Positions 1-64,000 of a stretch of 64,000 nucleotides of DNA are shown piece after piece. Position numbers and translations under genes: made by a program. Below the pieces are notes generated by a model. The model was not told the DNA's origin and made no database searches. It saw only the letters and a program-made list of their open reading frames with translations. The first letter of the stretch is position 1. Every line of letters starts with the position of its first letter. The stretch comes from Planctomycetota bacterium (GTDB lineage: Bacteria > Planctomycetota > J058): the NCBI GenBank assembly GCA_041402045.1, contig JAWKSZ010000023.1, positions 32,837 to 96,836 of the forward strand. The letters run 5' to 3'.

Positions 1-1913
1 AGGTCGTCCAGGAGGCGACCGGCCAGCGCTACGCGCTGAAGCTGGTCCGGGCCCAGGGCCAGGAGGACCTGGCGCGCTTCCAGCGCGAGGCGCGGGTCCT
101 CGCGGGCCTCGACCACCCCAACGTGGTGCGCCTGCACACCGCGGACTTCAGCGCGCGCCCGCCCTACTTCGTACAGGAGCTGCTCGAGGGCGGGAGCCTG
201 AGCGAGCTCCTGCGGCGGGGGCCCCTGCCGGCCGCGAGCGCGCGCGAGATCCTGCGGCAGGTCGGCGAAGGGGTCGCCGCCGCGCACCGCGCGGGGATCC
301 TGCACCGGGACCTCAAACCCGACAACGTGCTGTTCTCGGCGGAGGGCGTGGCCAAGGTCACCGACTTCGGCCTGGCCGTCTCCGGCGAGACCCGGGAGCG
401 CTTGACCCGCACCGGGGCGGTGCTCGGGACGCCGGAATACATGGCGCCCGAGCAAGCGCTCGACGCGCGCGGGGCGGACGAGCGCGCCGACGTCTACGCG
501 CTGGGGGCCCTGCTCTACGCCATGCTGACCGGGGCCCCGCCGATCCCCGCCAACGGGCGCTCCCTGATCGCGCTGCTCACCGCGCTGCAGACGGAGCCGC
601 CGCGACCCCCCAGCGAGTTCGCTCCCGCGACCCCGCCGGAGCTGGAGCAGCTCTGCCTGCGCGCCCTGGCCAAGGACCCCGAGGCGCGCTTCCCCACGGC
701 GCGCGCGCTGCTCGAGGCCCTCGAGCGACGCTCGAGCGGCAGGGGCTGGGGGCGCCGGGGCGCGGCTGCAGCGGCGCTGGCGCTGGCCGTGGCGCTGGCG
801 CTCGGCGTCTGGCTCTCGCTCCCGACGCGGGGCGCCCAGGAGCCCGCGGCTGCGGCCCCCGCGCGGGTCGAACCCGTGCCGCCGGCCCCGCGACCGAGGG
901 CCGTCTCCGAGGAGGGTCTGCGTCCGGGGTTCGAGCTCCAGCCCCAGGGAGCCCGGCGCGAGGTGCTGGTCGACGGGGACCGCCTGGTCGTCGTCGGCTA
1001 CGAGGCGCTGGCGATCTACGACGGCGGGTCCCACCGCGAGCTGTCGACGGTGGCGCTGGAGCCGAGCGCTGAGCCCGAGCGCCTCGTCGCCCTGGGCGAC
1101 GAGCGCTACGCGATCGCGCGGGAGGAGGGGCCGCTGCTCGTGGTGGGGCCAGGGGAGCGCGTGACGCCGGTGGAGTCCCTGCAGAGCGTGCTGTGCGTGG
1201 CCCGACACGACCAGCTCCTCGCCTGCGGCTTGCGCAGCGGAGCGCTCCAGGTGCTCCGGATCGAGGACTCGGGGGTGACCCCGCTCACGGAGGTCCTGGA
1301 GCTCGCCCCCAAGTTCCAGGTCGAGGACGTGGTGTGGTTGGACGCCCGGCACCTCGTGCTCGCGACCCGCGGGCGGCGGCAGGAGAACGCCACCGCGGGC
1401 ACCGACCGCGACAACGGGAGCCAGCTCGTGCTCGTGGTCTACGACCCCACCGCCAGCGGCCTCTTGCCGGTCGAGTGGCAGGACGTGTTCGGCGCGTTCA
1501 GCCTCGCCGTGCACCCCTCGCGGCCGAACCTGGTGGTCGTGGGCACGGCGCTGGGAGGGCTGCACGCGTTCGAGGTGCGGGACGAGGTGTTCCACGAGCT
1601 GGAGGCCTCCCGCTGGACCTCCGCCACCTTCGGCGCCGGCACCTGCCGCGCCCTGCGCTTCACCCGCCGGGGGCTCGCGGTGTGCGTGTTCGAGGGCAGC
1701 GCCGAGCACCTCAACCGGATCGTGCTCTACGACCCTTGGCGTCAGGGGCGCGACGGGCGGGTCGTGACCCGCATGCTCCCTCTGGGGGCGCTCGCGCCCT
1801 ACTGCCTCTCCCTCGACGAGGAGGAGGAGGTCCTGTTCATGGGCGGCCACTTCGGGGGCGCGCAGCTCCGGAGCCTGGCCGAGGTCGAGGCCGAGGCCAC
1901 GGAGCACCCCTGA
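1..1913 (+). CDS. Ser/Thr protein kinase (5' partial), TM helix and C-terminal beta-propeller-like extracytoplasmic domain
   Basis: Frame continues from window edge (VVQEATGQRYALKLV...HRDLKPDNVLF, DFGLA, GTPEYMAPE kinase subdomains). Hydrophobic AAAAALALAVALALGVWLSL segment follows. TGA at 1911-1913. Confidence 0.85.
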   Translation, partial: VVQEATGQRYALKLVRAQGQEDLARFQREARVLAGLDHPNVVRLHTADFSARPPYFVQELLEGGSLSELLRRGPLPAASAREILRQVGEGVAAAHRAGILHRDLKPDNVLFSAEGVAKVTDFGLAVSGETRERLTRTGAVLGTPEYMAPEQALDARGADERADVYALGALLYAMLTGAPPIPANGRSLIALLTALQTEPPRPPSEFAPATPPELEQLCLRALAKDPEARFPTARALLEALERRSSGRGWGRRGAAAAALALAVALALGVWLSLPTRGAQEPAAAAPARVEPVPPAPRPRAVSEEGLRPGFELQPQGARREVLVDGDRLVVVGYEALAIYDGGSHRELSTVALEPSAEPERLVALGDERYAIAREEGPLLVVGPGERVTPVESLQSVLCVARHDQLLACGLRSGALQVLRIEDSGVTPLTEVLELAPKFQVEDVVWLDARHLVLATRGRRQENATAGTDRDNGSQLVLVVYDPTASGLLPVEWQDVFGAFSLAVHPSRPNLVVVGTALGGLHAFEVRDEVFHELEASRWTSATFGAGTCRALRFTRRGLAVCVFEGSAEHLNRIVLYDPWRQGRDGRVVTRMLPLGALAPYCLSLDEEEEVLFMGGHFGGAQLRSLAEVEAEATEHP

Positions 1914-2825
1914 TCAGCGCCGGGGCGCGTCCCACTTGCGGAGTTGCTTGAGGGTCAGCGTGAGGTCCTTGGGCAGCGGCGCCTCGATCAGGCGGCGCTC
2001 CCCGCAGGGCGCGGTGAACTCCAGGCGCCAGGCGTGGAGCGCGAGGCGATCGAGCAGGGGACGCTCCGCGCGCCCCTTGCGCTGCTGGTAGCCGGGCTTG
2101 AGCTCCGAGAGCAGGAGCTCCTTCCCGCCGCCGTAGTTTGGGTCCACGGCCAGCGGCAGCCCGACCCCTGAGAGGTGTCGCCGGATCTGGTGCGTGCGCC
2201 CGGTCAGGATCCGCACCTGGAGCCAGGCGTGGCGGCGGAAGCGCTCGAGGAGCGTCCAGCGGGTGAGCGCGTCCTGGAGCTTGCCCTTGGCCGTGGCCAA
2301 GGGGGTGTCGACCTCGCCCGCGTCCTCGGGGGGCACCCCCTTGACCAGCGCCAGGTAGTCCTTGGTCACCCGGCGCTCGCTGAACTCGGCGCTCAGCGCG
2401 CGCAGCGCGGGGCGGGTGGTCGCCACGAGCAGGGCGCCTGACGTCCCCGCGTCCAGGCGGTGCACGATCCGCGGGCGGAGCTCGGTGTCCCGCAGGTGGT
2501 GCAGGAGGGCCGCCCACAGCGGGAGCTCGACCCCGACCCCCGCGGGCTTGGCGATCACGAGCAGGCCCGGCTCTTCGTGCAGGACCTCCAGGCCGGGCAG
2601 GGGCTGGGGCTCGACGGCCTGGAGCAGGTCCTCCTCGACCGCGAGCACGTCGCCCTCCACGAGCACCTGGTTGGGGCCGCAGGGGCGCTCGTTGAGCACC
2701 GCGCTGCGGTCGCGCAGCGCGCGGTTCAGCTCCGCGGTCGGGACCCGGGGGTAGACGTCGCTCAAGAGCTGCAGCGCGGTCAATCCGGCGTCGGCGGCGG
2801 AGACGGTCCACTCCCGGTCGCTCAT
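1914..2825 (-). CDS. RluA-family pseudouridine synthase
   Basis: 303 aa ORF with HRLDAGTSG and GRTHQIR motifs. ATG overlaps upstream trmH-like stop (ATGA). Its stop abuts the kinase stop (TGATCA). Confidence 0.85.
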   Translation of the reverse strand: MSDREWTVSAADAGLTALQLLSDVYPRVPTAELNRALRDRSAVLNERPCGPNQVLVEGDVLAVEEDLLQAVEPQPLPGLEVLHEEPGLLVIAKPAGVGVELPLWAALLHHLRDTELRPRIVHRLDAGTSGALLVATTRPALRALSAEFSERRVTKDYLALVKGVPPEDAGEVDTPLATAKGKLQDALTRWTLLERFRRHAWLQVRILTGRTHQIRRHLSGVGLPLAVDPNYGGGKELLLSELKPGYQQRKGRAERPLLDRLALHAWRLEFTAPCGERRLIEAPLPKDLTLTLKQLRKWDAPRR

Positions 2826-3622
2826 GCGCTCCCTCGGGCCCAGAGGTGGGCGGAGACCGCGAAGGCCGCGGCCACGTTCAACGACTCGGTGTGCCCGCCG
2901 AGGGTCAGCGGCAGGCAGTCGCCCAGGAGCTCGGCGGGGACCCCGGGCCCCTCCGCGCCGAGCAAGAGCAGGCAGCGCGCGGGGAGCGAGGTCGGCTCCG
3001 CGCCGCCGTGGGCCACGCAGGCGACCGGCGTGTAGCCGCGGGCGCGGGCGCGGGTCAGGAGCTCCGCGGCGTCGGCGACCTGGGCCGGGGGCGAGCGCAG
3101 GAGGGCCCCGCTGCTCGCTCGCACCAGGCGAGGGTGGTAGGGGTCGGCGCCTCCGCGCAGGAGCACGAGGCCGGCGAAGCCGAAGAACGCGGCGCTGCGC
3201 AGGATCGAGCCCAGGTTCCCGGGGTCCTGGACGCCGAGGCAGGCGACCACCGCTCGGGGCGCCCCGGGGTCCTCGCCCAGGAGCGCGTCCAGCTCGGCGT
3301 AGCGGGCGCTGGCGACCGCCAGGGCCCCCGGCGGGACCTCGAGCTGGCTCAGCTCGGCGAACACCGGCGCGGGGAGCGCGAAGGCGGCCACGCCCTGGGC
3401 CTCGGCCAGCTCGAGCAGCTCGGGGTCGAGGGCCTCCTCGGGGAGGTAGACCTCGCTCACTGCCCCTGGCGCGTCGGTCAGCGCGTCGCGGATCGCGCGG
3501 CTGCCCTCGAGCAGGAAGGCGCCCTCCTTCTTGCGCCCGTGCCGGGTGCGCAGGCGGCGCACCCGCTTGAGGCGGGGGTTCTGGGGGGACTGGATCCGGG
3601 TCGGGGTCAGAGCAGCAGCCAC
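2822..3622 (-). CDS. TrmH/SpoU-family RNA 2'-O-methyltransferase
   Basis: C-terminal ~265 aa of the 451-aa ORF carry SpoU motifs (GNLGSILRSA, LLLGAEGPG, ESLNVAAA). Putative GTG at 3622 overlaps the end of the FHA gene. The upstream part of the ORF is an R/P/G-rich shadow. Confidence 0.65.
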   Translation of the reverse strand: MAAALTPTRIQSPQNPRLKRVRRLRTRHGRKKEGAFLLEGSRAIRDALTDAPGAVSEVYLPEEALDPELLELAEAQGVAAFALPAPVFAELSQLEVPPGALAVASARYAELDALLGEDPGAPRAVVACLGVQDPGNLGSILRSAAFFGFAGLVLLRGGADPYHPRLVRASSGALLRSPPAQVADAAELLTRARARGYTPVACVAHGGAEPTSLPARCLLLLGAEGPGVPAELLGDCLPLTLGGHTESLNVAAAFAVSAHLWARGSA

Positions 3623-4152
3623 CCGACCACGAGGGCCACGAGCACGAGCGCGCCGATCCCGATCGCGGCGAGGGTCGCGGGCGGGAGCGGGAGCGGCGCG
3701 TCGCCGTCGCCGGTGTCTTCGTCCAGGTCCTGCTTGTCCAGGGTCGGGAACGAGGCGTCGGTGGCCGCCAGCTTGCGCCCGCCGCGGGTGCCCTGGGCCG
3801 CCTTGGCGCGCTTGAGCGAGAACCCGCCGCCCTCCTCGTAGGTCACCTGCACCCGCGGGCCGCCGCCGCCGATCTCGAGGGTCGCGCGCTGGGGCAGCCG
3901 CGTGGGTCCCTCGAGCTTGGACCCGTCGAGCAAGACCCCGTTGGTGCTGTCCAGGTCCGCGATCTCCAGGCGACCCTCGGCGTCGCAGCGGATCTCGGCG
4001 TGCTCCGCCGAGACCTTGAGGTCGGTCTCCGGGTCGAACTGGAGCTGGCAGGTCTCGGCGCGGCCGATCCGGATCGGGAGCTGCACGAAGGCCTCGGTCG
4101 TGCCTCGGCGCGCACCCGAGAGGTGCTTGACGGTGATCGTGTACGCAGCCAC
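3607..4152 (-). CDS. FHA-domain protein with C-terminal transmembrane anchor
   Basis: 181 aa. FHA core (RIGR...DLDSTNGVLLDG) and C-terminal AAIGIGALVLVALVVGWLLL helix. GTG start preceded by GAAGGGGG. Confidence 0.75.
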   Translation of the reverse strand: MAAYTITVKHLSGARRGTTEAFVQLPIRIGRAETCQLQFDPETDLKVSAEHAEIRCDAEGRLEIADLDSTNGVLLDGSKLEGPTRLPQRATLEIGGGGPRVQVTYEEGGGFSLKRAKAAQGTRGGRKLAATDASFPTLDKQDLDEDTGDGDAPLPLPPATLAAIGIGALVLVALVVGWLLL

Positions 4153-4221
4153 GTCGGCGCCCCCCTTCAGGCTCCAATTATGCGCAGGGGAGCGGGGGAA
4201 TTGAAGGGCGCCCCCTCTCGC

Positions 4222-4767
4222 TCAGGCCGCCTGGGCGAGGCCCAACTCCCGGGCCCAGTGCTGCATGCGCTCCTGGGAGGCGGCCTCTGGGTAGCTCGCG
4301 GCTTCCAGGGGAAAGTTCACGAGGGCGTCGGGCAGGTTCACGTGGAACACCACGGTGTAGAGCTGCACGTTCCCCGCGCGGGACCTGCCGGCGCTGACCC
4401 GGGACACGCTCACGTTCCCCGCGGCCTTCCCGGCGAACTCGACCTTGCCGAAGGGGTTCCCCCGCGCGAGCTCGAGGGCCTGGGTCTGGGTGTCGTAGCG
4501 CAGGTGGCAGGTGCCGAAGCAGGTGTCGACGAAGCCGTAGGCCGCGATCAGCGCGCCGAGGCCCGCGCCGAGGCGCACCGGGAGCGGCACGTCGGCGACC
4601 CCCACGATCCACACGCACACCCCGGCCATGACCAGGAGCAGGAACGCGGCCAGGCGCAGGCGCCCGTCGATCTCGAGGCGCTGCCCGTCGAAGCGCGTGC
4701 GACAGAGCACGATCGAGAACCGCCGCTTGCGCGGTCCCCGCCGGCTCGCCGCTCCCTCCCGGTCCAC
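4222..4767 (-). CDS. hypothetical membrane protein
   Basis: 181-aa ORF filling the gap between rho and the FHA gene on the same strand. Two hydrophobic helices. Called on composition only. Confidence 0.4.
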   Translation of the reverse strand: MDREGAASRRGPRKRRFSIVLCRTRFDGQRLEIDGRLRLAAFLLLVMAGVCVWIVGVADVPLPVRLGAGLGALIAAYGFVDTCFGTCHLRYDTQTQALELARGNPFGKVEFAGKAAGNVSVSRVSAGRSRAGNVQLYTVVFHVNLPDALVNFPLEAASYPEAASQERMQHWARELGLAQAA

Positions 4768-4776
4768 CCGCCGCTC

Positions 4777-6501
4777 CTAGAACTGCGCCGTGTCGGCCTT
4801 GATGTTCAGGAGGAACTCGGCGTTGGAGCTGAAGTTCTTCAGCCGGCCCTTGAGCAGCTCCATGGCCTCGTTGGGGTTCATTTCGTTCAGCACCTTGCGC
4901 AGGACCCAGGTGCGCTTGAGCTCCTCCGGGTCGAGCAGGAGCTCCTCCTTGCGGGTGCCCGAGCGGCGGACCTCGATCGCGGGCCAGATCCGCCGGTCGG
5001 CCAGCGAGCGGTCGAGGTGCAGCTCCATGTTGCCAGTGCCCTTGAACTCCTCGAAGATCACCTCGTCCATGCGCGAGTTGGTCTCGATCAGGGCGGTGGC
5101 GATGATCGTCAGCGAGCCGCCGAACTCGACGTTGCGCGCAGCGCCGAAGAACCGCTTGGGGCCCTTGAGCGCGTTGGCGTCCACACCGCCCGAGAGGATC
5201 TTGCCCGAGTGGGGGACCTCGGTGTTGTAGGCGCGCCCGAGGCGGGTGATCGAGTCGAGCAGGATCACCACGTCCCGCCCGTATTCGGTCATGCGCTTGG
5301 CCTTGTTGATCACCATCTCGGCGACCTGCACGTGGCGCGCGGCGGGCTCGTCGAAGGTCGAGGCCACGACCTCCGCCGGCACGGTGCGCGACATGTCGGT
5401 CACCTCCTCTGGGCGCTCGTCGATCAGGAGGATGATCAGGTAGCACTCGGGGTGGTGCTTGACGATCGCGTTGGCCAGCTTCTGCAGGAGCACGGTCTTA
5501 CCGGTGCGCGGCGGGGCCACGATCAGCCCGCGTTGGCCCTTCCCGATCGGCGTGAGCAGATCCATGATCCGCATCTCGATCTCCTTGGGATCGGTCGCCA
5601 GGGTCAGGCGCTCCTCGGGGTAGAGCGGGGTCAGGTCCGAGAAGTGCGGGATCTCGCGCAGCTTCTCCGGGGGCTCGCCGTTGATCTCCAGGATCTGGTC
5701 TATGGAGATGAACTTGTCCTTGTTGCCCGGGGGCGAAATGATCCCGCGCACGAAGTTGCCGGTGCGCAGCCCGTGGCGCTGGATCTGCGAGGGCGGGAGG
5801 TAAATGTCCTCCGAGCTCGGCATGTAGCTGTAGTGCTTGGAGCGGAGGAACCCGAAGCCCTGGTGCACGATCTCGAGCACGCCCTCGCCGTAGCTCGTGC
5901 CGAAGCGGTTGCGGCGCACGATCTCGAACACGAGCTTGCTGCGCCGGATCCCGGTGAAGTCGCGGATCCCGAACTCGCGGCCCAGCGCCCACAGCTCCTT
6001 CATGGGCAGGACCTGGATCGTGGCGATGTCGACCTCCTTGTCCCGGGGCCAGGCGTCGTCGTCGTCGGGCTCCTGCTCCTCCTCGAGGCCGTCGTCCTCG
6101 GGCTCCGGCGCGCCCTTGCCCCGTCCGCGGCGGCGCTTGCGGTTGCGGCCCCGTCCGCGGGACTCGTCCTCGGCCTCGTCGCGTCCGTCGTCGCCGTCGT
6201 CCGCGTCCTCGTCCTCCTCGGCGCTGGGCGGGGGCGCCGCGGGAGCCTTGGCCGGCTTCTTCTCGGCCTCGGGCTTGCGGCCGCGGGGGCTGAAGCTGGG
6301 CATGGACGGGCTCTTGCCCTCGTCGGCGCCGTCCTGCTCGTCGTCGTGATCGTCCGCGTCGTCGTCGTCGTCGACGTCGTCCGCGTCGTCGTCCTCGTGC
6401 TCGGCCTTGGCCGTCGACTTCTTCTTCGACGCCTTCTTCTTGGTGGTCTTCTTGCTCGTCTTGCGAGCGACCTTCTTCTTGCCGGAGGAGGAGGTGGTCA
6501 T
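4777..6501 (-). CDS. rho: transcription termination factor Rho with long low-complexity N-terminal insertion
   Basis: 574 aa. Conserved Rho RNA-binding and ATPase core ([30 protein letters not shown]). N-terminal ~170 aa are K-rich then D/E/R-rich. Confidence 0.95.
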
Positions 6502-6547
6502 GCTTGGCTCCGTGGCGGCCGTGGGGCTGCTCGGTGTCGGGCGGCGC

Positions 6548-7141
6548 TCACCGGCGCGGCTCGACGTGTTCCGACCAGAAGCTCGCGACGCGCTGCGCCG
6601 CCTGATCCAGGTCGCCTTCGTTGGAAATCACGTGGTCGGCGCGAGCGCGCTTGACCTCGAGGGGGTCTTGGTTGGCCTCGCGCTTGGCGAGCTCGTCCGG
6701 GGCCCAGCCCCGGGTGGCGGCGCGCGCGGCGCGGGTGGCGCGGTCGACCTCGACGAACAGCCGCAGGTCGTAGCGCTCGACGAGGCGCATCTTGTCGGCC
6801 ACCGCGGCGTCGATCACCACGACCTCGCGGGGCTCGCTGGCGGGGCGCGCCCAGCGGGTGAGGACCTCGCGCACCACCTCGGCCACCCGCGGGTGCACGA
6901 TCCGCTCCAGGGTCTCGAGGGCCGCGGGGTCGGAGAACACGAGCGCGCCGAGGGCCGGGCGCGAGACCGCCCCCGCATCGAACACGCCGTCGCCGAAGGC
7001 CGCGCGCAGGGCGGCCTGGACCTCCGGCTCCGCGAGCTGCTCGTGGGCGACCCGGTCGCAGTCCACCACGTGCGCGCCGCGCTCCGCCAGGAGGCGGCTC
7101 ACGGTGCTCTTGCCGCTGGCGATCCCTCCCTGGATCAGGAT
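6548..7141 (-). CDS. coaE: dephospho-CoA kinase; start codon unresolved
   Basis: Walker-[16 protein letters not shown] is encoded at 7105-7141, upstream of the first canonical start (GTG at 7102). No in-frame ATG/GTG/TTG precedes the P-loop. Confidence 0.75.
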
Positions 7142-7504
7142 CGTGAGGGGCTGGCGAGTGGCCGTGCTGGGCTCGTGCGCTGCTGGAGGGGTTATGAGGG
7201 GTCCCGCTGAACCCGCGAGGGGCTGCCAAGGGTAGAAATGTGCGAGGACGGGGAACGTGAGGACCCCGGCCGGAGGGCGGGGGCACGGGTCGCGCGCTGT
7301 CGCGAAGCTCGAGACGCGCTGCGTTCCCTGTGCTTGAGGTTATGCGGCACCTGGGCCCCAGAGTCAAGCGAAAGTCCGGGAGGACGGGCGGGATCCCCCG
7401 GGCCTGCTCCAGCCCCCGCCTCAAGCCGCCAGGGGCGCGGATCGACGCCACGTCATGGTTCGGTCACGCCGAACCCACGGTTTAACTCCTTCTCTGTGGG
7501 TCGG

Positions 7505-7534
7505 TTGACCCCGGGGTCCGCTGGCTCTTAGAAT
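7505..7534 (+). promoter_or_regulatory. sigma70-like promoter candidate (TTGACC-N18-TAGAAT)
   Basis: Near-consensus -35/-10 pair about 45 nt upstream of the ATG at 7581 in an otherwise GC-rich spacer. Confidence 0.4.
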
Positions 7535-7580
7535 GCGGCCGCTGAGTCCTCCTCGCGCAGGGGACACTCGAGGAGCAACC

Positions 7581-8948
7581 ATGGCCAAAGGTTCGGGCAA
7601 CGTCGCGTACGCCGTCGGGCTCATCTTCGCGATCCTCATCTCGCTGGCCCTCGTGTTCGTGGTCTATCGGACCAACGAGGAGCTCGCCAAGAAGGAGGAC
7701 CAGCTCAAGAAGGCGCTCAACGATCGCCGTGAGGCCGAGAGCACCATCGCGGCCCTCACCGTCGAGGCCGAGGACGTGCGGGAGCTGTTCTTCGGGCCCG
7801 GTCGTCGCGACGCGCCGATCGACAAGGCCTACGTGCAGCAGGTCGTGTTCACCCCGACCGCCGAGACCGTGAAGGAGATCATGGCCTCGGAGTGGATCGG
7901 CGACGAGGACATCAGCTCGATCTCCGACCCCGACGTGGAGAAGGCCTGGAAGGACCTCAAGGCGCTGACCGACGGCGGGCAGGTGACCTTCAAGGATCTC
8001 AAGACCGTGATCGAGGTCCAGCAGGCCCAGCTCCGCGCCGTCGTCGCGCTCCTGCCGCGCCTGCGCATGGACCGCACCGAGCAGCAGGGCAACGCGGCCA
8101 AGACCGCGGAGCGGCTCAAGGAAGAGATCGACAAGGCCAAGAACGACCAGAACGCGCTCTCCGACGAGCTGAACCGGGTCAAGGACGACCTGGTCACCAA
8201 GGACCGTGAGCTCGACCAGGTGCGCCGCGACTACGACGGCAAGCTCGAGGAAGAGCAGCGCACGATCCAGCGCATGACCCGCGACAACAAGATCAAAGAG
8301 AAGCGCATGGCGATCAAGCTCCAGGAGAAGGAGACCCGGATCGCCGAGCTCACCCGCAAGAAGCGCAAGACCAACGCCGACACCTGGAAGCGCGACGGCG
8401 AGGTGGTGTTCTCCGACACCGACCTCGGCTACGCCTGGGTGAACCTCGGCCGCCGTCACGGCCTGCGCCGCAACACGCGGTTCTTCGTCTACCAGCTCGA
8501 GAGCGGCGGGCGCCTGAAGGTCAAGGGCGTGGTCGAGGTGCGGGCGATCGAGGAGGACATGAGCCAGTGCGCGATCCTCGAGGACCAGAGCGTGACCAAC
8601 CCGGTGACCGGCGAGCGCGTGAACGTCCCCGACCGCAACGACCCGATCGTGCGCGGCGACCTGGTGTTCACCCCGACCTTCGATCCCCAGGCGCAGCTCC
8701 TGTTCACCTTCCTCGGTGAGCGCTCGAGCCCGACCAGCCCCTACGACAAGGCCGAGCTCCAGCAGAAGCTGATCGAGATCGGCGCCAAGATCGAGAACCA
8801 GATCTCGACCAAGACCGACTACGTGATCCTCCTCGGCGCCGACGACGAGGCGCGCGGGCAGGAGGTCGAGGCCGAGGCCGAGCGCGCCGCGCAATACGGC
8901 GTGACCTTCATGACCGAGAAGGAGCTGCTCGAGTTCCTCGGCAGATAG
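7581..8948 (+). CDS. membrane-anchored coiled-coil protein with C-terminal BRCT domain
   Basis: ATG at 7581 with AGGAG 7 nt upstream. N-terminal TM helix (VAYAVGLIFAILISLALVFVV), ~250 aa K/E-rich coiled coil, small beta domain, C-terminal BRCT signature (LLFTFLGERS...STKTDYVILLG...GVTFMTEKELLEFLG). Confidence 0.7.
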   Translation: MAKGSGNVAYAVGLIFAILISLALVFVVYRTNEELAKKEDQLKKALNDRREAESTIAALTVEAEDVRELFFGPGRRDAPIDKAYVQQVVFTPTAETVKEIMASEWIGDEDISSISDPDVEKAWKDLKALTDGGQVTFKDLKTVIEVQQAQLRAVVALLPRLRMDRTEQQGNAAKTAERLKEEIDKAKNDQNALSDELNRVKDDLVTKDRELDQVRRDYDGKLEEEQRTIQRMTRDNKIKEKRMAIKLQEKETRIAELTRKKRKTNADTWKRDGEVVFSDTDLGYAWVNLGRRHGLRRNTRFFVYQLESGGRLKVKGVVEVRAIEEDMSQCAILEDQSVTNPVTGERVNVPDRNDPIVRGDLVFTPTFDPQAQLLFTFLGERSSPTSPYDKAELQQKLIEIGAKIENQISTKTDYVILLGADDEARGQEVEAEAERAAQYGVTFMTEKELLEFLGR

Positions 8949-8971
8949 CCCTGCCGCACGACTCGCAGCCG

Positions 8972-8999
8972 AGAGGGCCCGCCGCCGCGCGGGCCCTCT
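8972..8999 (+). terminator. GC-rich hairpin downstream of the BRCT gene
   Basis: Perfect 11-bp inverted repeat agagggcccgc/gcgggccctct with 6-nt loop, 24 nt after the stop. No U-tract. Confidence 0.45.
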
Positions 9000-9089
9000 G
9001 CATGTACGGGCGGGTCCGCCCCTGCCTGCTCCCGCCTCTCTGACGGAGCGCTGCTAGCCGCTCGCGTGCCGACGCCTCAACGAGAGGAA

Positions 9090-9116
9090 CACGGAAGACA
9101 CGGAAGACACGGAAGT
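9090..9116 (+). repeat. 9-bp tandem repeat (cacggaaga x3) in tatC upstream region
   Basis: Direct reading of the sequence. Confidence 0.7.
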
Positions 9117-9346
9117 CCCGCGGTACGTACGCGTGCCCGGTCTACACACCCCACACGGAAGCTCCGCGCGACCCAACGCTTCCTCGAGGTCTAAGCGGAG
9201 AGAGGACCCGCCCGACGCCGCGGACGAGCGCGCTCGGACGCGGGCACGGGGCGCGACCCATAACCGCGCGGTGTCCATTCAGGCGAGGCCCTGTGTGCCC
9301 TCGCAGGGGGCTATACTCAGCGTTCTGAGGCCCGGGAGGGGACCCC

Positions 9347-11202
9347 GTGAGCGACGACGACGCGACCTTCGACGACAGCCGCATGTCGATCGGATCTCAC
9401 CTCGAGGAGCTGCGCTGGCACGTGCTCAAGGCCGTGGGCTACGTGTCCATTGCCTTCGTGATCGCGTTCTACCTGCAGGGGCCCTTGCTCAAGGTGGCGC
9501 AGTGGCCCTACGAGCGCGCCGCCAAGAACGTGATCGACTCGCGCGTGATCCCCGGGGTCGACAACGACCTGCGCGACTCGCTGGTCGCGGTCGACGACGG
9601 CTACCGTCAGCTCGACCAGAGCTTGAACGAGGCGGCCAAGGACGAGCTCCTGCTCCTCGACGCCCTCGAGCCGGGGCAACTGCAGAAGGACCTCGAGCAG
9701 CTGCTCGAGCAGCAAGCGAGCCTGGGCAAGGAGATCGCCGAGCTCCAGGAGCGCTACGTCGCGCTGCTCGACGCCGACGAGGTCAGCTTCCAACAGATCC
9801 TCGACCTGCGCGCCGAGCGCGAGGGCCTGCTCGCGCAGCAGCGGCAGCTCCAGAGTGTGATCGAGGAGCGGGTGGGTCCGTTCAAGGACCGCATGGCCAA
9901 GCTCCCGCGCATGGAGCTGACCCAGATCCGGCCCCAGGAGGCGTTCCTCTCCGCGCTCAAGCTGTCCCTGGTGGTGGCCTTGTTCTGCGCCTCGCCCCTG
10001 GTCGCCCGCGAGCTGTGGAGCTTCGTGTCCAAGGGCCTCTACCACCACGAGAAGTACGATGCGCTACTGCGCCGCTGACCGTGGTCGCGTTCATGTGCGG
10101 CGCCGCCTTCGGCTACTTCGTGCTGATCCCCTACGGCGTCGAGTTCCTGATCGGCTACCTCCCGGACGTGTCGGGGAGTATCTCCTTCGGCGAGTACCTC
10201 AAGCTGTTCACCCTGCTCACCGTGCTCCTGGGCGCGGTGTTCGAGCTGCCGTTGATCATGGTGTTCCTGACCCTGATCGGCGTGGGCAGCGCCCCGCTCT
10301 ACCGGCGCTACTTCAAGTACTGGGTGCTCGCCGCCTTCGTGATCGGCGCCGTGCTCACCCCTCCCGACCCCGTGACCCAGGTGCTGATGGCGGGGCCGCT
10401 GATCGCCCTGTTCTGGGTCGGCGTGGCGGGCTCGGCCTTCGTCGGCGCTCGCGTGCGTGAGACCGACGAGGACGAGGACGAGACGCCGCCGCCGGCAACC
10501 GCCGCGCCGCCGGCGCCGGGACCCCAACCCGCGCCGAGCGCGCAGCCCGCGCCGAGCGCGCAGCCCGCGCCGAGCGCGCGGCCCGCGCCGAGTGTGCCGC
10601 CGCTGCCGGTGCTCGCTCCGCCCCAGGGAACGCGTCCGCGCAGCGACACGCCGGACGAGGACGAGGACGCGGCCACGGCGAGCGCACCGCCTGCGTCCCC
10701 GCGTCGACCGGGTCCCCCGCGTCGCCGCGGACCGACGCGGCGTCCCGCGCGGCGTGCCCCGTCACGCCCTGCGCCGTCGGGGACCGGCTCCGCGCCGTCG
10801 GGGACCGGCTCCGCGCCGCCGGGCACCGGCCCCGCGCCGTCGGGCACTGGCTCCACGCCGTCGGGCACGGGCCCTGCGGCTTCCGGTTCGGGGAGCGGCG
10901 CCGTCGAGCCTCCTGTGCCGGCGGTGCCACAGGTCACCCACGGCAGCCAGTCGCACTACACCCTCAGCTCGAGCGAGCTCGACGACCTCGCGGCCCGGCG
11001 CGCCGCCCTCGAGGCGGAGCTCATGGCCGAGGAGGAGGACGACGAGGAGTTGCCCTGGACCCCGGAGCCTGACGACGCCGACCCCGAGGAGTTCCTCGGG
11101 GAGTCGGTGGAGCAGCCGCCGCCGCCGCGCCCCGGACCGAAGCCGGGCTCCGGCGAGTTCTACGGGGACGCCGCGGAGAGCCAGGACGGCGAACCCCGGT
11201 GA
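9347..11202 (+). CDS. tatC: twin-arginine translocase subunit TatC, oversized, with apparent frameshift near 10060-10078
   Basis: Frame A (9347-10078) carries TatC N-terminus, TM1 and TM2 (SHLEELRWHVLKAVGYVSIAFVIAFYL ... SALKLSLVVALFCASPLVARELWSFVSKGLYHHEKY). Frame B (10060-11202) carries the TatC core (GAAFGYFVLIPYGVEFL, VFELPLIMVFL, LTPPDPVTQVLMAGPL) plus a ~250-aa P/A/S/G-rich tail. RBS GGGAGGGG before the GTG at 9347. Confidence 0.7.
10531..10602 (+). repeat. 18-bp tandem repeat (gcgccgagcgcgcagccc x4) encoding PAPSAQ repeats in the TatC tail
   Basis: Direct reading. Confidence 0.8.
10771..10896 (+). repeat. 21-bp tandem repeat (x6) encoding SGTGSAP repeats in the TatC tail
   Basis: Direct reading. 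Confidence 0.8.
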
Positions 11203-11876
11203 AGCGCGAGGAGCGGAGGGCGGCGCTGGTCGCTGAGATCCCCCGCTCCTACTCGGGCTGGCTGCACTTCGTGGCGATCAACCTCGCGACCGTGGCCGCG
11301 ATCGCGGGGGCGGTCTACGCCGCGCGCGGGGCGGACCCGCGGCTGTGGCTCCTGGTGCTGCCCTGCTTCGCCTTCGCCAACCTCTGCGAGTGGCTGTTCC
11401 ACCGGGGGCCGCTCCACGTGCGCACCCGGGGCCTGGGGCGGCTCTATCAGCGGCACGCCGGCGTGCACCACGTGGCCTTCGTCGAGGGCGACATGGCCTT
11501 CCGCGCGTCGCGGGAGCTGGCCCTGGTCCTGTTCCCGCCCTACATGTTCCCGGTGCTGCTCCTGCTCACCGCGCCGGTGACCGCGGCCCTGGCCCTGGCC
11601 GCGCCGCCCCTGGCCTGGGTGTTCCTGGCCTCGGCCTGCGGCTACTACCTGGTCTACGAGTGGCTGCACCTCCTGCACCACTGGCCGCAGGACGGCTGGC
11701 TCGGACGGCGGCGCGCGGTGGCGTGGCTGCGGCGGCACCACGCCCGCCACCACGACCCGCGGCGCATGCGCGCGGGCAACTTCAACGTCTCGTTCCCGCT
11801 CTGCGACTACGCGCTGCGCTCGGTGCTCCCGGCGACGACGGGCGCGACCGAGGAGCCCGCGGCGTCCCAGGGCTGA
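11199..11876 (+). CDS. fatty-acid hydroxylase/sterol desaturase superfamily membrane protein
   Basis: 225 aa. His-box motifs (HRGPLH, HHVAF, HLLHHW, HHARHH). GTG overlaps the tatC stop (GTGA). Confidence 0.7.
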   Translation: MKREERRAALVAEIPRSYSGWLHFVAINLATVAAIAGAVYAARGADPRLWLLVLPCFAFANLCEWLFHRGPLHVRTRGLGRLYQRHAGVHHVAFVEGDMAFRASRELALVLFPPYMFPVLLLLTAPVTAALALAAPPLAWVFLASACGYYLVYEWLHLLHHWPQDGWLGRRRAVAWLRRHHARHHDPRRMRAGNFNVSFPLCDYALRSVLPATTGATEEPAASQG

Positions 11877-12415
11877 GTCGGGGGCGCGACCCGCAGCCCC
11901 GTGCGCCAGCGGGTCCGGCGCAGCAACCCGCCGGTGACCAACCCCACGCGCAGCTCGAGGGGCCTGAGCCCCGCGCGCCGTACACGGACCTCGATCGCCC
12001 ACGTCCCCGGGTCGCGCTCCCCCGCAGGCAGGAGCGCGAGGCGGGCCTGGGCGTCGCCGCGGGTGGCGAGGGTCAGCGCGCGGATCCAGGTCGGCGTCCC
12101 GAGGGCGAGCTCGACCCGGGCTGCGAGCCAGGGGCTGCGCAGGCTCGCGGGGTCGAGGCTCAAGCGCAGCCGGGGCACGAGCGGGGCGGGGTCCGGTCGG
12201 GGCTCGTGGCTCACGCAGGCCGCCCAGCCGCGGCCCACGGCCCAGGCGTCGCCCTGGCGCGCGGTGGCCAGACGCTCGAGCAGCGCCGCGTCGTCGCAGC
12301 TCGGGCAGCGGGCGAGCTCCCAGCCGCAGCCGGGGTGGACGGGGGCGGCGCAGCGCGGGCAGGCCAGGGTCCCGCGAGCCTCGCCTCGGCAGAAGGGGCA
12401 GCGTGGGCCGCTCAC
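11807..12415 (-). CDS. hypothetical protein with N-terminal zinc ribbon (CPFC...CPRC...CPSC)
   Basis: GTG overlaps the histidine-kinase stop (GTGA), suggesting translational coupling. It is the C-terminal part of a 620-aa shadow ORF. Its 3' end overlaps the convergent hydroxylase gene by ~70 nt. Confidence 0.4.
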   Translation of the reverse strand: MSGPRCPFCRGEARGTLACPRCAAPVHPGCGWELARCPSCDDAALLERLATARQGDAWAVGRGWAACVSHEPRPDPAPLVPRLRLSLDPASLRSPWLAARVELALGTPTWIRALTLATRGDAQARLALLPAGERDPGTWAIEVRVRRAGLRPLELRVGLVTGGLLRRTRWRTGLRVAPPTQPWDAAGSSVAPVVAGSTERSA

Positions 12416-14262
12416 GCCGAGGCCGCCGGGAAGGTGAGGAGGAAGCACGCGCCGGGGTCGCAGGGCTCGAGGCTCAGCCCGGCGCGCATGGCCTCGGCCT
12501 GCGCCCGCGCGATCGCCAGCCCGAGGCCGGCCCCGCCGACCTCCTGCGGCGAGCGCCCGCGCACGAAGCGCTCGAAGATCGCGCGCTGCTCGTCCCCCGG
12601 CACCCCGGGGCCCCAGTCGCGCACCCGGACCTCCACGCCCTCGGCCCCCGCGCGCGCCGAGAGCGCGATCCGCTTCTCCGCGCCGACGCCGTACTTCGCC
12701 GCGTTGTCGAGGAGGTTGCCCACGATCTGGTGCAGGGCGTCGGGGTCGGCCTGCACGGCGGGCAGGTCGTCGTCGAGCTCGACCTCGAGCTCGAAGCCCG
12801 CGCCCTCGAGCCGGGTGCGGAAGCTCTCGGCGATCCCGATCAAGGTCGGCGCCAGCTCCAGGGGGCGGGTCAGGGTGGCCAGGGGCAGGCTGCGCTCGAG
12901 GCGCGAGGCGTCGAGCACGTTGCGCACCAGGCGGCTCAAGCGCTCCGACTCCTGGAGCAGGCTCCCGTAGTAGTCCTGCTGCTTCGCGGGGTCGGTGACC
13001 AGCCCGTCGTGGAGCAGCTCGACCATGGCCCGCATGCCGGTCAGCGGCGCCTTGAGCTCGTGGGTCAGCGCGGCCACGAAGTCGCTGCGGCGGCGGGCGA
13101 GGGTGCGCTCGGCCTGGAGGATCCGCCCCAGGATCCAGGCGCCGCTGCCCACGACCAGGAGCGCCAGGGCCAAGGCGCCGTGCAGGACGCCGCGGCTGCG
13201 GGCGAGGGCGAAGTCGGTGGCGTTGGGCGGCGCAGGGTCGACCACGCTCAGGCCGCTGAGGGGCTCGGGCAGCGGGGTCCCGTGGACGCTGGCCGCGGCG
13301 CTGAGGGCGAACTCCAGGGCGCCGGGCGCGGGGCCGGCCTCCAGCCCAGCCGCCGCCGCGGCCAGGGCCGCCCGAGCCTGCGCGCGCAGCCAGTCGACGT
13401 CGAGCACGAGCCCTTGCCACCACTCGCGGTCGGGCTCGAGGGTCTGGGCGGTCGCGGGGACCTGGACCCGGCGGGCGGCGACGAGGAGCGTCGGCCAGCC
13501 GTCGGGGCCCGAGGCGGCGGCGAACAGGCGGAAGGCCTCGACGCGGACCTCGACCCGCGGCGCCTCGAGCGGCGCGCTGAGCTTGTTCTGGGGGACGTAG
13601 GCCTGTTGGCCGTAGTTGCTGGCAGGGTCGACGTCGTTCGCGCCGCGGCGGGTGCGATACGCCTCCCACTGCCCCTTGAGCTCGGCGTCCACCTGCGGGC
13701 TCCGCGAGGCCTCGTCGATCAGGGCCAGGGTTTGCTCGTTCGAGAGGTTGCTCTCGCAGGTGAGGGGGTCGACCTCGTGCACTCGGGGCGCGACGAGGGG
13801 GCCGTCCTGGGGGAGCAGCTCGACGTGCTCCTGCAGCCGGCGCAGCGCGGGCAGTGTGGACGCGGCCTCGGGGGTGGGGGCCTCGGCCTCGAGCAGCTCG
13901 CCAGGGAAGGCAGGGCTCGAGAGCACCCCGTCGCGCAGCTCGAAGTAGGCGGCCACCCCGGGGCCCGGCTCCTCCGCCAGCGGCGAGACCAGGAGCGCCA
14001 CGGAGTTGGTCACGAGCTCCGGGGGCAGATACAGGTGCCGGAACTGGTCGTAGGGGCGCGCGCTCTCCCGCGTGCGCAGGGCCTCGAGCTCGTGGGCGAC
14101 CTCGGCCACCACCGCCTCGCGGGCGCGCGCGCGCTGACCGAGGGCCTCGGCCTGCAGCCGCTCCTCCTCGGCCCGAATCCCCTGCAGGCCGAGGGCGTAG
14201 AGCATGCCCACCGCGCCGAGGAGCAGCGCGCCCAGGGCGGCGAACACACCTAGCTGCCGCAC
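12412..14262 (-). CDS. sensor histidine kinase (two TM, periplasmic sensor, HisKA, HATPase_c)
   Basis: C-terminal HELKAPLTGM H-box and N/G1/G2 boxes (NLLDNAAKY, DWGPGV, GGAGLGLAIA). GTG at 14262 precedes TM1 (LGVFAALGALLLGAVGM) and overlaps the end of the RR gene. Confidence 0.85.
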   Translation of the reverse strand: MRQLGVFAALGALLLGAVGMLYALGLQGIRAEEERLQAEALGQRARAREAVVAEVAHELEALRTRESARPYDQFRHLYLPPELVTNSVALLVSPLAEEPGPGVAAYFELRDGVLSSPAFPGELLEAEAPTPEAASTLPALRRLQEHVELLPQDGPLVAPRVHEVDPLTCESNLSNEQTLALIDEASRSPQVDAELKGQWEAYRTRRGANDVDPASNYGQQAYVPQNKLSAPLEAPRVEVRVEAFRLFAAASGPDGWPTLLVAARRVQVPATAQTLEPDREWWQGLVLDVDWLRAQARAALAAAAAGLEAGPAPGALEFALSAAASVHGTPLPEPLSGLSVVDPAPPNATDFALARSRGVLHGALALALLVVGSGAWILGRILQAERTLARRRSDFVAALTHELKAPLTGMRAMVELLHDGLVTDPAKQQDYYGSLLQESERLSRLVRNVLDASRLERSLPLATLTRPLELAPTLIGIAESFRTRLEGAGFELEVELDDDLPAVQADPDALHQIVGNLLDNAAKYGVGAEKRIALSARAGAEGVEVRVRDWGPGVPGDEQRAIFERFVRGRSPQEVGGAGLGLAIARAQAEAMRAGLSLEPCDPGACFLLTFPAASA

Positions 14263-14963
14263 GCGACCTCCTCGCCCAGCTTCCAGCCCGCGCCGTGGAC
14301 CGTGAGCACGATTCGGGGCTCGCTGCGCTCGGGCTCGATCTTCTTGCGCAGCTTGCCGATCGTGTTCTCGACCGTGCGCGTCTTGACCCCGCTCGCGGTG
14401 GGGTAGCCCCACACGTTTACGAGGAACTCGGGCTGGGTCACGACGCGCCCCTTGTGCTGGGCGAGGTAGCGCAGGATCGCGACCTCCTTGGCCGTGAGCT
14501 GGATCGGGTCGCCGCCCTCGAGGGTGCACTCCATGCGCGAGAGGTCCAGGTGTACGCCGTCCAGGCTCAGGACCTCGGCCTGCTCCTCGCCGTCGCTCCA
14601 GCCGCTGCGCCGCAGGCGCGCGTCGACCCGAGCCAGGAGCTCGCGCACCGAGAACGGCTTGACCATGTAGTCGTCGGCGCCCAGGGACAGCCCGCGCACC
14701 CGGTCGTCCTCGCTGCCGCGTGCGGTGAGCATGAGCACGGGGGTGCGATCGCCGTCCTGGCGCAGGCGCTGGCACACCTCGAACCCGTCCAGGCCGGGGA
14801 GCATGACGTCGAGCACGATCAGGTCGTAGCGGTGCGCGCGCGCGCGACGCAGCGCCTCGGCGCCGTCCACGGTGTCGTCGACCGAATAGCCCCGCGCGCG
14901 CAGCGCGTCGCGCACGGCGGTGCGAATGCTGGGCTCGTCCTCGACGAGGAGGATCGTCTTCAC
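14250..14963 (-). CDS. OmpR-family response regulator
   Basis: 237 aa. Receiver (ILLVEDEP...LDVMLPGLDG...MLTARG) and winged-helix output (LTAKEVAILRYLAQH...VWGY). GTG with GGAGG 7 nt upstream. Confidence 0.9.
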   Translation of the reverse strand: MKTILLVEDEPSIRTAVRDALRARGYSVDDTVDGAEALRRARAHRYDLIVLDVMLPGLDGFEVCQRLRQDGDRTPVLMLTARGSEDDRVRGLSLGADDYMVKPFSVRELLARVDARLRRSGWSDGEEQAEVLSLDGVHLDLSRMECTLEGGDPIQLTAKEVAILRYLAQHKGRVVTQPEFLVNVWGYPTASGVKTRTVENTIGKLRKKIEPERSEPRIVLTVHGAGWKLGEEVACGS

Positions 14964-15113
14964 GGCAAGGCCTCCACCGGGATCGTAGACGCGGAGCCCC
15001 CCCCGCGCCCTGCAACGCGATTGCAAATCCCCGCGACGTCGAGTTGCAGGCTCGTGGGCGGCGATCCGGGGCGCGCGGGCGTCTACTCGGGTGAGCCACA
15101 GGAGGTCGCTCGC

Positions 15114-16430
15114 ATGAAGTCCCCACACCCCACCCCGAACCCCGTCCCCACCGTCGAAGCCCTGCCCGAGTCCGACACCCGGGCGCTGAGCGTCCTGGCG
15201 CTGTGCGCCCTGGGCCTCGCCGGCGCCGCCTGCTGGGCCTCGCTCAGCGATCGCGCCGCGCCGGTCGTCGTCGGTCCCCCGCCCCGCCTGGCGGTCGTCG
15301 CCGAGCCCGAGCCCGAACCCCTGCCCGAGCCCGACCCGGCGCAAACCCTGGTCACCGTCGAGCCCGGGGTCGAGGAGCCCCAGGTCGACGTCGGGCCGCA
15401 GACCGCGGCCTCCCCCCGGATCGAGGTCGCCTTCGTGCTGGACACCACCGGGAGCATGGGCAGCCTGCTCGAGACCGCCAAGCAGAAGATCTGGGGGATC
15501 GTGAACGTGCTCGCCACGGCGCGCCCGCAGACCCAGATCGCCCTGGGGCTGGTCGCCTACCGGGACGCGGGGGAGGCCTACGTCGCCCAGAGCTACCCGC
15601 TCACCGAGGACCTGGACAGCTTCTACGCCGCGTTGATGGCGCTCCAGCCCGTGGGCGGGGGCGACGCCCCCGAGGCCGTGCTCGAGGCCCTGGCTGCCGC
15701 AGCCAAGGACATGCAGTGGACCGCCCGCGGAGCGCGCACCGTGTTCCTCGTCGGCGACGCTCCGCCCCACCCCGAGACGCTCCAAGCCTGCCTCGGCGCG
15801 CAGGCCTGGGTCGACGGGCAGGGTCAGGCCCTCGAGCCGACGCGGATCAACACGATCCTCTGCGGCGCCGACCGCAGCGCCGGGGCGGCGTTCCAGTCGA
15901 TCGCGGGCGCCCACACCGGCGAGTTCGTCGCGATCGAGCCCAACCCCGCCGCGCACACGATCCAGACCCCCTACGACGCCGAGATCGTGCGGCTCCAGGC
16001 CGAGATCGAGGCCACGGTGCTGGCCTACGGCTCCGCGGAGGACAAGGCCCGGGTGTCGAGCCAGCAGGGCATGAACTACGCCAACAGCGCCGAGGTCCAG
16101 TGCCAGCGCGCCTCGGCGTTGACCAAGACCGGGGGCTTCTACAGCAACGACCTGCTGTGGGCGGTCGAGAACTCGACGGTCGTCCTGGACGAGCTCGACG
16201 ACGCCTGTCTGCCCGACGAGCTGCGCGGGCTGAAGCCCTCTGCTCGGCGCGAGGCCCTCGAGGCCCTGCGCGCCAAGCGCGAGGCCGCGAAGCGCGCGCT
16301 GCTCGAGGTCGTCGCCCAGCGCGACGGCTGGATCGCGCAGCAGCCCGAGCTCCAGAGCGACTTCGAGCGCGAGATCCAGGCGATCCTCGCCTCCCAGCTC
16401 GCCGAGCACGGCTTCTACTTCGGCTGCTAG
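15114..16430 (+). CDS. secreted von Willebrand factor A (VWA) domain protein
   Basis: ATG with GGAGG 8 nt upstream. Signal-like hydrophobic N-terminus. MIDAS-like DTTGSM motif. Divergent from the two-component pair. Confidence 0.85.
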   Translation: MKSPHPTPNPVPTVEALPESDTRALSVLALCALGLAGAACWASLSDRAAPVVVGPPPRLAVVAEPEPEPLPEPDPAQTLVTVEPGVEEPQVDVGPQTAASPRIEVAFVLDTTGSMGSLLETAKQKIWGIVNVLATARPQTQIALGLVAYRDAGEAYVAQSYPLTEDLDSFYAALMALQPVGGGDAPEAVLEALAAAAKDMQWTARGARTVFLVGDAPPHPETLQACLGAQAWVDGQGQALEPTRINTILCGADRSAGAAFQSIAGAHTGEFVAIEPNPAAHTIQTPYDAEIVRLQAEIEATVLAYGSAEDKARVSSQQGMNYANSAEVQCQRASALTKTGGFYSNDLLWAVENSTVVLDELDDACLPDELRGLKPSARREALEALRAKREAAKRALLEVVAQRDGWIAQQPELQSDFEREIQAILASQLAEHGFYFGC

Positions 16431-17036
16431 CTAGCTCGCGAGGGCCCACTCCGTGAGGGACTCCGCCAGCGCCTGGCGCAACGCCTGGCGCTGGTGGCGC
16501 AGCGTCCCCCGCAGGAGCTTGGCGACCTCGTCGACCAGCAGCGCCGCGAACTTGGTCACGTCCTCGGGGGCGGTGGCTCGGAGCAGGCGCTCGGTCCAAA
16601 GGGTCAACCGCGAGCCCTCGCCCAAGGGCGGGGGCGCGGTGCCTGCGCGACAGGCCTCGAGGTGCCCGAGGAGCGTGGCGAGCTCAGCGAGCAGCACGTC
16701 CTCTGCCGGCGCGGTGCTCCCGTCGAGCTCGCGCTGGGCGAGGGCGAAGGCCGCGCCCACCGCTCGGGCGGCGGCGCCGCGGACCAGGAGCGGGTAGCGC
16801 CCGAGGCGCCCCCGCCCCAACCCGCGCACCCAGGTGAGCAGGTTCGGCTCCTCGGCGAAGCCGCGGTCGCCCAGGGCGCGCTGCGCTGCCACCGAGCCCA
16901 CGTAGGCCGCGAACAGCAGCCGCGGGCGAGGGAGCGTCCCCGCCCGCACCCGCGCTTGGACCAGCTCGCGCTCGACGTCCAGGTCCCGGGTGGCCAGCCA
17001 GCGCTGCTCGAGCTCGCGCAGGCGTCGGTCGCTCAC
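16431..17036 (-). CDS. hypothetical protein
   Basis: ~201 aa. GTG overlaps the stop of the upstream WGR/DUF4132 gene (GTGA). Its stop abuts the VWA stop (tagcta). Confidence 0.5.
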   Translation of the reverse strand: MSDRRLRELEQRWLATRDLDVERELVQARVRAGTLPRPRLLFAAYVGSVAAQRALGDRGFAEEPNLLTWVRGLGRGRLGRYPLLVRGAAARAVGAAFALAQRELDGSTAPAEDVLLAELATLLGHLEACRAGTAPPPLGEGSRLTLWTERLLRATAPEDVTKFAALLVDEVAKLLRGTLRHQRQALRQALAESLTEWALAS

Positions 17037-20000
17037 CCGCGGCGCTTCTCGGCGATCGAGGCCAGGTCCCGGGCGACCTCGCTGAGCACGGTGCGGTCGA
17101 GGTCGGCCAGGGGGATCCCGGCGTCGGCCTGGAGCGAGGCGCACTCCCCGGGGCTGAGCGCGCCCTCGAGGAACAGCACGCCGTCGACGGGCTGATCCTC
17201 CTCCCACTCGAAGGGCACCACCGAGAGCCCGCCGTGCTGCAGCACCGCGGTCAGGCCCGCGCCCTCGAAGTGCTTGTAGTGCTCGCCCACGATCCCCGCG
17301 TCCTGGGGCTCGCCGCGCTGCCAGCCGCGCGTGGCGAGCAGCCCGCGCAGGGACTGGGGCGGGATCGGGACCCCGCAGGCGTGGGTCAGGCGCTGGCCCT
17401 GGAGCTCCTGGGGGTCGAGCGAGATCGCCTCGCGCTCGAGCTGGGGGAACGGGGCCAGCCGGCCCTCGCGGTCCCACAGCGCCTGCCAGGTCGCGCGCTC
17501 CTCGTCCTCCAGGTCGAGGGGGTGGAGGACTCCGACCGGGTCGTCGAGGACCCGCGGCTTCCCCGTGAGGTCCCGCGCGCCGCCGGCGTCGTCGAGGCGG
17601 AACGGGACGGGGCCCTCGGGGCCGTAGGTCGCCCACACCGTGCCGGAGGCCAGGTGTCGCAGGAGCGGGTGTTCGACGATCAAGGCCCGGAAGTCGTCGG
17701 GGCTCCAGCGCCGCTGGCCGACCATGGCCTGCTCCAGGCGCTCGCGCTGCAGCGCGAGGACGCCCTGGACCTCCTTCTTGAACGCGCGCCACTCGGCCAG
17801 GGCCTGGGGCGCGAGCTCGGGGTCGTCCTGCTTGCCCGGCTTGGGCGGGGTCTTGAGCAGCTTGCCGTCGGCGCGCTTGACCAGGGGCACCAGCTCGGGG
17901 CCCAGGCAGAAGGCGAAGCTGCGCGGACCGTAGTCGAAGCTGCGCTGGCCCTCGGCGTCGAGGCCGCAGTCCGGGACCAGGCGGTCGGCGAGCTCTTCCC
18001 GGGAGAGGCCCCGGGCGGCGGCGATCTCGTCCATGCACTCCGCCGCGCGCTGCTTCAGCGCGCGGAACTTGAGCTTCTGCGCGATCCCGGCGAGCGCGCT
18101 CAGCGCGCGCTCGCTGCCGATCGTGCGCAGGCAGTCGAGCCCGAGGACCGCGCGAGCGTGCTGGCTCTCCCCGGGCCAGGCGCGGATCAGCGGCGTGAGG
18201 CGCGCGACGGTGGCGTCGCCGCCCAGGTGCCCGAGACCCGCCAGGACCCACTTCTGCTGGGGCGGAGCGCCGTTGCGTTCCCAGGCGCTGTAGGCGCTCC
18301 AGGCGAAGGCCTCCAGGGACTCCGCGCTGGCGGCGGTCTTCAGCGCCGCGACCGCGTCCCGGCCGTCGGCCCCCACCTCGCGCAGCGCGCGCAGCGCGAG
18401 CGCGACCTGAGCTGCGTTCAGGGGCGCGCCTCCCACCCGAGGGGCCTCCAGGCGCTCGGGGCGCAGCCAGGTCGCGGCGTGCTTGCCCTTCAACGGGGCC
18501 AGCCCGGCGACGGCCTCGAAGGCGCGCTCGAGCTCGGCGGGCAAGTCCGCCGGAGGCACGTCCGCCGCCGGCTCCAGCAGCCCTGCGACCTGCTCCGCGA
18601 TCGCGGGGGCGGGGTCCTCCAGCTCGAGGGCGCGCTGGACCGTGGCCGGGGCCGCCTCGGCCAGGTCGAGCAGGGTCTCGCGCGCGTCGTCGACGGCCTC
18701 CCCGCGCGCGAGCGCGCGGATCAAGCCCCGCGCCGCGACGCCGGGGTTCTCCTCGAACCACTGCGTGACGAAGGGCAGCGCGGAGCGCTTGCTGCGCAGA
18801 GCCAAGATCGTGGGCACGAGCTCCGGGTCGCGGACCCCGCGCAGGAGCTCGAGGTAGCGGGGGAGCGAGTCCGTGGTCTGAACCAGGAGCGACTGGGTGA
18901 GCGTGGGGTAGCCCGCGCTGCCGGTGGTCGCGATCCAGGCGGCGAGCTGCTTGGGGTCGGTCACCAGGAGCTTCAGGCGTTCGGCCTCCGCGACCATGCG
19001 CTCAGCGCTCCCCAGCGCGAACAACAGGGCCTGCGGGTCCTGGGCGTAGGCGACATAGGCTCCGCGAAAACGCCCGGGGGGGAACGCGGCGAACAAGGCC
19101 TGGAGTGGCTCGACGCAGCCGAACAGCGCGGCGAAGTAGAGCACCAGGGGCCAGCGCTCCTCGTCGTCCACCGCGTGGAGGTCGAGCCCCGCGAGGTCCG
19201 CGAGGATCTGAGCTCGCATGCGCCCGCGCTCGGCGCGGCTGAGGTAGGGGAGCACCTCCTGCTGGTAGGCTTCCCGCAGCCCCATGTCGCCAAAGTTGCG
19301 CCGGGTCGGGGCGCGCCAGCTCGGCGACGTGCGCAGGCGCTCCAGGAGCAGGTCGTCGAGCTCCTGCTCCGTCAGGAACTGTCGGGTCAGGCGCAGGGCG
19401 GACACGTCGCCGAGGGCTGAGGACGGCCACACCAGGCGGTCCCAGCTCCGGTCGAGGGTCAGGTCCCCGGCGACGGTGGCCAGGTCCACGTCCTGGCCGT
19501 CGCCGACCTCCGCCGCCACCTGGATCGGGGTCCGCTCGCCGTTCACGCGGCGCAGGACCGCGTAGACGAAGCGCGCCCCCTCGGGGGTCAACGGCGGCTC
19601 GAGGGCGCGCCAACTCAGCGCGCCGACGAAGAACCCGCGATGGCCGGCGTAGTCTTCGGTGAGGCTCGCGAGGGTCGCCTCGCGGTCGAAGGGCTGCGGC
19701 GCGGGGCGCTGGAGCGGTTCAGGGTCCTGCCACAGAGGCCAGAACGCGGTCTCCTGAGAGAGGTCGAGCCTGGGCTCGAACTCGACGCTCGGGTCGACCG
19801 CGGCGGGCTTGGCCTTGGCGGAGGCGGCCTTGCGCTCGGCGGGCGGCGCTGTGGCGGGGGTGGCCTGAGCCTTACGGCCGGCGACCTTGGCCTCGGGCGC
19901 CTGCGGCTGGGCGGCCTTGCCCTTGGCCTTGGCCTTGGCAGCCTGCGGCTGGGCGGCCTTCGGCTTGGGGGACGTCGGCTCTGACGGCGGAGCGCCTGCG

Positions 20001-20221
20001 GCGTGGTCCTCGACGTAGCCCTTCTTCTGCTTCTGAGCGATCAGCTTGGTGAAGGAGGCGAGGGCCTGAGCGCTCGTGTCGAAGCCCTTGGTCTTCGTCT
20101 GTCCGGCGCTGCCGCTGCGGCCGAAGTGCACGGTGTGCGCCTCGCCGTCGAGGGTGATCGTCCAGAACTTGTCGGACGTGGCGTCCACGTAGCGGAAGCT
20201 GCGCGTGTGGGTCTCGGGCAC
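17033..20221 (-). CDS. MolR-like protein: N-terminal WGR domain, A/K/P-rich linker, C-terminal DUF4132-like region
   Basis: 1062 aa. WGR signature (DKFWTITLDG...HFGRSGSAGQTKTKGF...QKQKKGYVE). GTG start preceded by GAGGAGGAG. Confidence 0.8.
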   Translation of the reverse strand: MPETHTRSFRYVDATSDKFWTITLDGEAHTVHFGRSGSAGQTKTKGFDTSAQALASFTKLIAQKQKKGYVEDHAAGAPPSEPTSPKPKAAQPQAAKAKAKGKAAQPQAPEAKVAGRKAQATPATAPPAERKAASAKAKPAAVDPSVEFEPRLDLSQETAFWPLWQDPEPLQRPAPQPFDREATLASLTEDYAGHRGFFVGALSWRALEPPLTPEGARFVYAVLRRVNGERTPIQVAAEVGDGQDVDLATVAGDLTLDRSWDRLVWPSSALGDVSALRLTRQFLTEQELDDLLLERLRTSPSWRAPTRRNFGDMGLREAYQQEVLPYLSRAERGRMRAQILADLAGLDLHAVDDEERWPLVLYFAALFGCVEPLQALFAAFPPGRFRGAYVAYAQDPQALLFALGSAERMVAEAERLKLLVTDPKQLAAWIATTGSAGYPTLTQSLLVQTTDSLPRYLELLRGVRDPELVPTILALRSKRSALPFVTQWFEENPGVAARGLIRALARGEAVDDARETLLDLAEAAPATVQRALELEDPAPAIAEQVAGLLEPAADVPPADLPAELERAFEAVAGLAPLKGKHAATWLRPERLEAPRVGGAPLNAAQVALALRALREVGADGRDAVAALKTAASAESLEAFAWSAYSAWERNGAPPQQKWVLAGLGHLGGDATVARLTPLIRAWPGESQHARAVLGLDCLRTIGSERALSALAGIAQKLKFRALKQRAAECMDEIAAARGLSREELADRLVPDCGLDAEGQRSFDYGPRSFAFCLGPELVPLVKRADGKLLKTPPKPGKQDDPELAPQALAEWRAFKKEVQGVLALQRERLEQAMVGQRRWSPDDFRALIVEHPLLRHLASGTVWATYGPEGPVPFRLDDAGGARDLTGKPRVLDDPVGVLHPLDLEDEERATWQALWDREGRLAPFPQLEREAISLDPQELQGQRLTHACGVPIPPQSLRGLLATRGWQRGEPQDAGIVGEHYKHFEGAGLTAVLQHGGLSVVPFEWEEDQPVDGVLFLEGALSPGECASLQADAGIPLADLDRTVLSEVARDLASIAEKRRG

Positions 20222-20331
20222 GGGCTCCTCCTCGGTCTCCGTTATCCCTGGCCCGCGACGAGGGGCAAGCCCCGCCCGACCTCAGCCCAGCGACACCGTG
20301 GGTTACACTCCTGCCCCAACAGGAGGTCCAC

Positions 20332-22113
20332 GTGAGCGGCAAAGAGCGCCTGGTGATCGCCAACTGCGGCGGGTTCTGGGGCGACGACCCCACGGCCGCG
20401 AAGCGACAGGTCGAGGGGGGTCCGATCGACTACCTCGTCATGGACTACCTGGCCGAGGTCACCATGGCGATCCTGCAGAAGCAGCGCGCCAAGAACCCCG
20501 AGGCCGGGTTCGCCACCGACTTCGTCAAGCAGCTCGAGGACGTGCTCCCGACCTGCGTCGAGAAGGGGATCACCGTGATCTCCAACGCCGGCGGCGTGAA
20601 CCCCATGGCCTGCCGGCGGGCCGTCGAGGGCCTGGCCCTGCGCCTGGGGATCGCCGACAAGGTCAAGGTCGGCGTCGTGCTCGGCGACGACCTCTACGGC
20701 GACCTGGACGAGCTGCTCGAGAAGGAGGAGCCGCTGGCCCACATGGAGACCGGCGAGCCCCTCTCCGAGGTTCGGGACAAGGTCCTGAGCGCCAACGTCT
20801 ACCTCGGCGCGCGGGGGGTGGTGCGGGCCCTGGCCATGGGCGCCAACGTCGTGATCTCGGGGCGGGTCACCGACACCGGCGTGACCCTGGCGCCCATGAT
20901 CCACGAGTTCGGCTGGGCCTCCGACGACTGGGATCGGCTCGCCGCGGGGATCGTGGCCGGGCACATCATCGAGTGCGGCACCCAGTGCACGGGCGGGAAC
21001 TTCACGGACTGGAGGACCGTCCCCAGCTACCGCAACATGGGCTACCCCCTGGTCGAGGCCTACCCCGACGGGAGCTTCGTGGTCACCAAGCACCCGAACA
21101 CCGGCGGGCTGGTGAACGTGCACACCGTCAGCGAGCAGCTGCTCTACGAAATGGGCGCGCCGGAGTATCTGGCCCCCGACTGCACCGCGCGCTTCGACAC
21201 GATCCAGCTCGCCCCCGACGGGCCCGATCGGGTCAAGGTGACCGGGGTCAGGGGCGGTCCCCCGCCGGAGAAGCTCAAGGTCTCGATCAGCTTCGAGCAG
21301 GGCTACCGCGCGTTCGGGCGGCTGATGGTCAGCGGCCCCGAGGCCCTGGAGAAGGCCCAGCTCGTGGCCGACACCTTCTGGGCCAGTGTGGGGGGCACCG
21401 AGGCCTTCGAGGGCGCCTCCACCCAACTGATCGGCTACGACAGTTGCCACCCGGCGCTGGGGGGGGAGCCGGGTGAGGTGCTGATCCAGCTCGCCGTGCG
21501 CGACCAGGACCGGGGCAAGATCGAGTCGACCTTCGCGACCCAGCTCGTGCCCAAGGTGCTGGGGACGGTGCCCGGGATCACCTACCTCGCGGATCAGGGG
21601 CGTCCGCGCGCGTCCGGGGTCGTCGGCTACTGGCCGGCCTTGATCTCCCGCGACAAGGTCCGCGTGACCTCGACCGTCGGCGACGAGACGATCCGCCTGG
21701 CCCACGAGAAGCTCGAGGCGCCGCGCGCGCTCGAGGTCGCTCCGGCCCAGGTCGAGGCGCCGGCGCCCACGGGGTCCACGGTCAAGGTCCCGCTCTCCAA
21801 GCTCTGCCTGGCGCGCTCCGGCGACAAGGGCGACACCTGCAACGTGGGCGTGATCGCGCGCAGCCCGGCGATCTACCTCTGGGTCAAGGAGCACCTGACC
21901 GCGGCCTTCGTCAAGGAGCGCTTCCAGAGCGTGTGCCGGGGCGAGGTCGAGCGCTTCGAGGTGCCGAACCTCCTGGCCATGAACTTCCTCCTGCACCACA
22001 GCCTCGGCGGCGGCGGCACGCTCTCGCTGCTGCTGGACGCGCAGGGCAAGACCTATGCGCAGTTCTTGCTCGCGGCGGAGGTCGAGGTGCCCCAGGGGCT
22101 GGTGCCGGCGTGA
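20332..22113 (+). CDS. AtuA-like (DUF1446) protein with C-terminal DUF4387-like domain
   Basis: 593 aa. GTG with perfect AGGAGG 5 nt upstream. Family assignment from recalled AtuA-like architecture. Confidence 0.8.
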
Positions 22114-23033
22114 TGGAACTCGTCGCTCGCCTGCGCGCCCGCGCGCGGCAGACCCCCCAGCGGATCGTGTTCCCCGAGGGCGACGACGAGCGGGTGATCG
22201 CCGCGGCCAAGGTCCTCGAGCGCGAGGAGCTCGCGCGCCCGATCCGGGTGACCCCCGAGCTGATCGCCAAGCACCAGGAGGCCTACGCGCAGCTGTTCTA
22301 CGAGCGCCGCCGCCACCGGGGCATGACCGTGGAGCAGGCTCGGGGCGAGGTCCAGGACCCGCTGTTGTTCGCCGCGCTCATGGTGCGCGCCGGGGACGCC
22401 GACGGCTTCGTGGGCGGCTCGGTGCGCACCACCGGCGACACCGTCCGCGCCGCGATCCTGGGGATCGGCCCCGCCCCCGGGGTCAAGACGGTCAGCAGCT
22501 TCTTCCTCATGATCTACCCCAACGGGAAGGCCTACGTCTTCGCCGACTGCGGGGTGATCCCGGACCCGAACGCCAAGCAGCTGGCCGAGATCGCGGCGGC
22601 AGCGGGGGAGAGCGCGCGGGCCTTCCTCGACGGCGAGCCCCGGGTCGCGCTCCTGAGCTTCTCGACCAAGGGCAGCGCCGAGCACCCCGACGTGGACAAG
22701 GTCCGCGAGGCCACCGAGCTGGTCCGGCGCACCCACCCTGGGCTGTGCGTGGACGGCGAGCTGCAGGCCGACGCGGCGCTGGTCCCTGCCGTGGGCGCGA
22801 AGAAGGCCCCCGGGAGCCCCGTGGCCGGGCAGGCCAACGTGCTCGTGTTCCCCGACCTCGGGGCCGGCAACATCGCCTACAAGCTCGGGCAGCGGCTGGG
22901 CGGCGCCACCGCCCTCGGGCCGATCCTGCAGGGCCTCGATCGCCCCGCCAACGACCTCAGCCGCGGCTGCTCCGCCGAGGACATCGTCGACGTGGCCTGC
23001 ATCACCGCGATCCAGGCGGCCGCCCGGGCCTAG
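22113..23033 (+). CDS. phosphate acetyl/butyryl-transferase (PTA_PTB family, short form)
   Basis: 306 aa. ATG overlaps the atuA-like stop (TGATG). Conserved C-terminal SRG/DLSRGCS region. Confidence 0.8.
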
Positions 23034-23189
23034 GCCAGACCCGGGGCGGGCTCGCGGGGTGCTGCTGGGTTCTTCGAAGCCTCGACCCCGTGAAAGACGT
23101 CGCCGGAGACCCGGACCCTCCCCGTCCTGGCGCTGGTCTCGGAGAGCCACGAAGAGGTCCTGAGCAGACAACTGCGGACGCGTGCCGAC

Positions 23190-23657
23190 GTGACCCTCTC
23201 CCGGGACGACGTCGACGCGGATGCGCTGATCGCTGCGGTGCGCCGCGCGCTCAGTCGCTGGAGCGAGCGCACCCGCCGCGCGCCGCAGGTGCTGATCGTC
23301 GACGACCACGAGCTGAACCGACGCCTCCTGGGAGCCCTCCTCGAGCGCAAGGGCTACCGCACGTTGCACGCGGCCGACGGCGCCTCGGCCCTCGCGCAGG
23401 CCCGAGAGTTCGCCCCTGCGCTCGTGCTCCTGGACCTCGCCATGCCCGAGCGCGACGGGTTCGAGGTGCTCTCCGACCTTCGCCGTACGCCAGAGACCCA
23501 GCACATCCCGGTCGTGGCGCTGACCGCCCTCGCCTCTCGAGAGGACCGCGTGCGGGTCGAGGAGGCGGGGTTCGACGGCTATCTGACCAAGCCCATTGAT
23601 CGCGCCGCGCTGGAGGCCCTGGTCGCGCGGATCGTGCCCGACAGCGACGACGCCTGA
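23190..23657 (+). CDS. single-domain response regulator (CheY-like receiver)
   Basis: 155 aa. VLIVDDHE...LLDLAMPERDGFEV...VVALTAL...GFDGYLTKP. Confidence 0.8.
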   Translation: MTLSRDDVDADALIAAVRRALSRWSERTRRAPQVLIVDDHELNRRLLGALLERKGYRTLHAADGASALAQAREFAPALVLLDLAMPERDGFEVLSDLRRTPETQHIPVVALTALASREDRVRVEEAGFDGYLTKPIDRAALEALVARIVPDSDDA

Positions 23658-23715
23658 GGAGCGGGAGCGCTCCTCGCGGCAGGGACCGGACCTCAGGGAC
23701 CGGGCCGTGCCCTCC

Positions 23716-25896
23716 CTAGCTCCCGCCCAGGAAGCCGAACCAGCGCCGGGGGCGATCCGTGGGCTCCTTGCTCGCGTCGAGCTCGGCCTTGAGCCGCTGG
23801 GAGTCCTGCTGGGTTTCGTCGAGCATGGCCTGCAGGCGCTCGGAGTCGGCGGTCCGCCGCTCGAGCTGCGCCAGGAGCTCCTGCACGCGCTCGGCCTCGG
23901 CGTTGCGCGCGGCGACCAGCTCCTGCTGGCGGCGGGCGAAGCCGGCTCGGGCCTCCGCCAGCTCGTGGGTCAGGGTCTGCACCTTCTCGGCGCTCGCGGA
24001 CGTGCGGGCCTCGGCCAGGGCGCGGGCCAGGGCCTGGCCCTGCTCCCGGGCCTGGAGGGCCTGCGCCATGCTCTTGCGCACGAGCTCCTGGGCCTCGGCC
24101 AGCTGCGACTGCAGCCGGTCGCGCTCGGCTTCGAGATAGACGTGCTCCTCGACGGGGATCCCGCTGCCCTCGGCCAACTGCGCCAGGGCGTGCTGCAGCT
24201 CGCGCTGGGTCCGGCTGAGCTCGTCGTCGTCGCGGGTCAGCTCGCGCAGCTCCTCCAGCGCGCGGTCGCGCTCCTGGCTGGCGAGCTTGAGCGCCGTCCG
24301 GGCGGCGTCGCGCTCGGACTCGGCGTGCACCCGCGACTCCTCGGCGGCGGCCATGCGCTCGAGGGCCGCGGACAGCCCGAGGGTCGCCTGCTCGAGCTCC
24401 GCGCGGGCCGGCTCGCCGCCCGAGCGCGCCTCGGCCAGGGCCTGCTCCAGCTCGCGCACCCGCGCCGCCAGCCTCGCCTCGTCGCCCTCAGGGGCGGGGC
24501 GCGCGGCCTCGGCGCGCACCTCCGCGTGGACCCGGGCCTGGTGCTCGGCCTTGAGCGCGTCCGCGGACTCCCCCAGGGCGCGCTGGGCGGCGTTGCGCTC
24601 GCGCTCGACCGCATGGGTGCGGGCCACCGCCGCGCTGAGCTGTCCCTGCAGGGCTGCGGCCTCCGCGCGCGCGCCGCGCAGCGCGTCGACCGCCTGCTGC
24701 TGCTCGCGCTCGGCGTCGCGCGCCCGGCCGCGGCTGGCCTGGAGCTCGCGCTCGAGGGCCTCGCGCTCGGCGGCGTGCTCGGCGCTCAAGGTCTGCTCGC
24801 GCTGGACCATGCGCTCTCCGGCGCGCTCCAGCTCGCCGTGCAGCGCGTCCCGCTCGGCCTCGAGCCCCGCGGCGCGATCCCGGGCGGCGGCGGCCTCGGC
24901 CTCGGCGGCGGTCAAGCGGGCCTTGAAGGTGCTCACCCGCTCGTCGAGCTCGCGCTGCAGCAGATCCCGCTCGTCGGCGAGGCCCAGGGCGCGGGCCTCG
25001 GCCTCGGTCGCCGCCTCGCGGGCCGCCTCGAGCTCGATCTGCGCAGCGGCGCAGTCGGCCTGGGCGGCGTCGCGGGCGCGGGCGGCGCGGGTCACGTCGG
25101 CCTCCAGGGTCGCGAGCCGGTCGAGGAGCTCGGTGTGCGCCCCGGTGGAGACCAGGGCCGTCTGCTGGGCTTCGCTCAGCGCGTGCTCCAGCTCGTGGAG
25201 GTGGGTCGAGAGGTTCTGGCGGGCGCCGGCGGCCTCGTCGCGCTCGTCGATCAGGCGCTGGCACGCGCTGCGCGCCTGGTCCAGGTCTGCGCGGAGCTCG
25301 GCCAGCTCCTCCTGGTGCACCGCGCCGCGCGCGTCGAGCTCTGCCGTCGCCGCGCGGGCGCGCTCGGTCGCTGCAGCCTGCTCGGCCTCGGCCTCCGCCG
25401 CGCGCCGGGTGGCGCGCAGCGCGTCGGCCTCCGCGGACTCGGCCCGCTCGCGCGCGTCGCGGAGCTCGGCTTCCCGGGCCTCGAGCGCGGCTCGGGTCGC
25501 GTCGAGCTCGGCCTGCACCGCGACGACCGCGGCCCCCGGGAGCTCGGGAGCGTCGGCAGCGGCGGTCTTCTTGGCGGCGGTCTTCTTGGACGCGGTCGTC
25601 TTCTTGGCGGCGGTCTTCTTGGACGCGGTCTTCTTCTTGGCGGCGGTCTTCTTGGACGCGGTCTTCTTCTTGGCGGCGGTCTTCTTGGACGCGGTCTTCT
25701 TCTTGGCGGCGGTCGTCTTGGACGCGGTCTTCTTCTTGGTGGCGGTCTTCTTCTTGGCGGCGGTCTTCTTCTTGGCGGCGGTCTTCCTCTTGGACGCGGT
25801 CCCAGACGGCGGTTCGCCGCCGCTCTGAGGGCGGGGGCGGGCCTGCGAGGAGGCTGCGCTGCGCGGCGACTTGCCGGACGGGGATCGGGAGGGCAT
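23716..25896 (-). CDS. histone-H1-like K-rich repeat / long coiled-coil protein
   Basis: ATG at 25896 with GAAGGAG 7 nt upstream. N-terminal TAAKKK repeats, then ~550 aa of A/E/R/L-rich coiled coil. Confidence 0.8.
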   Translation of the reverse strand: MPSRSPSGKSPRSAASSQARPRPQSGGEPPSGTASKRKTAAKKKTAAKKKTATKKKTASKTTAAKKKTASKKTAAKKKTASKKTAAKKKTASKKTAAKKTTASKKTAAKKTAAADAPELPGAAVVAVQAELDATRAALEAREAELRDARERAESAEADALRATRRAAEAEAEQAAATERARAATAELDARGAVHQEELAELRADLDQARSACQRLIDERDEAAGARQNLSTHLHELEHALSEAQQTALVSTGAHTELLDRLATLEADVTRAARARDAAQADCAAAQIELEAAREAATEAEARALGLADERDLLQRELDERVSTFKARLTAAEAEAAAARDRAAGLEAERDALHGELERAGERMVQREQTLSAEHAAEREALERELQASRGRARDAEREQQQAVDALRGARAEAAALQGQLSAAVARTHAVERERNAAQRALGESADALKAEHQARVHAEVRAEAARPAPEGDEARLAARVRELEQALAEARSGGEPARAELEQATLGLSAALERMAAAEESRVHAESERDAARTALKLASQERDRALEELRELTRDDDELSRTQRELQHALAQLAEGSGIPVEEHVYLEAERDRLQSQLAEAQELVRKSMAQALQAREQGQALARALAEARTSASAEKVQTLTHELAEARAGFARRQQELVAARNAEAERVQELLAQLERRTADSERLQAMLDETQQDSQRLKAELDASKEPTDRPRRWFGFLGGS
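25556..25800 (-). repeat. 33-bp tandem repeat (~7 copies) encoding KKKTASKKTAA units
   Basis: Direct reading (ggcggcggtcttcttggacgcggtcttcttctt units on the plus strand). Confidence 0.85.
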
Positions 25897-26049
25897 GGGT
25901 ACGCTCCTTCGTTTCGACTCTACTCGGGACCTCGGACCGCGGCGTGCGGGCACGTGCACTGCGTTGGATCCCTGGAGCCCCGCGGCCGCTCAGCCCCTGG
26001 GGTCCACGGGACTCTTCGACCCTCTCCTGTCCCTAGCTGAAGGGCTGGT

Positions 26050-28239
26050 TCAGCCCGAGCGCTGCTCGCGGATCAGGCCCAGGAGGTCTTCCAGCTCCTC
26101 CAGGCGCCGCTCGTGCTCGGGGCGCCCCTCCTCCCGGATCAGCTGCTCGTAGCGTCGGCGGGCCTCGCTCAGGTCGAGCTTGGCCTCGCGCAGGTGGTCG
26201 TCCCCCGAGATCAGCCAGCACTTGGCCCGGCGCAGGAGCGCCAGCGGGAGCTGCTGCATGGCCTCGTAGCGGCTCTCGCCGCCGTCCTCGAGCAGCTCGC
26301 GGCAAATGTCGATCGAGCGGGTGAAGTCGTCGGCGGCGAGCAGCGGGTGCCCGACGCGCAGGAGCGCCTCTCCGCGCTGGCGGAACAGCAGGCTCCGGAT
26401 CGCCTCCCGCCGGGGCTCGTCGTCGTCGACCGGGAGCTCGGGATCGAGCAAGGCGTCGGCGCGCTGGATCTGCTCCAGCGCCTCCCGCGGCTCGCCGGTG
26501 AGGTTCAGCGCGCCGGCGAGGTTCACCAGCGCGTAGGCGAGGTCGCCCTGCCCCGGCACGGTCTCGTCGACCCCGTGCTCTTCGAACAGCTCCACGCAGC
26601 GCTTGAGCAGGGGCAGCGCCTCCTGCGCGCGGCCGTGCTCGCTGAGCATGGCCGCCTTCGCCCCGAGGATCGCGGCGTGGACGCCGGGGCGCCCGTCTCC
26701 CAGGCGACACAGGTTCAGCGCCTGGTCGTAGCTCTGCGAGGCCTCCTCCACCCGGTCCAGGTGGTCGACGAGGATCTCCGCCTGGAGCACACAGAGGTTG
26801 ATCACGGTGTCGATCAGCGGGGCGTGCACGTCGGCCTCGCCCTCCCCGCTGTCGCGCACCAGCACCGACAGCAGGAGCGAGACCGCCCGCCGCAGACCCT
26901 CCACGGCGCCCTCCGCGTCGCCCAGGTTCAAGCTGGCGACGGCGCGGAACAGGAAGATCTCACCGAAGTCCGCGAGGGCCTCGGGTCCCAGCCGCGGCGA
27001 GACGGCGCGCACGGCTTCGTCGGAGAGCTGCCGGGCCTCGAGCCACAGCCCGCAGCTCGCCAGCGCGTTCGCTCGGGCGTTGAGGGCCAGGGGCAGGAGC
27101 GCCAGGACCACCGAGTGCTCCGGGGAGAACTGGCGCAGCTCGATCACGGCGTCGTTGTAGCGCGCGCGGGCGGCGTGGGGCTCGTCCAGGTGCATGAACG
27201 CGTCGCCGTGTTGGAGGAAGGTGCGGATCAGCTCGATCCGGTCCTGCTCGTCCTTGTGCTTGCGCACGAGGGTCAGGAGCACCTGGGTGCGCTGGGCGAG
27301 GAGCTCCGCCGCCTCCGGGGGGTCGACCTCCGCCGCGCGCAGCTCCAGGGCCCGGGCCAGCATGCGCCGGCAGCGGGTGGGCAGCGGGGTGAAGTCGGCG
27401 AGCAGGGTCAGCACCTCCCCCGCGAGCTCGGCGCGGGGCGGGCCCTCGACCCGCTGGGCCTGGGTCAGCAGGATCTCGGCGAGCTGCTGCGCGCTGTCGA
27501 GGTCCTCCGCGTCGAGGGTCTCGCGCAGGCGCTCGATCACGATCTGCGTGGCCTCGTAGGCCTCTTGGGTGCGGCTGGCCATGTCGAAGATCGCCGCGCG
27601 CTGCAGGGCCACCCAGGGCTGATCGCGCATGTCCGAGTCCTCGAGCACCTTCAGCGCATGGTTGAAGCGCCCGGCGTTGGCGAGCATCTCGGCGCGGGTC
27701 GAGAGCAGGAGCGCCTGCTCGGTCTGAGAGACGTCCTCCAGCTCGTCCAGGGCGGCTTGGGTGCGCTCGAGCTGGCGCAGCCCGGCCATGAGGTCGTCGT
27801 GGGCGTAGGCCACCCCCAGCTCGCGGTTGGCCTGCGCGCGCCACAGCGGCCCGTGCTCCCCGCTCAGGGCGTCGGCGCGCTCGGCGGCCTCCTCCAGGAT
27901 CCGGGTCGCGTCGAGGAGCTCACCCTCGGCGAGCAGCGCGTGGCCCTGGTGCACGAGGAGCTCGACCACGAGCTCCTCCATGTCCGGACCGACCGAGGTC
28001 GCGAGGCGCACGGCGTCGGCGAGGTCGGTCAGGGCGCGGGCCTCGGCGTGGCCGCCCGCCAGCAGGAGCCGCACCCGCTCGGCGAGGAGCTCGGCCCGCG
28101 CGCGCTCCCGCGCGGGGGAGTCGTCGCCCAGGCGAGTGAGCACGTGCTCGGCCCGCGTGAGCAGGTCCAGCGCGGCGTCGTCTTCGCCCATGGCCAGGAG
28201 CACCTCGGCCCGCTCCCGCAGCGCCCGGCTGAGCTCCAC
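26050..28239 (-). CDS. TPR-like helical repeat protein
   Basis: 729 aa, all-alpha, leucine/alanine-rich with a TPR-like periodicity. GTG start. Confidence 0.7.
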   Translation of the reverse strand: MELSRALRERAEVLLAMGEDDAALDLLTRAEHVLTRLGDDSPARERARAELLAERVRLLLAGGHAEARALTDLADAVRLATSVGPDMEELVVELLVHQGHALLAEGELLDATRILEEAAERADALSGEHGPLWRAQANRELGVAYAHDDLMAGLRQLERTQAALDELEDVSQTEQALLLSTRAEMLANAGRFNHALKVLEDSDMRDQPWVALQRAAIFDMASRTQEAYEATQIVIERLRETLDAEDLDSAQQLAEILLTQAQRVEGPPRAELAGEVLTLLADFTPLPTRCRRMLARALELRAAEVDPPEAAELLAQRTQVLLTLVRKHKDEQDRIELIRTFLQHGDAFMHLDEPHAARARYNDAVIELRQFSPEHSVVLALLPLALNARANALASCGLWLEARQLSDEAVRAVSPRLGPEALADFGEIFLFRAVASLNLGDAEGAVEGLRRAVSLLLSVLVRDSGEGEADVHAPLIDTVINLCVLQAEILVDHLDRVEEASQSYDQALNLCRLGDGRPGVHAAILGAKAAMLSEHGRAQEALPLLKRCVELFEEHGVDETVPGQGDLAYALVNLAGALNLTGEPREALEQIQRADALLDPELPVDDDEPRREAIRSLLFRQRGEALLRVGHPLLAADDFTRSIDICRELLEDGGESRYEAMQQLPLALLRRAKCWLISGDDHLREAKLDLSEARRRYEQLIREEGRPEHERRLEELEDLLGLIREQRSG

Positions 28240-28337
28240 GCTGTCTCCCGCGCGCTCGAGCCGACTGATCTCGCGCGCGGTCCGCCGCAGCTCGTCGGGG
28301 CCCGACGGCTCCGGATCGCTCGGTAGCTCGTTGAGGA

Positions 28338-28946
28338 TCAGGCGGTCGCTTCGACCCGCTGCGCGGCGAGCCGGCGCGCGGTCTCTTCGACGGCCAGGCG
28401 CAGCGCAGCGACGTTGTGCGCGCGAGCGGGGGCGCCGTAGGGCAGGTGCAGGAAGCCCACGGGCGTCCGCTCCTCGCCCAGGCGACAGGCGAGCCAGTAG
28501 TAGACCGCGTTGCAGAGGTAGCCGCCGGCGTCCTCCGAGAGGCTGCAGGCGATGCCTGCGCGGTCGAGGCGCTGCTTGATCCCCGCCACCGGCAGCGTGC
28601 CGTAGACCAGCGCGGGTCCCCGCGGCTCGATCTGGCGGTCCTGGAGCAGGTTGCCGTCGACGTCGGGGATCGTGTAGTCCAGGCGGTTGCGGGCGGAGAG
28701 CTCCAGGCGCACGGGGCCCTGCAGCGCCGCGTAGATCCCGCAGGAGATCACCGCGGCCACCGGCTCGGCGCTGAGCGCCTCTTCGAGGGCCGCGCGGGCG
28801 CGCTCGAACTGCACGGGGAGCACCAGGCTCCGAATGCGGAACCCTTCGTAGGACTCGCCGGCCAGAGCCTGCACCGCGTCCTGTGAAGGGTTCGTCGAAT
28901 GTTCACCGAACGGTCCGAAACCGGTCAGCAGGATCGGCTCCTGCAT
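28338..28946 (-). CDS. pcp: pyroglutamyl-peptidase I
   Basis: 202 aa. ILLTGFGPFG, catalytic LSEDAGGYLCN and His region. ATG with AGGAGG upstream. Confidence 0.9.
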   Translation of the reverse strand: MQEPILLTGFGPFGEHSTNPSQDAVQALAGESYEGFRIRSLVLPVQFERARAALEEALSAEPVAAVISCGIYAALQGPVRLELSARNRLDYTIPDVDGNLLQDRQIEPRGPALVYGTLPVAGIKQRLDRAGIACSLSEDAGGYLCNAVYYWLACRLGEERTPVGFLHLPYGAPARAHNVAALRLAVEETARRLAAQRVEATA

Positions 28947-29032
28947 GCAGCCTCCTGTCGGACGACGCCTGACCCCCGGATCATAGCCGAGTCTCCAGGC
29001 AGAGGCGAGCGCCTCGCGATCCTCGTCGCAGC

Positions 29033-29356
29033 TCAGGAGCCGCCGGCGGATTCGGGGCCAGCGAGCTCCGCGGGGGGTGGAACGGAGTCCTGGTAGCACA
29101 GATCGAAGGGCAGGCAGGCGGTGTCGGCCACGAGGCAGAGCGGCACGTCGACCAGCGCGACCGGAATCCACCAGGGGCCGGAGCCCAGGGACGTGGCCCA
29201 CAGGCGCACACCGGCGTAGGGGACACCCCGCGCGTCGGCGTCGACCGCGTGGGTCGGACCGCCGACCACGACCGTCCCCACCTTGCTGACGACGGTGGCG
29301 CAGCCCGAGGCAGCGAGGAGCAAGCAGAGGATCAGGGAACGCATGAGGGTTGGCAT
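29033..29356 (-). CDS. small putative lipoprotein
   Basis: 107 aa. Signal peptide with lipobox-like LLLAASGC. GGAGAG 6 nt before the ATG. Confidence 0.5.
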   Translation of the reverse strand: MPTLMRSLILCLLLAASGCATVVSKVGTVVVGGPTHAVDADARGVPYAGVRLWATSLGSGPWWIPVALVDVPLCLVADTACLPFDLCYQDSVPPPAELAGPESAGGS

Positions 29357-29499
29357 GACGAGCTCTCCACGCGGCAGGACGGTGCAAGCCTCGTGCCCTG
29401 ACCCAACTCACTTGGTGGAGTGCAAGGCCGTCCAGAGTCCGTCAGGAACGTGAGAAACCGCACGTCGGCGAGCCGCGCGGCGCGCCTCGGCGGCGGGCG

Positions 29500-30180
29500 G
29501 CCGGCGGCCCGCCTGAATGCGACCTCGCGAAGCGCGCCCAGCGAGGGGCGAAGCCCCGAGCGCGCAGCGGCCGGCGAAGCCTGGCCCCCACGCGAAGCGA
29601 ACCGCGACTGCGGTCCAGCGAGGCGGGGGGCGAAGCGCGCAGCGTCCCACACGCGAAGCGGACCGCAGCGGTTCTGCCGAAAGCGGTCTGGCGAAGCGAG
29701 CACCGGCCCCAAACGCGAAGCGGACCGCAGCTGCGGTCCGGCCGAAGCCGCGGTCCGGCCGAAAGCGGTCTAGCGAAGCGGGCACGGGCCCTAACCGCGA
29801 AGCGGCCGGCGAAGCCTGGCCCGCACGCGAAGCGGACCGCGACTGCGGTTCAGCGAGGCGAGGGGCGAAGCCGCGCAGCGGCCCACACGCGAAGCGGACC
29901 GCAACTGCGGTCCGGCTGAAAGCGGTCTAGCGAAGCGGGCACCGGCCCCAAACGCGAGCGGACCGCCCGAACGTACGTCGCGAGGCGCGGCCAGCGAGGG
30001 GCGAGGCCCCGAGCGCGCAGCGCCCAGCGAGGGGCGAAGCCGCGCGGCGGCCCACACGCGAAGCGGACCGCGACTGCGGTCCGCCCGAACGCGACCTCGC
30101 GAAGCGCGCCCAGCGAGGGGCGAAGCCCCGAGCGCGCAGCGGCCGGCGAAGCCGGCCGCGAGCCTTGGGGTGAGGCCGAG
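29500..30180. repeat. mosaic array of palindromic repeats (period ~62/125 bp) between rpsI and the lipoprotein gene
   Basis: At least 7 copies of cacgcgaagcggaccgcRRctgcggtcc, which contains the perfect 18-bp palindrome ggaccgcagctgcggtcc. These are interleaved with two other recurring units and flanked by ~75-bp direct repeats (29517-29590 and 30083-30160). Confidence 0.85.
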
Positions 30181-30236
30181 GGGCTTTGCCCCGAGGCCGA
30201 GGGGGGCCTCGGAAGGCCCCCATAGTAGCGCTTGGA

Positions 30237-30626
30237 GAACTGGAAGGAGGCGCGAGCGCCCCGCTTGCCGGGCTTCTTGCGCTCGACCTGGCGCGAGTCG
30301 CGGGTCAGGTAGCCGGCGTCCTTGAGCTTCTGGTAGTGCTCGGGGTTGGCCTTGACCAGCGCGCGGGCGATGCCCATGCGCACCGCGCCGGCCTGGCCGC
30401 TGAGCCCGCCGCCGTTGACGTTGACGTGCACGTCGAAGTTGTCGCGGGCGCCCACCAGGCGCAGCGGCGCCAGGAGGTGGATCTGATCCTGCTCGCGCAC
30501 GAAGTACTCTTCGAGGTTGCGCTTGCCGGTGAAGAAGAAGTGCCCGCTCCCGTTGGGGGACAGGCGCACGCGCGCGACGGCGGCCTTGCGCCGACCGGTT
30601 CCGCGGAAGAAGTTCTCGTTGCTCAC
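30237..30626 (-). CDS. rpsI: 30S ribosomal protein S9; expected stop codon absent, ORF runs on to 29850
   Basis: GTG start. [12 protein letters not shown]...[19 protein letters not shown]...FQFSKR is the complete conserved S9. The next codon is TAC (30225-30227), not a stop. A GC hairpin (30202-30221) follows. Confidence 0.85.
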
Positions 30627-30639
30627 GACTCGATCCTGC

Positions 30640-31083
30640 CTAGATCTTCTCGAGGTCCAGCGGCTGCGGGTTCTGGGCGCCGTGGGGGTGCTCCGAGCCG
30701 TGGTAGGCCTTGAGCTTGCCCAGCATTTGGCGACCCAGCTTGCTCTTGGGGAGCATGCGCTTCACCGCCAGCTTGAGGGTCTCCTCCGCGCGCCCGGACT
30801 CCACGAACTCACTGAAGGTGTTCGCCTTCAGGCCGCCGATGTAGCCGGTGTAGTAGGGGTATTCCTTGGACTCGGCCTTGTTTCCAGTCAGCCGAATCTT
30901 CCCCACGTTGGTCACGACGACGAAGTCGCCCATGTCCACGTGGGGGGTGTAGGTCGGGCGGTGCTTGCCCATGAGGACCTTCGCCAGCTTCGTGGCGAGG
31001 CGGCCCATGACCTGGTCGGTGGCGTCTACGTGGTACCAGCCACGCTTGGTCTGATCGGCCGTCTTGGCCATGTACGTCTTCAT
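30640..31083 (-). CDS. rplM: 50S ribosomal protein L13
   Basis: 147 aa from ATG 31083 ([21 protein letters not shown]...). A longer ORF from 31188 has a spurious N-terminus. Confidence 0.95.
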
Positions 31084-31271
31084 CGGTACTCGCTCACAAA
31101 CAGAGTCGCGAAGGGTATGAACTCTCAGCCGAAAATCAAGCCTTAAGTGGATTTCCGGCGATGTCCGCCCCCGGGAGACGCGATGCACGCGCGTAAGACT
31201 CCCATCGGCGGACCCCCGCCCGCCGCCGCCCGGGGAGGACGTCCCCGGGTCGCGGCGGGCGAGGCTTCAGC

Positions 31272-32816
31272 TCAGGCGTCGTCGTCGAGGAGACCCGACG
31301 CGAAGTCCGAGCTGACCTCGGGCTCCGCAGCCACGGCCGCGGGGGCCTTCTTGGGCTGCGGCTTGGGCGCGGCCTTGGCCGGAGCCTTGGGCTTGGACTT
31401 GGCCTTGGGAGCCTCCTCCTCGAGCAGCCCGGCCGCGAAGTCGGTGTCGTCGCCGTCGGCGTCGCCCTCGTCGTCGCTGCGCTCGTTCTGCTCGACCGCG
31501 CCCTCGTCGCTGCGCTCGCCGCGACGGCGGCGACGGCGACGGCGACGCTTGGGCTCGTCGTCACCCTCCTCGACGCTGGCCTCGTCCGAGCCGTCGACGT
31601 TGGAGTCGAAGTAGTGGAGGGGATCCCCGCGCTCGGCGCGGGAGCCGCCGCCACGACGCCGGCGACGGCCGCCGCCGCTGGTCGAGGTCTTGAGCGTGCC
31701 CTGAATGATCTCGGTCATGCTCTCGATGTCGCGGTGCTCGTCGGCGTTGAACACGAGGTTCTCGCCGTCGCCCTCGTCGTCGCCTGCGTCCTCGGCGCCG
31801 TCGCGGTCCCGGCCGCGGCCCCGACGCCGACGGCGCCGACGACGCCCGCCCTCGCGGTCGTCGTCGTCGTCGCGATCGCGATCGCGGTCCCGGTCGCGGT
31901 CGCGCCCACGGCCGCCGCGCTCGCCGCGCTCGCGACCCTTGCCGCCGCGGGAGCTGCGCCCGCTGCGCTCACGGCCGCTGCTGCCGCTGCCGCCGGCGAT
32001 CTTCTTCAGCTCCTCGACCTCGTCCATGGCCTGCTCGATCAGGTTCAGCGAGACCTGCTCGCCGCCCTCGATCATGCCCATGAGCAGACCCAGGTCACCC
32101 AGGCGGTTCAGCAGCCGGGGGTAGCCCTCGGCCGCCTGCACGGCCGCGGTCAGGGCCTCGTCGCTCAGCACGTCGGCCTTGGCGCCGGCCTTCTCCAGGC
32201 GGTGCTTGAGGTAGGTGACCCCCTCCTCCGCGCTCAGAGGCAGCAGCTCGTAGCCGACCTCGAGGCGGTGGACCAGGCTGTGGCGCTTCTTGAGGGTCCC
32301 GCGCAGGCGCGGATGGCCGGTCAGCACGCAGGTCAGGAGGGTGGTGCCGTCGGTGGTGGTCAGGTCCAGGATCGTGCGCAGCTCCTCGAAGGTGCGCCCG
32401 TCCGGGAGGCAGTCGGCGTTGTCGATGATCAGCACCGGGTAGCGCGACTTGCTCAGCTTGGACTCGAGCAGCTTGCGCAGCGCGTAGGTCAACTCGGCGC
32501 GGGTGCCGGGCACGGGCTCGCCGTTGGAGAAGGCCACGAAGGCCTGCTGCAGGAGGTCGAGGCCGTGCTCGACGCCAGCGGCGGAGATCCAGGCGGTGTC
32601 GCAGCTGCGACCCTGGAGCTGCTCGGCCGCGCGACGGCAGACGAAGGTCTTGCCGACGCCGCTCTCGCCGATCAGGAGCGCGAGGGGCTTGCGCTGCTCG
32701 ACGGCATACTTGATCCGGACCAGGGCCTCTTTGTGGTTCTCGCTTTCGAAGAAGAAGGCGGTGTTTTGATCGTTCTCAAACGGTTTCTTGTCGAGGTGCC
32801 AGTGGGCTTCGTACAT
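31272..32816 (-). CDS. ExeA/GspA-like AAA+ ATPase with a long R/D/E-rich disordered C-terminal tail
   Basis: Walker A (LLIGESGVGKT) and Walker B (LIIDNADCL). Tail contains RDRDRDRDRDDDDD and poly-R runs. Confidence 0.8.
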   Translation of the reverse strand: MYEAHWHLDKKPFENDQNTAFFFESENHKEALVRIKYAVEQRKPLALLIGESGVGKTFVCRRAAEQLQGRSCDTAWISAAGVEHGLDLLQQAFVAFSNGEPVPGTRAELTYALRKLLESKLSKSRYPVLIIDNADCLPDGRTFEELRTILDLTTTDGTTLLTCVLTGHPRLRGTLKKRHSLVHRLEVGYELLPLSAEEGVTYLKHRLEKAGAKADVLSDEALTAAVQAAEGYPRLLNRLGDLGLLMGMIEGGEQVSLNLIEQAMDEVEELKKIAGGSGSSGRERSGRSSRGGKGRERGERGGRGRDRDRDRDRDRDDDDDREGGRRRRRRRRGRGRDRDGAEDAGDDEGDGENLVFNADEHRDIESMTEIIQGTLKTSTSGGGRRRRRGGGSRAERGDPLHYFDSNVDGSDEASVEEGDDEPKRRRRRRRRRGERSDEGAVEQNERSDDEGDADGDDTDFAAGLLEEEAPKAKSKPKAPAKAAPKPQPKKAPAAVAAEPEVSSDFASGLLDDDA

Positions 32817-33124
32817 GAAGTACTCCAGGCGGCACCGAGTCCCTTCGCCCCCACGGGCGTGATTCGGTTGACGCTGGACGCGGCGGGGAGACCGCCGCGT
32901 GACAGATCGTGTAGGCAGGAAGGGCTTTCGGTCGCCGCATTCGTGGTGGTCTTCAGCTCCCAGGTTGCCGGGGAGCCTGAGGTGGAGCCGGCGCGAGCCG
33001 GCGGGTAGCGCAGCCAGAGTCCGGCCGCCGACGAAATTCTAGGGCCGGGCGGGCGCGAGCGCAAGGATTCCTGCGGGCTGAACGTCGCGCTAACTCCCAG
33101 GAATTCGGGGGCTTCGTGGACCCC

Positions 33125-35561
33125 TCAGCCGCCTCCGCGCAATTGGAGCAGCATTCGGCGCGCCGTGGGGTGCTTCGGGTCACGCCGCAGCGCCTCTCGG
33201 AGGGCGGCCAACGCCGGCTCCCGGCGCCCCGCGGCGGCGTGCAGCCGCGCCGCGTAGGTCAGCGCCAGGACCTCCTCGGGGTCCGCCGCGGTCGCGCGGT
33301 CCCAGGCCTCGAGCGCGCCCTCAGGGTCCCCCGCGCGCTCCAGGGCCACGCCCAGGTCGCGCCAGTTGGCGCCGTCGGGGGCCAGCGCGACCAAGCGCCG
33401 GTAGGCCTCCACCGCGGGACCGTAGGCCTCGGCCAGGAAGCGCACCTCCCCCAGCCGAGCCCAAGCGGCCGCGAGGGCAGGGTCGGCCTCCGTGCTCGCC
33501 AGGAGCCAGCGCTCGGCGGTGGGGTAGTCGGCCTCGAGCCGGGCTGCGTTGCCGCGGTAGAAGCTGGCCAGGGCTGGCTCGAGCGCGGGGCCAAAGCGCG
33601 CCACCGCCCGACGCAGGGCGACCGGGTCCTCGGCGGCCTCGGCGGCTGCGAGGAGGTTCACCCGCGCGCGCAGCGCGGTCTCGGGGTCGGGGTCCCGGTC
33701 CAGGGCCGCGCCGTAGGCGACGAGGGCCGCGCGAGCTTCGCCGCGGCCCATGGCCAACGCCGCCAGCAGGAGGTGCCTCGCGCGCGCTGAGCGCGGTCGC
33801 GACCCAGCGTGACGCCAGCTCCTGGGCGCGCTGGGGGTCGCCGAACAGGCGCTCGAGCTCCGCCGCCGCCTCGAGCACGACGGGGTCCTCGGGGGCGAGG
33901 GCCAGCGCGCCGCGGGCCAGCTCCAGGCCCCGGGCGCCTTCGCCCAGGGCCGGCAGCGCGCGGGCGAGGTGCAGGCGCAGGCGCGGGTGGATCCCGCGCC
34001 GCGGGAGCAGGGTCAGCCCGCGCAGGACCGAGCTCGCCCGAGCCTCGTCGGGGAACGGCGGCTCGCGGCGCCGCGGCGGCGAAGACCGGGGACCGCGCTC
34101 GAAGACCCAGGCCTTGGGCCCCACGTAGCGCACGCTCCAGACCGGGTCGGCGACCAGGGCCTCCAGCAGGAGCGGGGAGTGCTCACGGGGATCGAGGAGC
34201 GCGCTCTGGAACCCTGCCTCGCTCAGGCGCGCGCCGAGCGCGCGCGGGTCTCCGTCGAGCAGCGCGCGGTAGGCCGCGAAGTGCGACCGGGGGTAGAGGT
34301 CGAGGTTGCCGCATATGTAAGGGCGCTGACCGGCGAACAGCAGGTAGTGCCCGGCGCTGAACCCGTTGAACAGGGGCTCCGGGGGCGGGTCGCGCTCCCA
34401 GTCGGCCAGGGCCTCGGGGTAGGCCTTGAACTCCACGCGGCCCCAGCCGGCGGGAGCGTCGAGCTGCGGGTTCTGGTGGAAGCGGTCGTCGACGGTGGCG
34501 CGCGCGAGGAGGAAGGCGAGGCCGCCCAGGGCCACGTAGGCGGGATCGCGGCGCGCGCCGCGCAGCAGCCCACGCGCGAGCAGCGCGAGCCCGGGGCCGC
34601 TGAGCGTGATCAGCCCCAGGGCGGCCAGCGGCAGGGTGCGCGCGTAGGGCGCGCCGAGGACCACCAGCGCCAGCGCCGCGCCAGCGCGGTCCAGCTCCAG
34701 CCGACCGGAGCGCCAGCCGATCCAGGCCAGGGGCAGGCTCAGAACGCACCAGCCCACGAGGAGCAACACCAGCGGCTGCCCCCAGCCCGCGCTCCAGGGC
34801 GCCGCGAGCTCGGCGATCGGCAGGCGCTCGCGCCCCAGCGCGTCCAGCGCGATCCGGGGGAGGTAGCCCAGGGTGCCCAAGGGGTAGGGAGTCAGCGCGC
34901 AGCAGCCGAGGAGCACCCCCGCGGCCACGGCCCAGCCACGCCAGGCGCGCCCGCCGAGGGCCGCGACGGCCGCGCGCAGCCCGAGCAGCGCCGGCCCGAG
35001 CAGCGCGAACCCGTGGGCGTTGGCCCACAGCACCTGCACCGCCGCGGCGGCGCCCAGCCGCCGGCCCGCGGGAGCACGACGCCAGCCGAGGTGCCAGGCG
35101 AGGACGAGGAAGGTCACGAGCTCGGGGCGGACCACGAAGCGTGGACCCGCGAGGACCACGAACGGGATCGCGAGCGCCCAGCGCGCCAGCCCAGGGATCG
35201 GCCGCAGCACGAGCCAGGACAGGAGCAGGACGGCGAGGCCCTTGGCCGCGCCCAGGAGCCGCGCCCCGCCCAGCGCGTCCAGCGCGGCCACGGCGAGCTG
35301 GAACAGCCACTCGGGGTCTACGAAGGCGCGCTCGGCCCCGCCCTGGAGGAAGACGTCGTGGCGGGGGAAGCCGTGCTCGAGGATCCAGCGCGCGCAGGCC
35401 AGGTGGAAGTAGAGGTCGGGTTGGGCGTCGGGCCGGGCGCACCAGGCGACGAGCAGGAGCGCGACCGCCGCCAGGCAGAATCCCCGGGCCGCGCGTGAGG
35501 GCCAGCCACGGACTCCGTCCAAGGAAGGTGAGCGGGGAGGAGCCTCGGCCGACGAAGTCAC
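33125..35561 (-). CDS. GT-C-like polytopic membrane protein with C-terminal TPR domain; reading frame switches near 33760-33790
   Basis: The 35561-33770 frame encodes >10 TM helices and then begins TPR-like helices (…QRAQELASRWVATALSARE). The TPR domain continues in the +1 frame (33757-33125, …AMGRGEARAALVAYGAALDRDP…). GTG at 35561 is a guess. Confidence 0.5.
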
Positions 35562-35852
35562 GCGACGGATTGTGCACTGGATGCGGCCCCGCCGGTATCC
35601 CGGACTGGGGACGCCCGCGACCTCCAACCAGGCCAGCGCGCGGTGACGCGCCCGGGGGTGCGCCCGAGGGGCGTTGGCCCCGACCCGCCTTCCTGAGAAA
35701 CTTTCTCCGGAGTCGAGCTGGCAGGGGGTTGCGTCGTACGGGGGCCGGCTCGGACCGGCCCGGCGCGCGGGCTCGGCCGGCCCTCCCATCTCGGGGCCGC
35801 CTCGGACCGGCTCCGCGGCGACGGAATCCCTTACGCCTCGGGTTCGCTCCGC

Positions 35853-35882
35853 TTGACAGCACCCGATCGGCGGTGCTAAATA
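35853..35882 (+). promoter_or_regulatory. sigma70-like promoter (TTGACA-N18-TAAATA) upstream of the MglA-family cluster
   Basis: Consensus -35 and near-consensus -10 in a locally AT-richer stretch ~85 nt upstream of the ATG at 35969. Confidence 0.45.
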
Positions 35883-35968
35883 ACCCTAAGCTGAGCAGGG
35901 ATTTCTGCTCCTTCACGGGAAACCCTCGGCGCCTCAGAGGCGCCGGGACAGCGGTTGGGCGGGCCCCC

Positions 35969-37063
35969 ATGGGCTTGTGGGCGAACTTCAAGGCGAATCG
36001 CGAGCTGGCCGAAGCCAGGCGGGACGTGGCACGCGCGCGCTCGCCGTACTCGATCGCTCAGTTCATCGACAAATGCATCGAGCTCGGTCGGCTCGATCAG
36101 GCCTTCGAGGACGCCGAGAAAGGGATCCAGGAGTTCCCCGAGTCGGAGTCGCTGCAGGAGGCCTACAAGCGCATGATCCGCGCCAAGTGCGCGGACGACC
36201 TCAAGGCCTACCGCGACGAGATCCGCACCTCCCCCGGCCCGAAGGCGTATTACCGGCTCGCGTGCCTCTACAAGGAAATGCGCGACCTGGACCAGGCCGT
36301 CGAGCTCGCGCGCAAGGGCATGGAGGACTACCCCAACTTCGAGGGCAACTACATCGTGCTCGCGGACCTGCGCTACGAGCGCTTCCAGCGTGACCTGCGC
36401 GCGTCCGACGGGCTCGAGGCGACCCAACTGTTCGAGAAGGCGGTGGACCTCAACGGCGAGAACTACCGCCTGCTGTTCCAGTTGGCCGAGATCTACCGCG
36501 CGATCGGGGCGCGCGACCACGCGATCGCCAAGGTCAAGATGATCTTGAACTTCGCCCCCGACGACCGCAACGCGCTGAACCTGCTGGCCCAGCTCAAGAG
36601 CGCCAAGGCCCCCAAGAGCAACGACCTCAAGGAGATCCTCCAGGACTTCGAGCGTCGGGCCGCGGCAGGCAACTTCCGCCAGCAGGGCCAGCTCTCGGCG
36701 CGTTACCTGGCCAACCCCGACCAGCTCGAGCGCAAGCTGCCGAGCCTGGACCGCATGCCGGGCTTCCAGCGCGTGGTCGTGCTCGGTCCCCACGGCGAGC
36801 TGTTGGCCGCCCACCCCGGCGGCGCTCAGGGCAACCGCAACGAGGCGGACACGCTGAAGAAGATGTTCGCGGCGGCGATCGATTGCTCGCTGCGCATGGA
36901 CATCTCCACCTTCGAGAAGGGCTTGTTCGAGTCCGAGGCTGGGTTTACCTACCTGGTCGTCGCCGACTCCTTGCAAATCGCCGTGCTCTCGAACACGAAG
37001 GTGAAGAAGGAAAAACTACGACAGGACGTGCACCGCTTTGTGGAGCACGACCTCTACATCTAG
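35969..37063 (+). CDS. TPR-repeat protein with C-terminal Roadblock/LC7-like domain
   Basis: 364 aa. N-terminal TPR-like helices. C-terminal ~110 aa (GFQRVVVLGPHGELLAAH...FTYLVVADSLQIAVLSN) fit the Roadblock pattern. Confidence 0.7.
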   Translation: MGLWANFKANRELAEARRDVARARSPYSIAQFIDKCIELGRLDQAFEDAEKGIQEFPESESLQEAYKRMIRAKCADDLKAYRDEIRTSPGPKAYYRLACLYKEMRDLDQAVELARKGMEDYPNFEGNYIVLADLRYERFQRDLRASDGLEATQLFEKAVDLNGENYRLLFQLAEIYRAIGARDHAIAKVKMILNFAPDDRNALNLLAQLKSAKAPKSNDLKEILQDFERRAAAGNFRQQGQLSARYLANPDQLERKLPSLDRMPGFQRVVVLGPHGELLAAHPGGAQGNRNEADTLKKMFAAAIDCSLRMDISTFEKGLFESEAGFTYLVVADSLQIAVLSNTKVKKEKLRQDVHRFVEHDLYI

Positions 37064-37093
37064 GATCGAATCGGGAGACCGCAGTCGGCAGGC

Positions 37094-37444
37094 ATGCAAT
37101 CCATTCTCTCTGCACTGAATCAGGTCGCTGGCGTCAAGGGCAGCATGGTCGTCACCAAGGACGGTGTGGTGGTGGCCGAGGTCCTCGGTCCCGACCTGCG
37201 CAAAGAGGTGGTGGCCGCCGTCTCCTCCCACATGATTCAGGTCAGCGCCCGCTCGCTTGAGGACCTCGGCCGAGGTACCCTGGAGCGCGTGGCCGTGACC
37301 TCTGCCCACGGACGCATGGTGTTCGTGAACCTGGACGTGGGCTACCTGGTCGTGATCACCAAGATGGAGATGAAGCTCGGGCAAGTGCTCATCGAAGTCG
37401 AATCGGCTGCGCGGAAGATCAAGCAGCTACACAGCAGGATCTGA
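37094..37444 (+). CDS. Roadblock/LC7-domain protein (short MglB-like)
   Basis: 116 aa. GVKGSMVVTKDGVVVAEV...GYLVVITKM pattern. Confidence 0.8.
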   Translation: MQSILSALNQVAGVKGSMVVTKDGVVVAEVLGPDLRKEVVAAVSSHMIQVSARSLEDLGRGTLERVAVTSAHGRMVFVNLDVGYLVVITKMEMKLGQVLIEVESAARKIKQLHSRI

Positions 37445-37535
37445 GGGTGGAGGCTTCCGACACCCAAGGGGCGGGATGGTAACGAGGGCTGCGCCGAACC
37501 AGCTCAGCACTCGGTGACCGTGGAGTAGAGCCAGA

Positions 37536-38579
37536 ATGGTCCAGATCAACTTCGCCAAGCGCGAAATCAACTGCAAGCTCGTGTACTACGGGCCGGGGTT
37601 GTCGGGGAAGACCACCAACCTCGAGGTCGTGCACAAGAAGGCACCGGCCTCGAAGAAGGGTGAGCTGACCTCGATCGCCACCGAGGGCGATCGCACCCTG
37701 TTCTTCGACTACATGCCGCTCGAGCTGGGCAAGGTCGGCGGCATGAACACGAAGTTCCAGTTGTACACGGTGCCGGGCCAGGTCTACTACAACGCCACCC
37801 GTAAGCTCGTGCTCCAGGGCGCGGACGGGGTGGTGTTCGTCGCGGACTCCCAGCCCGACAAGATGGACGAGAACATCGAGAGCTTCCAGAACCTGGAGGA
37901 GAACCTGAGGGAGCAGGGCCTGCAGCCCGAGACGATCCCCATGGTCCTGCAGTGGAACAAGCGCGACTTGCCCAACGTCTGCGACGTCAGCGAGCTCGAC
38001 AAGAAGCTCAACAAGTACAACAGCCCGACCTTCGAGGCCGTCGCGGTCACCGGCGAGGGGGTGTTCCCCACCCTCAAGAAGCTGGCGCAGATGGTGCTCG
38101 AGAAGCTCAACAAGGAGTACGGGCTCAACCCCGACAAGAAGGGCGAGGCGGGCAAGAAGGAGACCGCGGCGGCGCCGGCGGCCAAGCCGGAGCCGAAGCC
38201 GGAGCCCAAGCCCGAGCCCAAGCCCGAGCGTCGCCCGGAGCCGAAGCCCGAGCCCGTCGCCGAGCGGCGAGCGGAGCCGAAGCCGGAGCGGCGGGCGGAG
38301 CCGAAGCCCGAGCGGCGCGAGCCTGCGCCGCTGCCCAGCGGCAACCGCAAGCCTCAGGGCTACGACATCGGGAGCGGCGCGCTGCCGCCTCCGCCCAAGA
38401 AGGGCGGCGGCAAGGGCCTGATGATCGTGATGCTCCTGATCCTGGTGGTGGCCGGGGCGTTCATCGGCGGCGGCTATACGGGTAAGCTGGAGCAGGCGGT
38501 GCCTGCGCTCCAGAAGTTCTACGACGACAAGCTCGCACCCACCCTCGGCGGCGGCTCCCAGAGCGCCGGCGGGGAGTAG
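37536..38579 (+). CDS. MglA-family small GTPase with C-terminal PEPK-repeat linker and transmembrane helix
   Basis: First ~195 aa align closely to MglA (GPGLSGKTT, TDRTLFFDY, TVPGQ, NKRD, AVTGEGV). Followed by (PEPK)n/ERRAEPKP repeats, then LMIVMLLILVVAGAFIGGGY and a short tail. Confidence 0.9.
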   Translation: MVQINFAKREINCKLVYYGPGLSGKTTNLEVVHKKAPASKKGELTSIATEGDRTLFFDYMPLELGKVGGMNTKFQLYTVPGQVYYNATRKLVLQGADGVVFVADSQPDKMDENIESFQNLEENLREQGLQPETIPMVLQWNKRDLPNVCDVSELDKKLNKYNSPTFEAVAVTGEGVFPTLKKLAQMVLEKLNKEYGLNPDKKGEAGKKETAAAPAAKPEPKPEPKPEPKPERRPEPKPEPVAERRAEPKPERRAEPKPERREPAPLPSGNRKPQGYDIGSGALPPPPKKGGGKGLMIVMLLILVVAGAFIGGGYTGKLEQAVPALQKFYDDKLAPTLGGGSQSAGGE

Positions 38580-38621
38580 GCCCGAGACACGCAACCGTCC
38601 AGCACGGAAGAGGACATACTC

Positions 38622-39137
38622 ATGGGCGCGAGTGAGACCGATCGCAAGCTGCGTAAGGCTCGCCTCATCTTCTATGAAGACGACGTCGAGCGGATCAACA
38701 AGGCGCTGGAGAACTACCAGAACCTCTCCAAGTCGCGCTGCAACATGCTGATCGACGTCGAGGGGCACCCGGTCACCCAGGTCGGATCCACCGAGGGCAT
38801 CAACCTCGAGACCATCGCCGCCCTGGTGGCGGCGTCCTTCGCCGCCACCAAGGAGGTGGCGAAGATCCTGGGCGAGGCCGAGTTCAGCAGCCTGACCCAC
38901 CAGGGCAAGCACGAGAGCATTCAGCTCTCGCTGGTAGGCGACCGCACGATCCTGGCCACGATCTTCGACTCCGAGGAGACGACGATCGGCATGGTCATGT
39001 TCTACACCAAGGAGTTGGTGGAGAAGCTGGCCGGGATCTTCGCCGAGATCGGCAACCGCAAGGACATGAAGCAGGGCGTGTTCGAACCCATGGAAGACAT
39101 GGAGAGCGTGATCGACGACCTGTTCGGCGACGTCTAG
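38622..39137 (+). CDS. mglB: MglB-like Roadblock GTPase-activating protein
   Basis: 171 aa. Collinear with MglB, including the acidic C-terminal helix (EPMEDMESVIDDLFGDV). RBS GGAAGAGGA. Confidence 0.85.
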   Translation: MGASETDRKLRKARLIFYEDDVERINKALENYQNLSKSRCNMLIDVEGHPVTQVGSTEGINLETIAALVAASFAATKEVAKILGEAEFSSLTHQGKHESIQLSLVGDRTILATIFDSEETTIGMVMFYTKELVEKLAGIFAEIGNRKDMKQGVFEPMEDMESVIDDLFGDV

Positions 39138-39191
39138 GGTCTCCGCGTCCGAGCTCGACACCAGCCCCGCGCGTGAGCGCGGGGCTGTGCC

Positions 39192-39980
39192 ATGTACGGG
39201 GCCGCCGGAACCTGGACAAACGAAGCGGGGTCCGGCACCCTGAGCCCCATGGACGAACCCGCCGCTCACGGTCGCCAGCGCCTCAAGGGCGCCTTCCTCG
39301 CCGCCGCTGCGGTGAGCCTGCTCCTGAACCTCGTGCCCTTCGGGCGCTACGCGCTCTACCCCTTCGGGCTCCTGGCCACCTGGGCCCACGAAATGGGACA
39401 CGGACTCTCCGCGCTCTGCCTCGGGGGCGAGTTCCGTCAGCTCGTGCTGTTCTCGAACCTCGGCGGCTACGCGACCCACACCGCCACGGGCTTCCTGCGC
39501 TCGCCCCTGGTCGCCATGGGCGGACTCCTGGGGCCCGCGGTCGCCGGCGCGGCGGTGATCGTGTGCAGCGCGCGCTCCGAGCGCGCGGCCCGGCTGACCC
39601 TGGGCCTGGTCGTGGGCGCGATCGCGCTCTCGGTGCTGGTGTGGATCCGGCCGCTGTTCGGCTTCGGCTTCGTGGGCATGCTCCTGATCGCGGTCGCCCT
39701 GGGCGCGGTCGCGCTCAGGGGGCACGAGCTCCTGGAGCTGTTCATGACCCAGTTGATCGGGATCCAGCTCTGCCTGGGGAGCCTCAGCAGCTTCGACTAC
39801 ATGTTCACCCGCGACTTCATGCGGGACGGTCAGCGGCTGGAGTCGGACACCCAGGCGATCGCCAACCACTGGCTGCTGCCCTACTGGCTGTGGGGGGCCC
39901 TGATCGCCGCCGCCTCGCTGGCGATCCTGTTGGGCGCCTTCTACCTGGCCTGGGTCCGCCCCGAGCGCAAGCGCGCCTGA
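39192..39980 (+). CDS. polytopic membrane protein with HExxH motif (putative intramembrane zinc metalloprotease)
   Basis: 262 aa. TWAHEMGHGLSA inside a hydrophobic segment, ~6 TM helices. An alternative ATG at 39249. Confidence 0.65.
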   Translation: MYGAAGTWTNEAGSGTLSPMDEPAAHGRQRLKGAFLAAAAVSLLLNLVPFGRYALYPFGLLATWAHEMGHGLSALCLGGEFRQLVLFSNLGGYATHTATGFLRSPLVAMGGLLGPAVAGAAVIVCSARSERAARLTLGLVVGAIALSVLVWIRPLFGFGFVGMLLIAVALGAVALRGHELLELFMTQLIGIQLCLGSLSSFDYMFTRDFMRDGQRLESDTQAIANHWLLPYWLWGALIAAASLAILLGAFYLAWVRPERKRA

Positions 39981-39989
39981 GCGCCGGAG

Positions 39990-40286
39990 CTACTCCTCGA
40001 CGAAGTCGCCGGTGTGGTCGGCGGTGCCCAGCTCCGCGTTGAAGGCCGCCACGAGCTTGGCGAGGGCCTCCTGCTGGTCGACCTTGTGGGCGTGGCGCAG
40101 GGCCCGGGCGATGTGCTGGGCCACGTCGGCCAGGAGCGTGCCCCAGGCCGCCTCGGCGTCCTGTCCGGGGCCCCACTGGCCCACGTCGAAGCTGCAGTGC
40201 AGGCGGCGCTCCGCGATGAACGCGCAGAGCATCTCCCGCGAGTGGGGGTCGGAGATCGCGGGGGCGGGCACGGTCAGGCGCTTCAT
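39990..40286 (-). CDS. hypothetical small protein
   Basis: 98-aa ORF downstream of, and co-directional with, the ALDH gene. Called on composition only. Confidence 0.4.
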   Translation of the reverse strand: MKRLTVPAPAISDPHSREMLCAFIAERRLHCSFDVGQWGPGQDAEAAWGTLLADVAQHIARALRHAHKVDQQEALAKLVAAFNAELGTADHTGDFVEE

Positions 40287-40316
40287 TCGGGCTCCTTGCT
40301 CAGCTCGGCGGGGATC

Positions 40317-41921
40317 CTACCCCGACTCGCCGCGGACCACGCGGGACGCGTCGGTGTCCTTGAGCTGCTCGAACAGGGCGCGCTGCGGGCCCACGTCGCT
40401 GGCCGCGACCACCAGCGGGATCGAGAACACCTCCAGGGCCTCGGTCACCGAGAGCGTCTGGATCGCGGAGTTCTTGCGCCCGGCGAAGGGGAAGGTGTCG
40501 GGGCCGCGCTGACACTGGCGGTTCACGTTGATCCGGCACACCTGGTTCGCCAGCGCGTCCACCGTGGTCCCGACCTCGTCCGGGTCCTCGCCGAACACGC
40601 TCACCTGCTGCCCGTAGGAGCTGGCGGAGATCGCCTCCCACACCTCCGACGGGTCGTCGAAGGGCACCACGGGGACCAGGGGCCCGAACTGCTCCAGGTC
40701 GTAGAGCACGGCGTGCTCGGCGACCGGGTAGAGCACCGCCGGGAAGTAGAAGGTCTCGAGGTGCTGCCCGCCGCGGGCGTTGACCACCCGCGCGCCCTTG
40801 CGCACCGCGTCCTGGACCATGGCGTCCAGGGTCTGGGCCTTGTGGGGCTCTGGCAGCGGGGTCAGGGAGACCCCGGACTGCCACATCAGCCCTGGCACCA
40901 GCGCGTCGACCTGGGCCGCCAGGCGCTCCACGAAGGCGTCGGCCAGGCTGCGGTGCACGAAGATCAACTTGAGCGCGGTGCAGCGCTGCCCGTTGAAGCT
41001 CAACGAGCCCTGGAGCACCTGGTCGACGGCCAGGTCCAGGTTCGCGCTCTCGAGCACGATCGCCGGGTTCTTGGCGTCCATGCCCAGCACGCTGTGCAGG
41101 CGATAGGGCGCCGGGTGCTGCTTCTCGATGATCCCCGCCACGCGGCTCGAGCCAATGAACGCGAACACGTCGATCAGCCCGGACTGCATCAGCGGACCCA
41201 CGAGGGTCGCGCCGTCGCCCTGGAGCACGTTGACCACCCCGGGCGGGAAGCAGGCGGCGAAGTCCTCGAGCAGGGGCAGGTTCGAGAGTTGGCCGAACTT
41301 GGGGAGCTTGACCACCGCGGTGTTGCCCATGAGCAGCGCCGGGATCAGGGTCGTGAAGTTCTCGTTCAGGGGGTAGTTGAAGGGCCCCATGCACAGGCAC
41401 ACCCCGATCGGGCTGCGCCGAACCTGGGCCACCACGCCGCCCTCGCAGCGCATGTCGCCCTCGGTGTAGGGCGAGATCGCGGCCAGGGTGTCGTCGATGT
41501 ACTCCAGGGTGCGGTCGAACTCCTTGCGCGCGTCGCCGAGGGTCTTGCCGATCTCCCACATCAGCAGACGCACGACCTCGTCGCGCTTGGTGCGCATGCG
41601 CGCGGCGAAGGCGCGCACCGCCTCCGCGCGCTGAGCCAGGCGCATGCGCGGCCACTCCCCGCGGCCGCGATCCCAGGCGGCGCAGGCCGCGGCGAGCGCC
41701 GCCCGCGCGCAGTCGGCGTCGAGCTCGGCGGCGTGGCCGATCACGCGCCGGGTCAGTCCGCCCTCGCCGTCGGGTTCGCACACGACGGAGAGCACGGGGG
41801 TCGTGGGACCGTCCCAGCGCTTGATCTCGCCCCCGATCAGGTAGGCGTCGGCCAGCTCGTAGTCCGGCTGCTCGAACTCGGGCGGGATCGGGCCGGCGAA
41901 GATCGCGTCCAGCTCGCTCAT
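40317..41921 (-). CDS. aldehyde dehydrogenase family protein
   Basis: ~534 aa from ATG 41921. ALDH-like catalytic region (…NGQRCTALK…). The ORF track start at 41975 is also possible. Confidence 0.85.
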   Translation of the reverse strand: MSELDAIFAGPIPPEFEQPDYELADAYLIGGEIKRWDGPTTPVLSVVCEPDGEGGLTRRVIGHAAELDADCARAALAAACAAWDRGRGEWPRMRLAQRAEAVRAFAARMRTKRDEVVRLLMWEIGKTLGDARKEFDRTLEYIDDTLAAISPYTEGDMRCEGGVVAQVRRSPIGVCLCMGPFNYPLNENFTTLIPALLMGNTAVVKLPKFGQLSNLPLLEDFAACFPPGVVNVLQGDGATLVGPLMQSGLIDVFAFIGSSRVAGIIEKQHPAPYRLHSVLGMDAKNPAIVLESANLDLAVDQVLQGSLSFNGQRCTALKLIFVHRSLADAFVERLAAQVDALVPGLMWQSGVSLTPLPEPHKAQTLDAMVQDAVRKGARVVNARGGQHLETFYFPAVLYPVAEHAVLYDLEQFGPLVPVVPFDDPSEVWEAISASSYGQQVSVFGEDPDEVGTTVDALANQVCRINVNRQCQRGPDTFPFAGRKNSAIQTLSVTEALEVFSIPLVVAASDVGPQRALFEQLKDTDASRVVRGESG

Positions 41922-42057
41922 GAACCCACGTCCTGTGGCTGCTTTCCTCGGGCGGCAGCCGCCGAGTCGAGCCACGCCTCCGACGGGCGACCCGACCCCC
42001 CGACTACCCCCGTGCAGAGGGTAGCGCCGCTCGAGGAACTTGCACGGCCCAGCGGAG

Positions 42058-44091
42058 TCAGGCGTGCACGAACTCGGCCCGGGAGCGCGGGCCCTTGGTG
42101 AGGAAGTTCGTGATCCCGATCCGCATGTCCTGGGTGCGGACCACGTCGGCGAACAGCTCCGCCTCGTGCTTCAGCCCGTCGGCCAGCGGCAGGCGCGCGC
42201 CCTCGAGGATCGCGCGCTGAATGATCGCGTCGATCGCCGTGCTCAGGTGCCCGAGCTCGACCGCCGGGAGCGTCGCCGGGACGTCCTGCAGGGGCCCCTG
42301 CTCGATCGGGGTCAGGGTCTCCTTGCCCGCCGCGACGTCCTTGACCAGCCGCACCGCGGCGGCGACCAGGTCGCCCTCGACCTCGTCGCGCACGAGGCCC
42401 AGCTCCTTGGCCTGGGCGCTCGAGATCGGGCGCCCGTCGCGCAGGATCTTGGCGGCCGGCTCGATCCCGATCAGGCGGGGCAGGCGCTGGGTGCCGCCGG
42501 CCCCGGGAATGATCCCCAGGTTCGGCTCGGGCTGACCCACGAAGGTGCGCAGCCCTTGCTTGCAGAGGCGGGCGTGGCAGGCCATGGCCAGCTCGTTGCC
42601 GCCGCCGAAGGCCAGGCCGTTCATGGCGCACACCACCGGCTTGCGCATGGCCTCGATCCGGTTCAGCGGGCGTTGGCTGTTGAGCGAGGTCTGGACCCCC
42701 TGCTCGGGGGTCTCGATCTTGGCCAGGAAGCCCACGTCGGCCCCGCTCACGAAGGCCTTGGTCCCGAACCCGGTGAGCACCGCGCCGACCACCGAGCTGT
42801 CGGCGTCGATCGCCTCGGCGTGGGCCTCGAGCTGGGCGAAGACCTCGGCGTTGAGCGCGTTCAGCACCTTGGGCCGGCGGATCGTGAGCACCGCCACGCC
42901 GTCCACGTCCTCGCGCACGACGTAGGGGATCTCCCAGGGCTCGCCGGACGCGGCCTGCTCCTGCAGGCAGCGGGCCAGGGGGAACTCGGCGAAGGCGGTG
43001 TGGCTCTGGCGCAGGGCTTCCACCAGCTGCAGGGCCTCGGCCACGCCGTAGGCGTTCATGCTGGCGAAGGGCGGATCGATCACGAGCCCGATCTCGACCG
43101 CCATGTCCAGGTCGCCCACGGTCGTGATCCCGGAGTCGATCACCTCGCAGGACAGGCCCCAGAAGGTGGCGCGCAGCGCGTCACCCACGGTCTTCTTGGT
43201 CGCGGGGTCGACCTCCACGGTCTCGCCGCGGGCGGGGGTCTCCCAGTCGGCGTTCTGGGCGACCTTCTCCTTGAGCGAGGCCGGGGGCTGGAACCAGGGG
43301 TTCACCCGGGTGTGCAGGAGCTCGAGGCCGTGGCAGGTGATCGGGTTGCCGCCGGTGAGGTTGTGGGCGGTGAAGGGGCCCACGCCGAGGCCCAGGACCT
43401 CGCGGGCCACGGTGTCGATCTGCTTGCTGGTCGCGACGCCGTGCTCCTGGAGCAGCGCCGCGGTCTGCAGCAGGCCCTCGAACAGGGGGTCGATCGCGTA
43501 GCCGTAGCGGCTGCCGACCTGGATCGGGACCTTGCCGATCTCGGTGTAGAACGCGAGCAGCCAGGCGGCGACCTCGGGGTCCGTCTCCTCGCCGGGCACG
43601 ACCTCCAGGGCGCGGTTGCGCTCCGCGGGGAAGAAGTAGTGCACCACGCCGGTGCGCGCCTTGTCCGCCAGGGGCTCGAAGATCACCTCGGGCTCGAGGT
43701 GGCTGGAGTTGCTCAGGAGCAGCGCGTCCGGCGCGCAGATCTGGGCGAGCTGGCTGAAGATCTTGCCCTTGATCGCCTCGTTCTCGGTGGCGGCCTCGAC
43801 CACGAGGTTCGCCCCGCGCAGCGCGTCGTAGTCGCTGGTGAACTGCACGCAGCCGGTGATCGCCTCGCCCTCGGCGGGCTTGAACGCCCCGCCCTCGACG
43901 CCGCGCTGGACCTTCTTCTCCAGGCGCGCCTTGCCCTGGGCGAGGGCCTCGTCGCTGATGTCGACCACGATCACCGAGACCTGGTGCGGGGCCATGACCT
44001 TGGCGAAGTGCAGGGCGATGTCCGGGCCGATCTGGCCCGAGCCGATCACGCCCACGGTGTTCAGGGTGCGTCCGCGGAAGGTGTAGCTCAT
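42058..44091 (-). CDS. bifunctional 3-hydroxyacyl-CoA dehydrogenase / enoyl-CoA hydratase (FadB-like, reversed domain order)
   Basis: 677 aa. N-terminal NAD-binding GVIGSGQIG. C-terminal crotonase fold (…AMNGLAFGGGNELAMACH…). RBS GAGGAGA. Confidence 0.9.
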   Translation of the reverse strand: MSYTFRGRTLNTVGVIGSGQIGPDIALHFAKVMAPHQVSVIVVDISDEALAQGKARLEKKVQRGVEGGAFKPAEGEAITGCVQFTSDYDALRGANLVVEAATENEAIKGKIFSQLAQICAPDALLLSNSSHLEPEVIFEPLADKARTGVVHYFFPAERNRALEVVPGEETDPEVAAWLLAFYTEIGKVPIQVGSRYGYAIDPLFEGLLQTAALLQEHGVATSKQIDTVAREVLGLGVGPFTAHNLTGGNPITCHGLELLHTRVNPWFQPPASLKEKVAQNADWETPARGETVEVDPATKKTVGDALRATFWGLSCEVIDSGITTVGDLDMAVEIGLVIDPPFASMNAYGVAEALQLVEALRQSHTAFAEFPLARCLQEQAASGEPWEIPYVVREDVDGVAVLTIRRPKVLNALNAEVFAQLEAHAEAIDADSSVVGAVLTGFGTKAFVSGADVGFLAKIETPEQGVQTSLNSQRPLNRIEAMRKPVVCAMNGLAFGGGNELAMACHARLCKQGLRTFVGQPEPNLGIIPGAGGTQRLPRLIGIEPAAKILRDGRPISSAQAKELGLVRDEVEGDLVAAAVRLVKDVAAGKETLTPIEQGPLQDVPATLPAVELGHLSTAIDAIIQRAILEGARLPLADGLKHEAELFADVVRTQDMRIGITNFLTKGPRSRAEFVHA

Positions 44092-44161
44092 AAGGTCTCC
44101 TCGAGGCGGCCGTTCTACCGCGTCGGCGCTCCAGTCGCCAGGCGCGGAGCCGGGCGGAGCC

Positions 44162-44178
44162 TATAATCCAGCCGCATG
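44162..44178 (+). promoter_or_regulatory. perfect TATAAT -10 box 9 nt upstream of the channel ATG (possible leaderless transcript)
   Basis: cctataatccagccgcATG. No convincing -35 or SD sequence. Confidence 0.35.
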
Positions 44179-45684
44179 ACGGAGCTCCCCCCGGTCCAGC
44201 GCTTCACCAAGCCGGCCCCCGCGCCGCCGACGACCAAGGATCGGCTGGGCGCCTTCGTCTACAGCCCGGGCGTGAGCCTCCTGATCGTGGCCCTGATCCT
44301 GGTCTCGGTGAGCCTCGTGTTCCTCCAGGTGCTGCTCCCGCCGCACCACCCCTGGCAGCACCCGAGCGAGATCGTGCAGCTCGCGATCACGTGCGTGTTC
44401 CTGCTCGAGCTGGGGGTCAAGGCCTACGTGGCCCAGTCCCGCTACCAGTTCCTGACCCACTACTGGATCGACCTGATCGCGGTGATCCCCTGGGTCCAGA
44501 GCCTGCGCGTGCTCAGGATCCTCAGGATCCTGCGCGTGTTCCGGGTGGCGATCATCCTCTCGCGGCGCGTGCGCTGGGTGTCCCTGCTCCTGCGCTCCGC
44601 CGTCGGCGAATACGTGGTGCTGGGCCTGATCCTGGCGGTGTTCGTGGTCACCGGCTCGGTGGCGCTCTACCACGCGGAGAGCGAGGCCCGGGTCGCCGCT
44701 GCGGGCCCGGTGGACCCCGGCGAGCAGCAGCTCAGCGAGCCCGAGAACGCGTTCTGGGCCACGCTGTTCTTCCTGGTGGCCACCGAGCCCATGGTCTCCG
44801 CGCCCAAGACGACCATCGGCAAGCTCGTGACCCTGGTGATCATGTTCGGCGGGCTGACCACCTTCGCCGTGTTCACCGGTATCGTGACCGCGCTGATGGT
44901 GAACCGGCTCAAGCGCCGGCTGGAGATCAACGAAATGGACCGCTTCCAGCTCACCAAGCACCTCCTGATCTGCGGCTGGAACAACCAGGTCCCGCTGGTG
45001 ATCGAGGAGATCCTGCACGCGCACCACTCCCGCGGGCTGGCGGTGGTCGTGATCGCGGACCTGGCGGAGGCGCCCCAGGAGATCCAGTCCCAGGGCGACA
45101 CCGGCCGGGTGTTCTTCCTGCCCGGGGACTACACCAAGCCCGAGATCCTCGACCAGGCCCGGGTGCGCTACGCCGAGCGGGCGCTGGTGGTCGCCGACTC
45201 GACCAAGCCCCGCAGCGACCAGGACCGGGACGCGCGCACCGTGCTCGCGGCCCTCATGATCGAGCGCATGAACCCCGAGATCTACACCGCCGCCGAGCTG
45301 CTCAACCGCGACAACGAGCAGCACCTGCGCGCGGCCGGGATCGAGGAGGTGATCATGACGTCCGAGGCCGGCGGGCACCACATGGCCATGGCGGCGCTGC
45401 ACTCGGGGCTGTCCCAGGTCGTGGGCGAGCTGCTCACGGTCAAGATCGGCCAGGGCCTGCACAAGTTCCCCGCGCCCAAGGAATACGTCGGCCTGCCCTT
45501 CTCCCACGCCCTCGAACAGTGCAAGCGCGAGCGCGACGCGCTCCTGATCGGGATCGAGGTCCTGGGCCAGGACGGGCCCCGCACCGAGGGCTACGCCATG
45601 CTCGTGAACCCCGACCTGACCGTGGTGGTGGGGGAGCGGGACAACCTGATCCTGATCGCGACCACCGCGCAGCCGCTGCGCTGA
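44176..45684 (+). CDS. voltage-gated K+ channel-like protein with C-terminal RCK/TrkA-N domain
   Basis: 502 aa. S4-like LRVLRILRILRVFR, pore region, and an RCK fold (LICGWNNQVPLVIEE...). Confidence 0.85.
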   Translation: MTELPPVQRFTKPAPAPPTTKDRLGAFVYSPGVSLLIVALILVSVSLVFLQVLLPPHHPWQHPSEIVQLAITCVFLLELGVKAYVAQSRYQFLTHYWIDLIAVIPWVQSLRVLRILRILRVFRVAIILSRRVRWVSLLLRSAVGEYVVLGLILAVFVVTGSVALYHAESEARVAAAGPVDPGEQQLSEPENAFWATLFFLVATEPMVSAPKTTIGKLVTLVIMFGGLTTFAVFTGIVTALMVNRLKRRLEINEMDRFQLTKHLLICGWNNQVPLVIEEILHAHHSRGLAVVVIADLAEAPQEIQSQGDTGRVFFLPGDYTKPEILDQARVRYAERALVVADSTKPRSDQDRDARTVLAALMIERMNPEIYTAAELLNRDNEQHLRAAGIEEVIMTSEAGGHHMAMAALHSGLSQVVGELLTVKIGQGLHKFPAPKEYVGLPFSHALEQCKRERDALLIGIEVLGQDGPRTEGYAMLVNPDLTVVVGERDNLILIATTAQPLR

Positions 45685-45695
45685 AGGAGCCTCCC

Positions 45696-46112
45696 GTGAC
45701 CGGCCTCCCCCCCGACGACCCTCGCCGCGAGCTGTTCGGCAAGCACGGCTTCGACGCTGCGCTGCCCGGCATGACCCTGGGCGAGGTCGGCGCGACCAGC
45801 GCCGAGGTGACCCTCGAGGTCAGCGAGCAGGTGGCGAACATGGTCGGCACGCTCCACGGCGGCGCGATCGCGACCCTGGTCGACGTCGCCGGCACGATCG
45901 CGATCATGGCTGCCGATCAGGCCCACCGCCCGGGTGTGACCACCGACCTCAACGTGAGCTACTTCGCCGCGGGGCGCCTGGGGGACACGGTCACCGCCCG
46001 GGCGCAGGTCCTCAAGAGCGGCAAGACCCTGGCCTTCGTGAGCGTGGACCTCACCAACCCCCAGGGCGCGCTCCTGGCCCAGGGGCGCATGACCAAGTTC
46101 ATGGGCAGGTAA
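45696..46112 (+). CDS. PaaI/hotdog-fold thioesterase
   Basis: 138 aa. MVGTLHGGAIATLVDVAG...TDLNVSYF. AAGGAG 6 nt upstream of the GTG. Immediately follows the channel gene. Confidence 0.8.
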   Translation: MTGLPPDDPRRELFGKHGFDAALPGMTLGEVGATSAEVTLEVSEQVANMVGTLHGGAIATLVDVAGTIAIMAADQAHRPGVTTDLNVSYFAAGRLGDTVTARAQVLKSGKTLAFVSVDLTNPQGALLAQGRMTKFMGR

Positions 46113-46177
46113 GGCTTCCAGAGCTTTGGGTCGTCCGTTGACGGCCTCCGCCCCCGCGGCTAGCATTGGGCCCACAC

Positions 46178-46250
46178 GCAGCCATAGCTCAGTTGGTTAG
46201 AGCGCCTGATTGTGGATCAGGAGGTCGCCGGTTCGAATCCAGCTGGCTGT
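46178..46250 (+). tRNA. tRNA-His (anticodon GTG), atypical acceptor end
   Basis: Manual cloverleaf: acceptor GCAGCCA/TGGCTGT (G1-U72), D arm GCTC/GAGC, anticodon stem CCTGA/TCAGG with loop TTGTGGA, T arm GCCGG-TTCGAAT-CCAGC (one C-A mismatch). Discriminator A73. Base -1 is C. No encoded CCA. Confidence 0.75.
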
Positions 46251-46255
46251 ATGCG

Positions 46256-46290
46256 ACGAAGCCCGCCCCCGTGGCGGGCTTCGTTCGTTC
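46256..46290 (+). terminator. hairpin plus T-rich tract downstream of tRNA-His
   Basis: gaagcccgcc-cccgt-ggcgggcttc followed by gttcgttcc. Confidence 0.5.
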
Positions 46291-46296
46291 CGGAGG
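46261..46296 (+). repeat. 36-bp direct repeat, left copy (att-like)
   Basis: gcccgcccccgtggcgggcttcgttcgttccggagg, identical to 51068-51103. Confidence 0.85.
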
Positions 46297-46439
46297 GACG
46301 GGAGAATCACTGACCTGGTGCCCGGTGGCCCCCCTACGAGCCCCCGGATTGGCGCAACCCTGGCCGGCACGGCCAGCGGGCCCGCCACACCTGGCACAAG
46401 CGTCACTGATCGCGCACTCTCCAGGTCAAGAGGCTGCCA

Positions 46440-47441
46440 ATGAGTGATTCCGACCAGGGCGGTGCGAAGGAAGAGACCGTGGACCCCTTGGACGCCCTCT
46501 ACAAGACGGTCGAGGAAGCGGCGGAGTTCGCCGAGGGGGGAAGTGACGGAATATCAATCGAGGTGTTCTATCACCGGAACGCCGCCGACCCGTTGGCTGT
46601 GCTGAACAAAGAAGCCACGGGGGCTGCGAAGCTCGCTGATCCGACAATCACCGCACGGCGCTCGCACGGCGCTTTCCTGGCGGTATCGGTTCTGGCGTGT
46701 TTGGCGATCTTGTGGTGGGGCTATCAGGTCTACTCTTCTTCGCTGAAGGCCTGGAAGGCAACCGCCGCCTCCGACGCGGACGCCCCCCGCGCCGCCGGCC
46801 CCGACGCACAATCTCACGAAAGTCACTCTGAACCTTCAGCCCGACCCATCGCTGACTACGGGGCGTTTGGAGATAGCCTTGCACCAATCGCGGTGTTTGG
46901 CGCGGTTCTCGCCGTCCTGCTCTCTACGTTCAGCAGCTACCTGCAATCCCGTGACCTCATCGCTCAGCTCGACGAGATGACCGAGTCGAGGAAGTCGCAG
47001 TCCGACATGGTTCGAGTTCAGGCGATCCAGATCGCAATAAGCCAGATCGACCTCCTGTGGAGCCGGGTTGCGCCATACGTTGAGGACGCAAAGGTCCGGG
47101 CCGAGCGCGTTGCCAGGATGGAGTGGTGGCTCGCCGAGAAGGTGGACTTCCTGGATCCAGAAGTGGCGGGAAAGTTCAAGGAGATGTCGGAGGGAGTGAA
47201 GAGCCAGCTCGACCTCTGCAAGAGGGTAGAGGGAGAACTAACGCTGGCGCGCGTTTCTTGCCTGAACCCTGCTCCTATCTGGAGCAAGCGGTTCCTAGCT
47301 CTTCAGCAGACTGTGGCTACCTTCGCGATCCAGATACGGAAGATTGAGCACGACTTCGAGATACTGCAAGTGTTCGGATCGATAGATTTCATTCCCGTCC
47401 AGGAGGACATTGGTCCACTTACGGGACGCCTCTCCGCCTAG
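46440..47441 (+). CDS. hypothetical membrane protein (two TM helices)
   Basis: 333 aa. AAGAGG 6 nt upstream of the ATG. Lower-GC codon usage. Confidence 0.6.
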   Translation: MSDSDQGGAKEETVDPLDALYKTVEEAAEFAEGGSDGISIEVFYHRNAADPLAVLNKEATGAAKLADPTITARRSHGAFLAVSVLACLAILWWGYQVYSSSLKAWKATAASDADAPRAAGPDAQSHESHSEPSARPIADYGAFGDSLAPIAVFGAVLAVLLSTFSSYLQSRDLIAQLDEMTESRKSQSDMVRVQAIQIAISQIDLLWSRVAPYVEDAKVRAERVARMEWWLAEKVDFLDPEVAGKFKEMSEGVKSQLDLCKRVEGELTLARVSCLNPAPIWSKRFLALQQTVATFAIQIRKIEHDFEILQVFGSIDFIPVQEDIGPLTGRLSA

Positions 47442-47848
47442 GCAGACGCCGCTCGGCGCGCTACTAACACCGGATTCAGGGTAGTGAAGGCATGGAGCAG
47501 CTCGTTAACTTGACTCGGCGATCGGCTGACAGAATTCGCCGTAAGTCCCTTTGTGGAAGTCGCCGGATCAACCAACGACTTGCACCGCTCGACGACATGC
47601 ACCATCGCTCAAGTTGATCTCTGCGCACCTGGAGCGGATCGCTGAGGTGCAGGAAGTCAAGTTGCGGTAGCTGCGTGCGAAGGCGTCCCCGAGGGATCAA
47701 GGTCACTCTAGGGCGCGGATCAGCGCCAGCTCCGAGCCCGCCTTCTTCCACAGCTTGAACAGCAGGCGGCGCAGTTCGGCCTCCAGGCAGTCCTGGTGCA
47801 CCCAGCCGACGCTCTCGGCCATGCCTGAGCGCTGTTTCTGATTCGCGA

Positions 47849-48157
47849 TCACGCCGCGCGCTGCGCAAGCCTGTCTGGGCGGTCCGCAGCCTGACCCGCG
47901 GGGGGTAGAGAGCAACTCGAGCATTTGCGCGCTCGACAGCGAGTTCTGCGCAGGGGTGGCCTGAGGCGCCGGCGCGGGCGTGAGTCGCGCTTCTGGCGGC
48001 GGCCGCGCAGGGGGGCGCCCACCCTGTGGAGCCGCTGAACCTCCGTTGCTGGAACCCAGACCCTGCTCCCAGGCCGCGACACCGCCAGGTCCCCCCGGGA
48101 GATCAGCTCTCTGACATGTCGGATGCTGACCCGCATGCGCTCGGCGAACTCGCTCAT
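47849..48157 (-). CDS. AlpA/Xis-like helix-turn-helix DNA-binding protein (excisionase family) with basic tail
   Basis: N-terminal MSEFAERMRVSIRHVRELISRGDLAVSRPGSRVWVPATEVQRL matches the excisionase/HTH_17 pattern. The remainder is R-rich. Confidence 0.5.
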   Translation of the reverse strand: MSEFAERMRVSIRHVRELISRGDLAVSRPGSRVWVPATEVQRLHRVGAPLRGRRQKRDSRPRRRLRPPLRRTRCRARKCSSCSLPPAGQAADRPDRLAQRAA

Positions 48158-48406
48158 GGTCAGATAGCCCGGCGGTGAACTTGCCTTGGCGACCGCGTGT
48201 CTTACAGACTCGCCAAGCGCTGTGAGCCGACGATCAAGCCGCTCCTCAAGGCGGCCGAAGCGCTCGCTGAGGAGACGTGCTCGGGGGAATGAGTAGAGTC
48301 GGGGCTAGCCATGGGGCCTCCTGAAGAGGTCCTGGTCAGGGCCGAAGAAGGTGTTCCAGCACCAACCTCGGCCCGCCCCGTTGTCGCGGATTCCGAGTCG
48401 GCCGGG

Positions 48407-49087
48407 CTACTCCTCCGCTTGCTCGGCGTTGCGCGCGCGATCCAGCTCGCGGTTTCTCTTCCGTTGCTCTTCCTTCTTGCGCCGGTTGTCTTCCGCTTGG
48501 ATCTTGCCCTCGTGCTTCTTGAGGATCTTCTCGTCACGTTCCTCGGCGACCTTCCTCTTGTCTTCCGGTATCAACGCTCGATGGCGCTCAAGTCGCTTCT
48601 GCCTCCCTACAGTCTCGTCCACGAACAGGTTGATTGCGCTGAACAGCTCGTCAGCGATCGAGGGATCCTCGTCGAACTTGATCTCGGACGGGTGCACGGC
48701 GTCGTTGCCGTAGAGCCGGATCAGGTCGGCAGTCCTGATTACGTCTTCGTGGACGCCCTTGACCTTCAACTCAGCGATCTTCTGGTCGATCGTGCTGGTC
48801 GGGCTGTTGGGCTTGCAATCCAGTTGGTCGTGCAGGAAGTGGTCTAGGGCGAGGCGAAGCAAGGCCGCCGTAGCGCGCGTTGAATGCGGCAGGACCCGGC
48901 GCGCTTCCTCGAAAATCTCCAGAGCAGCTCCCTTCAGGTCCTCGTGTGGTTCGGGAGCGTCGAGCTTGAGCGGCCATAGCAACTCGCCAAACCTCGATTC
49001 TACTTCCACTAGATCGTCGTCTTGGACGATGCCTCGAAATTGATCCAGCCAAGTAGCTGTCTTGGAGCAGTGGTGGCGGGTGGACAC
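48407..49087 (-). CDS. DUF4145-domain protein with K/R/E-rich C-terminal tail
   Basis: LDHFLHDQLD...KIAELKVKGV...DLIRLYGNDAVHPSE matches the DUF4145 signature (…KI..L...G.I...IR..GN.aaH). GTG start. AT-richer codons. Confidence 0.65.
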   Translation of the reverse strand: MSTRHHCSKTATWLDQFRGIVQDDDLVEVESRFGELLWPLKLDAPEPHEDLKGAALEIFEEARRVLPHSTRATAALLRLALDHFLHDQLDCKPNSPTSTIDQKIAELKVKGVHEDVIRTADLIRLYGNDAVHPSEIKFDEDPSIADELFSAINLFVDETVGRQKRLERHRALIPEDKRKVAEERDEKILKKHEGKIQAEDNRRKKEEQRKRNRELDRARNAEQAEE

Positions 49088-50089
49088 CAGAAGAGTGAAT
49101 CTGTAGGGTAGCTGACTCCCACCCCTGGTGCTTCACTCGCAGCCAGTTCTGCATGGACGCCGCACCACAGTGCGGACACTTGATCACCCGCTTTCGGAAG
49201 CCCGGGCGCCGAACTTCGCCTTCAAGTGCTTCAGAACTTCTTCCTGGCTTAGCTCGCTCACGTGGATCTCCTTGGTCAATATCTCCGGCGAGGTCGTTGG
49301 CCTGGAGTGCGCACTGGTAGGCGTCATAGACACAAAAGATCGCGAGGCAGAACCAGCCGAGGAAGACCAGTAGGAACGCTGCCGGGTCTGCGTGGCTCGC
49401 GATTATCACCGCCCAGAAGATCGTCACACCAACGATCGGCGCGAAGAAGAAGGTCAAGCCTCGGAGCGCGCGCCCGGCGTAGAGCTGCCCGAGGCCGAGA
49501 ATGAAGAAGGAGAGCACGGCCGCGGTTCCGGGGTTCGCCTGTTGACGGACGATGACGACGCGCGACGACCCCCAGCTCGCACCCGCCCCGACGCGCGTCT
49601 CCGCTGAGAGCTCCTGCGTGAGCTCCCGCGGCGCTGCGGGCCCCTGGCCTCCCGAACCTCGCAGCCGCAGAACCGGCACACGCGGGCGGCCGGTTTGATC
49701 AGCTCCGCGCAGTCGGGGCAAGGAACCTCGGTCACCGGGGTGATCGGCTGGCTGTCGAACCCGCTGGGCTCTTGCTTCGCGGCCTTGGCGCGCTCAAACT
49801 CGAGCTTGGCCCAGGCCAGGTCCAGCTTTTCCTGTTCGAGCTTCGAGCGCTCCTCCTCTACGGTCGGCGGCTCGTTGCCGACCATGGTGTTGAACACCTC
49901 GCCGGAGTCCGTGGGGAGGGCGTCCTCGGCGCTCTGGCTCACCCCTGCGTCCTTCTGCGCCGCGATCTCCGGGAGCGTGGGCACCTTCACGCCGCTCTTG
50001 CACTTGGGACACTTGCCAGTGGCGCCCGCGTGCTTGCTGCTGACCCGGATCCGCCGGGAGCACTGGGGGCAGGGGAAGAAGATCGGCAT
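48771..50089 (-). pseudogene. double zinc-ribbon + TM2-like membrane protein, apparently frameshifted
   Basis: Frame 1 (50089-49454) has CPQC...CPKC and CPDC...CRFCGC zinc ribbons, then an R/S-rich tail. Frame 2 (49721-~49150) carries the TM2-like hydrophobic core (AVLSFFILGLGQLYAGRALRGLTFFFAPIVG...) and runs on across the DUF4145 gene. Confidence 0.4.
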
Positions 50090-50198
50090 GCGCCGAGCCT
50101 ACAGGACTGGTCGCTGCACATCGACCAATCAGAGAATGTTGGCGAGCGGGTGGGCCGAGTGTGTCTTAGCTGTGGCGGCTGCCGCCGGATAGGCTGAC

Positions 50199-50972
50199 AT
50201 GTGGGGAGGTCGCGTGAGCGTCAACGAGCCTATGCAGCCGCAGGAGGAGAGCAAGAAGGAGGTCGTCTTGCGCGGACTCGGGTTCGCGCTGGCGGGTATG
50301 GGGATTTACGCCGCGCCCGCTGTCGTGGAGATGGCTCTTGCAGTCGACAAGGCGAACAAGGCCCGCGTGCAGGAGGCCTTGGCCAGCGAGGTGAGCACCG
50401 CAACCAAGGCCGAGCTTGGCCAGCTGAGGGACCTAATCAGCGGTTTAGAGAACAGGGCCGAACTCAGTGAACGGCGGCAGGCTACCTTCCTGAAGCTCTT
50501 CCTAGAGGCGGGGACCCACCCGGAACCGGACTTTCAGCGCGCCAAGGCCCGCCTTGTCGCCAGGCTGGGTCTTGGGAGGGTTGGTGAGTCAGAAGCCCTA
50601 GAGGCCTCGATGCTCATGGATCGGATGGTCCGGGACGACCTCCTATGCCTCCAGATCGTCGACGGGCTCGAGTCTGAGGGCGTGGGAGTCTGGCCGGAGA
50701 AGGGAAGCGGCCCTAACACCAGCAGGCAGCCGCTGGACAACGTACGCGGGTCGCACGAGGACTCATTGATCGACCTAGCGCGACAGAGAGCAGGTCGCAC
50801 CGAGGACTACTGGGATGAACGGATCACGCGGGCGATCCAGCTGGGCACGCTCAAGACTCCGCGGCGGCGCTCCATCGGTCAGGAGCACTACCGTGTTTTG
50901 GCAACGACTGCGATCGGGCGACTGATCGCCGATCAGTTCCGGTGCGAAGCCAAGCCTGGTCTGAACGATTAG
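50199..50972 (+). CDS. hypothetical protein
   Basis: 257-aa ORF. Alternative starts at GTG 50214 (GGGGAGG upstream) or ATG 50232. Confidence 0.5.
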   Translation: MWGGRVSVNEPMQPQEESKKEVVLRGLGFALAGMGIYAAPAVVEMALAVDKANKARVQEALASEVSTATKAELGQLRDLISGLENRAELSERRQATFLKLFLEAGTHPEPDFQRAKARLVARLGLGRVGESEALEASMLMDRMVRDDLLCLQIVDGLESEGVGVWPEKGSGPNTSRQPLDNVRGSHEDSLIDLARQRAGRTEDYWDERITRAIQLGTLKTPRRRSIGQEHYRVLATTAIGRLIADQFRCEAKPGLND

Positions 50973-51067
50973 CCTACAGCGCGGGTGAGGCAGCCGATCC
51001 AGGGAGAGGTCGTCGGTGAAACTGCTCGGACGACGGGGCGCAGGGCCGTGAGCACCAGTTTCCGCGG

Positions 51068-51103
51068 GCCCGCCCCCGTGGCGGGCTTCGTTCGTTCCGG
51101 AGG
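51068..51103 (+). repeat. 36-bp direct repeat, right copy (att-like)
   Basis: Identical to 46261-46296. Lies just 3' of the convergent secreted-protein gene. Confidence 0.85.
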
Positions 51104-51115
51104 CGGCGAAGGCCG

Positions 51116-52282
51116 CTACTTGGTCCACTTGACCGCGAACACCGCCCGGTGACCCGGGTACTCGCTCAGCGACCAGAGGTTGCCCTTGCTGGGGGTGAAG
51201 GTCAGATCCTCGGGGCCGTAGGCCCACTCCCGCGCCGCGCTCGGGGTGAAAGGGGCCGTGGCGTAGAGCCGGCCGTGGTTGCGGAAGCGGCGGATCTTCT
51301 GGCTGCTGCAGGCGAGCTGGAAGCGCCCGCGCCAGGAGAGGGCCCCCTGTACACGGTCCTGGTTGGCGACGAAGACCTCGGCCGGGTGGATCGCCCCCGC
51401 GCCCTCGAGGAGCCCGCTCACCGGGTGGAAGGACCAGCGCGCGAGCTTGCCGTCGACCGCGTCCTTCACGTACTCGCCGGTCAGGAGCGAGGGCGGGTTC
51501 GTGCTGCGGTCGACCGAGACGAAGGAGAAGCGCAGGTCCGCGCTGGCGCCGGTCAAGCGGTAGGCGCCGACCTGCGGGAGCACGTAGCGGTAGTCGAAGG
51601 CGTAGAACCGGCCCCCGCTGCGTCCGATCGTCTCGCGCTTGCCCGTGCTCACCCGCAGGATCCGCTGGGTGTCGAACACCCGGAAGCCCCGGGTCGTGTC
51701 CACGGCGTAGAGGTAGCGCCCGACCCAGGCGATCCCGCCCGCGTGGATCGGGACCGGACGGAAGCTCGCGTCGCCGCTCGCGTCGCGGGTGGGCTCCACG
51801 AGCAGCACGTGCCGGTAGCGCACCCGCTGCATGGAGGTCACGTCGACGAAGCTGACCCGCACGCCCTTGTTGACCGCGCTCGAGCTCTCCTCGCGCTTGA
51901 AATACCAGCTCGCGAGCAGGATCCGCTTCCCGCCCAGGGACTCCGAGGGGAAGGCGGCGGCGGTCCCGCTGATCCCTTGCGGCCACCAGTACTCGACGGC
52001 GTCGTCGCCGCGGTCCCAGCGGAAGCCGGTGTGGATCCGAATCCCGTCCAAGCTCCTGCCGAGGGGCCGGCCCTCGCGGTTGGCGTCGGCGACGACCTGG
52101 AGCACGCTCGCGCGGGGGAGCTGGCGGGCCAGCTCGTCGGTCAGCCCGTCGAGCCGGGTCCACTCCGCGGGGTCTTCGCCGAGGGAGAACGCGCGGGGGG
52201 AGAGGGGCCGGAGGCCCTGGTGCTCCTGGGCCAGCGCGGGGAAGGTCGCGAGCAGGGCCAGGGCGGCGGTGGGGAGTTTCAT
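51116..52282 (-). CDS. secreted hypothetical protein
   Basis: 388 aa. Signal peptide MKLPTAALALLATFPALA. Mostly beta-like composition. Confidence 0.7.
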   Translation of the reverse strand: MKLPTAALALLATFPALAQEHQGLRPLSPRAFSLGEDPAEWTRLDGLTDELARQLPRASVLQVVADANREGRPLGRSLDGIRIHTGFRWDRGDDAVEYWWPQGISGTAAAFPSESLGGKRILLASWYFKREESSSAVNKGVRVSFVDVTSMQRVRYRHVLLVEPTRDASGDASFRPVPIHAGGIAWVGRYLYAVDTTRGFRVFDTQRILRVSTGKRETIGRSGGRFYAFDYRYVLPQVGAYRLTGASADLRFSFVSVDRSTNPPSLLTGEYVKDAVDGKLARWSFHPVSGLLEGAGAIHPAEVFVANQDRVQGALSWRGRFQLACSSQKIRRFRNHGRLYATAPFTPSAAREWAYGPEDLTFTPSKGNLWSLSEYPGHRAVFAVKWTK

Positions 52283-52406
52283 GCCTGGCTCAGCGCAAAC
52301 CCGAGCCCGGGCGTAAGTCGTGCTTATCGGAGGGAAGCGTGTCGGCTGCAGAGCCGATCGCCTCGCCTGAAAAGAATGCGCACAGGTCGCGGTGACCCGC
52401 GCGCGC

Positions 52407-53828
52407 CTACTTCAGCTCGTCGGTGACGAACGCGCGCCAGCGCGCCTGCAGGGCGTCCAGGTCGACCTTGGCGAAGGAGTCGTCGAAGGCCTCGCGGGCG
52501 TCCTTGCCCCGGGACAGCGCCTTGAAGTAGCGCTTGAGCGGGTCGAAGTAGGCGCGCCCGTCGGCCTCACACAGGAAATACACCATGGCCCAAGCCTGGG
52601 CGTAGTGGTCGCTCACCGACGCCGCGGCGTACATCTCCGCCTGCGTCATGGTCATGAGCCGCTCGAAGGGCACGTCTTCCCCTTTGGCGACGAGCTTGCG
52701 CACGCGCTTGGTCCGCCACGGGTTGGGCCGGATCTTCATGCCCGGGCGCGGCGCCTCCACGTAGTCCGAGGGGCCGAAGTAGTCGGCCAGCCCCTCGTTC
52801 AGCCACTGCGGCGCGGGCTGCTCCAGCACCCCGTCCAGGAACTGGTGGAAGCCCTCGTGGTAGAGCACCAGCAGGGTGTCCGACTCCTCGGGGTAGCGGT
52901 AGAGGAAGAGCTGCTTGAACGCGGGGTCGAAGTGGCCGCCCGCGCTCTGCGGCCCGCCGCTCTGGTGGTACTCCGCCTTCTCCTTGAACACCACGATCGA
53001 GCCCTTGCGCTTGCTCCTCGAGCGGGGGAAGAGCGTGGTGTAGAGCTTGCGGATCAGCTCGGCGTGCTCCGCGATCCGCTCGGCGAAGGCCTGGTCCACG
53101 TTCGTGCGCACCACGTAGTGCTTTGTCTCGCAGGTGAAGGTCTCGGGCCAGTCGGGGCCCTCGAGCACGAGCTTCAGCTTGCGGTCGAGGAGCATGAGCC
53201 CGAAGTGCATGGCGTTGACCTCGAGCCCCGCCCGAGTGTCCTCCCGCGCCTCCTCGAAGCGCTGCAGCCGCGTGAGGAGCGAGGCGCGCATGAGCCGCGC
53301 CTGCTGGACCTGGGGCGCGGCCTTGAGCGCGCGCCCGTAGTGGGTCAGCGCCTCGTCGGCGTCTCCCGCCCAGCGGCACGCGTCGCCCAGGGCGAGCATG
53401 GCCTCGTGGAACCCCGAGTTGCGCTTGATCGCCTCCCGCAGCCGCCGCTGGGCGCGGGGGTAGTCCCCGAGCACGGTGTAGGCGATCCCCAGGTGGTAGT
53501 CCGCCAGCGCGCACGTCGCGTCCAGCTCGCGCACCTCCTCCAGACCCTCGATCGCGGCCTGGACTCGCGCGCGGCCCTCCTCGCCCGAGCGCTTGCCGAA
53601 GGCCGCCTTCCAGCCCTCGATCGCCTGGGCGTAGCGCTCCTTGGTGGCCGCGCTCAGCCAGGCGGGGAGCTCCAGGTTCGGCCCGGGGAGCGGCTCGACG
53701 AAGGTCGGGGTCTCGGCCCCCGGGTCGCGGGGCGCGTGGGGACGCGCGGCGGCGGAGTCTTCACCCGCCCGCGTGGGGGGCGCCGCGAGGCTCAGGAGCA
53801 CGGTCAGGGCGCAGCAGGTCCAGCGCAC
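52407..53828 (-). CDS. secreted TPR protein with DUF1570-like putative zincin domain (HEGFH)
   Basis: 473 aa. GTG with GGAGG 6 nt upstream. Signal peptide. TPR segment. LVLYHEGFHQF motif. Confidence 0.75.
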   Translation of the reverse strand: MRWTCCALTVLLSLAAPPTRAGEDSAAARPHAPRDPGAETPTFVEPLPGPNLELPAWLSAATKERYAQAIEGWKAAFGKRSGEEGRARVQAAIEGLEEVRELDATCALADYHLGIAYTVLGDYPRAQRRLREAIKRNSGFHEAMLALGDACRWAGDADEALTHYGRALKAAPQVQQARLMRASLLTRLQRFEEAREDTRAGLEVNAMHFGLMLLDRKLKLVLEGPDWPETFTCETKHYVVRTNVDQAFAERIAEHAELIRKLYTTLFPRSRSKRKGSIVVFKEKAEYHQSGGPQSAGGHFDPAFKQLFLYRYPEESDTLLVLYHEGFHQFLDGVLEQPAPQWLNEGLADYFGPSDYVEAPRPGMKIRPNPWRTKRVRKLVAKGEDVPFERLMTMTQAEMYAAASVSDHYAQAWAMVYFLCEADGRAYFDPLKRYFKALSRGKDAREAFDDSFAKVDLDALQARWRAFVTDELK

Positions 53829-54037
53829 GAGGCACCTCCAGGCCAGGATCCTAGCGCGTCAGGCGCTAGCGCCGAAGCGCAGCCTTGGATTCTCTGCGTG
53901 TGCAGGCGTGGCGCGCGAAACGTTTCGCAGGGCGCGTCGGTCTCGGGGAACTCAAGGCCAGCGGCGCTCAGGGCTTGGCCGCCTGGCACCGGAAACCTTG
54001 CACGAAAACCTTTCAGCGAATCGTCGCAGGGCGCGAC

Positions 54038-55696
54038 TCAGTAGTCGCTGAACAGGGACTTGAACACGAGGAACGCGCCGCCGAGCCCCGCCAGCACGAA
54101 CATCACGATCGCCAGCGCGGGGTAGCCGAGCAGGGTGTAGCTCGACTCGACCCTCATGACCAGCGCCGCGCCCACGATCATGGCCGCCAGCACCAGGCCC
54201 GCGGCGACGCGGTTGGCGATCTTCTGCAAGCCGCGCAGCAGCTCGCGCTCGTCGATCGCGTCGACCTTGACCTGCAGCTCGTGCTCGGCAGCCATGTCGA
54301 GCAAGCGCGCGACCTGGGCCGGGATCCGTTCGGCCAGGTCGCGCGCCCGCAGCATGCGGTCGAAGGCGTTGAGCAGGGTCACGTCCTGACCCAGGTGCTC
54401 GCGGATCAGGCCCGCAGCCTCCTCTCGGATCAAGCGGGTGGGGTCGAGGTCCGGGGCCAGGATCCGCACCGCGCTCTCGAGGTAGGCCAGCGCCCGCCCC
54501 GCCTGGGGGATCTGATCGGGCAGGCGCACGGTGTGGCGCTGGCAGGCCTTGGCGGTGGCGAGCATGACCTGACCCAGGCGCAGTTGGGCGAAGTCCGAGT
54601 TGTGGTTCTCGACGACCAGGCGCGCGATCGCCTCCACGAAGCCGTGGTGGTCGAGGTTCGGCGGCGCCTGGCCGACGTCGAGCATGAGCCGCGCGACGCG
54701 CTCGCCGCGGCCCTCCGCCAGCGCGAGGACCATCATCAGGAGCTGCTCGCGGAGCTGCGGGCCGACGCGCCCGACCATGCCGCAATCGATCAGCCCCAAC
54801 CGGTCGTCGTTCAGGAGCAGCATGTTGCCGGGGTGGGGGTCGGCGTGGAACAGTCCGGCGACCAGGATCTGCTGGAGGTACGAGCGCAGCAGCTCCTCGG
54901 CCAGCCGCTCGCCGTCGATCCGCTCGAGCTGCTCGGGGGTCGCCTCGGTGATCTTGGTCCCGAGCATGAACTCCATGGTCAGGACCCGCGGGCTGCACAG
55001 CTCGGGGTAGGCCTGGACCACCCGCAGCCCGTCGAAGGGGTCGAAGATCGCCCCCAGCTCCTGCATGTTGCGGGCCTCGGCCTCGTAGTCCGTCTCGTTG
55101 AGCATGGTCCGGCGCGCCGTCTCCAGGGCGTCTTGGATCGCGACCCCCTCCAGGCGGCGCTCGACCAGCGCCGCGAGCTGCTGGAAGGCCTCGAAGTCCA
55201 GCTCGATCTGGCGGCGAATGTTTGGACGCAGGACCTTGACCGACACCTGCCGCCCGTCGAGGGTGATCCCGCGGTGCACCTGACCGATCGACGCCGCCGC
55301 CAGGGGCTCCTCGTCGAAGCTGCGGAACAGCGCCTCGAGCGGCCGGCCGAGGTCCTCCTCGACGATCTCGCGCACCTGCTCCGAAGGGAACGGCTGAATG
55401 TCGCTCTGGAGCTTGGTCAAGGCCTCGACGTAGCGCGGCGGCAACAGGTCGCTCTGCGCGCTCAAGGTCTGGCCGATCTTGACCGCGACCGGCCCCAGCT
55501 TCTCCAGCTCCTCTGCGAGCTGCGCGGGCTCCTCACTGCCTTCGCCCAGCCGCGCCCACTCGGGGTCGGAGGGGCCGTCCCCCCGGAGCAGCGCGCGCGC
55601 GAGGTCGCCGCGGGCGAAGCGCATGACGACCGCGATCAGGTCGCGGTGCCGGCTCCGAATGTCCTTGCGGAACAGGAGTGAAGCGACGAGTCCCAT
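54038..55696 (-). CDS. UbiB/ABC1-family atypical kinase
   Basis: 552 aa. AASIGQVH, HADPHPGN, IDCGM motifs. C-terminal TM helices. Confidence 0.9.
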   Translation of the reverse strand: MGLVASLLFRKDIRSRHRDLIAVVMRFARGDLARALLRGDGPSDPEWARLGEGSEEPAQLAEELEKLGPVAVKIGQTLSAQSDLLPPRYVEALTKLQSDIQPFPSEQVREIVEEDLGRPLEALFRSFDEEPLAAASIGQVHRGITLDGRQVSVKVLRPNIRRQIELDFEAFQQLAALVERRLEGVAIQDALETARRTMLNETDYEAEARNMQELGAIFDPFDGLRVVQAYPELCSPRVLTMEFMLGTKITEATPEQLERIDGERLAEELLRSYLQQILVAGLFHADPHPGNMLLLNDDRLGLIDCGMVGRVGPQLREQLLMMVLALAEGRGERVARLMLDVGQAPPNLDHHGFVEAIARLVVENHNSDFAQLRLGQVMLATAKACQRHTVRLPDQIPQAGRALAYLESAVRILAPDLDPTRLIREEAAGLIREHLGQDVTLLNAFDRMLRARDLAERIPAQVARLLDMAAEHELQVKVDAIDERELLRGLQKIANRVAAGLVLAAMIVGAALVMRVESSYTLLGYPALAIVMFVLAGLGGAFLVFKSLFSDY

Positions 55697-55986
55697 GCCT
55701 CCGGGACTGCAAATCCTCCGCCGGAGGCGTGGCTCCGCGCTCGACGGACTTAGCGACGGCGTGGGACGCAGGTGTCCCGTCCCAGCCCCACGGGTCGCGC
55801 CGAGGTCGGCGGTCGTTTACCGTGGGCGCCATGACGCGCAACACGCACCACGCATACGGCTGAGTGCCCGACTCGGGCGGCGAGTTCGCCGCCGAGGGTC
55901 CGGCCCGGGCGTTCCGGGCGCGGCGCGGCCCCCGGTAGCGTCCCCGCCTCCCGAGGCTCGCTGGTCGGCGAGCGACGGAGGAGTGG

Positions 55987-56604
55987 GTGGAGTCCGAGGA
56001 CTTCCAACTCGAGGCGGGGCTCGACCCCGAGGAGCAGGCCCGCGCTGAGGCGCTGCTGAGCCAGCTCGCGGCCTGGGAGGGCCAGCGCTGCGCCCGCTGC
56101 GCCGTCGCGCTCTGCGGGCACGAGCTGACCGTGAGCTGGGCCATGGGCTTCAAGCGCGCCCCGGTGTGTTTGAGCTGCTTCGCGCAGGTCCTCGAGCGAC
56201 CGCTGGCCGAGGCGCGGGAGGACGTGCACGCGCGGATCACGCGCCGGGACTGCTTCCGCCAGGGGTGGCTCTGGGCCAGCGCCCGCGAAGGCTTCGGGGA
56301 GGACGACCGCCCCGCCTGCCTCTGGGTCGGTGGGTCCGCCGCCGAGGCACCGCCGGCGCCCCCCACGAGCGCCGCCCCCCCCGCGCGCGCCGACGGCCGG
56401 TGGGACGCCGGGGACATGAGCTGCGGCGACCTGGTGCTCGCGCTCCGCGGCAAGCTCGGCGAGCTCCCGCCGGGGGCGGTCCTCCTGCTCCGCGCCCTGG
56501 ACTCCGCCGCGCCCGAGGATATTCCGGCCTGGTGTCGGGTCACCCGCAACCCTTTGCTCCGCGAGGAGCACCCTCTCTACTGGATTCGTCGAAAGGACGC
56601 CTGA
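55987..56604 (+). CDS. Cys-rich N-terminal domain fused to TusA-like sulfur-carrier domain (CGD variant of CPxP)
   Basis: 205 aa. CARCAVALCGHE...CLSC, then GDMSCGDLVLALRGKL...PAWCRVTRN. Confidence 0.65.
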   Translation: MESEDFQLEAGLDPEEQARAEALLSQLAAWEGQRCARCAVALCGHELTVSWAMGFKRAPVCLSCFAQVLERPLAEAREDVHARITRRDCFRQGWLWASAREGFGEDDRPACLWVGGSAAEAPPAPPTSAAPPARADGRWDAGDMSCGDLVLALRGKLGELPPGAVLLLRALDSAAPEDIPAWCRVTRNPLLREEHPLYWIRRKDA

Positions 56605-56605
56605 C

Positions 56606-56971
56606 ATGTCGACCAACAAGATCTGTGTGAGCCTGACCCACGCCAAGAACGACACCGACAAGGCCACCGTGGCCTTCGTCGTGGCCAACGCCAGCGTGGC
56701 CTCGGAGCAGGAGACGACCGTGTTCCTCAGCACCGAGGGCGTGCGCCTGGCCGAGCGAGGCTACGCCGACGACGTGCACGAGGACGGCTTCGCCCCGCTC
56801 AAGGAGCTCATGGACAACTACGCCCAGGCCGGCGGCACGATCTGGGTGTGCTCGCCCTGCTTCAAGAAGCGCGGGCTGAACGAGGAGCGCCTGGTCCCCG
56901 GCGCCAAGATCGTGGGTGGCGCCAAGCTGGTCGAGCTCCTCAGCCAGGGCGCTGGCTGCGTCAGCTACTGA
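56606..56971 (+). CDS. DsrE/DsrF-like (YchN-fold) protein
   Basis: 121 aa. ATG 2 nt after the upstream stop. TIWVCSPCFKKRG motif. Confidence 0.7.
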   Translation: MSTNKICVSLTHAKNDTDKATVAFVVANASVASEQETTVFLSTEGVRLAERGYADDVHEDGFAPLKELMDNYAQAGGTIWVCSPCFKKRGLNEERLVPGAKIVGGAKLVELLSQGAGCVSY

Positions 56972-56975
56972 CCCC

Positions 56976-57710
56976 GTGAGCGCGGAGTCCCCCCTCCCTG
57001 CGCCGGACGCGGTGTGCGACGGCGGCGACCTCGACTGCGGGAGCGGGCTGCTGCTGATCATTCGCGACGCCATGCAGCCCCTCGACCCTGGGGGGCTGCT
57101 CGAGGTGCGCAGCCGCGAGATCTCCGTGGTCGAGGACCTCCCGGCCTGGTGCCGCATGGTGGGCCACGCGCTCCTGGGCGTGACCCCCGGCGAGGGGAAG
57201 TATCAGCACTTCCTGATCCGCAAGAAGGGCGGCGACGACGCGGACCTGGCCACCGACCTCGAGGCGGCGCGGAGCTTCGAGTGGCGCGCGCGGATCCGCT
57301 GGACCGAGGGCATGCGCGCGCGGGCCTACGTGCGCAACCACGTCTGGGAGCTGGGCCAGCCCGCGAGCTTCGACACCGAGGACGCGGCGGCGAGCGCCGT
57401 CGAACACCTGCTCGCCGCCCTCGCCGGCTGCCTGGCCGTAGGCTTCCAGTGGCGCTGCTCGCGGGCCAAGATCGAGGTGTGGAACCTCGAGGTCACGGTG
57501 CGCGCGCAGGCCCAGAACGTGCTCGTGTTCCTCGGGATCGAGGACGAGGGTCACCCCGGGCTGGCCAAGGTCGTGGGCAAGCTCTACGTCGACGCCGACG
57601 CAGACGACGCGACGTTGCAGGCGCTGTGGCAGGAGACCCTGCGCCGCTCGCCGGTGGCCCAGACCCTGCGCCGCGAGACCCCGCTCGAGATCGAGCTCGA
57701 CAAGGTGTGA
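56976..57710 (+). CDS. TusA-like domain fused to OsmC/Ohr-family domain
   Basis: GTG 5 nt after the upstream stop. LDCGSGLLLIIRDAM...PAWCRMVGH (TusA-like) then AVEHLLAALAGCLAVGF (OsmC-like). Confidence 0.7.
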   Translation: MSAESPLPAPDAVCDGGDLDCGSGLLLIIRDAMQPLDPGGLLEVRSREISVVEDLPAWCRMVGHALLGVTPGEGKYQHFLIRKKGGDDADLATDLEAARSFEWRARIRWTEGMRARAYVRNHVWELGQPASFDTEDAAASAVEHLLAALAGCLAVGFQWRCSRAKIEVWNLEVTVRAQAQNVLVFLGIEDEGHPGLAKVVGKLYVDADADDATLQALWQETLRRSPVAQTLRRETPLEIELDKV

Positions 57711-57720
57711 GGCACGCTCC

Positions 57721-58869
57721 ATGACCCAGCTCCCCCTGTTCCCCGTGACCACCGTCGGGAGCTGGCCGCGGCCGGCCTGGCTGCGCACGGCGACCAAGCG
57801 CGGCGCCGCGGACCTGCGCGAGCTCCAGGATCAGGCCACGCTGCTCGCGATCAAGTACCAGGAGGACGCCGGGGTCGACCTGGTGACCGACGGCGAGCAG
57901 CGCCGCGACAACTTCTTCTCCTTCGTGGCCGAGCGCGTGGGCGGCATGAAGCTCCTGACCCTGGCGGAGCTGCTCGACTACGTGGAGGACAAGGCCGCCT
58001 TCGAGGCCCTGCTCAGCGCCCTGGACGTGCCCGCCTTCGCGATCAAGAACCCCACCGTCACCGGCAAGCTCCAGCTCGAGCGCTCCCTCGCCGTCGACGA
58101 CGCGCGCTTCCTGCGCGCGCACACCCGCAAGCCGATCAAGGTCGCGCTCCCCGGGCCCTACCTCCTCAGCCGCTCGACCTGGGTCCAGGGGCTCTCGGCG
58201 GAGGCCTACCCCACCCGCGAGGACCTGGCGCACGACGTGGTCGCGCTCCTGCGCCAGGAGCTCCTGGCCCTGGCCGAGCTGGGGGTGGACATGGTGCAGT
58301 TCGACGAGCCGGTGCTGACCGAGCTCGTGTTCACCGGGAAGTCGGCGACCCGCACCTTCATGTGCGCGGCGCTGGCGGCCGCCGCCGAGCCCGAGGACGA
58401 GCTGCGCTTCGCGGTCGAGCTGATCAACCGCGTCGTCGAGGGGGTCTCGGGCGCCGGCGGGCCGATCGTGGGCCTGCACGTGTGCCGCGGGAACTGGAGC
58501 TCGAACGAGGACGTGCTGCTCTCCGGGTCCTACGACGGCCTGCTCCCACACCTCAGCAGAATGCGCGTCGACCAGTTCGTGCTGGAGTACGCCACCCCCC
58601 GCGCCGGGCGGCTGGAGGCCCTCGCGGGGCTGCCCCCGGGCGCCCAGCTCGGGCTGGGGGCCGTCGACCCGCGGACCTCGACCGTCGAGGACCCGGACTG
58701 GATCGCCGCGCGCGCGCGCACCGTGGCCGAGCTGCTGGGCCCCGAGCGGGTGTTCCTCAACCCCGACTGCGGCTTCGCCACCTTCAGCGAGCGCCCGGTC
58801 AACGAGGCGCGGGTGGCGTACCAGAAACTCTGCGCCCTGAGCGCGGCCGCCCGCGCGCTGCGGGGCTGA
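57721..58869 (+). CDS. cobalamin-independent methionine synthase C-terminal-domain-like protein (short MetE family)
   Basis: 382 aa. VGSWPRP, QFDEP, HVCRGNW and NPDCGF motifs. Confidence 0.8.
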   Translation: MTQLPLFPVTTVGSWPRPAWLRTATKRGAADLRELQDQATLLAIKYQEDAGVDLVTDGEQRRDNFFSFVAERVGGMKLLTLAELLDYVEDKAAFEALLSALDVPAFAIKNPTVTGKLQLERSLAVDDARFLRAHTRKPIKVALPGPYLLSRSTWVQGLSAEAYPTREDLAHDVVALLRQELLALAELGVDMVQFDEPVLTELVFTGKSATRTFMCAALAAAAEPEDELRFAVELINRVVEGVSGAGGPIVGLHVCRGNWSSNEDVLLSGSYDGLLPHLSRMRVDQFVLEYATPRAGRLEALAGLPPGAQLGLGAVDPRTSTVEDPDWIAARARTVAELLGPERVFLNPDCGFATFSERPVNEARVAYQKLCALSAAARALRG

Positions 58870-58966
58870 GCGCGGCGGGGACCTCTCACGATCCCGATCC
58901 GGGGTCGCGGAGCGTCTCAGGGCCCCGCGGAGGGCCCTCGTCGCGTGCCGTCCGCGCCGTGGCCGA

Positions 58967-61063
58967 CTACTCGGGGAGCGCGTCCTCGCCGGTGACGGCC
59001 AGGAGCGCCTCCAGCCGCGAGCCGCTCGCGGGGAGGCTCGGCCGGGGCGCGGGCCCCAGGATCGGGGTGTCGTCGCCGGCGAGGGCGGGGGCGGCGTCGC
59101 CCAGGGCGGGGCGCAGGTCGTCGTCGACCTCGAGCCCCCACCACCACTGGCCCCAGGCCAGCTCCTCCCGCAGCCGCTCGGGGGGCACCCCCTCGGGCAC
59201 CCGACGCGCCAGCTCGGGGCGCAGCGCGCGACCCAGGACCTCGCGGTAGAAGCGCGCGGGCTCGCGCTCGATCAGCCCGCGCTCCTGGCCGCGCAGGACC
59301 TCCTCCAGGGAGCGGTGCTCGTCCAGCGCCGGGACGCCGGCCTCGGGCACGGCGCGGTGGCGCTTGAGCTCGAGGTCGACCTCGGTCACCTCGTCGAAGC
59401 GGTCGACCTCGCGTCCGTCCTCGGCGAGCACGGTGTAGCGGCGGGCGACCACCCCCGAGTAGCGCTGATAGACCACGGGGACGGTGGTCTGGCGCTCGGT
59501 CTCGAGGGGCGGCTCGTCGAGGGCCAGCGCGTCGAGCTGCTGCTGCAGCTCCTCGGCGCGCAGATACTCCGTGCTCGAGGTGTCGGGGACCTGCTCGACC
59601 TCGGGGCGCCCGTCCGAGGTCAGGCGCCCGGTGGGCACGTCGATCGTCGGCGTCGACTGCAGGTTGAAGTCGATCTGGTCCTGCAGGTCCTCCATGGCGG
59701 CATACCAGGTGGCGTACTTCGGGTTGGGGACCGTCCAGGTGATCGTGGCCTCGCCCTCGCGGTTGGGCAGGCCCTCCACCCCGTTCACGTCCTGGGTGCG
59801 CACGGTCCAGCGCGCGAACCCCGGGGCGCGCAGCACGTGGGCCGAGCTCAGGTCGGCGCCGCTGCGCCGGGCGAGGGGCGTCCCCTCCAGGACCTCGGGG
59901 GTGTAGCGCACCTGCCCCAGGAGCACCGGGACCAGCGCCTGCGCCAAGCCCTCGGCGTGGGTCGGGGGCTCGACGCGGGCGCCCGTGTGCAGGCGCCAGG
60001 ACAGCCAGCCCCAGGTCCCGGCGAGCACCGGCAGCCCCTCGGCGCGCGCGGCCTCGGCTTGCTCGTGGGCGTGGCTCGCCAGCCGCGGGAGCGCGCTCGC
60101 GAGCAGCCCCGCGGGGGCGTCGGGGTCGAGCCGGGCCCCGCGCTCCAGCGCGCTGGCGTAGCGCACGGTGTCCAGGAACGACGCGGGGGAGCGGGAGCTC
60201 AGCGCCGCCTGCAAGCGGCCTTCCAGGTCGGCCCGCGCCTCCGCCGAGACCAGCGGGCCGCCGAGGGCGACCTCGACCTCCCCGAAGGCGACGTGGCGCA
60301 GCCAGGGCGTGAGGGGGCCCAGGGGCTGTCCCGCCAGGTGCCGCGCGCGGGTGCGGCGCACGAGCTCGTCCCAGGGGACGAAGCCCGCGGGCAAGGGGCC
60401 CTGGAACGTGGCCGTCACCGCGTGTCGTCCGCCGCCGGCGGTCACCAGCAGCTTCCCTGGGCGACCCTCGACCGCGTAGACCGCGCCGCGGACGGGGTGC
60501 ACCGCCTCCAGGCTGCACGCCGCCTGAGTCACCCCTAGATCCGCGAGCTGCGCGGCGAGCTCCAGCCCCGCGGCGAAGCGCGGCTCGACCGCGACCGCGC
60601 GCAGGCGAACCTCGAGGTCGCTGACCGGGCGCTGCGCTTCGAGCAGGAGCTCGACGAACGAGACGCTGGGGTCGTCGACCCGGGCCTGGACCCGGCGCGT
60701 GGTGTGCCAGGCGCTGTCGCCGGTCTCGAGCTCGCCGAAGAACACGGTGACGAGGTCGTCGGCCACCGTGCACTCGAGCACCTGGCCCGCGCGCTTCCAG
60801 GCGTCGAGGGTCTCGCGCCGGAGGCTGGGGTAGGCCGCGGGGTAGGGGTCGCGGGCGTGGGCGGCGCCCACCGTCTTGGGTCGCGGGTCCACACCGAGGA
60901 TCGGCGGGAGGTGGGCCAGCGGCCGCTCCAACACGGCGGCGGCCGAGGGCAGCGCCGTCCAGGCGGCCGGGCCCTGAGGGCGAGGCGGAGGGGCGGTGGA
61001 GGGGGGCGCGCTCTGGCAGGCGACGAGCAGGGCGCTCAGGACGGGCAGGGTACGACGGGCCAT
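58967..61063 (-). CDS. large lipoprotein, hypothetical
   Basis: 698 aa. Lipobox LLVAC. GGAGG 4 nt upstream of the ATG. Confidence 0.7.
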   Translation of the reverse strand: MARRTLPVLSALLVACQSAPPSTAPPPRPQGPAAWTALPSAAAVLERPLAHLPPILGVDPRPKTVGAAHARDPYPAAYPSLRRETLDAWKRAGQVLECTVADDLVTVFFGELETGDSAWHTTRRVQARVDDPSVSFVELLLEAQRPVSDLEVRLRAVAVEPRFAAGLELAAQLADLGVTQAACSLEAVHPVRGAVYAVEGRPGKLLVTAGGGRHAVTATFQGPLPAGFVPWDELVRRTRARHLAGQPLGPLTPWLRHVAFGEVEVALGGPLVSAEARADLEGRLQAALSSRSPASFLDTVRYASALERGARLDPDAPAGLLASALPRLASHAHEQAEAARAEGLPVLAGTWGWLSWRLHTGARVEPPTHAEGLAQALVPVLLGQVRYTPEVLEGTPLARRSGADLSSAHVLRAPGFARWTVRTQDVNGVEGLPNREGEATITWTVPNPKYATWYAAMEDLQDQIDFNLQSTPTIDVPTGRLTSDGRPEVEQVPDTSSTEYLRAEELQQQLDALALDEPPLETERQTTVPVVYQRYSGVVARRYTVLAEDGREVDRFDEVTEVDLELKRHRAVPEAGVPALDEHRSLEEVLRGQERGLIEREPARFYREVLGRALRPELARRVPEGVPPERLREELAWGQWWWGLEVDDDLRPALGDAAPALAGDDTPILGPAPRPSLPASGSRLEALLAVTGEDALPE

Positions 61064-61134
61064 GGAGCCTCCGGGACCCCGAGCCTACGACGGCTCGGCC
61101 GAGGCTGCAGCCCTGCAGCCTCGCGAGCGCGGAG

Positions 61135-62034
61135 TCAGCCGAAGACCTGGGAGCGGGCGCTCTCGGTGATCGCGGCCACGGCGGGGTGGCGCACCTTGCG
61201 CTCGACCGAGATCGCGTAGAAGCGCTCGCGCACGTCTGGGAGCTCGGCGACCTTGCGCACCTGATACTGCCGACGGACCTCGGCCTCGACCACCGTGGGC
61301 ACGGCGAACACGCCGGCTCCGCTCTGGCCGAAGACCTTGAGCACCGCGCTGTCGGCGAACTCGCCCATGACCTCGGGGTGCAGCTCGTTCTGGTCGAGCC
61401 AGCGCTCGAGCTCGTGGCGCAGCGCCGCGTCCGCGGTGGGCAGGAGCATGGGCTCGCCGTTGAGGGTCTCGGGGAACTTCTTCTTCACCCGCGCGGCCAG
61501 CTCGGGCTCCGCGAGCAGCGTGACCGAGCACTCGCCCAGGAGGTGGTTGTAGGCGCGGATCTTGACCGTGGCCGGGATCGGCGTGTCGCCGATCACCACG
61601 TCCAGCTCGTGGGTCGCCAGCCGCGCGAGGAGCTGCTCCGGGCGGCCGACGTGCAGCACCAGCTTCACGGGCTGCTCGAGGGTCCGCACCGGCTGCAGCA
61701 CCTGATAGGCGAGGAGCTTGGGGAAGGCGTCGATCAACCCCACGTGCAGGGTCACGCTGCGGGTGGTGGGCTGGCCGCGCAGCGCTTCGCTCAGCTCGCG
61801 GCCGAGGCTGAAGATCTCGTCGGCGTAGCGGAACACGAGCTGTCCGGTCTCGGTCAGCTCCATGCGTCGGCCCGTGCGCTCGAACAGCGGCTCGCCCACC
61901 ACCTTCTCCAGGGTGCGGATCTGGGCCGAGACCGTCTGCGGCGTGAGGTGCAGCTCCTCGCAGGCGTGCGTAATGCTGCCGTGGCGCGCGGTCGCCCAGA
62001 AGTAGAGGAGGTGGTGGTAGTTCAGCCAGTTCAT
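61135..62034 (-). CDS. LysR-family transcriptional regulator
   Basis: 299 aa. N-terminal HTH (LNYHHLLYFWATARHGSITHACEELHLTPQTVSAQI) and LysR substrate-binding fold. Confidence 0.9.
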   Translation of the reverse strand: MNWLNYHHLLYFWATARHGSITHACEELHLTPQTVSAQIRTLEKVVGEPLFERTGRRMELTETGQLVFRYADEIFSLGRELSEALRGQPTTRSVTLHVGLIDAFPKLLAYQVLQPVRTLEQPVKLVLHVGRPEQLLARLATHELDVVIGDTPIPATVKIRAYNHLLGECSVTLLAEPELAARVKKKFPETLNGEPMLLPTADAALRHELERWLDQNELHPEVMGEFADSAVLKVFGQSGAGVFAVPTVVEAEVRRQYQVRKVAELPDVRERFYAISVERKVRHPAVAAITESARSQVFG

Positions 62035-62070
62035 GCGCTATTGAATATTCTACAAGCCAACCCGCTCAGG

Positions 62071-63414
62071 TCACCCCAGGCCGTATTTCTTCCGCTTGCG
62101 CCAGAACGTGGGGCGGCTCATGCCCAGGAGCGCCGCCGCCTCGCCCACGTGCCCGTGGCTGGCGGCCAGGGCGTCGCGGATCCTGCGGGCCTCGTCGTCG
62201 TGGGGCGCGCGGCGCGCGGGCGCCGGCGCGCCCTCACGAAACTCGGGGGGCAGCTCGCTCAGGAGCAGCTCGGCGCCGCGGCCGACCGCGAACGCGTACT
62301 GCACGACGTTCTTCAGCTCGCGAATGTTGCCCGGCCAGGGGTGGTCCAGGAGCGCGCGCATGGCCTCCGGCGCCACCCGCTCGACGCGGCGTGGACCGTG
62401 GCGGTTGTGCTGGGCGACGAACCGCCACAGGAGCAGCTCGACGTCGCCGCGGCGCTCGCGCAGGGGAGGGATGAACAGGGGCACCACGCGCAGGCGATAC
62501 ATGAGGTCCTCGCGGAAGCGCCCCGCGCGGACCTCGGCGCGCAGCGAGCGGTGGGTCGCCGCCACCACCCGCACGTCCACCGGCAGCGGGCGTGTCCCGC
62601 CGACCGGCGTCAGCTCGCCCTCCTCGAGCACCCGCAGCAGCTTGGCCTGGAGGTCGAGGGGCAGCTCGGCCACCTCGTCCAGGAACAGGGTCCCGCCGTG
62701 GGCGCGCCGGAACAGGCCCTCGTGCGCGTTGACCGCGCCGGTGAAGGCGCCCTTCACGTGTCCAAACAGCTGCGACTCGAGCAGGCTCGGGGCCAGCGCC
62801 GCGCAGTTGACCGCGACGAAGGGCCCGGCGGCGCGCTCGCTCTCGGCGTGCACGGCGCGGGCCACGAGCTCCTTCCCGCTCCCGCTCTCGCCGCGCACCA
62901 GGACCGTGGCGTCGGTGCGGGCCACGTTCTCGACGATCTGGAACACCTCGAGCATGGCCGCGTCGCCGGTGAGCAGCCCGTGGAACTCGGTGCCCTCGCG
63001 CGGGGCTGGCGCGATCGCGGCGGGCGGGTCGCGAGGCGTGAGGACCTCGACCCCGCCGAGGAACGCGCCGTCCTCGGCGAAGAACCCGCGGGCGGTCTTC
63101 GAGACCTGCGCGGTCGAGCCGTCGGCGCGGTAGAGCTCGAGGGGCACGTCCTGCACCGCGCCTCGGGCCTGGATCCCGCAGCCGGCCATGCAGTTGACGC
63201 AGCGGTTGGTCTTCAGGCAGTGGTTGCCGAGGGCCTCCTCGGCGCGGTAGCCGAGCAGGCGCTCGGCGCCCTCGCTCCAGTAGACGACGGTCCGCTCCGC
63301 GTCCACCGCGAAGACCGCGGCGTCGGGGAACAGGCTCGCCAGCCCGTCGAGGACCTGGGGTGCCCCGACCGCGTTCAGGAGGCCTTGCAGCGTGTCCAGC
63401 GCATGTTTCGTCAT
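62071..63414 (-). CDS. sigma-54-dependent transcriptional activator with N-terminal PAS domain (NtrC/Fis family)
   Basis: 447 aa. GESGSGKE Walker A, GAFTGA sigma-54 contact motif, C-terminal Fis-type HTH. Confidence 0.9.
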
Positions 63415-63434
63415 GTTTCACGCCAGCGTATCAG

Positions 63435-63464
63435 GGCGGTTCGTGAGGAACAACGAACCGCCCT
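63435..63464. promoter_or_regulatory. perfect 10-bp inverted repeat (gggcggttcg-N10-cgaaccgccc) in a divergent intergenic region
   Basis: Lies between the start of the sigma-54 activator gene and the TSUP permease gene. It cannot terminate either gene. Confidence 0.4.
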
Positions 63465-63550
63465 ATCGAAAGGCCTTACGTCGACGCTGGCTCGGCCCGC
63501 CGAGTGCGTTCTGTGGGGCGTCGGCGAGGCGCCGACACCTGCGAGGGCTC

Positions 63551-64000
63551 ATGGTCTTGGCTTCGATCTGCGGCGCGGCGGTGGGGCTCGTCCTGGGGTT
63601 GCTCGGGGGCGGGGGCAGCGTGCTGGCGATCCCGCTCCTGACCTACGGGCTGGGGCTCGAGGCCAAGCCGGCGGTGGCCACCTCGCTGTTCGTGGTCGGG
63701 GCGGCCGCGCTCGCCGGGTCCGGGTTCCACGCCCGTAGGGGGCGCGTGCGGCTGCGGGTCGCCCTGGCCTTCGGCGTCCTGGGCGCGCTCGGCGGGCTCG
63801 GCGGCGCGCAGCTCGCGCGCTTGCTCTCGGGCCGGGCGCAGCTCGTGCTGTTCTCCGCGATCATGCTCCTGGCCGGCGCGCGCATGCTGCGCGGCGGCAA
63901 GGGGCCGGAGGAGGAGCCCGACGTCGCGGCCGGCGCGGCGGCGAAGCCCGGCTGGGTGATCGCCGCGGCGGCCCTCGCCACCGGCGTCCTCACCGGCGTG
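63551..64000 (+). CDS. TSUP/TauE-SafE family membrane permease (3' partial)
   Basis: Open to window end. Gly-rich TM repeats (GLLGGGGSVLAIPLLTY...). Confidence 0.65.
   Translation, partial: MVLASICGAAVGLVLGLLGGGGSVLAIPLLTYGLGLEAKPAVATSLFVVGAAALAGSGFHARRGRVRLRVALAFGVLGALGGLGGAQLARLLSGRAQLVLFSAIMLLAGARMLRGGKGPEEEPDVAAGAAAKPGWVIAAAALATGVLTGV

Follow-up and report, generated by a model that had tools for sequence, protein, structure and literature searches.

The 4.8-kb stretch directly to the right of the tRNA-His gene in a Planctomycetota metagenome-assembled genome (MAG) raises the question of whether it is a mobile element and, if so, whether the element and its defence-like cargo are still functional. 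Within the window, that is, the whole 64-kb stretch of DNA that was analyzed, the 4.8 kb enclosed by two 36-bp direct repeats had a GC content of 63.6%, compared to 71.8% for the window, and windowed GC analysis placed the lowest-GC 4.8-kb stretch exactly there. The GC3 of the islet ORFs was 0.72–0.86, compared to 0.94–0.98 in the host genes, and the AT-shifted codon usage described in the original prediction was confirmed by both profiles, which set the islet apart from host genes. The end of the islet is marked by a host-like gene (51116..52282, minus strand) encoding 388 aa of no known family with a GC3 of 0.97. Another GC-poor stretch, at 36–38.6 kb, was considered as a second islet and rejected, since it contains housekeeping DNA.

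The tRNA-His gene (anticodon GTG; 46178..46251, plus strand; ARAGORN, and Rfam tRNA with 68 bits) belongs to the host. It is preceded by a promoter-like TTGACG-17-TAGCAT at 46138–46166, found by promoter scan, and its 3′ half and trailer are the same in the related genomes L001, L004, and L006; Rfam returned nothing else over the islet region. The gene is followed by its native terminator hairpin (46255..46285, plus strand), with a 13-bp stem and a 5-nt loop, defined by folding (−31 kcal/mol, z = −3.8) and by conservation: L001 and L006 have kept the hairpin, and so has L004, where two pairs show compensatory changes. The repeats, GCCCGCCCCCGTGGCGGGCTTCGTTCGTTCCGGAGG, are identical at 36 of 36 positions and lie on the plus strand at 46261..46296 (left copy, putative attL core) and 51068..51103 (right copy, putative attR core). 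As predicted, the left copy sits in the native hairpin, with its first base at the foot of the inner 7-bp stem, 9 nt beyond the tRNA-His end. It ends 17 nt beyond that inner stem, which is 11 nt beyond the 13-bp hairpin as a whole. The right copy, which lies 12 nt away from the convergent host gene's stop codon, does bound the islet, but it does not carry the terminator hairpin attributed to it: of the 13-bp stem it retains just the inner 7 bp, and this truncated duplicate of the terminator folds no better than shuffles (z = −0.4). Nor is the footprint the classic att footprint of a tRNA 3′ end, since the repeat lies entirely outside the tRNA gene. A cryptic tRNA 3′ fragment to the left of the right repeat was examined and attributed to chance (11 of 12 nt, not collinear, p ≈ 0.03). 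The repeat occurs just twice in the window, even with 3 mismatches allowed (0 expected from shuffles), which argues against the widespread terminator repeat that the original prediction had named as an objection to itself. A core pattern search found no copies at the loci of the relatives or in metagenome and viral collections, and the tRNA-His trailer pattern was not found in viral contigs. Exact repeats delimited in this way by a 7-bp inverted repeat are what recombinase core sites typically look like.

Comparison with the relatives showed that L004 carries, at the same site, tRNA-His, the hairpin, a homologous left end, a homologue of the first cargo gene (orf333), and an HTH gene, and that the start of this islet matches at the nucleotide-level position in a flank whose nucleotide sequence has diverged by about 14%. 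The islet is missing from L001 and from L006, the sister of L004 with a 94% identical flank, and because of this distribution it appears to come and go as a unit. With regard to the empty tRNA-His site suggested as a check, two relatives lack the islet, but the window's own right flank is not syntenic with any relative, so that no empty site of the same lineage was found; the assembly index held no exact match to P0001 or to the window proteins. The right neighbours of tRNA-His differ in all four related genomes. Moreover, the post-hairpin TTCGTTCCGGAG differs between carriers and non-carriers, following the presence of the islet and not host phylogeny, and a simple attB/attP model falls short of fully explaining this pattern.

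This poor fit to simple integration, the variable right neighbours, the lack of a recombinase, and the lack of a tRNA fragment at the right end would agree with a recombination-prone, hypervariable tRNA-His flank in which no element was ever inserted, the repeat having arisen at the hairpin by local duplication or illegitimate recombination and the low GC reflecting relaxed selection in DNA that is decaying. Such an origin seems quite improbable in view of the homologous islet starting at the same position in so diverged a flank, the foreign composition of even the intact genes (GC3 0.72–0.78), a dS for orf333 threefold that of the flank, the excisionase-family HTH in both islets, and the recombinase-core-like limits of the exact repeat.

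The DUF4145 gene (48407..49187, minus strand), which gave the islet its defence-like appearance, is, judging by Pfam, PADLOC, PDB, and tblastn comparisons, a homologue of RAZR/PD-T7-4 with a zinc finger and a DUF4145/HEPN RNase domain, and apparently a pseudogene of this family rather than a working member. The system is described in two studies and one structure (Vassallo et al. 2022, PMC9519451; Nature 2026, PMC13017515; PDB 9y9c); RAZR is a ring-activated zinc-finger RNase that acts by abortive infection with phage ring proteins as the activator (PMC13017515). DUF4145 (PF13643) scored 40.1 bits, the Pfam gathering score being 23.1. The PADLOC PD-T7-4 profile matched the ORF at 6.8e-37 (positions 47–209) and, after removal of 1 nt to restore the frame, at 2.3e-43 (positions 15–209), while RAZR itself (9y9c) was aligned over residues 15–212 with E = 8e-24. 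As in RAZR, an N-terminal CxxC zinc-ribbon region is followed by DUF4145/HEPN, and the Arg and His corresponding to the catalytic R146 and H154 of the E. coli protein (PMC13017515) are present with the same spacing (IRLYGNDAVH vs. CRIVGNQAVH). The protein also matches phrog_1305; the word-indexed protein search returned only the protein itself, and the search of viral contigs gave no relatives.

Unlike RAZR, to which it is about 30% identical, the islet protein has 18 aa inserted behind the zinc finger, a Lys/Glu/Arg-rich C-terminal tail, and two lesions in the zinc finger. Downstream of the GTG start at 49187, tblastn placed the first CxxC (49178–49134) in frame −1 and the remainder (49087–48527) in frame −2, so that the frameshift, with the G-run CAGGGGTGGG, falls between 49134 and 49087, within the zinc finger; in addition, Arg replaces Cys as the third zinc ligand (STRHHC, compared to STCSHC of RAZR). 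An intact Cys4 zinc finger in frame with HEPN is absent from the gene. Because the damaged zinc finger is, in RAZR, the trigger-binding domain that determines specificity (PMC13017515), the defence function has, by analogy, probably been lost. The original prediction was accordingly right about a defence-like gene, as the RAZR/PD-T7-4 homology shows, but the minimal defence or abortive-infection module that it considered possible is unlikely to be active because the RAZR-like gene itself is broken. The 226-aa “DUF4145 protein” of the public annotation conceals this truncated pseudogene, and counts of defence systems based on HMM matches only would list the locus as a live PD-T7-4.

RAZR was described as a single-gene system, whereas its islet homologue has a translationally coupled gene upstream (49184..50089, minus strand), the TGA of which overlaps the GTG of the RAZR-like gene (GTGA, 49184–49187). 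This upstream gene encodes a double zinc-ribbon/3-TM membrane protein and is indeed broken, as had been noticed: the GC3 frame plot and three-frame translation located frame switches from 1 to 0 near 49655 and from 0 to 1 near 49300–49340. The TM2 label attached to it did not hold, as the best that TM2 (PF05154) achieved in the six-frame scan was E = 0.024 (nothing at E ≤ 0.01) and the DZR, UPF0547, and TM2 matches were all under the Pfam thresholds; PHROGs of unknown function were matched as well. The excisionase-like HTH_17 gene (47703..48313, minus strand) was assessed with Pfam, TIGR01764, PADLOC, and the GC3 frame plot. Here, there is some family resemblance (HTH_17, E = 4.6e-4, or 1.9e-5 on the stop-to-stop stretch; PADLOC mad1, 8e-7), but the label stays below both thresholds, with 20–21 bits for HTH_17 (cutoff, 27) and 25.8 bits for TIGR01764 “excise” (cutoff, 28.8). 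The gene also looks broken, the first usable start codon lying downstream of where the HTH domain (about 48166–48030) begins, and the frame plot showing a change of coding signal from frame 1 to 0 near 48030. The L004 gene, which matches it in position and orientation, scores above the HTH_17 threshold (43 bits); a homology seen by eye between the N-terminal parts of the two proteins was not supported by tblastn.

Altogether, three of the five cargo genes are broken, with at least four frame switches across three consecutive genes, all called from the assembled sequence of a single MAG. It is highly improbable that the islet is an assembly artefact, that is, a contig threaded via the shared 36-mer, for instance by the joining of a circular fragment or one from another strain to the chromosome, in which consensus errors pose as indels where coverage is low and strains vary. 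The source is a MAG, the repeat length is within the assembler k-mer range, and every lesion is inside the islet, all of which would suit such an artefact; against it, L004, an independent assembly of another sample, runs continuously from tRNA-His and the hairpin into the left end of the islet, and the Cys-to-Arg substitution is a separate lesion and not an indel. The frameshifts are also specific to the islet, because the host genes across about 59 kb are long and have no frame breaks.

The other two cargo genes, listed as unknowns in the original prediction, did lack family matches (Pfam, PADLOC, PHROG, and NCBIfam) and are both intact membrane ORFans, except that orf333 proved to have a conserved homologue. 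This gene (46440..47441, plus strand; a single coding frame by GC3) encodes a protein with two TM helices and a C-terminal helical bundle. L004 has, at the corresponding site, the homologue P0004 with 63–64% identity (dN/dS 0.19; dS 1.45, compared to 0.45–0.49 in the flank), so that orf333 is, on the sequences compared, under purifying selection, and it is the only cargo gene with demonstrated conservation. Among 1.84e9 representatives, only weak partial relatives were found, sharing with orf333 the motif TM-GxFGDSxAP-TM-LQxxDxxAQLxEM, and neither orf333 nor its family alignment found relatives in viral contigs; its AF2 model (pLDDT 51) was too weak for use. The second gene, orf257 (50199..50972, plus strand; a single coding frame), encodes one N-terminal TM helix and an otherwise all-helical protein. 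It retrieved just itself among 5.8e9 proteins in the word-indexed search and no relatives from viral contigs, and its AF2 model (pLDDT 39) was unusable. Direct comparison rejected the two genes as paralogues. The GC-poor stretch next to orf333 (47442..47702) is non-coding, with no coding signal on either strand in the GC3 frame plots and no match in the six-frame family scan, and is possibly a deletion scar.

As the original prediction stated, no recombinase resides in the islet: none of the families was detected in 82 six-frame stretches at E ≤ 0.05 or in ORF-level scans, and the corresponding check of the whole window covered 25 of its 48 matching families. Together with the frame switches in three consecutive genes, this bears out the stranded remnant that had been proposed. 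Integrase loss may be old, because L004 likewise shows no integrase beside its HTH gene. Several other arrangements were rejected. In a tandem-element model, an older island would begin on its left with the right repeat, but no host-type junction was seen in 51.1–64 kb. Judged by their generally known hallmarks, Xer/dif-type (IMEX) and integron attC sites did not fit, the core having none of these hallmarks and their genes being absent, and neither hallmarks nor genes of a casposon or CRISPR-like long target duplication or of IS200/IS605 hairpin targeting were seen.

The islet is probably a CIME-like decayed remnant of a site-specific integrative element in the terminator hairpin, with its defence cargo dead. 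The element would have been inserted into the hairpin directly 3′ of tRNA-His by a recombinase, most likely a tyrosine integrase, using as its core the 7-bp inverted repeat GCCCGCC/GGCGGGC with its 5-nt loop, the same geometry that such enzymes use on tRNA stem-loops. Identical copies would be found at both junctions because attP and attB shared 36 bp; the full terminator would have stayed with the tRNA and the partial one with the convergent right-hand gene. The cargo would have comprised an operon of the zinc-ribbon membrane protein, GTGA-coupled to the RAZR/PD-T7-4-type RNase, as well as two small membrane proteins and the HTH gene of the excisionase family. Subsequent loss of the integration genes, with attL and attR kept, would have left the islet no longer self-mobile.

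P4-like and similar tyrosine integrases serve islands and prophages that target tRNA genes, and Williams, in 2002, is said to have treated the sublocations of such integration in tRNA and tmRNA genes. The islet resembles these islands in its position beside a tRNA gene, its terminal direct repeats, its foreign composition, and a repeat whose centre is a stem-loop formed by a 7-bp inverted repeat, the geometry used at the anticodon and T stem-loops; it differs from them in having its core fully downstream of the tRNA, in the terminator hairpin, and no integrase gene. CIMEs are decayed ICE or IME remnants that have kept attL/attR but lost the genes for integration and transfer (Guedon et al. 2017, PMC5704250). 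The islet shares with them identical att-like direct repeats, the absence of integrase, relaxase, and transfer genes, proximity to a conserved RNA gene, and partly decayed cargo. No related autonomous element with its att site turned up in the viral or metagenome collections, and its host is, in contrast to theirs, a Planctomycetota MAG and not a Firmicute. No structural, conjugation, or replication gene remains from which the parent type (ICE, IME, prophage, or satellite) could be read.

CIMEs are known to travel with helper elements (PMC5704250), and an integrase-less CIME- or satellite-like element could still be moved in trans by an integrase whose gene lies on a helper element or at another genomic site, with HTH_17 as the directionality factor and orf333 under selection. 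The repeats are perfect, two islets separated by a dS of 1.45 both have the order attL-orf333-HTH and neither has an integrase there, the occurrence is patchy (L004 but not its sister), and purifying selection acts on orf333. Continued mobility nevertheless seems rather unlikely: the window HTH gene looks damaged, with its frame switch and no start codon covering the full domain, most of the cargo is broken, and the viral and metagenome collections yielded neither a helper element nor an attP copy, the visible genome being 64 kb. It is doubtful still further that the islets form, in a Planctomycetota clade, an integrase-less family that targets the tRNA-His terminator hairpin and not the tRNA and is moved by an unlinked recombinase, in which the rare but conserved orf333 (motif GxFGDSxAP) is selected, for example, as a new membrane-acting exclusion or defence effector; if the family is trans-mobilised, it would offer a tractable case, from a phylum that has been little studied, of mobility that targets a hairpin and dispenses with an integrase of its own.

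As a probable decayed remnant of the CIME type, the islet would be an ordinary decaying mobile-element remnant, of little importance beyond annotation. It suggests that RAZR/PD-T7-4-type genes come into Planctomycetota on small integrative islets and then decay by frameshift, and that the tRNA-His terminator hairpin is an insertion hotspot, with different content in each of the four related genomes.

The 36-bp sequence GCCCGCCCCCGTGGCGGGCTTCGTTCGTTCCGGAGG occurs as two exact direct copies, at 46261-46296 and 51068-51103, downstream of a single tRNA-His (GTG) gene called by both ARAGORN and Rfam at 46178-46251 on the plus strand. The intervening DNA has a GC content of 63.6%, compared with a window-wide 71.8%, and no other 4.8-kb stretch of the window is as GC-poor; the GC3 of the islet ORFs is 0.72-0.86 versus 0.94-0.98 for host genes. 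The exact copies, together with the windowed GC and codon profile, bore out the original prediction of a low-GC islet flanked by 36-bp repeats beside tRNA-His. Additionally, a promoter-like TTGACG-17-TAGCAT lies at 46138-46166, immediately upstream of tRNA-His, and is kept in the three related loci compared (L001, L004 and L006).

A strong hairpin follows tRNA-His in all four genomes; that of the window (46255-46285) has a stem of 13 bp and a folding energy of −31 kcal/mol (z = −3.8). Because L004 carries two compensatory base-pair changes in it, the hairpin is being maintained by selection as the tRNA-His terminator. The left repeat copy begins at the base of the inner 7-bp stem and extends 11 nt beyond the full 13-bp hairpin (17 nt beyond the inner stem). 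This copy does include the terminator hairpin, as predicted, in the form of the inner 7-bp stem-loop, and the right copy therefore has only this inner stem-loop, the folding of which is no better than that of shuffled sequence. The right copy is a truncated duplicate of the terminator, neither an independent terminator nor a dispersed terminator repeat. As to whether the 36-mer might be a common terminator repeat, only two copies were found in the 64-kb window, with no third copy when three mismatches were allowed and zero copies in shuffled sequence. No convincing tRNA fragment was found to the left of the right copy.

The islet proteins (locus tags R3F62_14170 to R3F62_14185, MAG Planctomycetota bacterium) match only themselves in an index of 5.8 billion proteins. 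Of the comparison loci, L001 came from scanning genomes for the left-flank K+ channel (88% amino-acid identity), L006 from scanning metagenomes for the tRNA 3′ end and trailer, and L004 through the single homologue of the islet membrane-protein gene orf333. In the flank, L004 and L006 share 94% of nucleotides, and the window shares approximately 86-87% with each of the other three. In L004, whose islet type is represented in ENA ERZ25043437 and ERZ25043448, a thioesterase gene, tRNA-His, the hairpin and TTCGTTCCGGAG are followed by a left end alignable to that of the window (64% identity), the orf333 homologue (63-64% amino-acid and 70% nucleotide identity), a minus-strand HTH_17 gene and the contig end. 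In L006, the sister of L004, and in L001, the hairpin is followed by CTCGTGTG and then by unrelated genes. Of three lineages, two thus carry a homologous islet at this one position, and a close relative of one of these carriers lacks it. In the comparison for an empty tRNA-His site, L006 and L001 lack the islet, their right neighbours are unrelated to that of the window, and no empty site with the window's own right flank was found among these relatives.

Each of the four genomes has a different right neighbour of tRNA-His: a 388-aa protein without known family in the window, a small TM ORF and an STK-TPR kinase in L001 (12.1-14.7 kb), the orf333 islet in L004 and a 342-aa acidic protein in L006 (3.6-4.8 kb). 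The site downstream of tRNA-His looks like a general hotspot. Moreover, the 11-12 nt after the hairpin follow islet carriage and not host phylogeny: TTCGTTCCGGAG is present in the window (46286-46296 and 51093-51103) and L004 (1205-1216), and CTCGTGTG(T)GGG in L001 (~12094) and L006 (~4776, minus strand), so that the sisters L004 and L006 differ. No host-type junction was found further right of the islet within the window; in the window's species, an islet-free site is predicted to read tRNA-His, ACGAA, one 36-mer, CGGCGAAGGCC and the 388-aa gene. When the window is compared with L004, dS is 1.45 for orf333 and 0.45-0.49 for adjacent host genes, where it is perhaps depressed by strong GC3 bias; the difference speaks against islet and flank having simply been inherited together.

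The DUF4145 ORF (48407-49087, minus strand) scored above the Pfam threshold and matched PADLOC PD-T7-4 (6.8e-37), the system since renamed RAZR, a single-gene abortive-infection RNase whose N-terminal Cys4 zinc finger determines specificity and is the part that binds phage ring proteins, and whose DUF4145/HEPN domain carries catalytic R146 and H154 (PMC13017515). The match covers the profile only from position 47, and the absent N-terminus was found in another frame, from GTG 49187. By tblastn, RAZR residues 16-30 lie in frame −1 (49178-49134) and residues 46-209 in frame −2 (49087-48527). With one G removed from CAGGGGTGGG, the PADLOC match reaches back to profile position 15 (2.3e-43), the PHROG match begins at position 18 instead of 54, and the alignment with the solved RAZR chain 9y9c covers residues 15-212. 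The catalytic R and H are conserved, whereas the second zinc knuckle reads RHHC instead of CSHC. The protein also differs from E. coli RAZR by an insertion of 18 aa behind the zinc finger (~48960-49040, minus strand) and by a Lys/Glu/Arg-rich C-terminal tail of ~40-65 aa (48407-48600, minus strand). The frameshift and the Cys-to-Arg change thus put two lesions in the sensor domain; the gene, defence-like as predicted, is regarded as a probable pseudogene that in its present state would lack a functional sensor domain.

Although RAZR is described as a single-gene system, here a zinc-ribbon membrane gene (from ATG 50089, minus strand) lies upstream, and its TGA overlaps the RAZR-like GTG (GTGA at 49184-49187), an overlap pointing to a two-gene module with coupled translation; the RAZR-type gene of this pair was probably the defence cargo. 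The membrane gene is indeed broken, its coding signal passing from frame 1 to 0 near 49655, at the site of three TM helices, and returning to frame 1 near 49300-49340; its proposed TM2 identity is less secure, since all Pfam matches are sub-threshold, TM2 (E = 0.024) among them. The switches (1 to 0 to 1, 49300-49655) compensate mutually over ~350 nt, and within each segment the frame in use gives a clean coding signal. Random decay would not usually leave such a pattern, which could stem from two independent indels or from replacement of a module out of frame. The HTH gene resembles an excisionase, as proposed, yet scored under the family cutoffs; the first start codon that could be used lies downstream of where the domain begins, and near 48030 the coding signal switches frame. 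Host genes elsewhere in the window are long intact ORFs, and the frame breaks are therefore islet-specific.

At the same time, orf333 (46440-47441) and orf257 (50199-50972), both on the plus strand, are single-frame throughout. The former encodes a protein with two TM helices and is under purifying selection (dN/dS 0.19); among 1.84 billion representatives, one full-length relative was found, and weak partial relatives have the common core TM-GxFGDSxAP-TM-LQxxDxxAQLxEM. Proteins P0005-P0015 form a small family of membrane proteins, 200-290 aa long and uncharacterised, in which variable coiled coils come after this core; no Pfam match and no viral-contig occurrence were found for the family. 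The product of orf257 is an ORFan in the 5.8-billion-protein index, and structure predictions for both proteins were too poor for use.

A purely local origin of the islet appears improbable, and an assembly artefact still more so; the independent assembly of L004, the foreign GC3 of the intact islet genes and the Cys-to-Arg lesion, which is not an indel, make both less likely. No integrase, resolvase, transposase or fragment of these was found in the islet by ORF-level scans or in 82 six-frame stretches of at least 40 aa, as the original prediction had held, and no recombinase appeared for the 38 other window genes among the 25 listed of 48 matching families. The best-supported reading, which we consider probable, is a remnant resembling a cis-mobilizable element (CIME) as defined in PMC5704250. 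The element would have entered through site-specific recombination at the tRNA-His terminator hairpin, after which its integration module and the greater part of its cargo would have been lost. The putative recombinase core site would be the 7-bp inverted repeat around a 5-nt loop, because the left boundary of the repeat falls exactly at the inverted-repeat edge; identical copies at both junctions, if produced by conservative recombination, imply that all 36 bp were common to attP and attB. Neither of the two diverged islets (window and L004) has an integrase next to its HTH gene, so the integrase may have been missing for long, which leaves room for mobilisation in trans, an unlikely alternative in our judgement; a helper element with the same core GCCCGCCNNNNNGGCGGGCTTCGTTCGTTCCGGAGG would support CIME-type mobilisation. 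The stranded-remnant interpretation is correct in outline: the finding is real, and the locus appears, from its sequence, to be an ordinary decaying islet with a dead RAZR homologue.

Note that a second GC-poor stretch, 35950-38579 (0.64 in the 36-38 kb bin), was rejected as another islet: it is conserved housekeeping DNA encoding a TPR protein, a Roadblock/LC7 (MglB-like) protein (37094-37444) and an MglA-like small GTPase (37536-38579), with no Rfam match in it. At 12400-17200, long ORFs overlap on both strands with GC3 of only ~0.81-0.85, and gene calls there are thus ambiguous. In a second Planctomycetota MAG (L002), a tmRNA gene (tag ANTNYALAA) lies at 4197-4549, near a distant K+ channel homologue.
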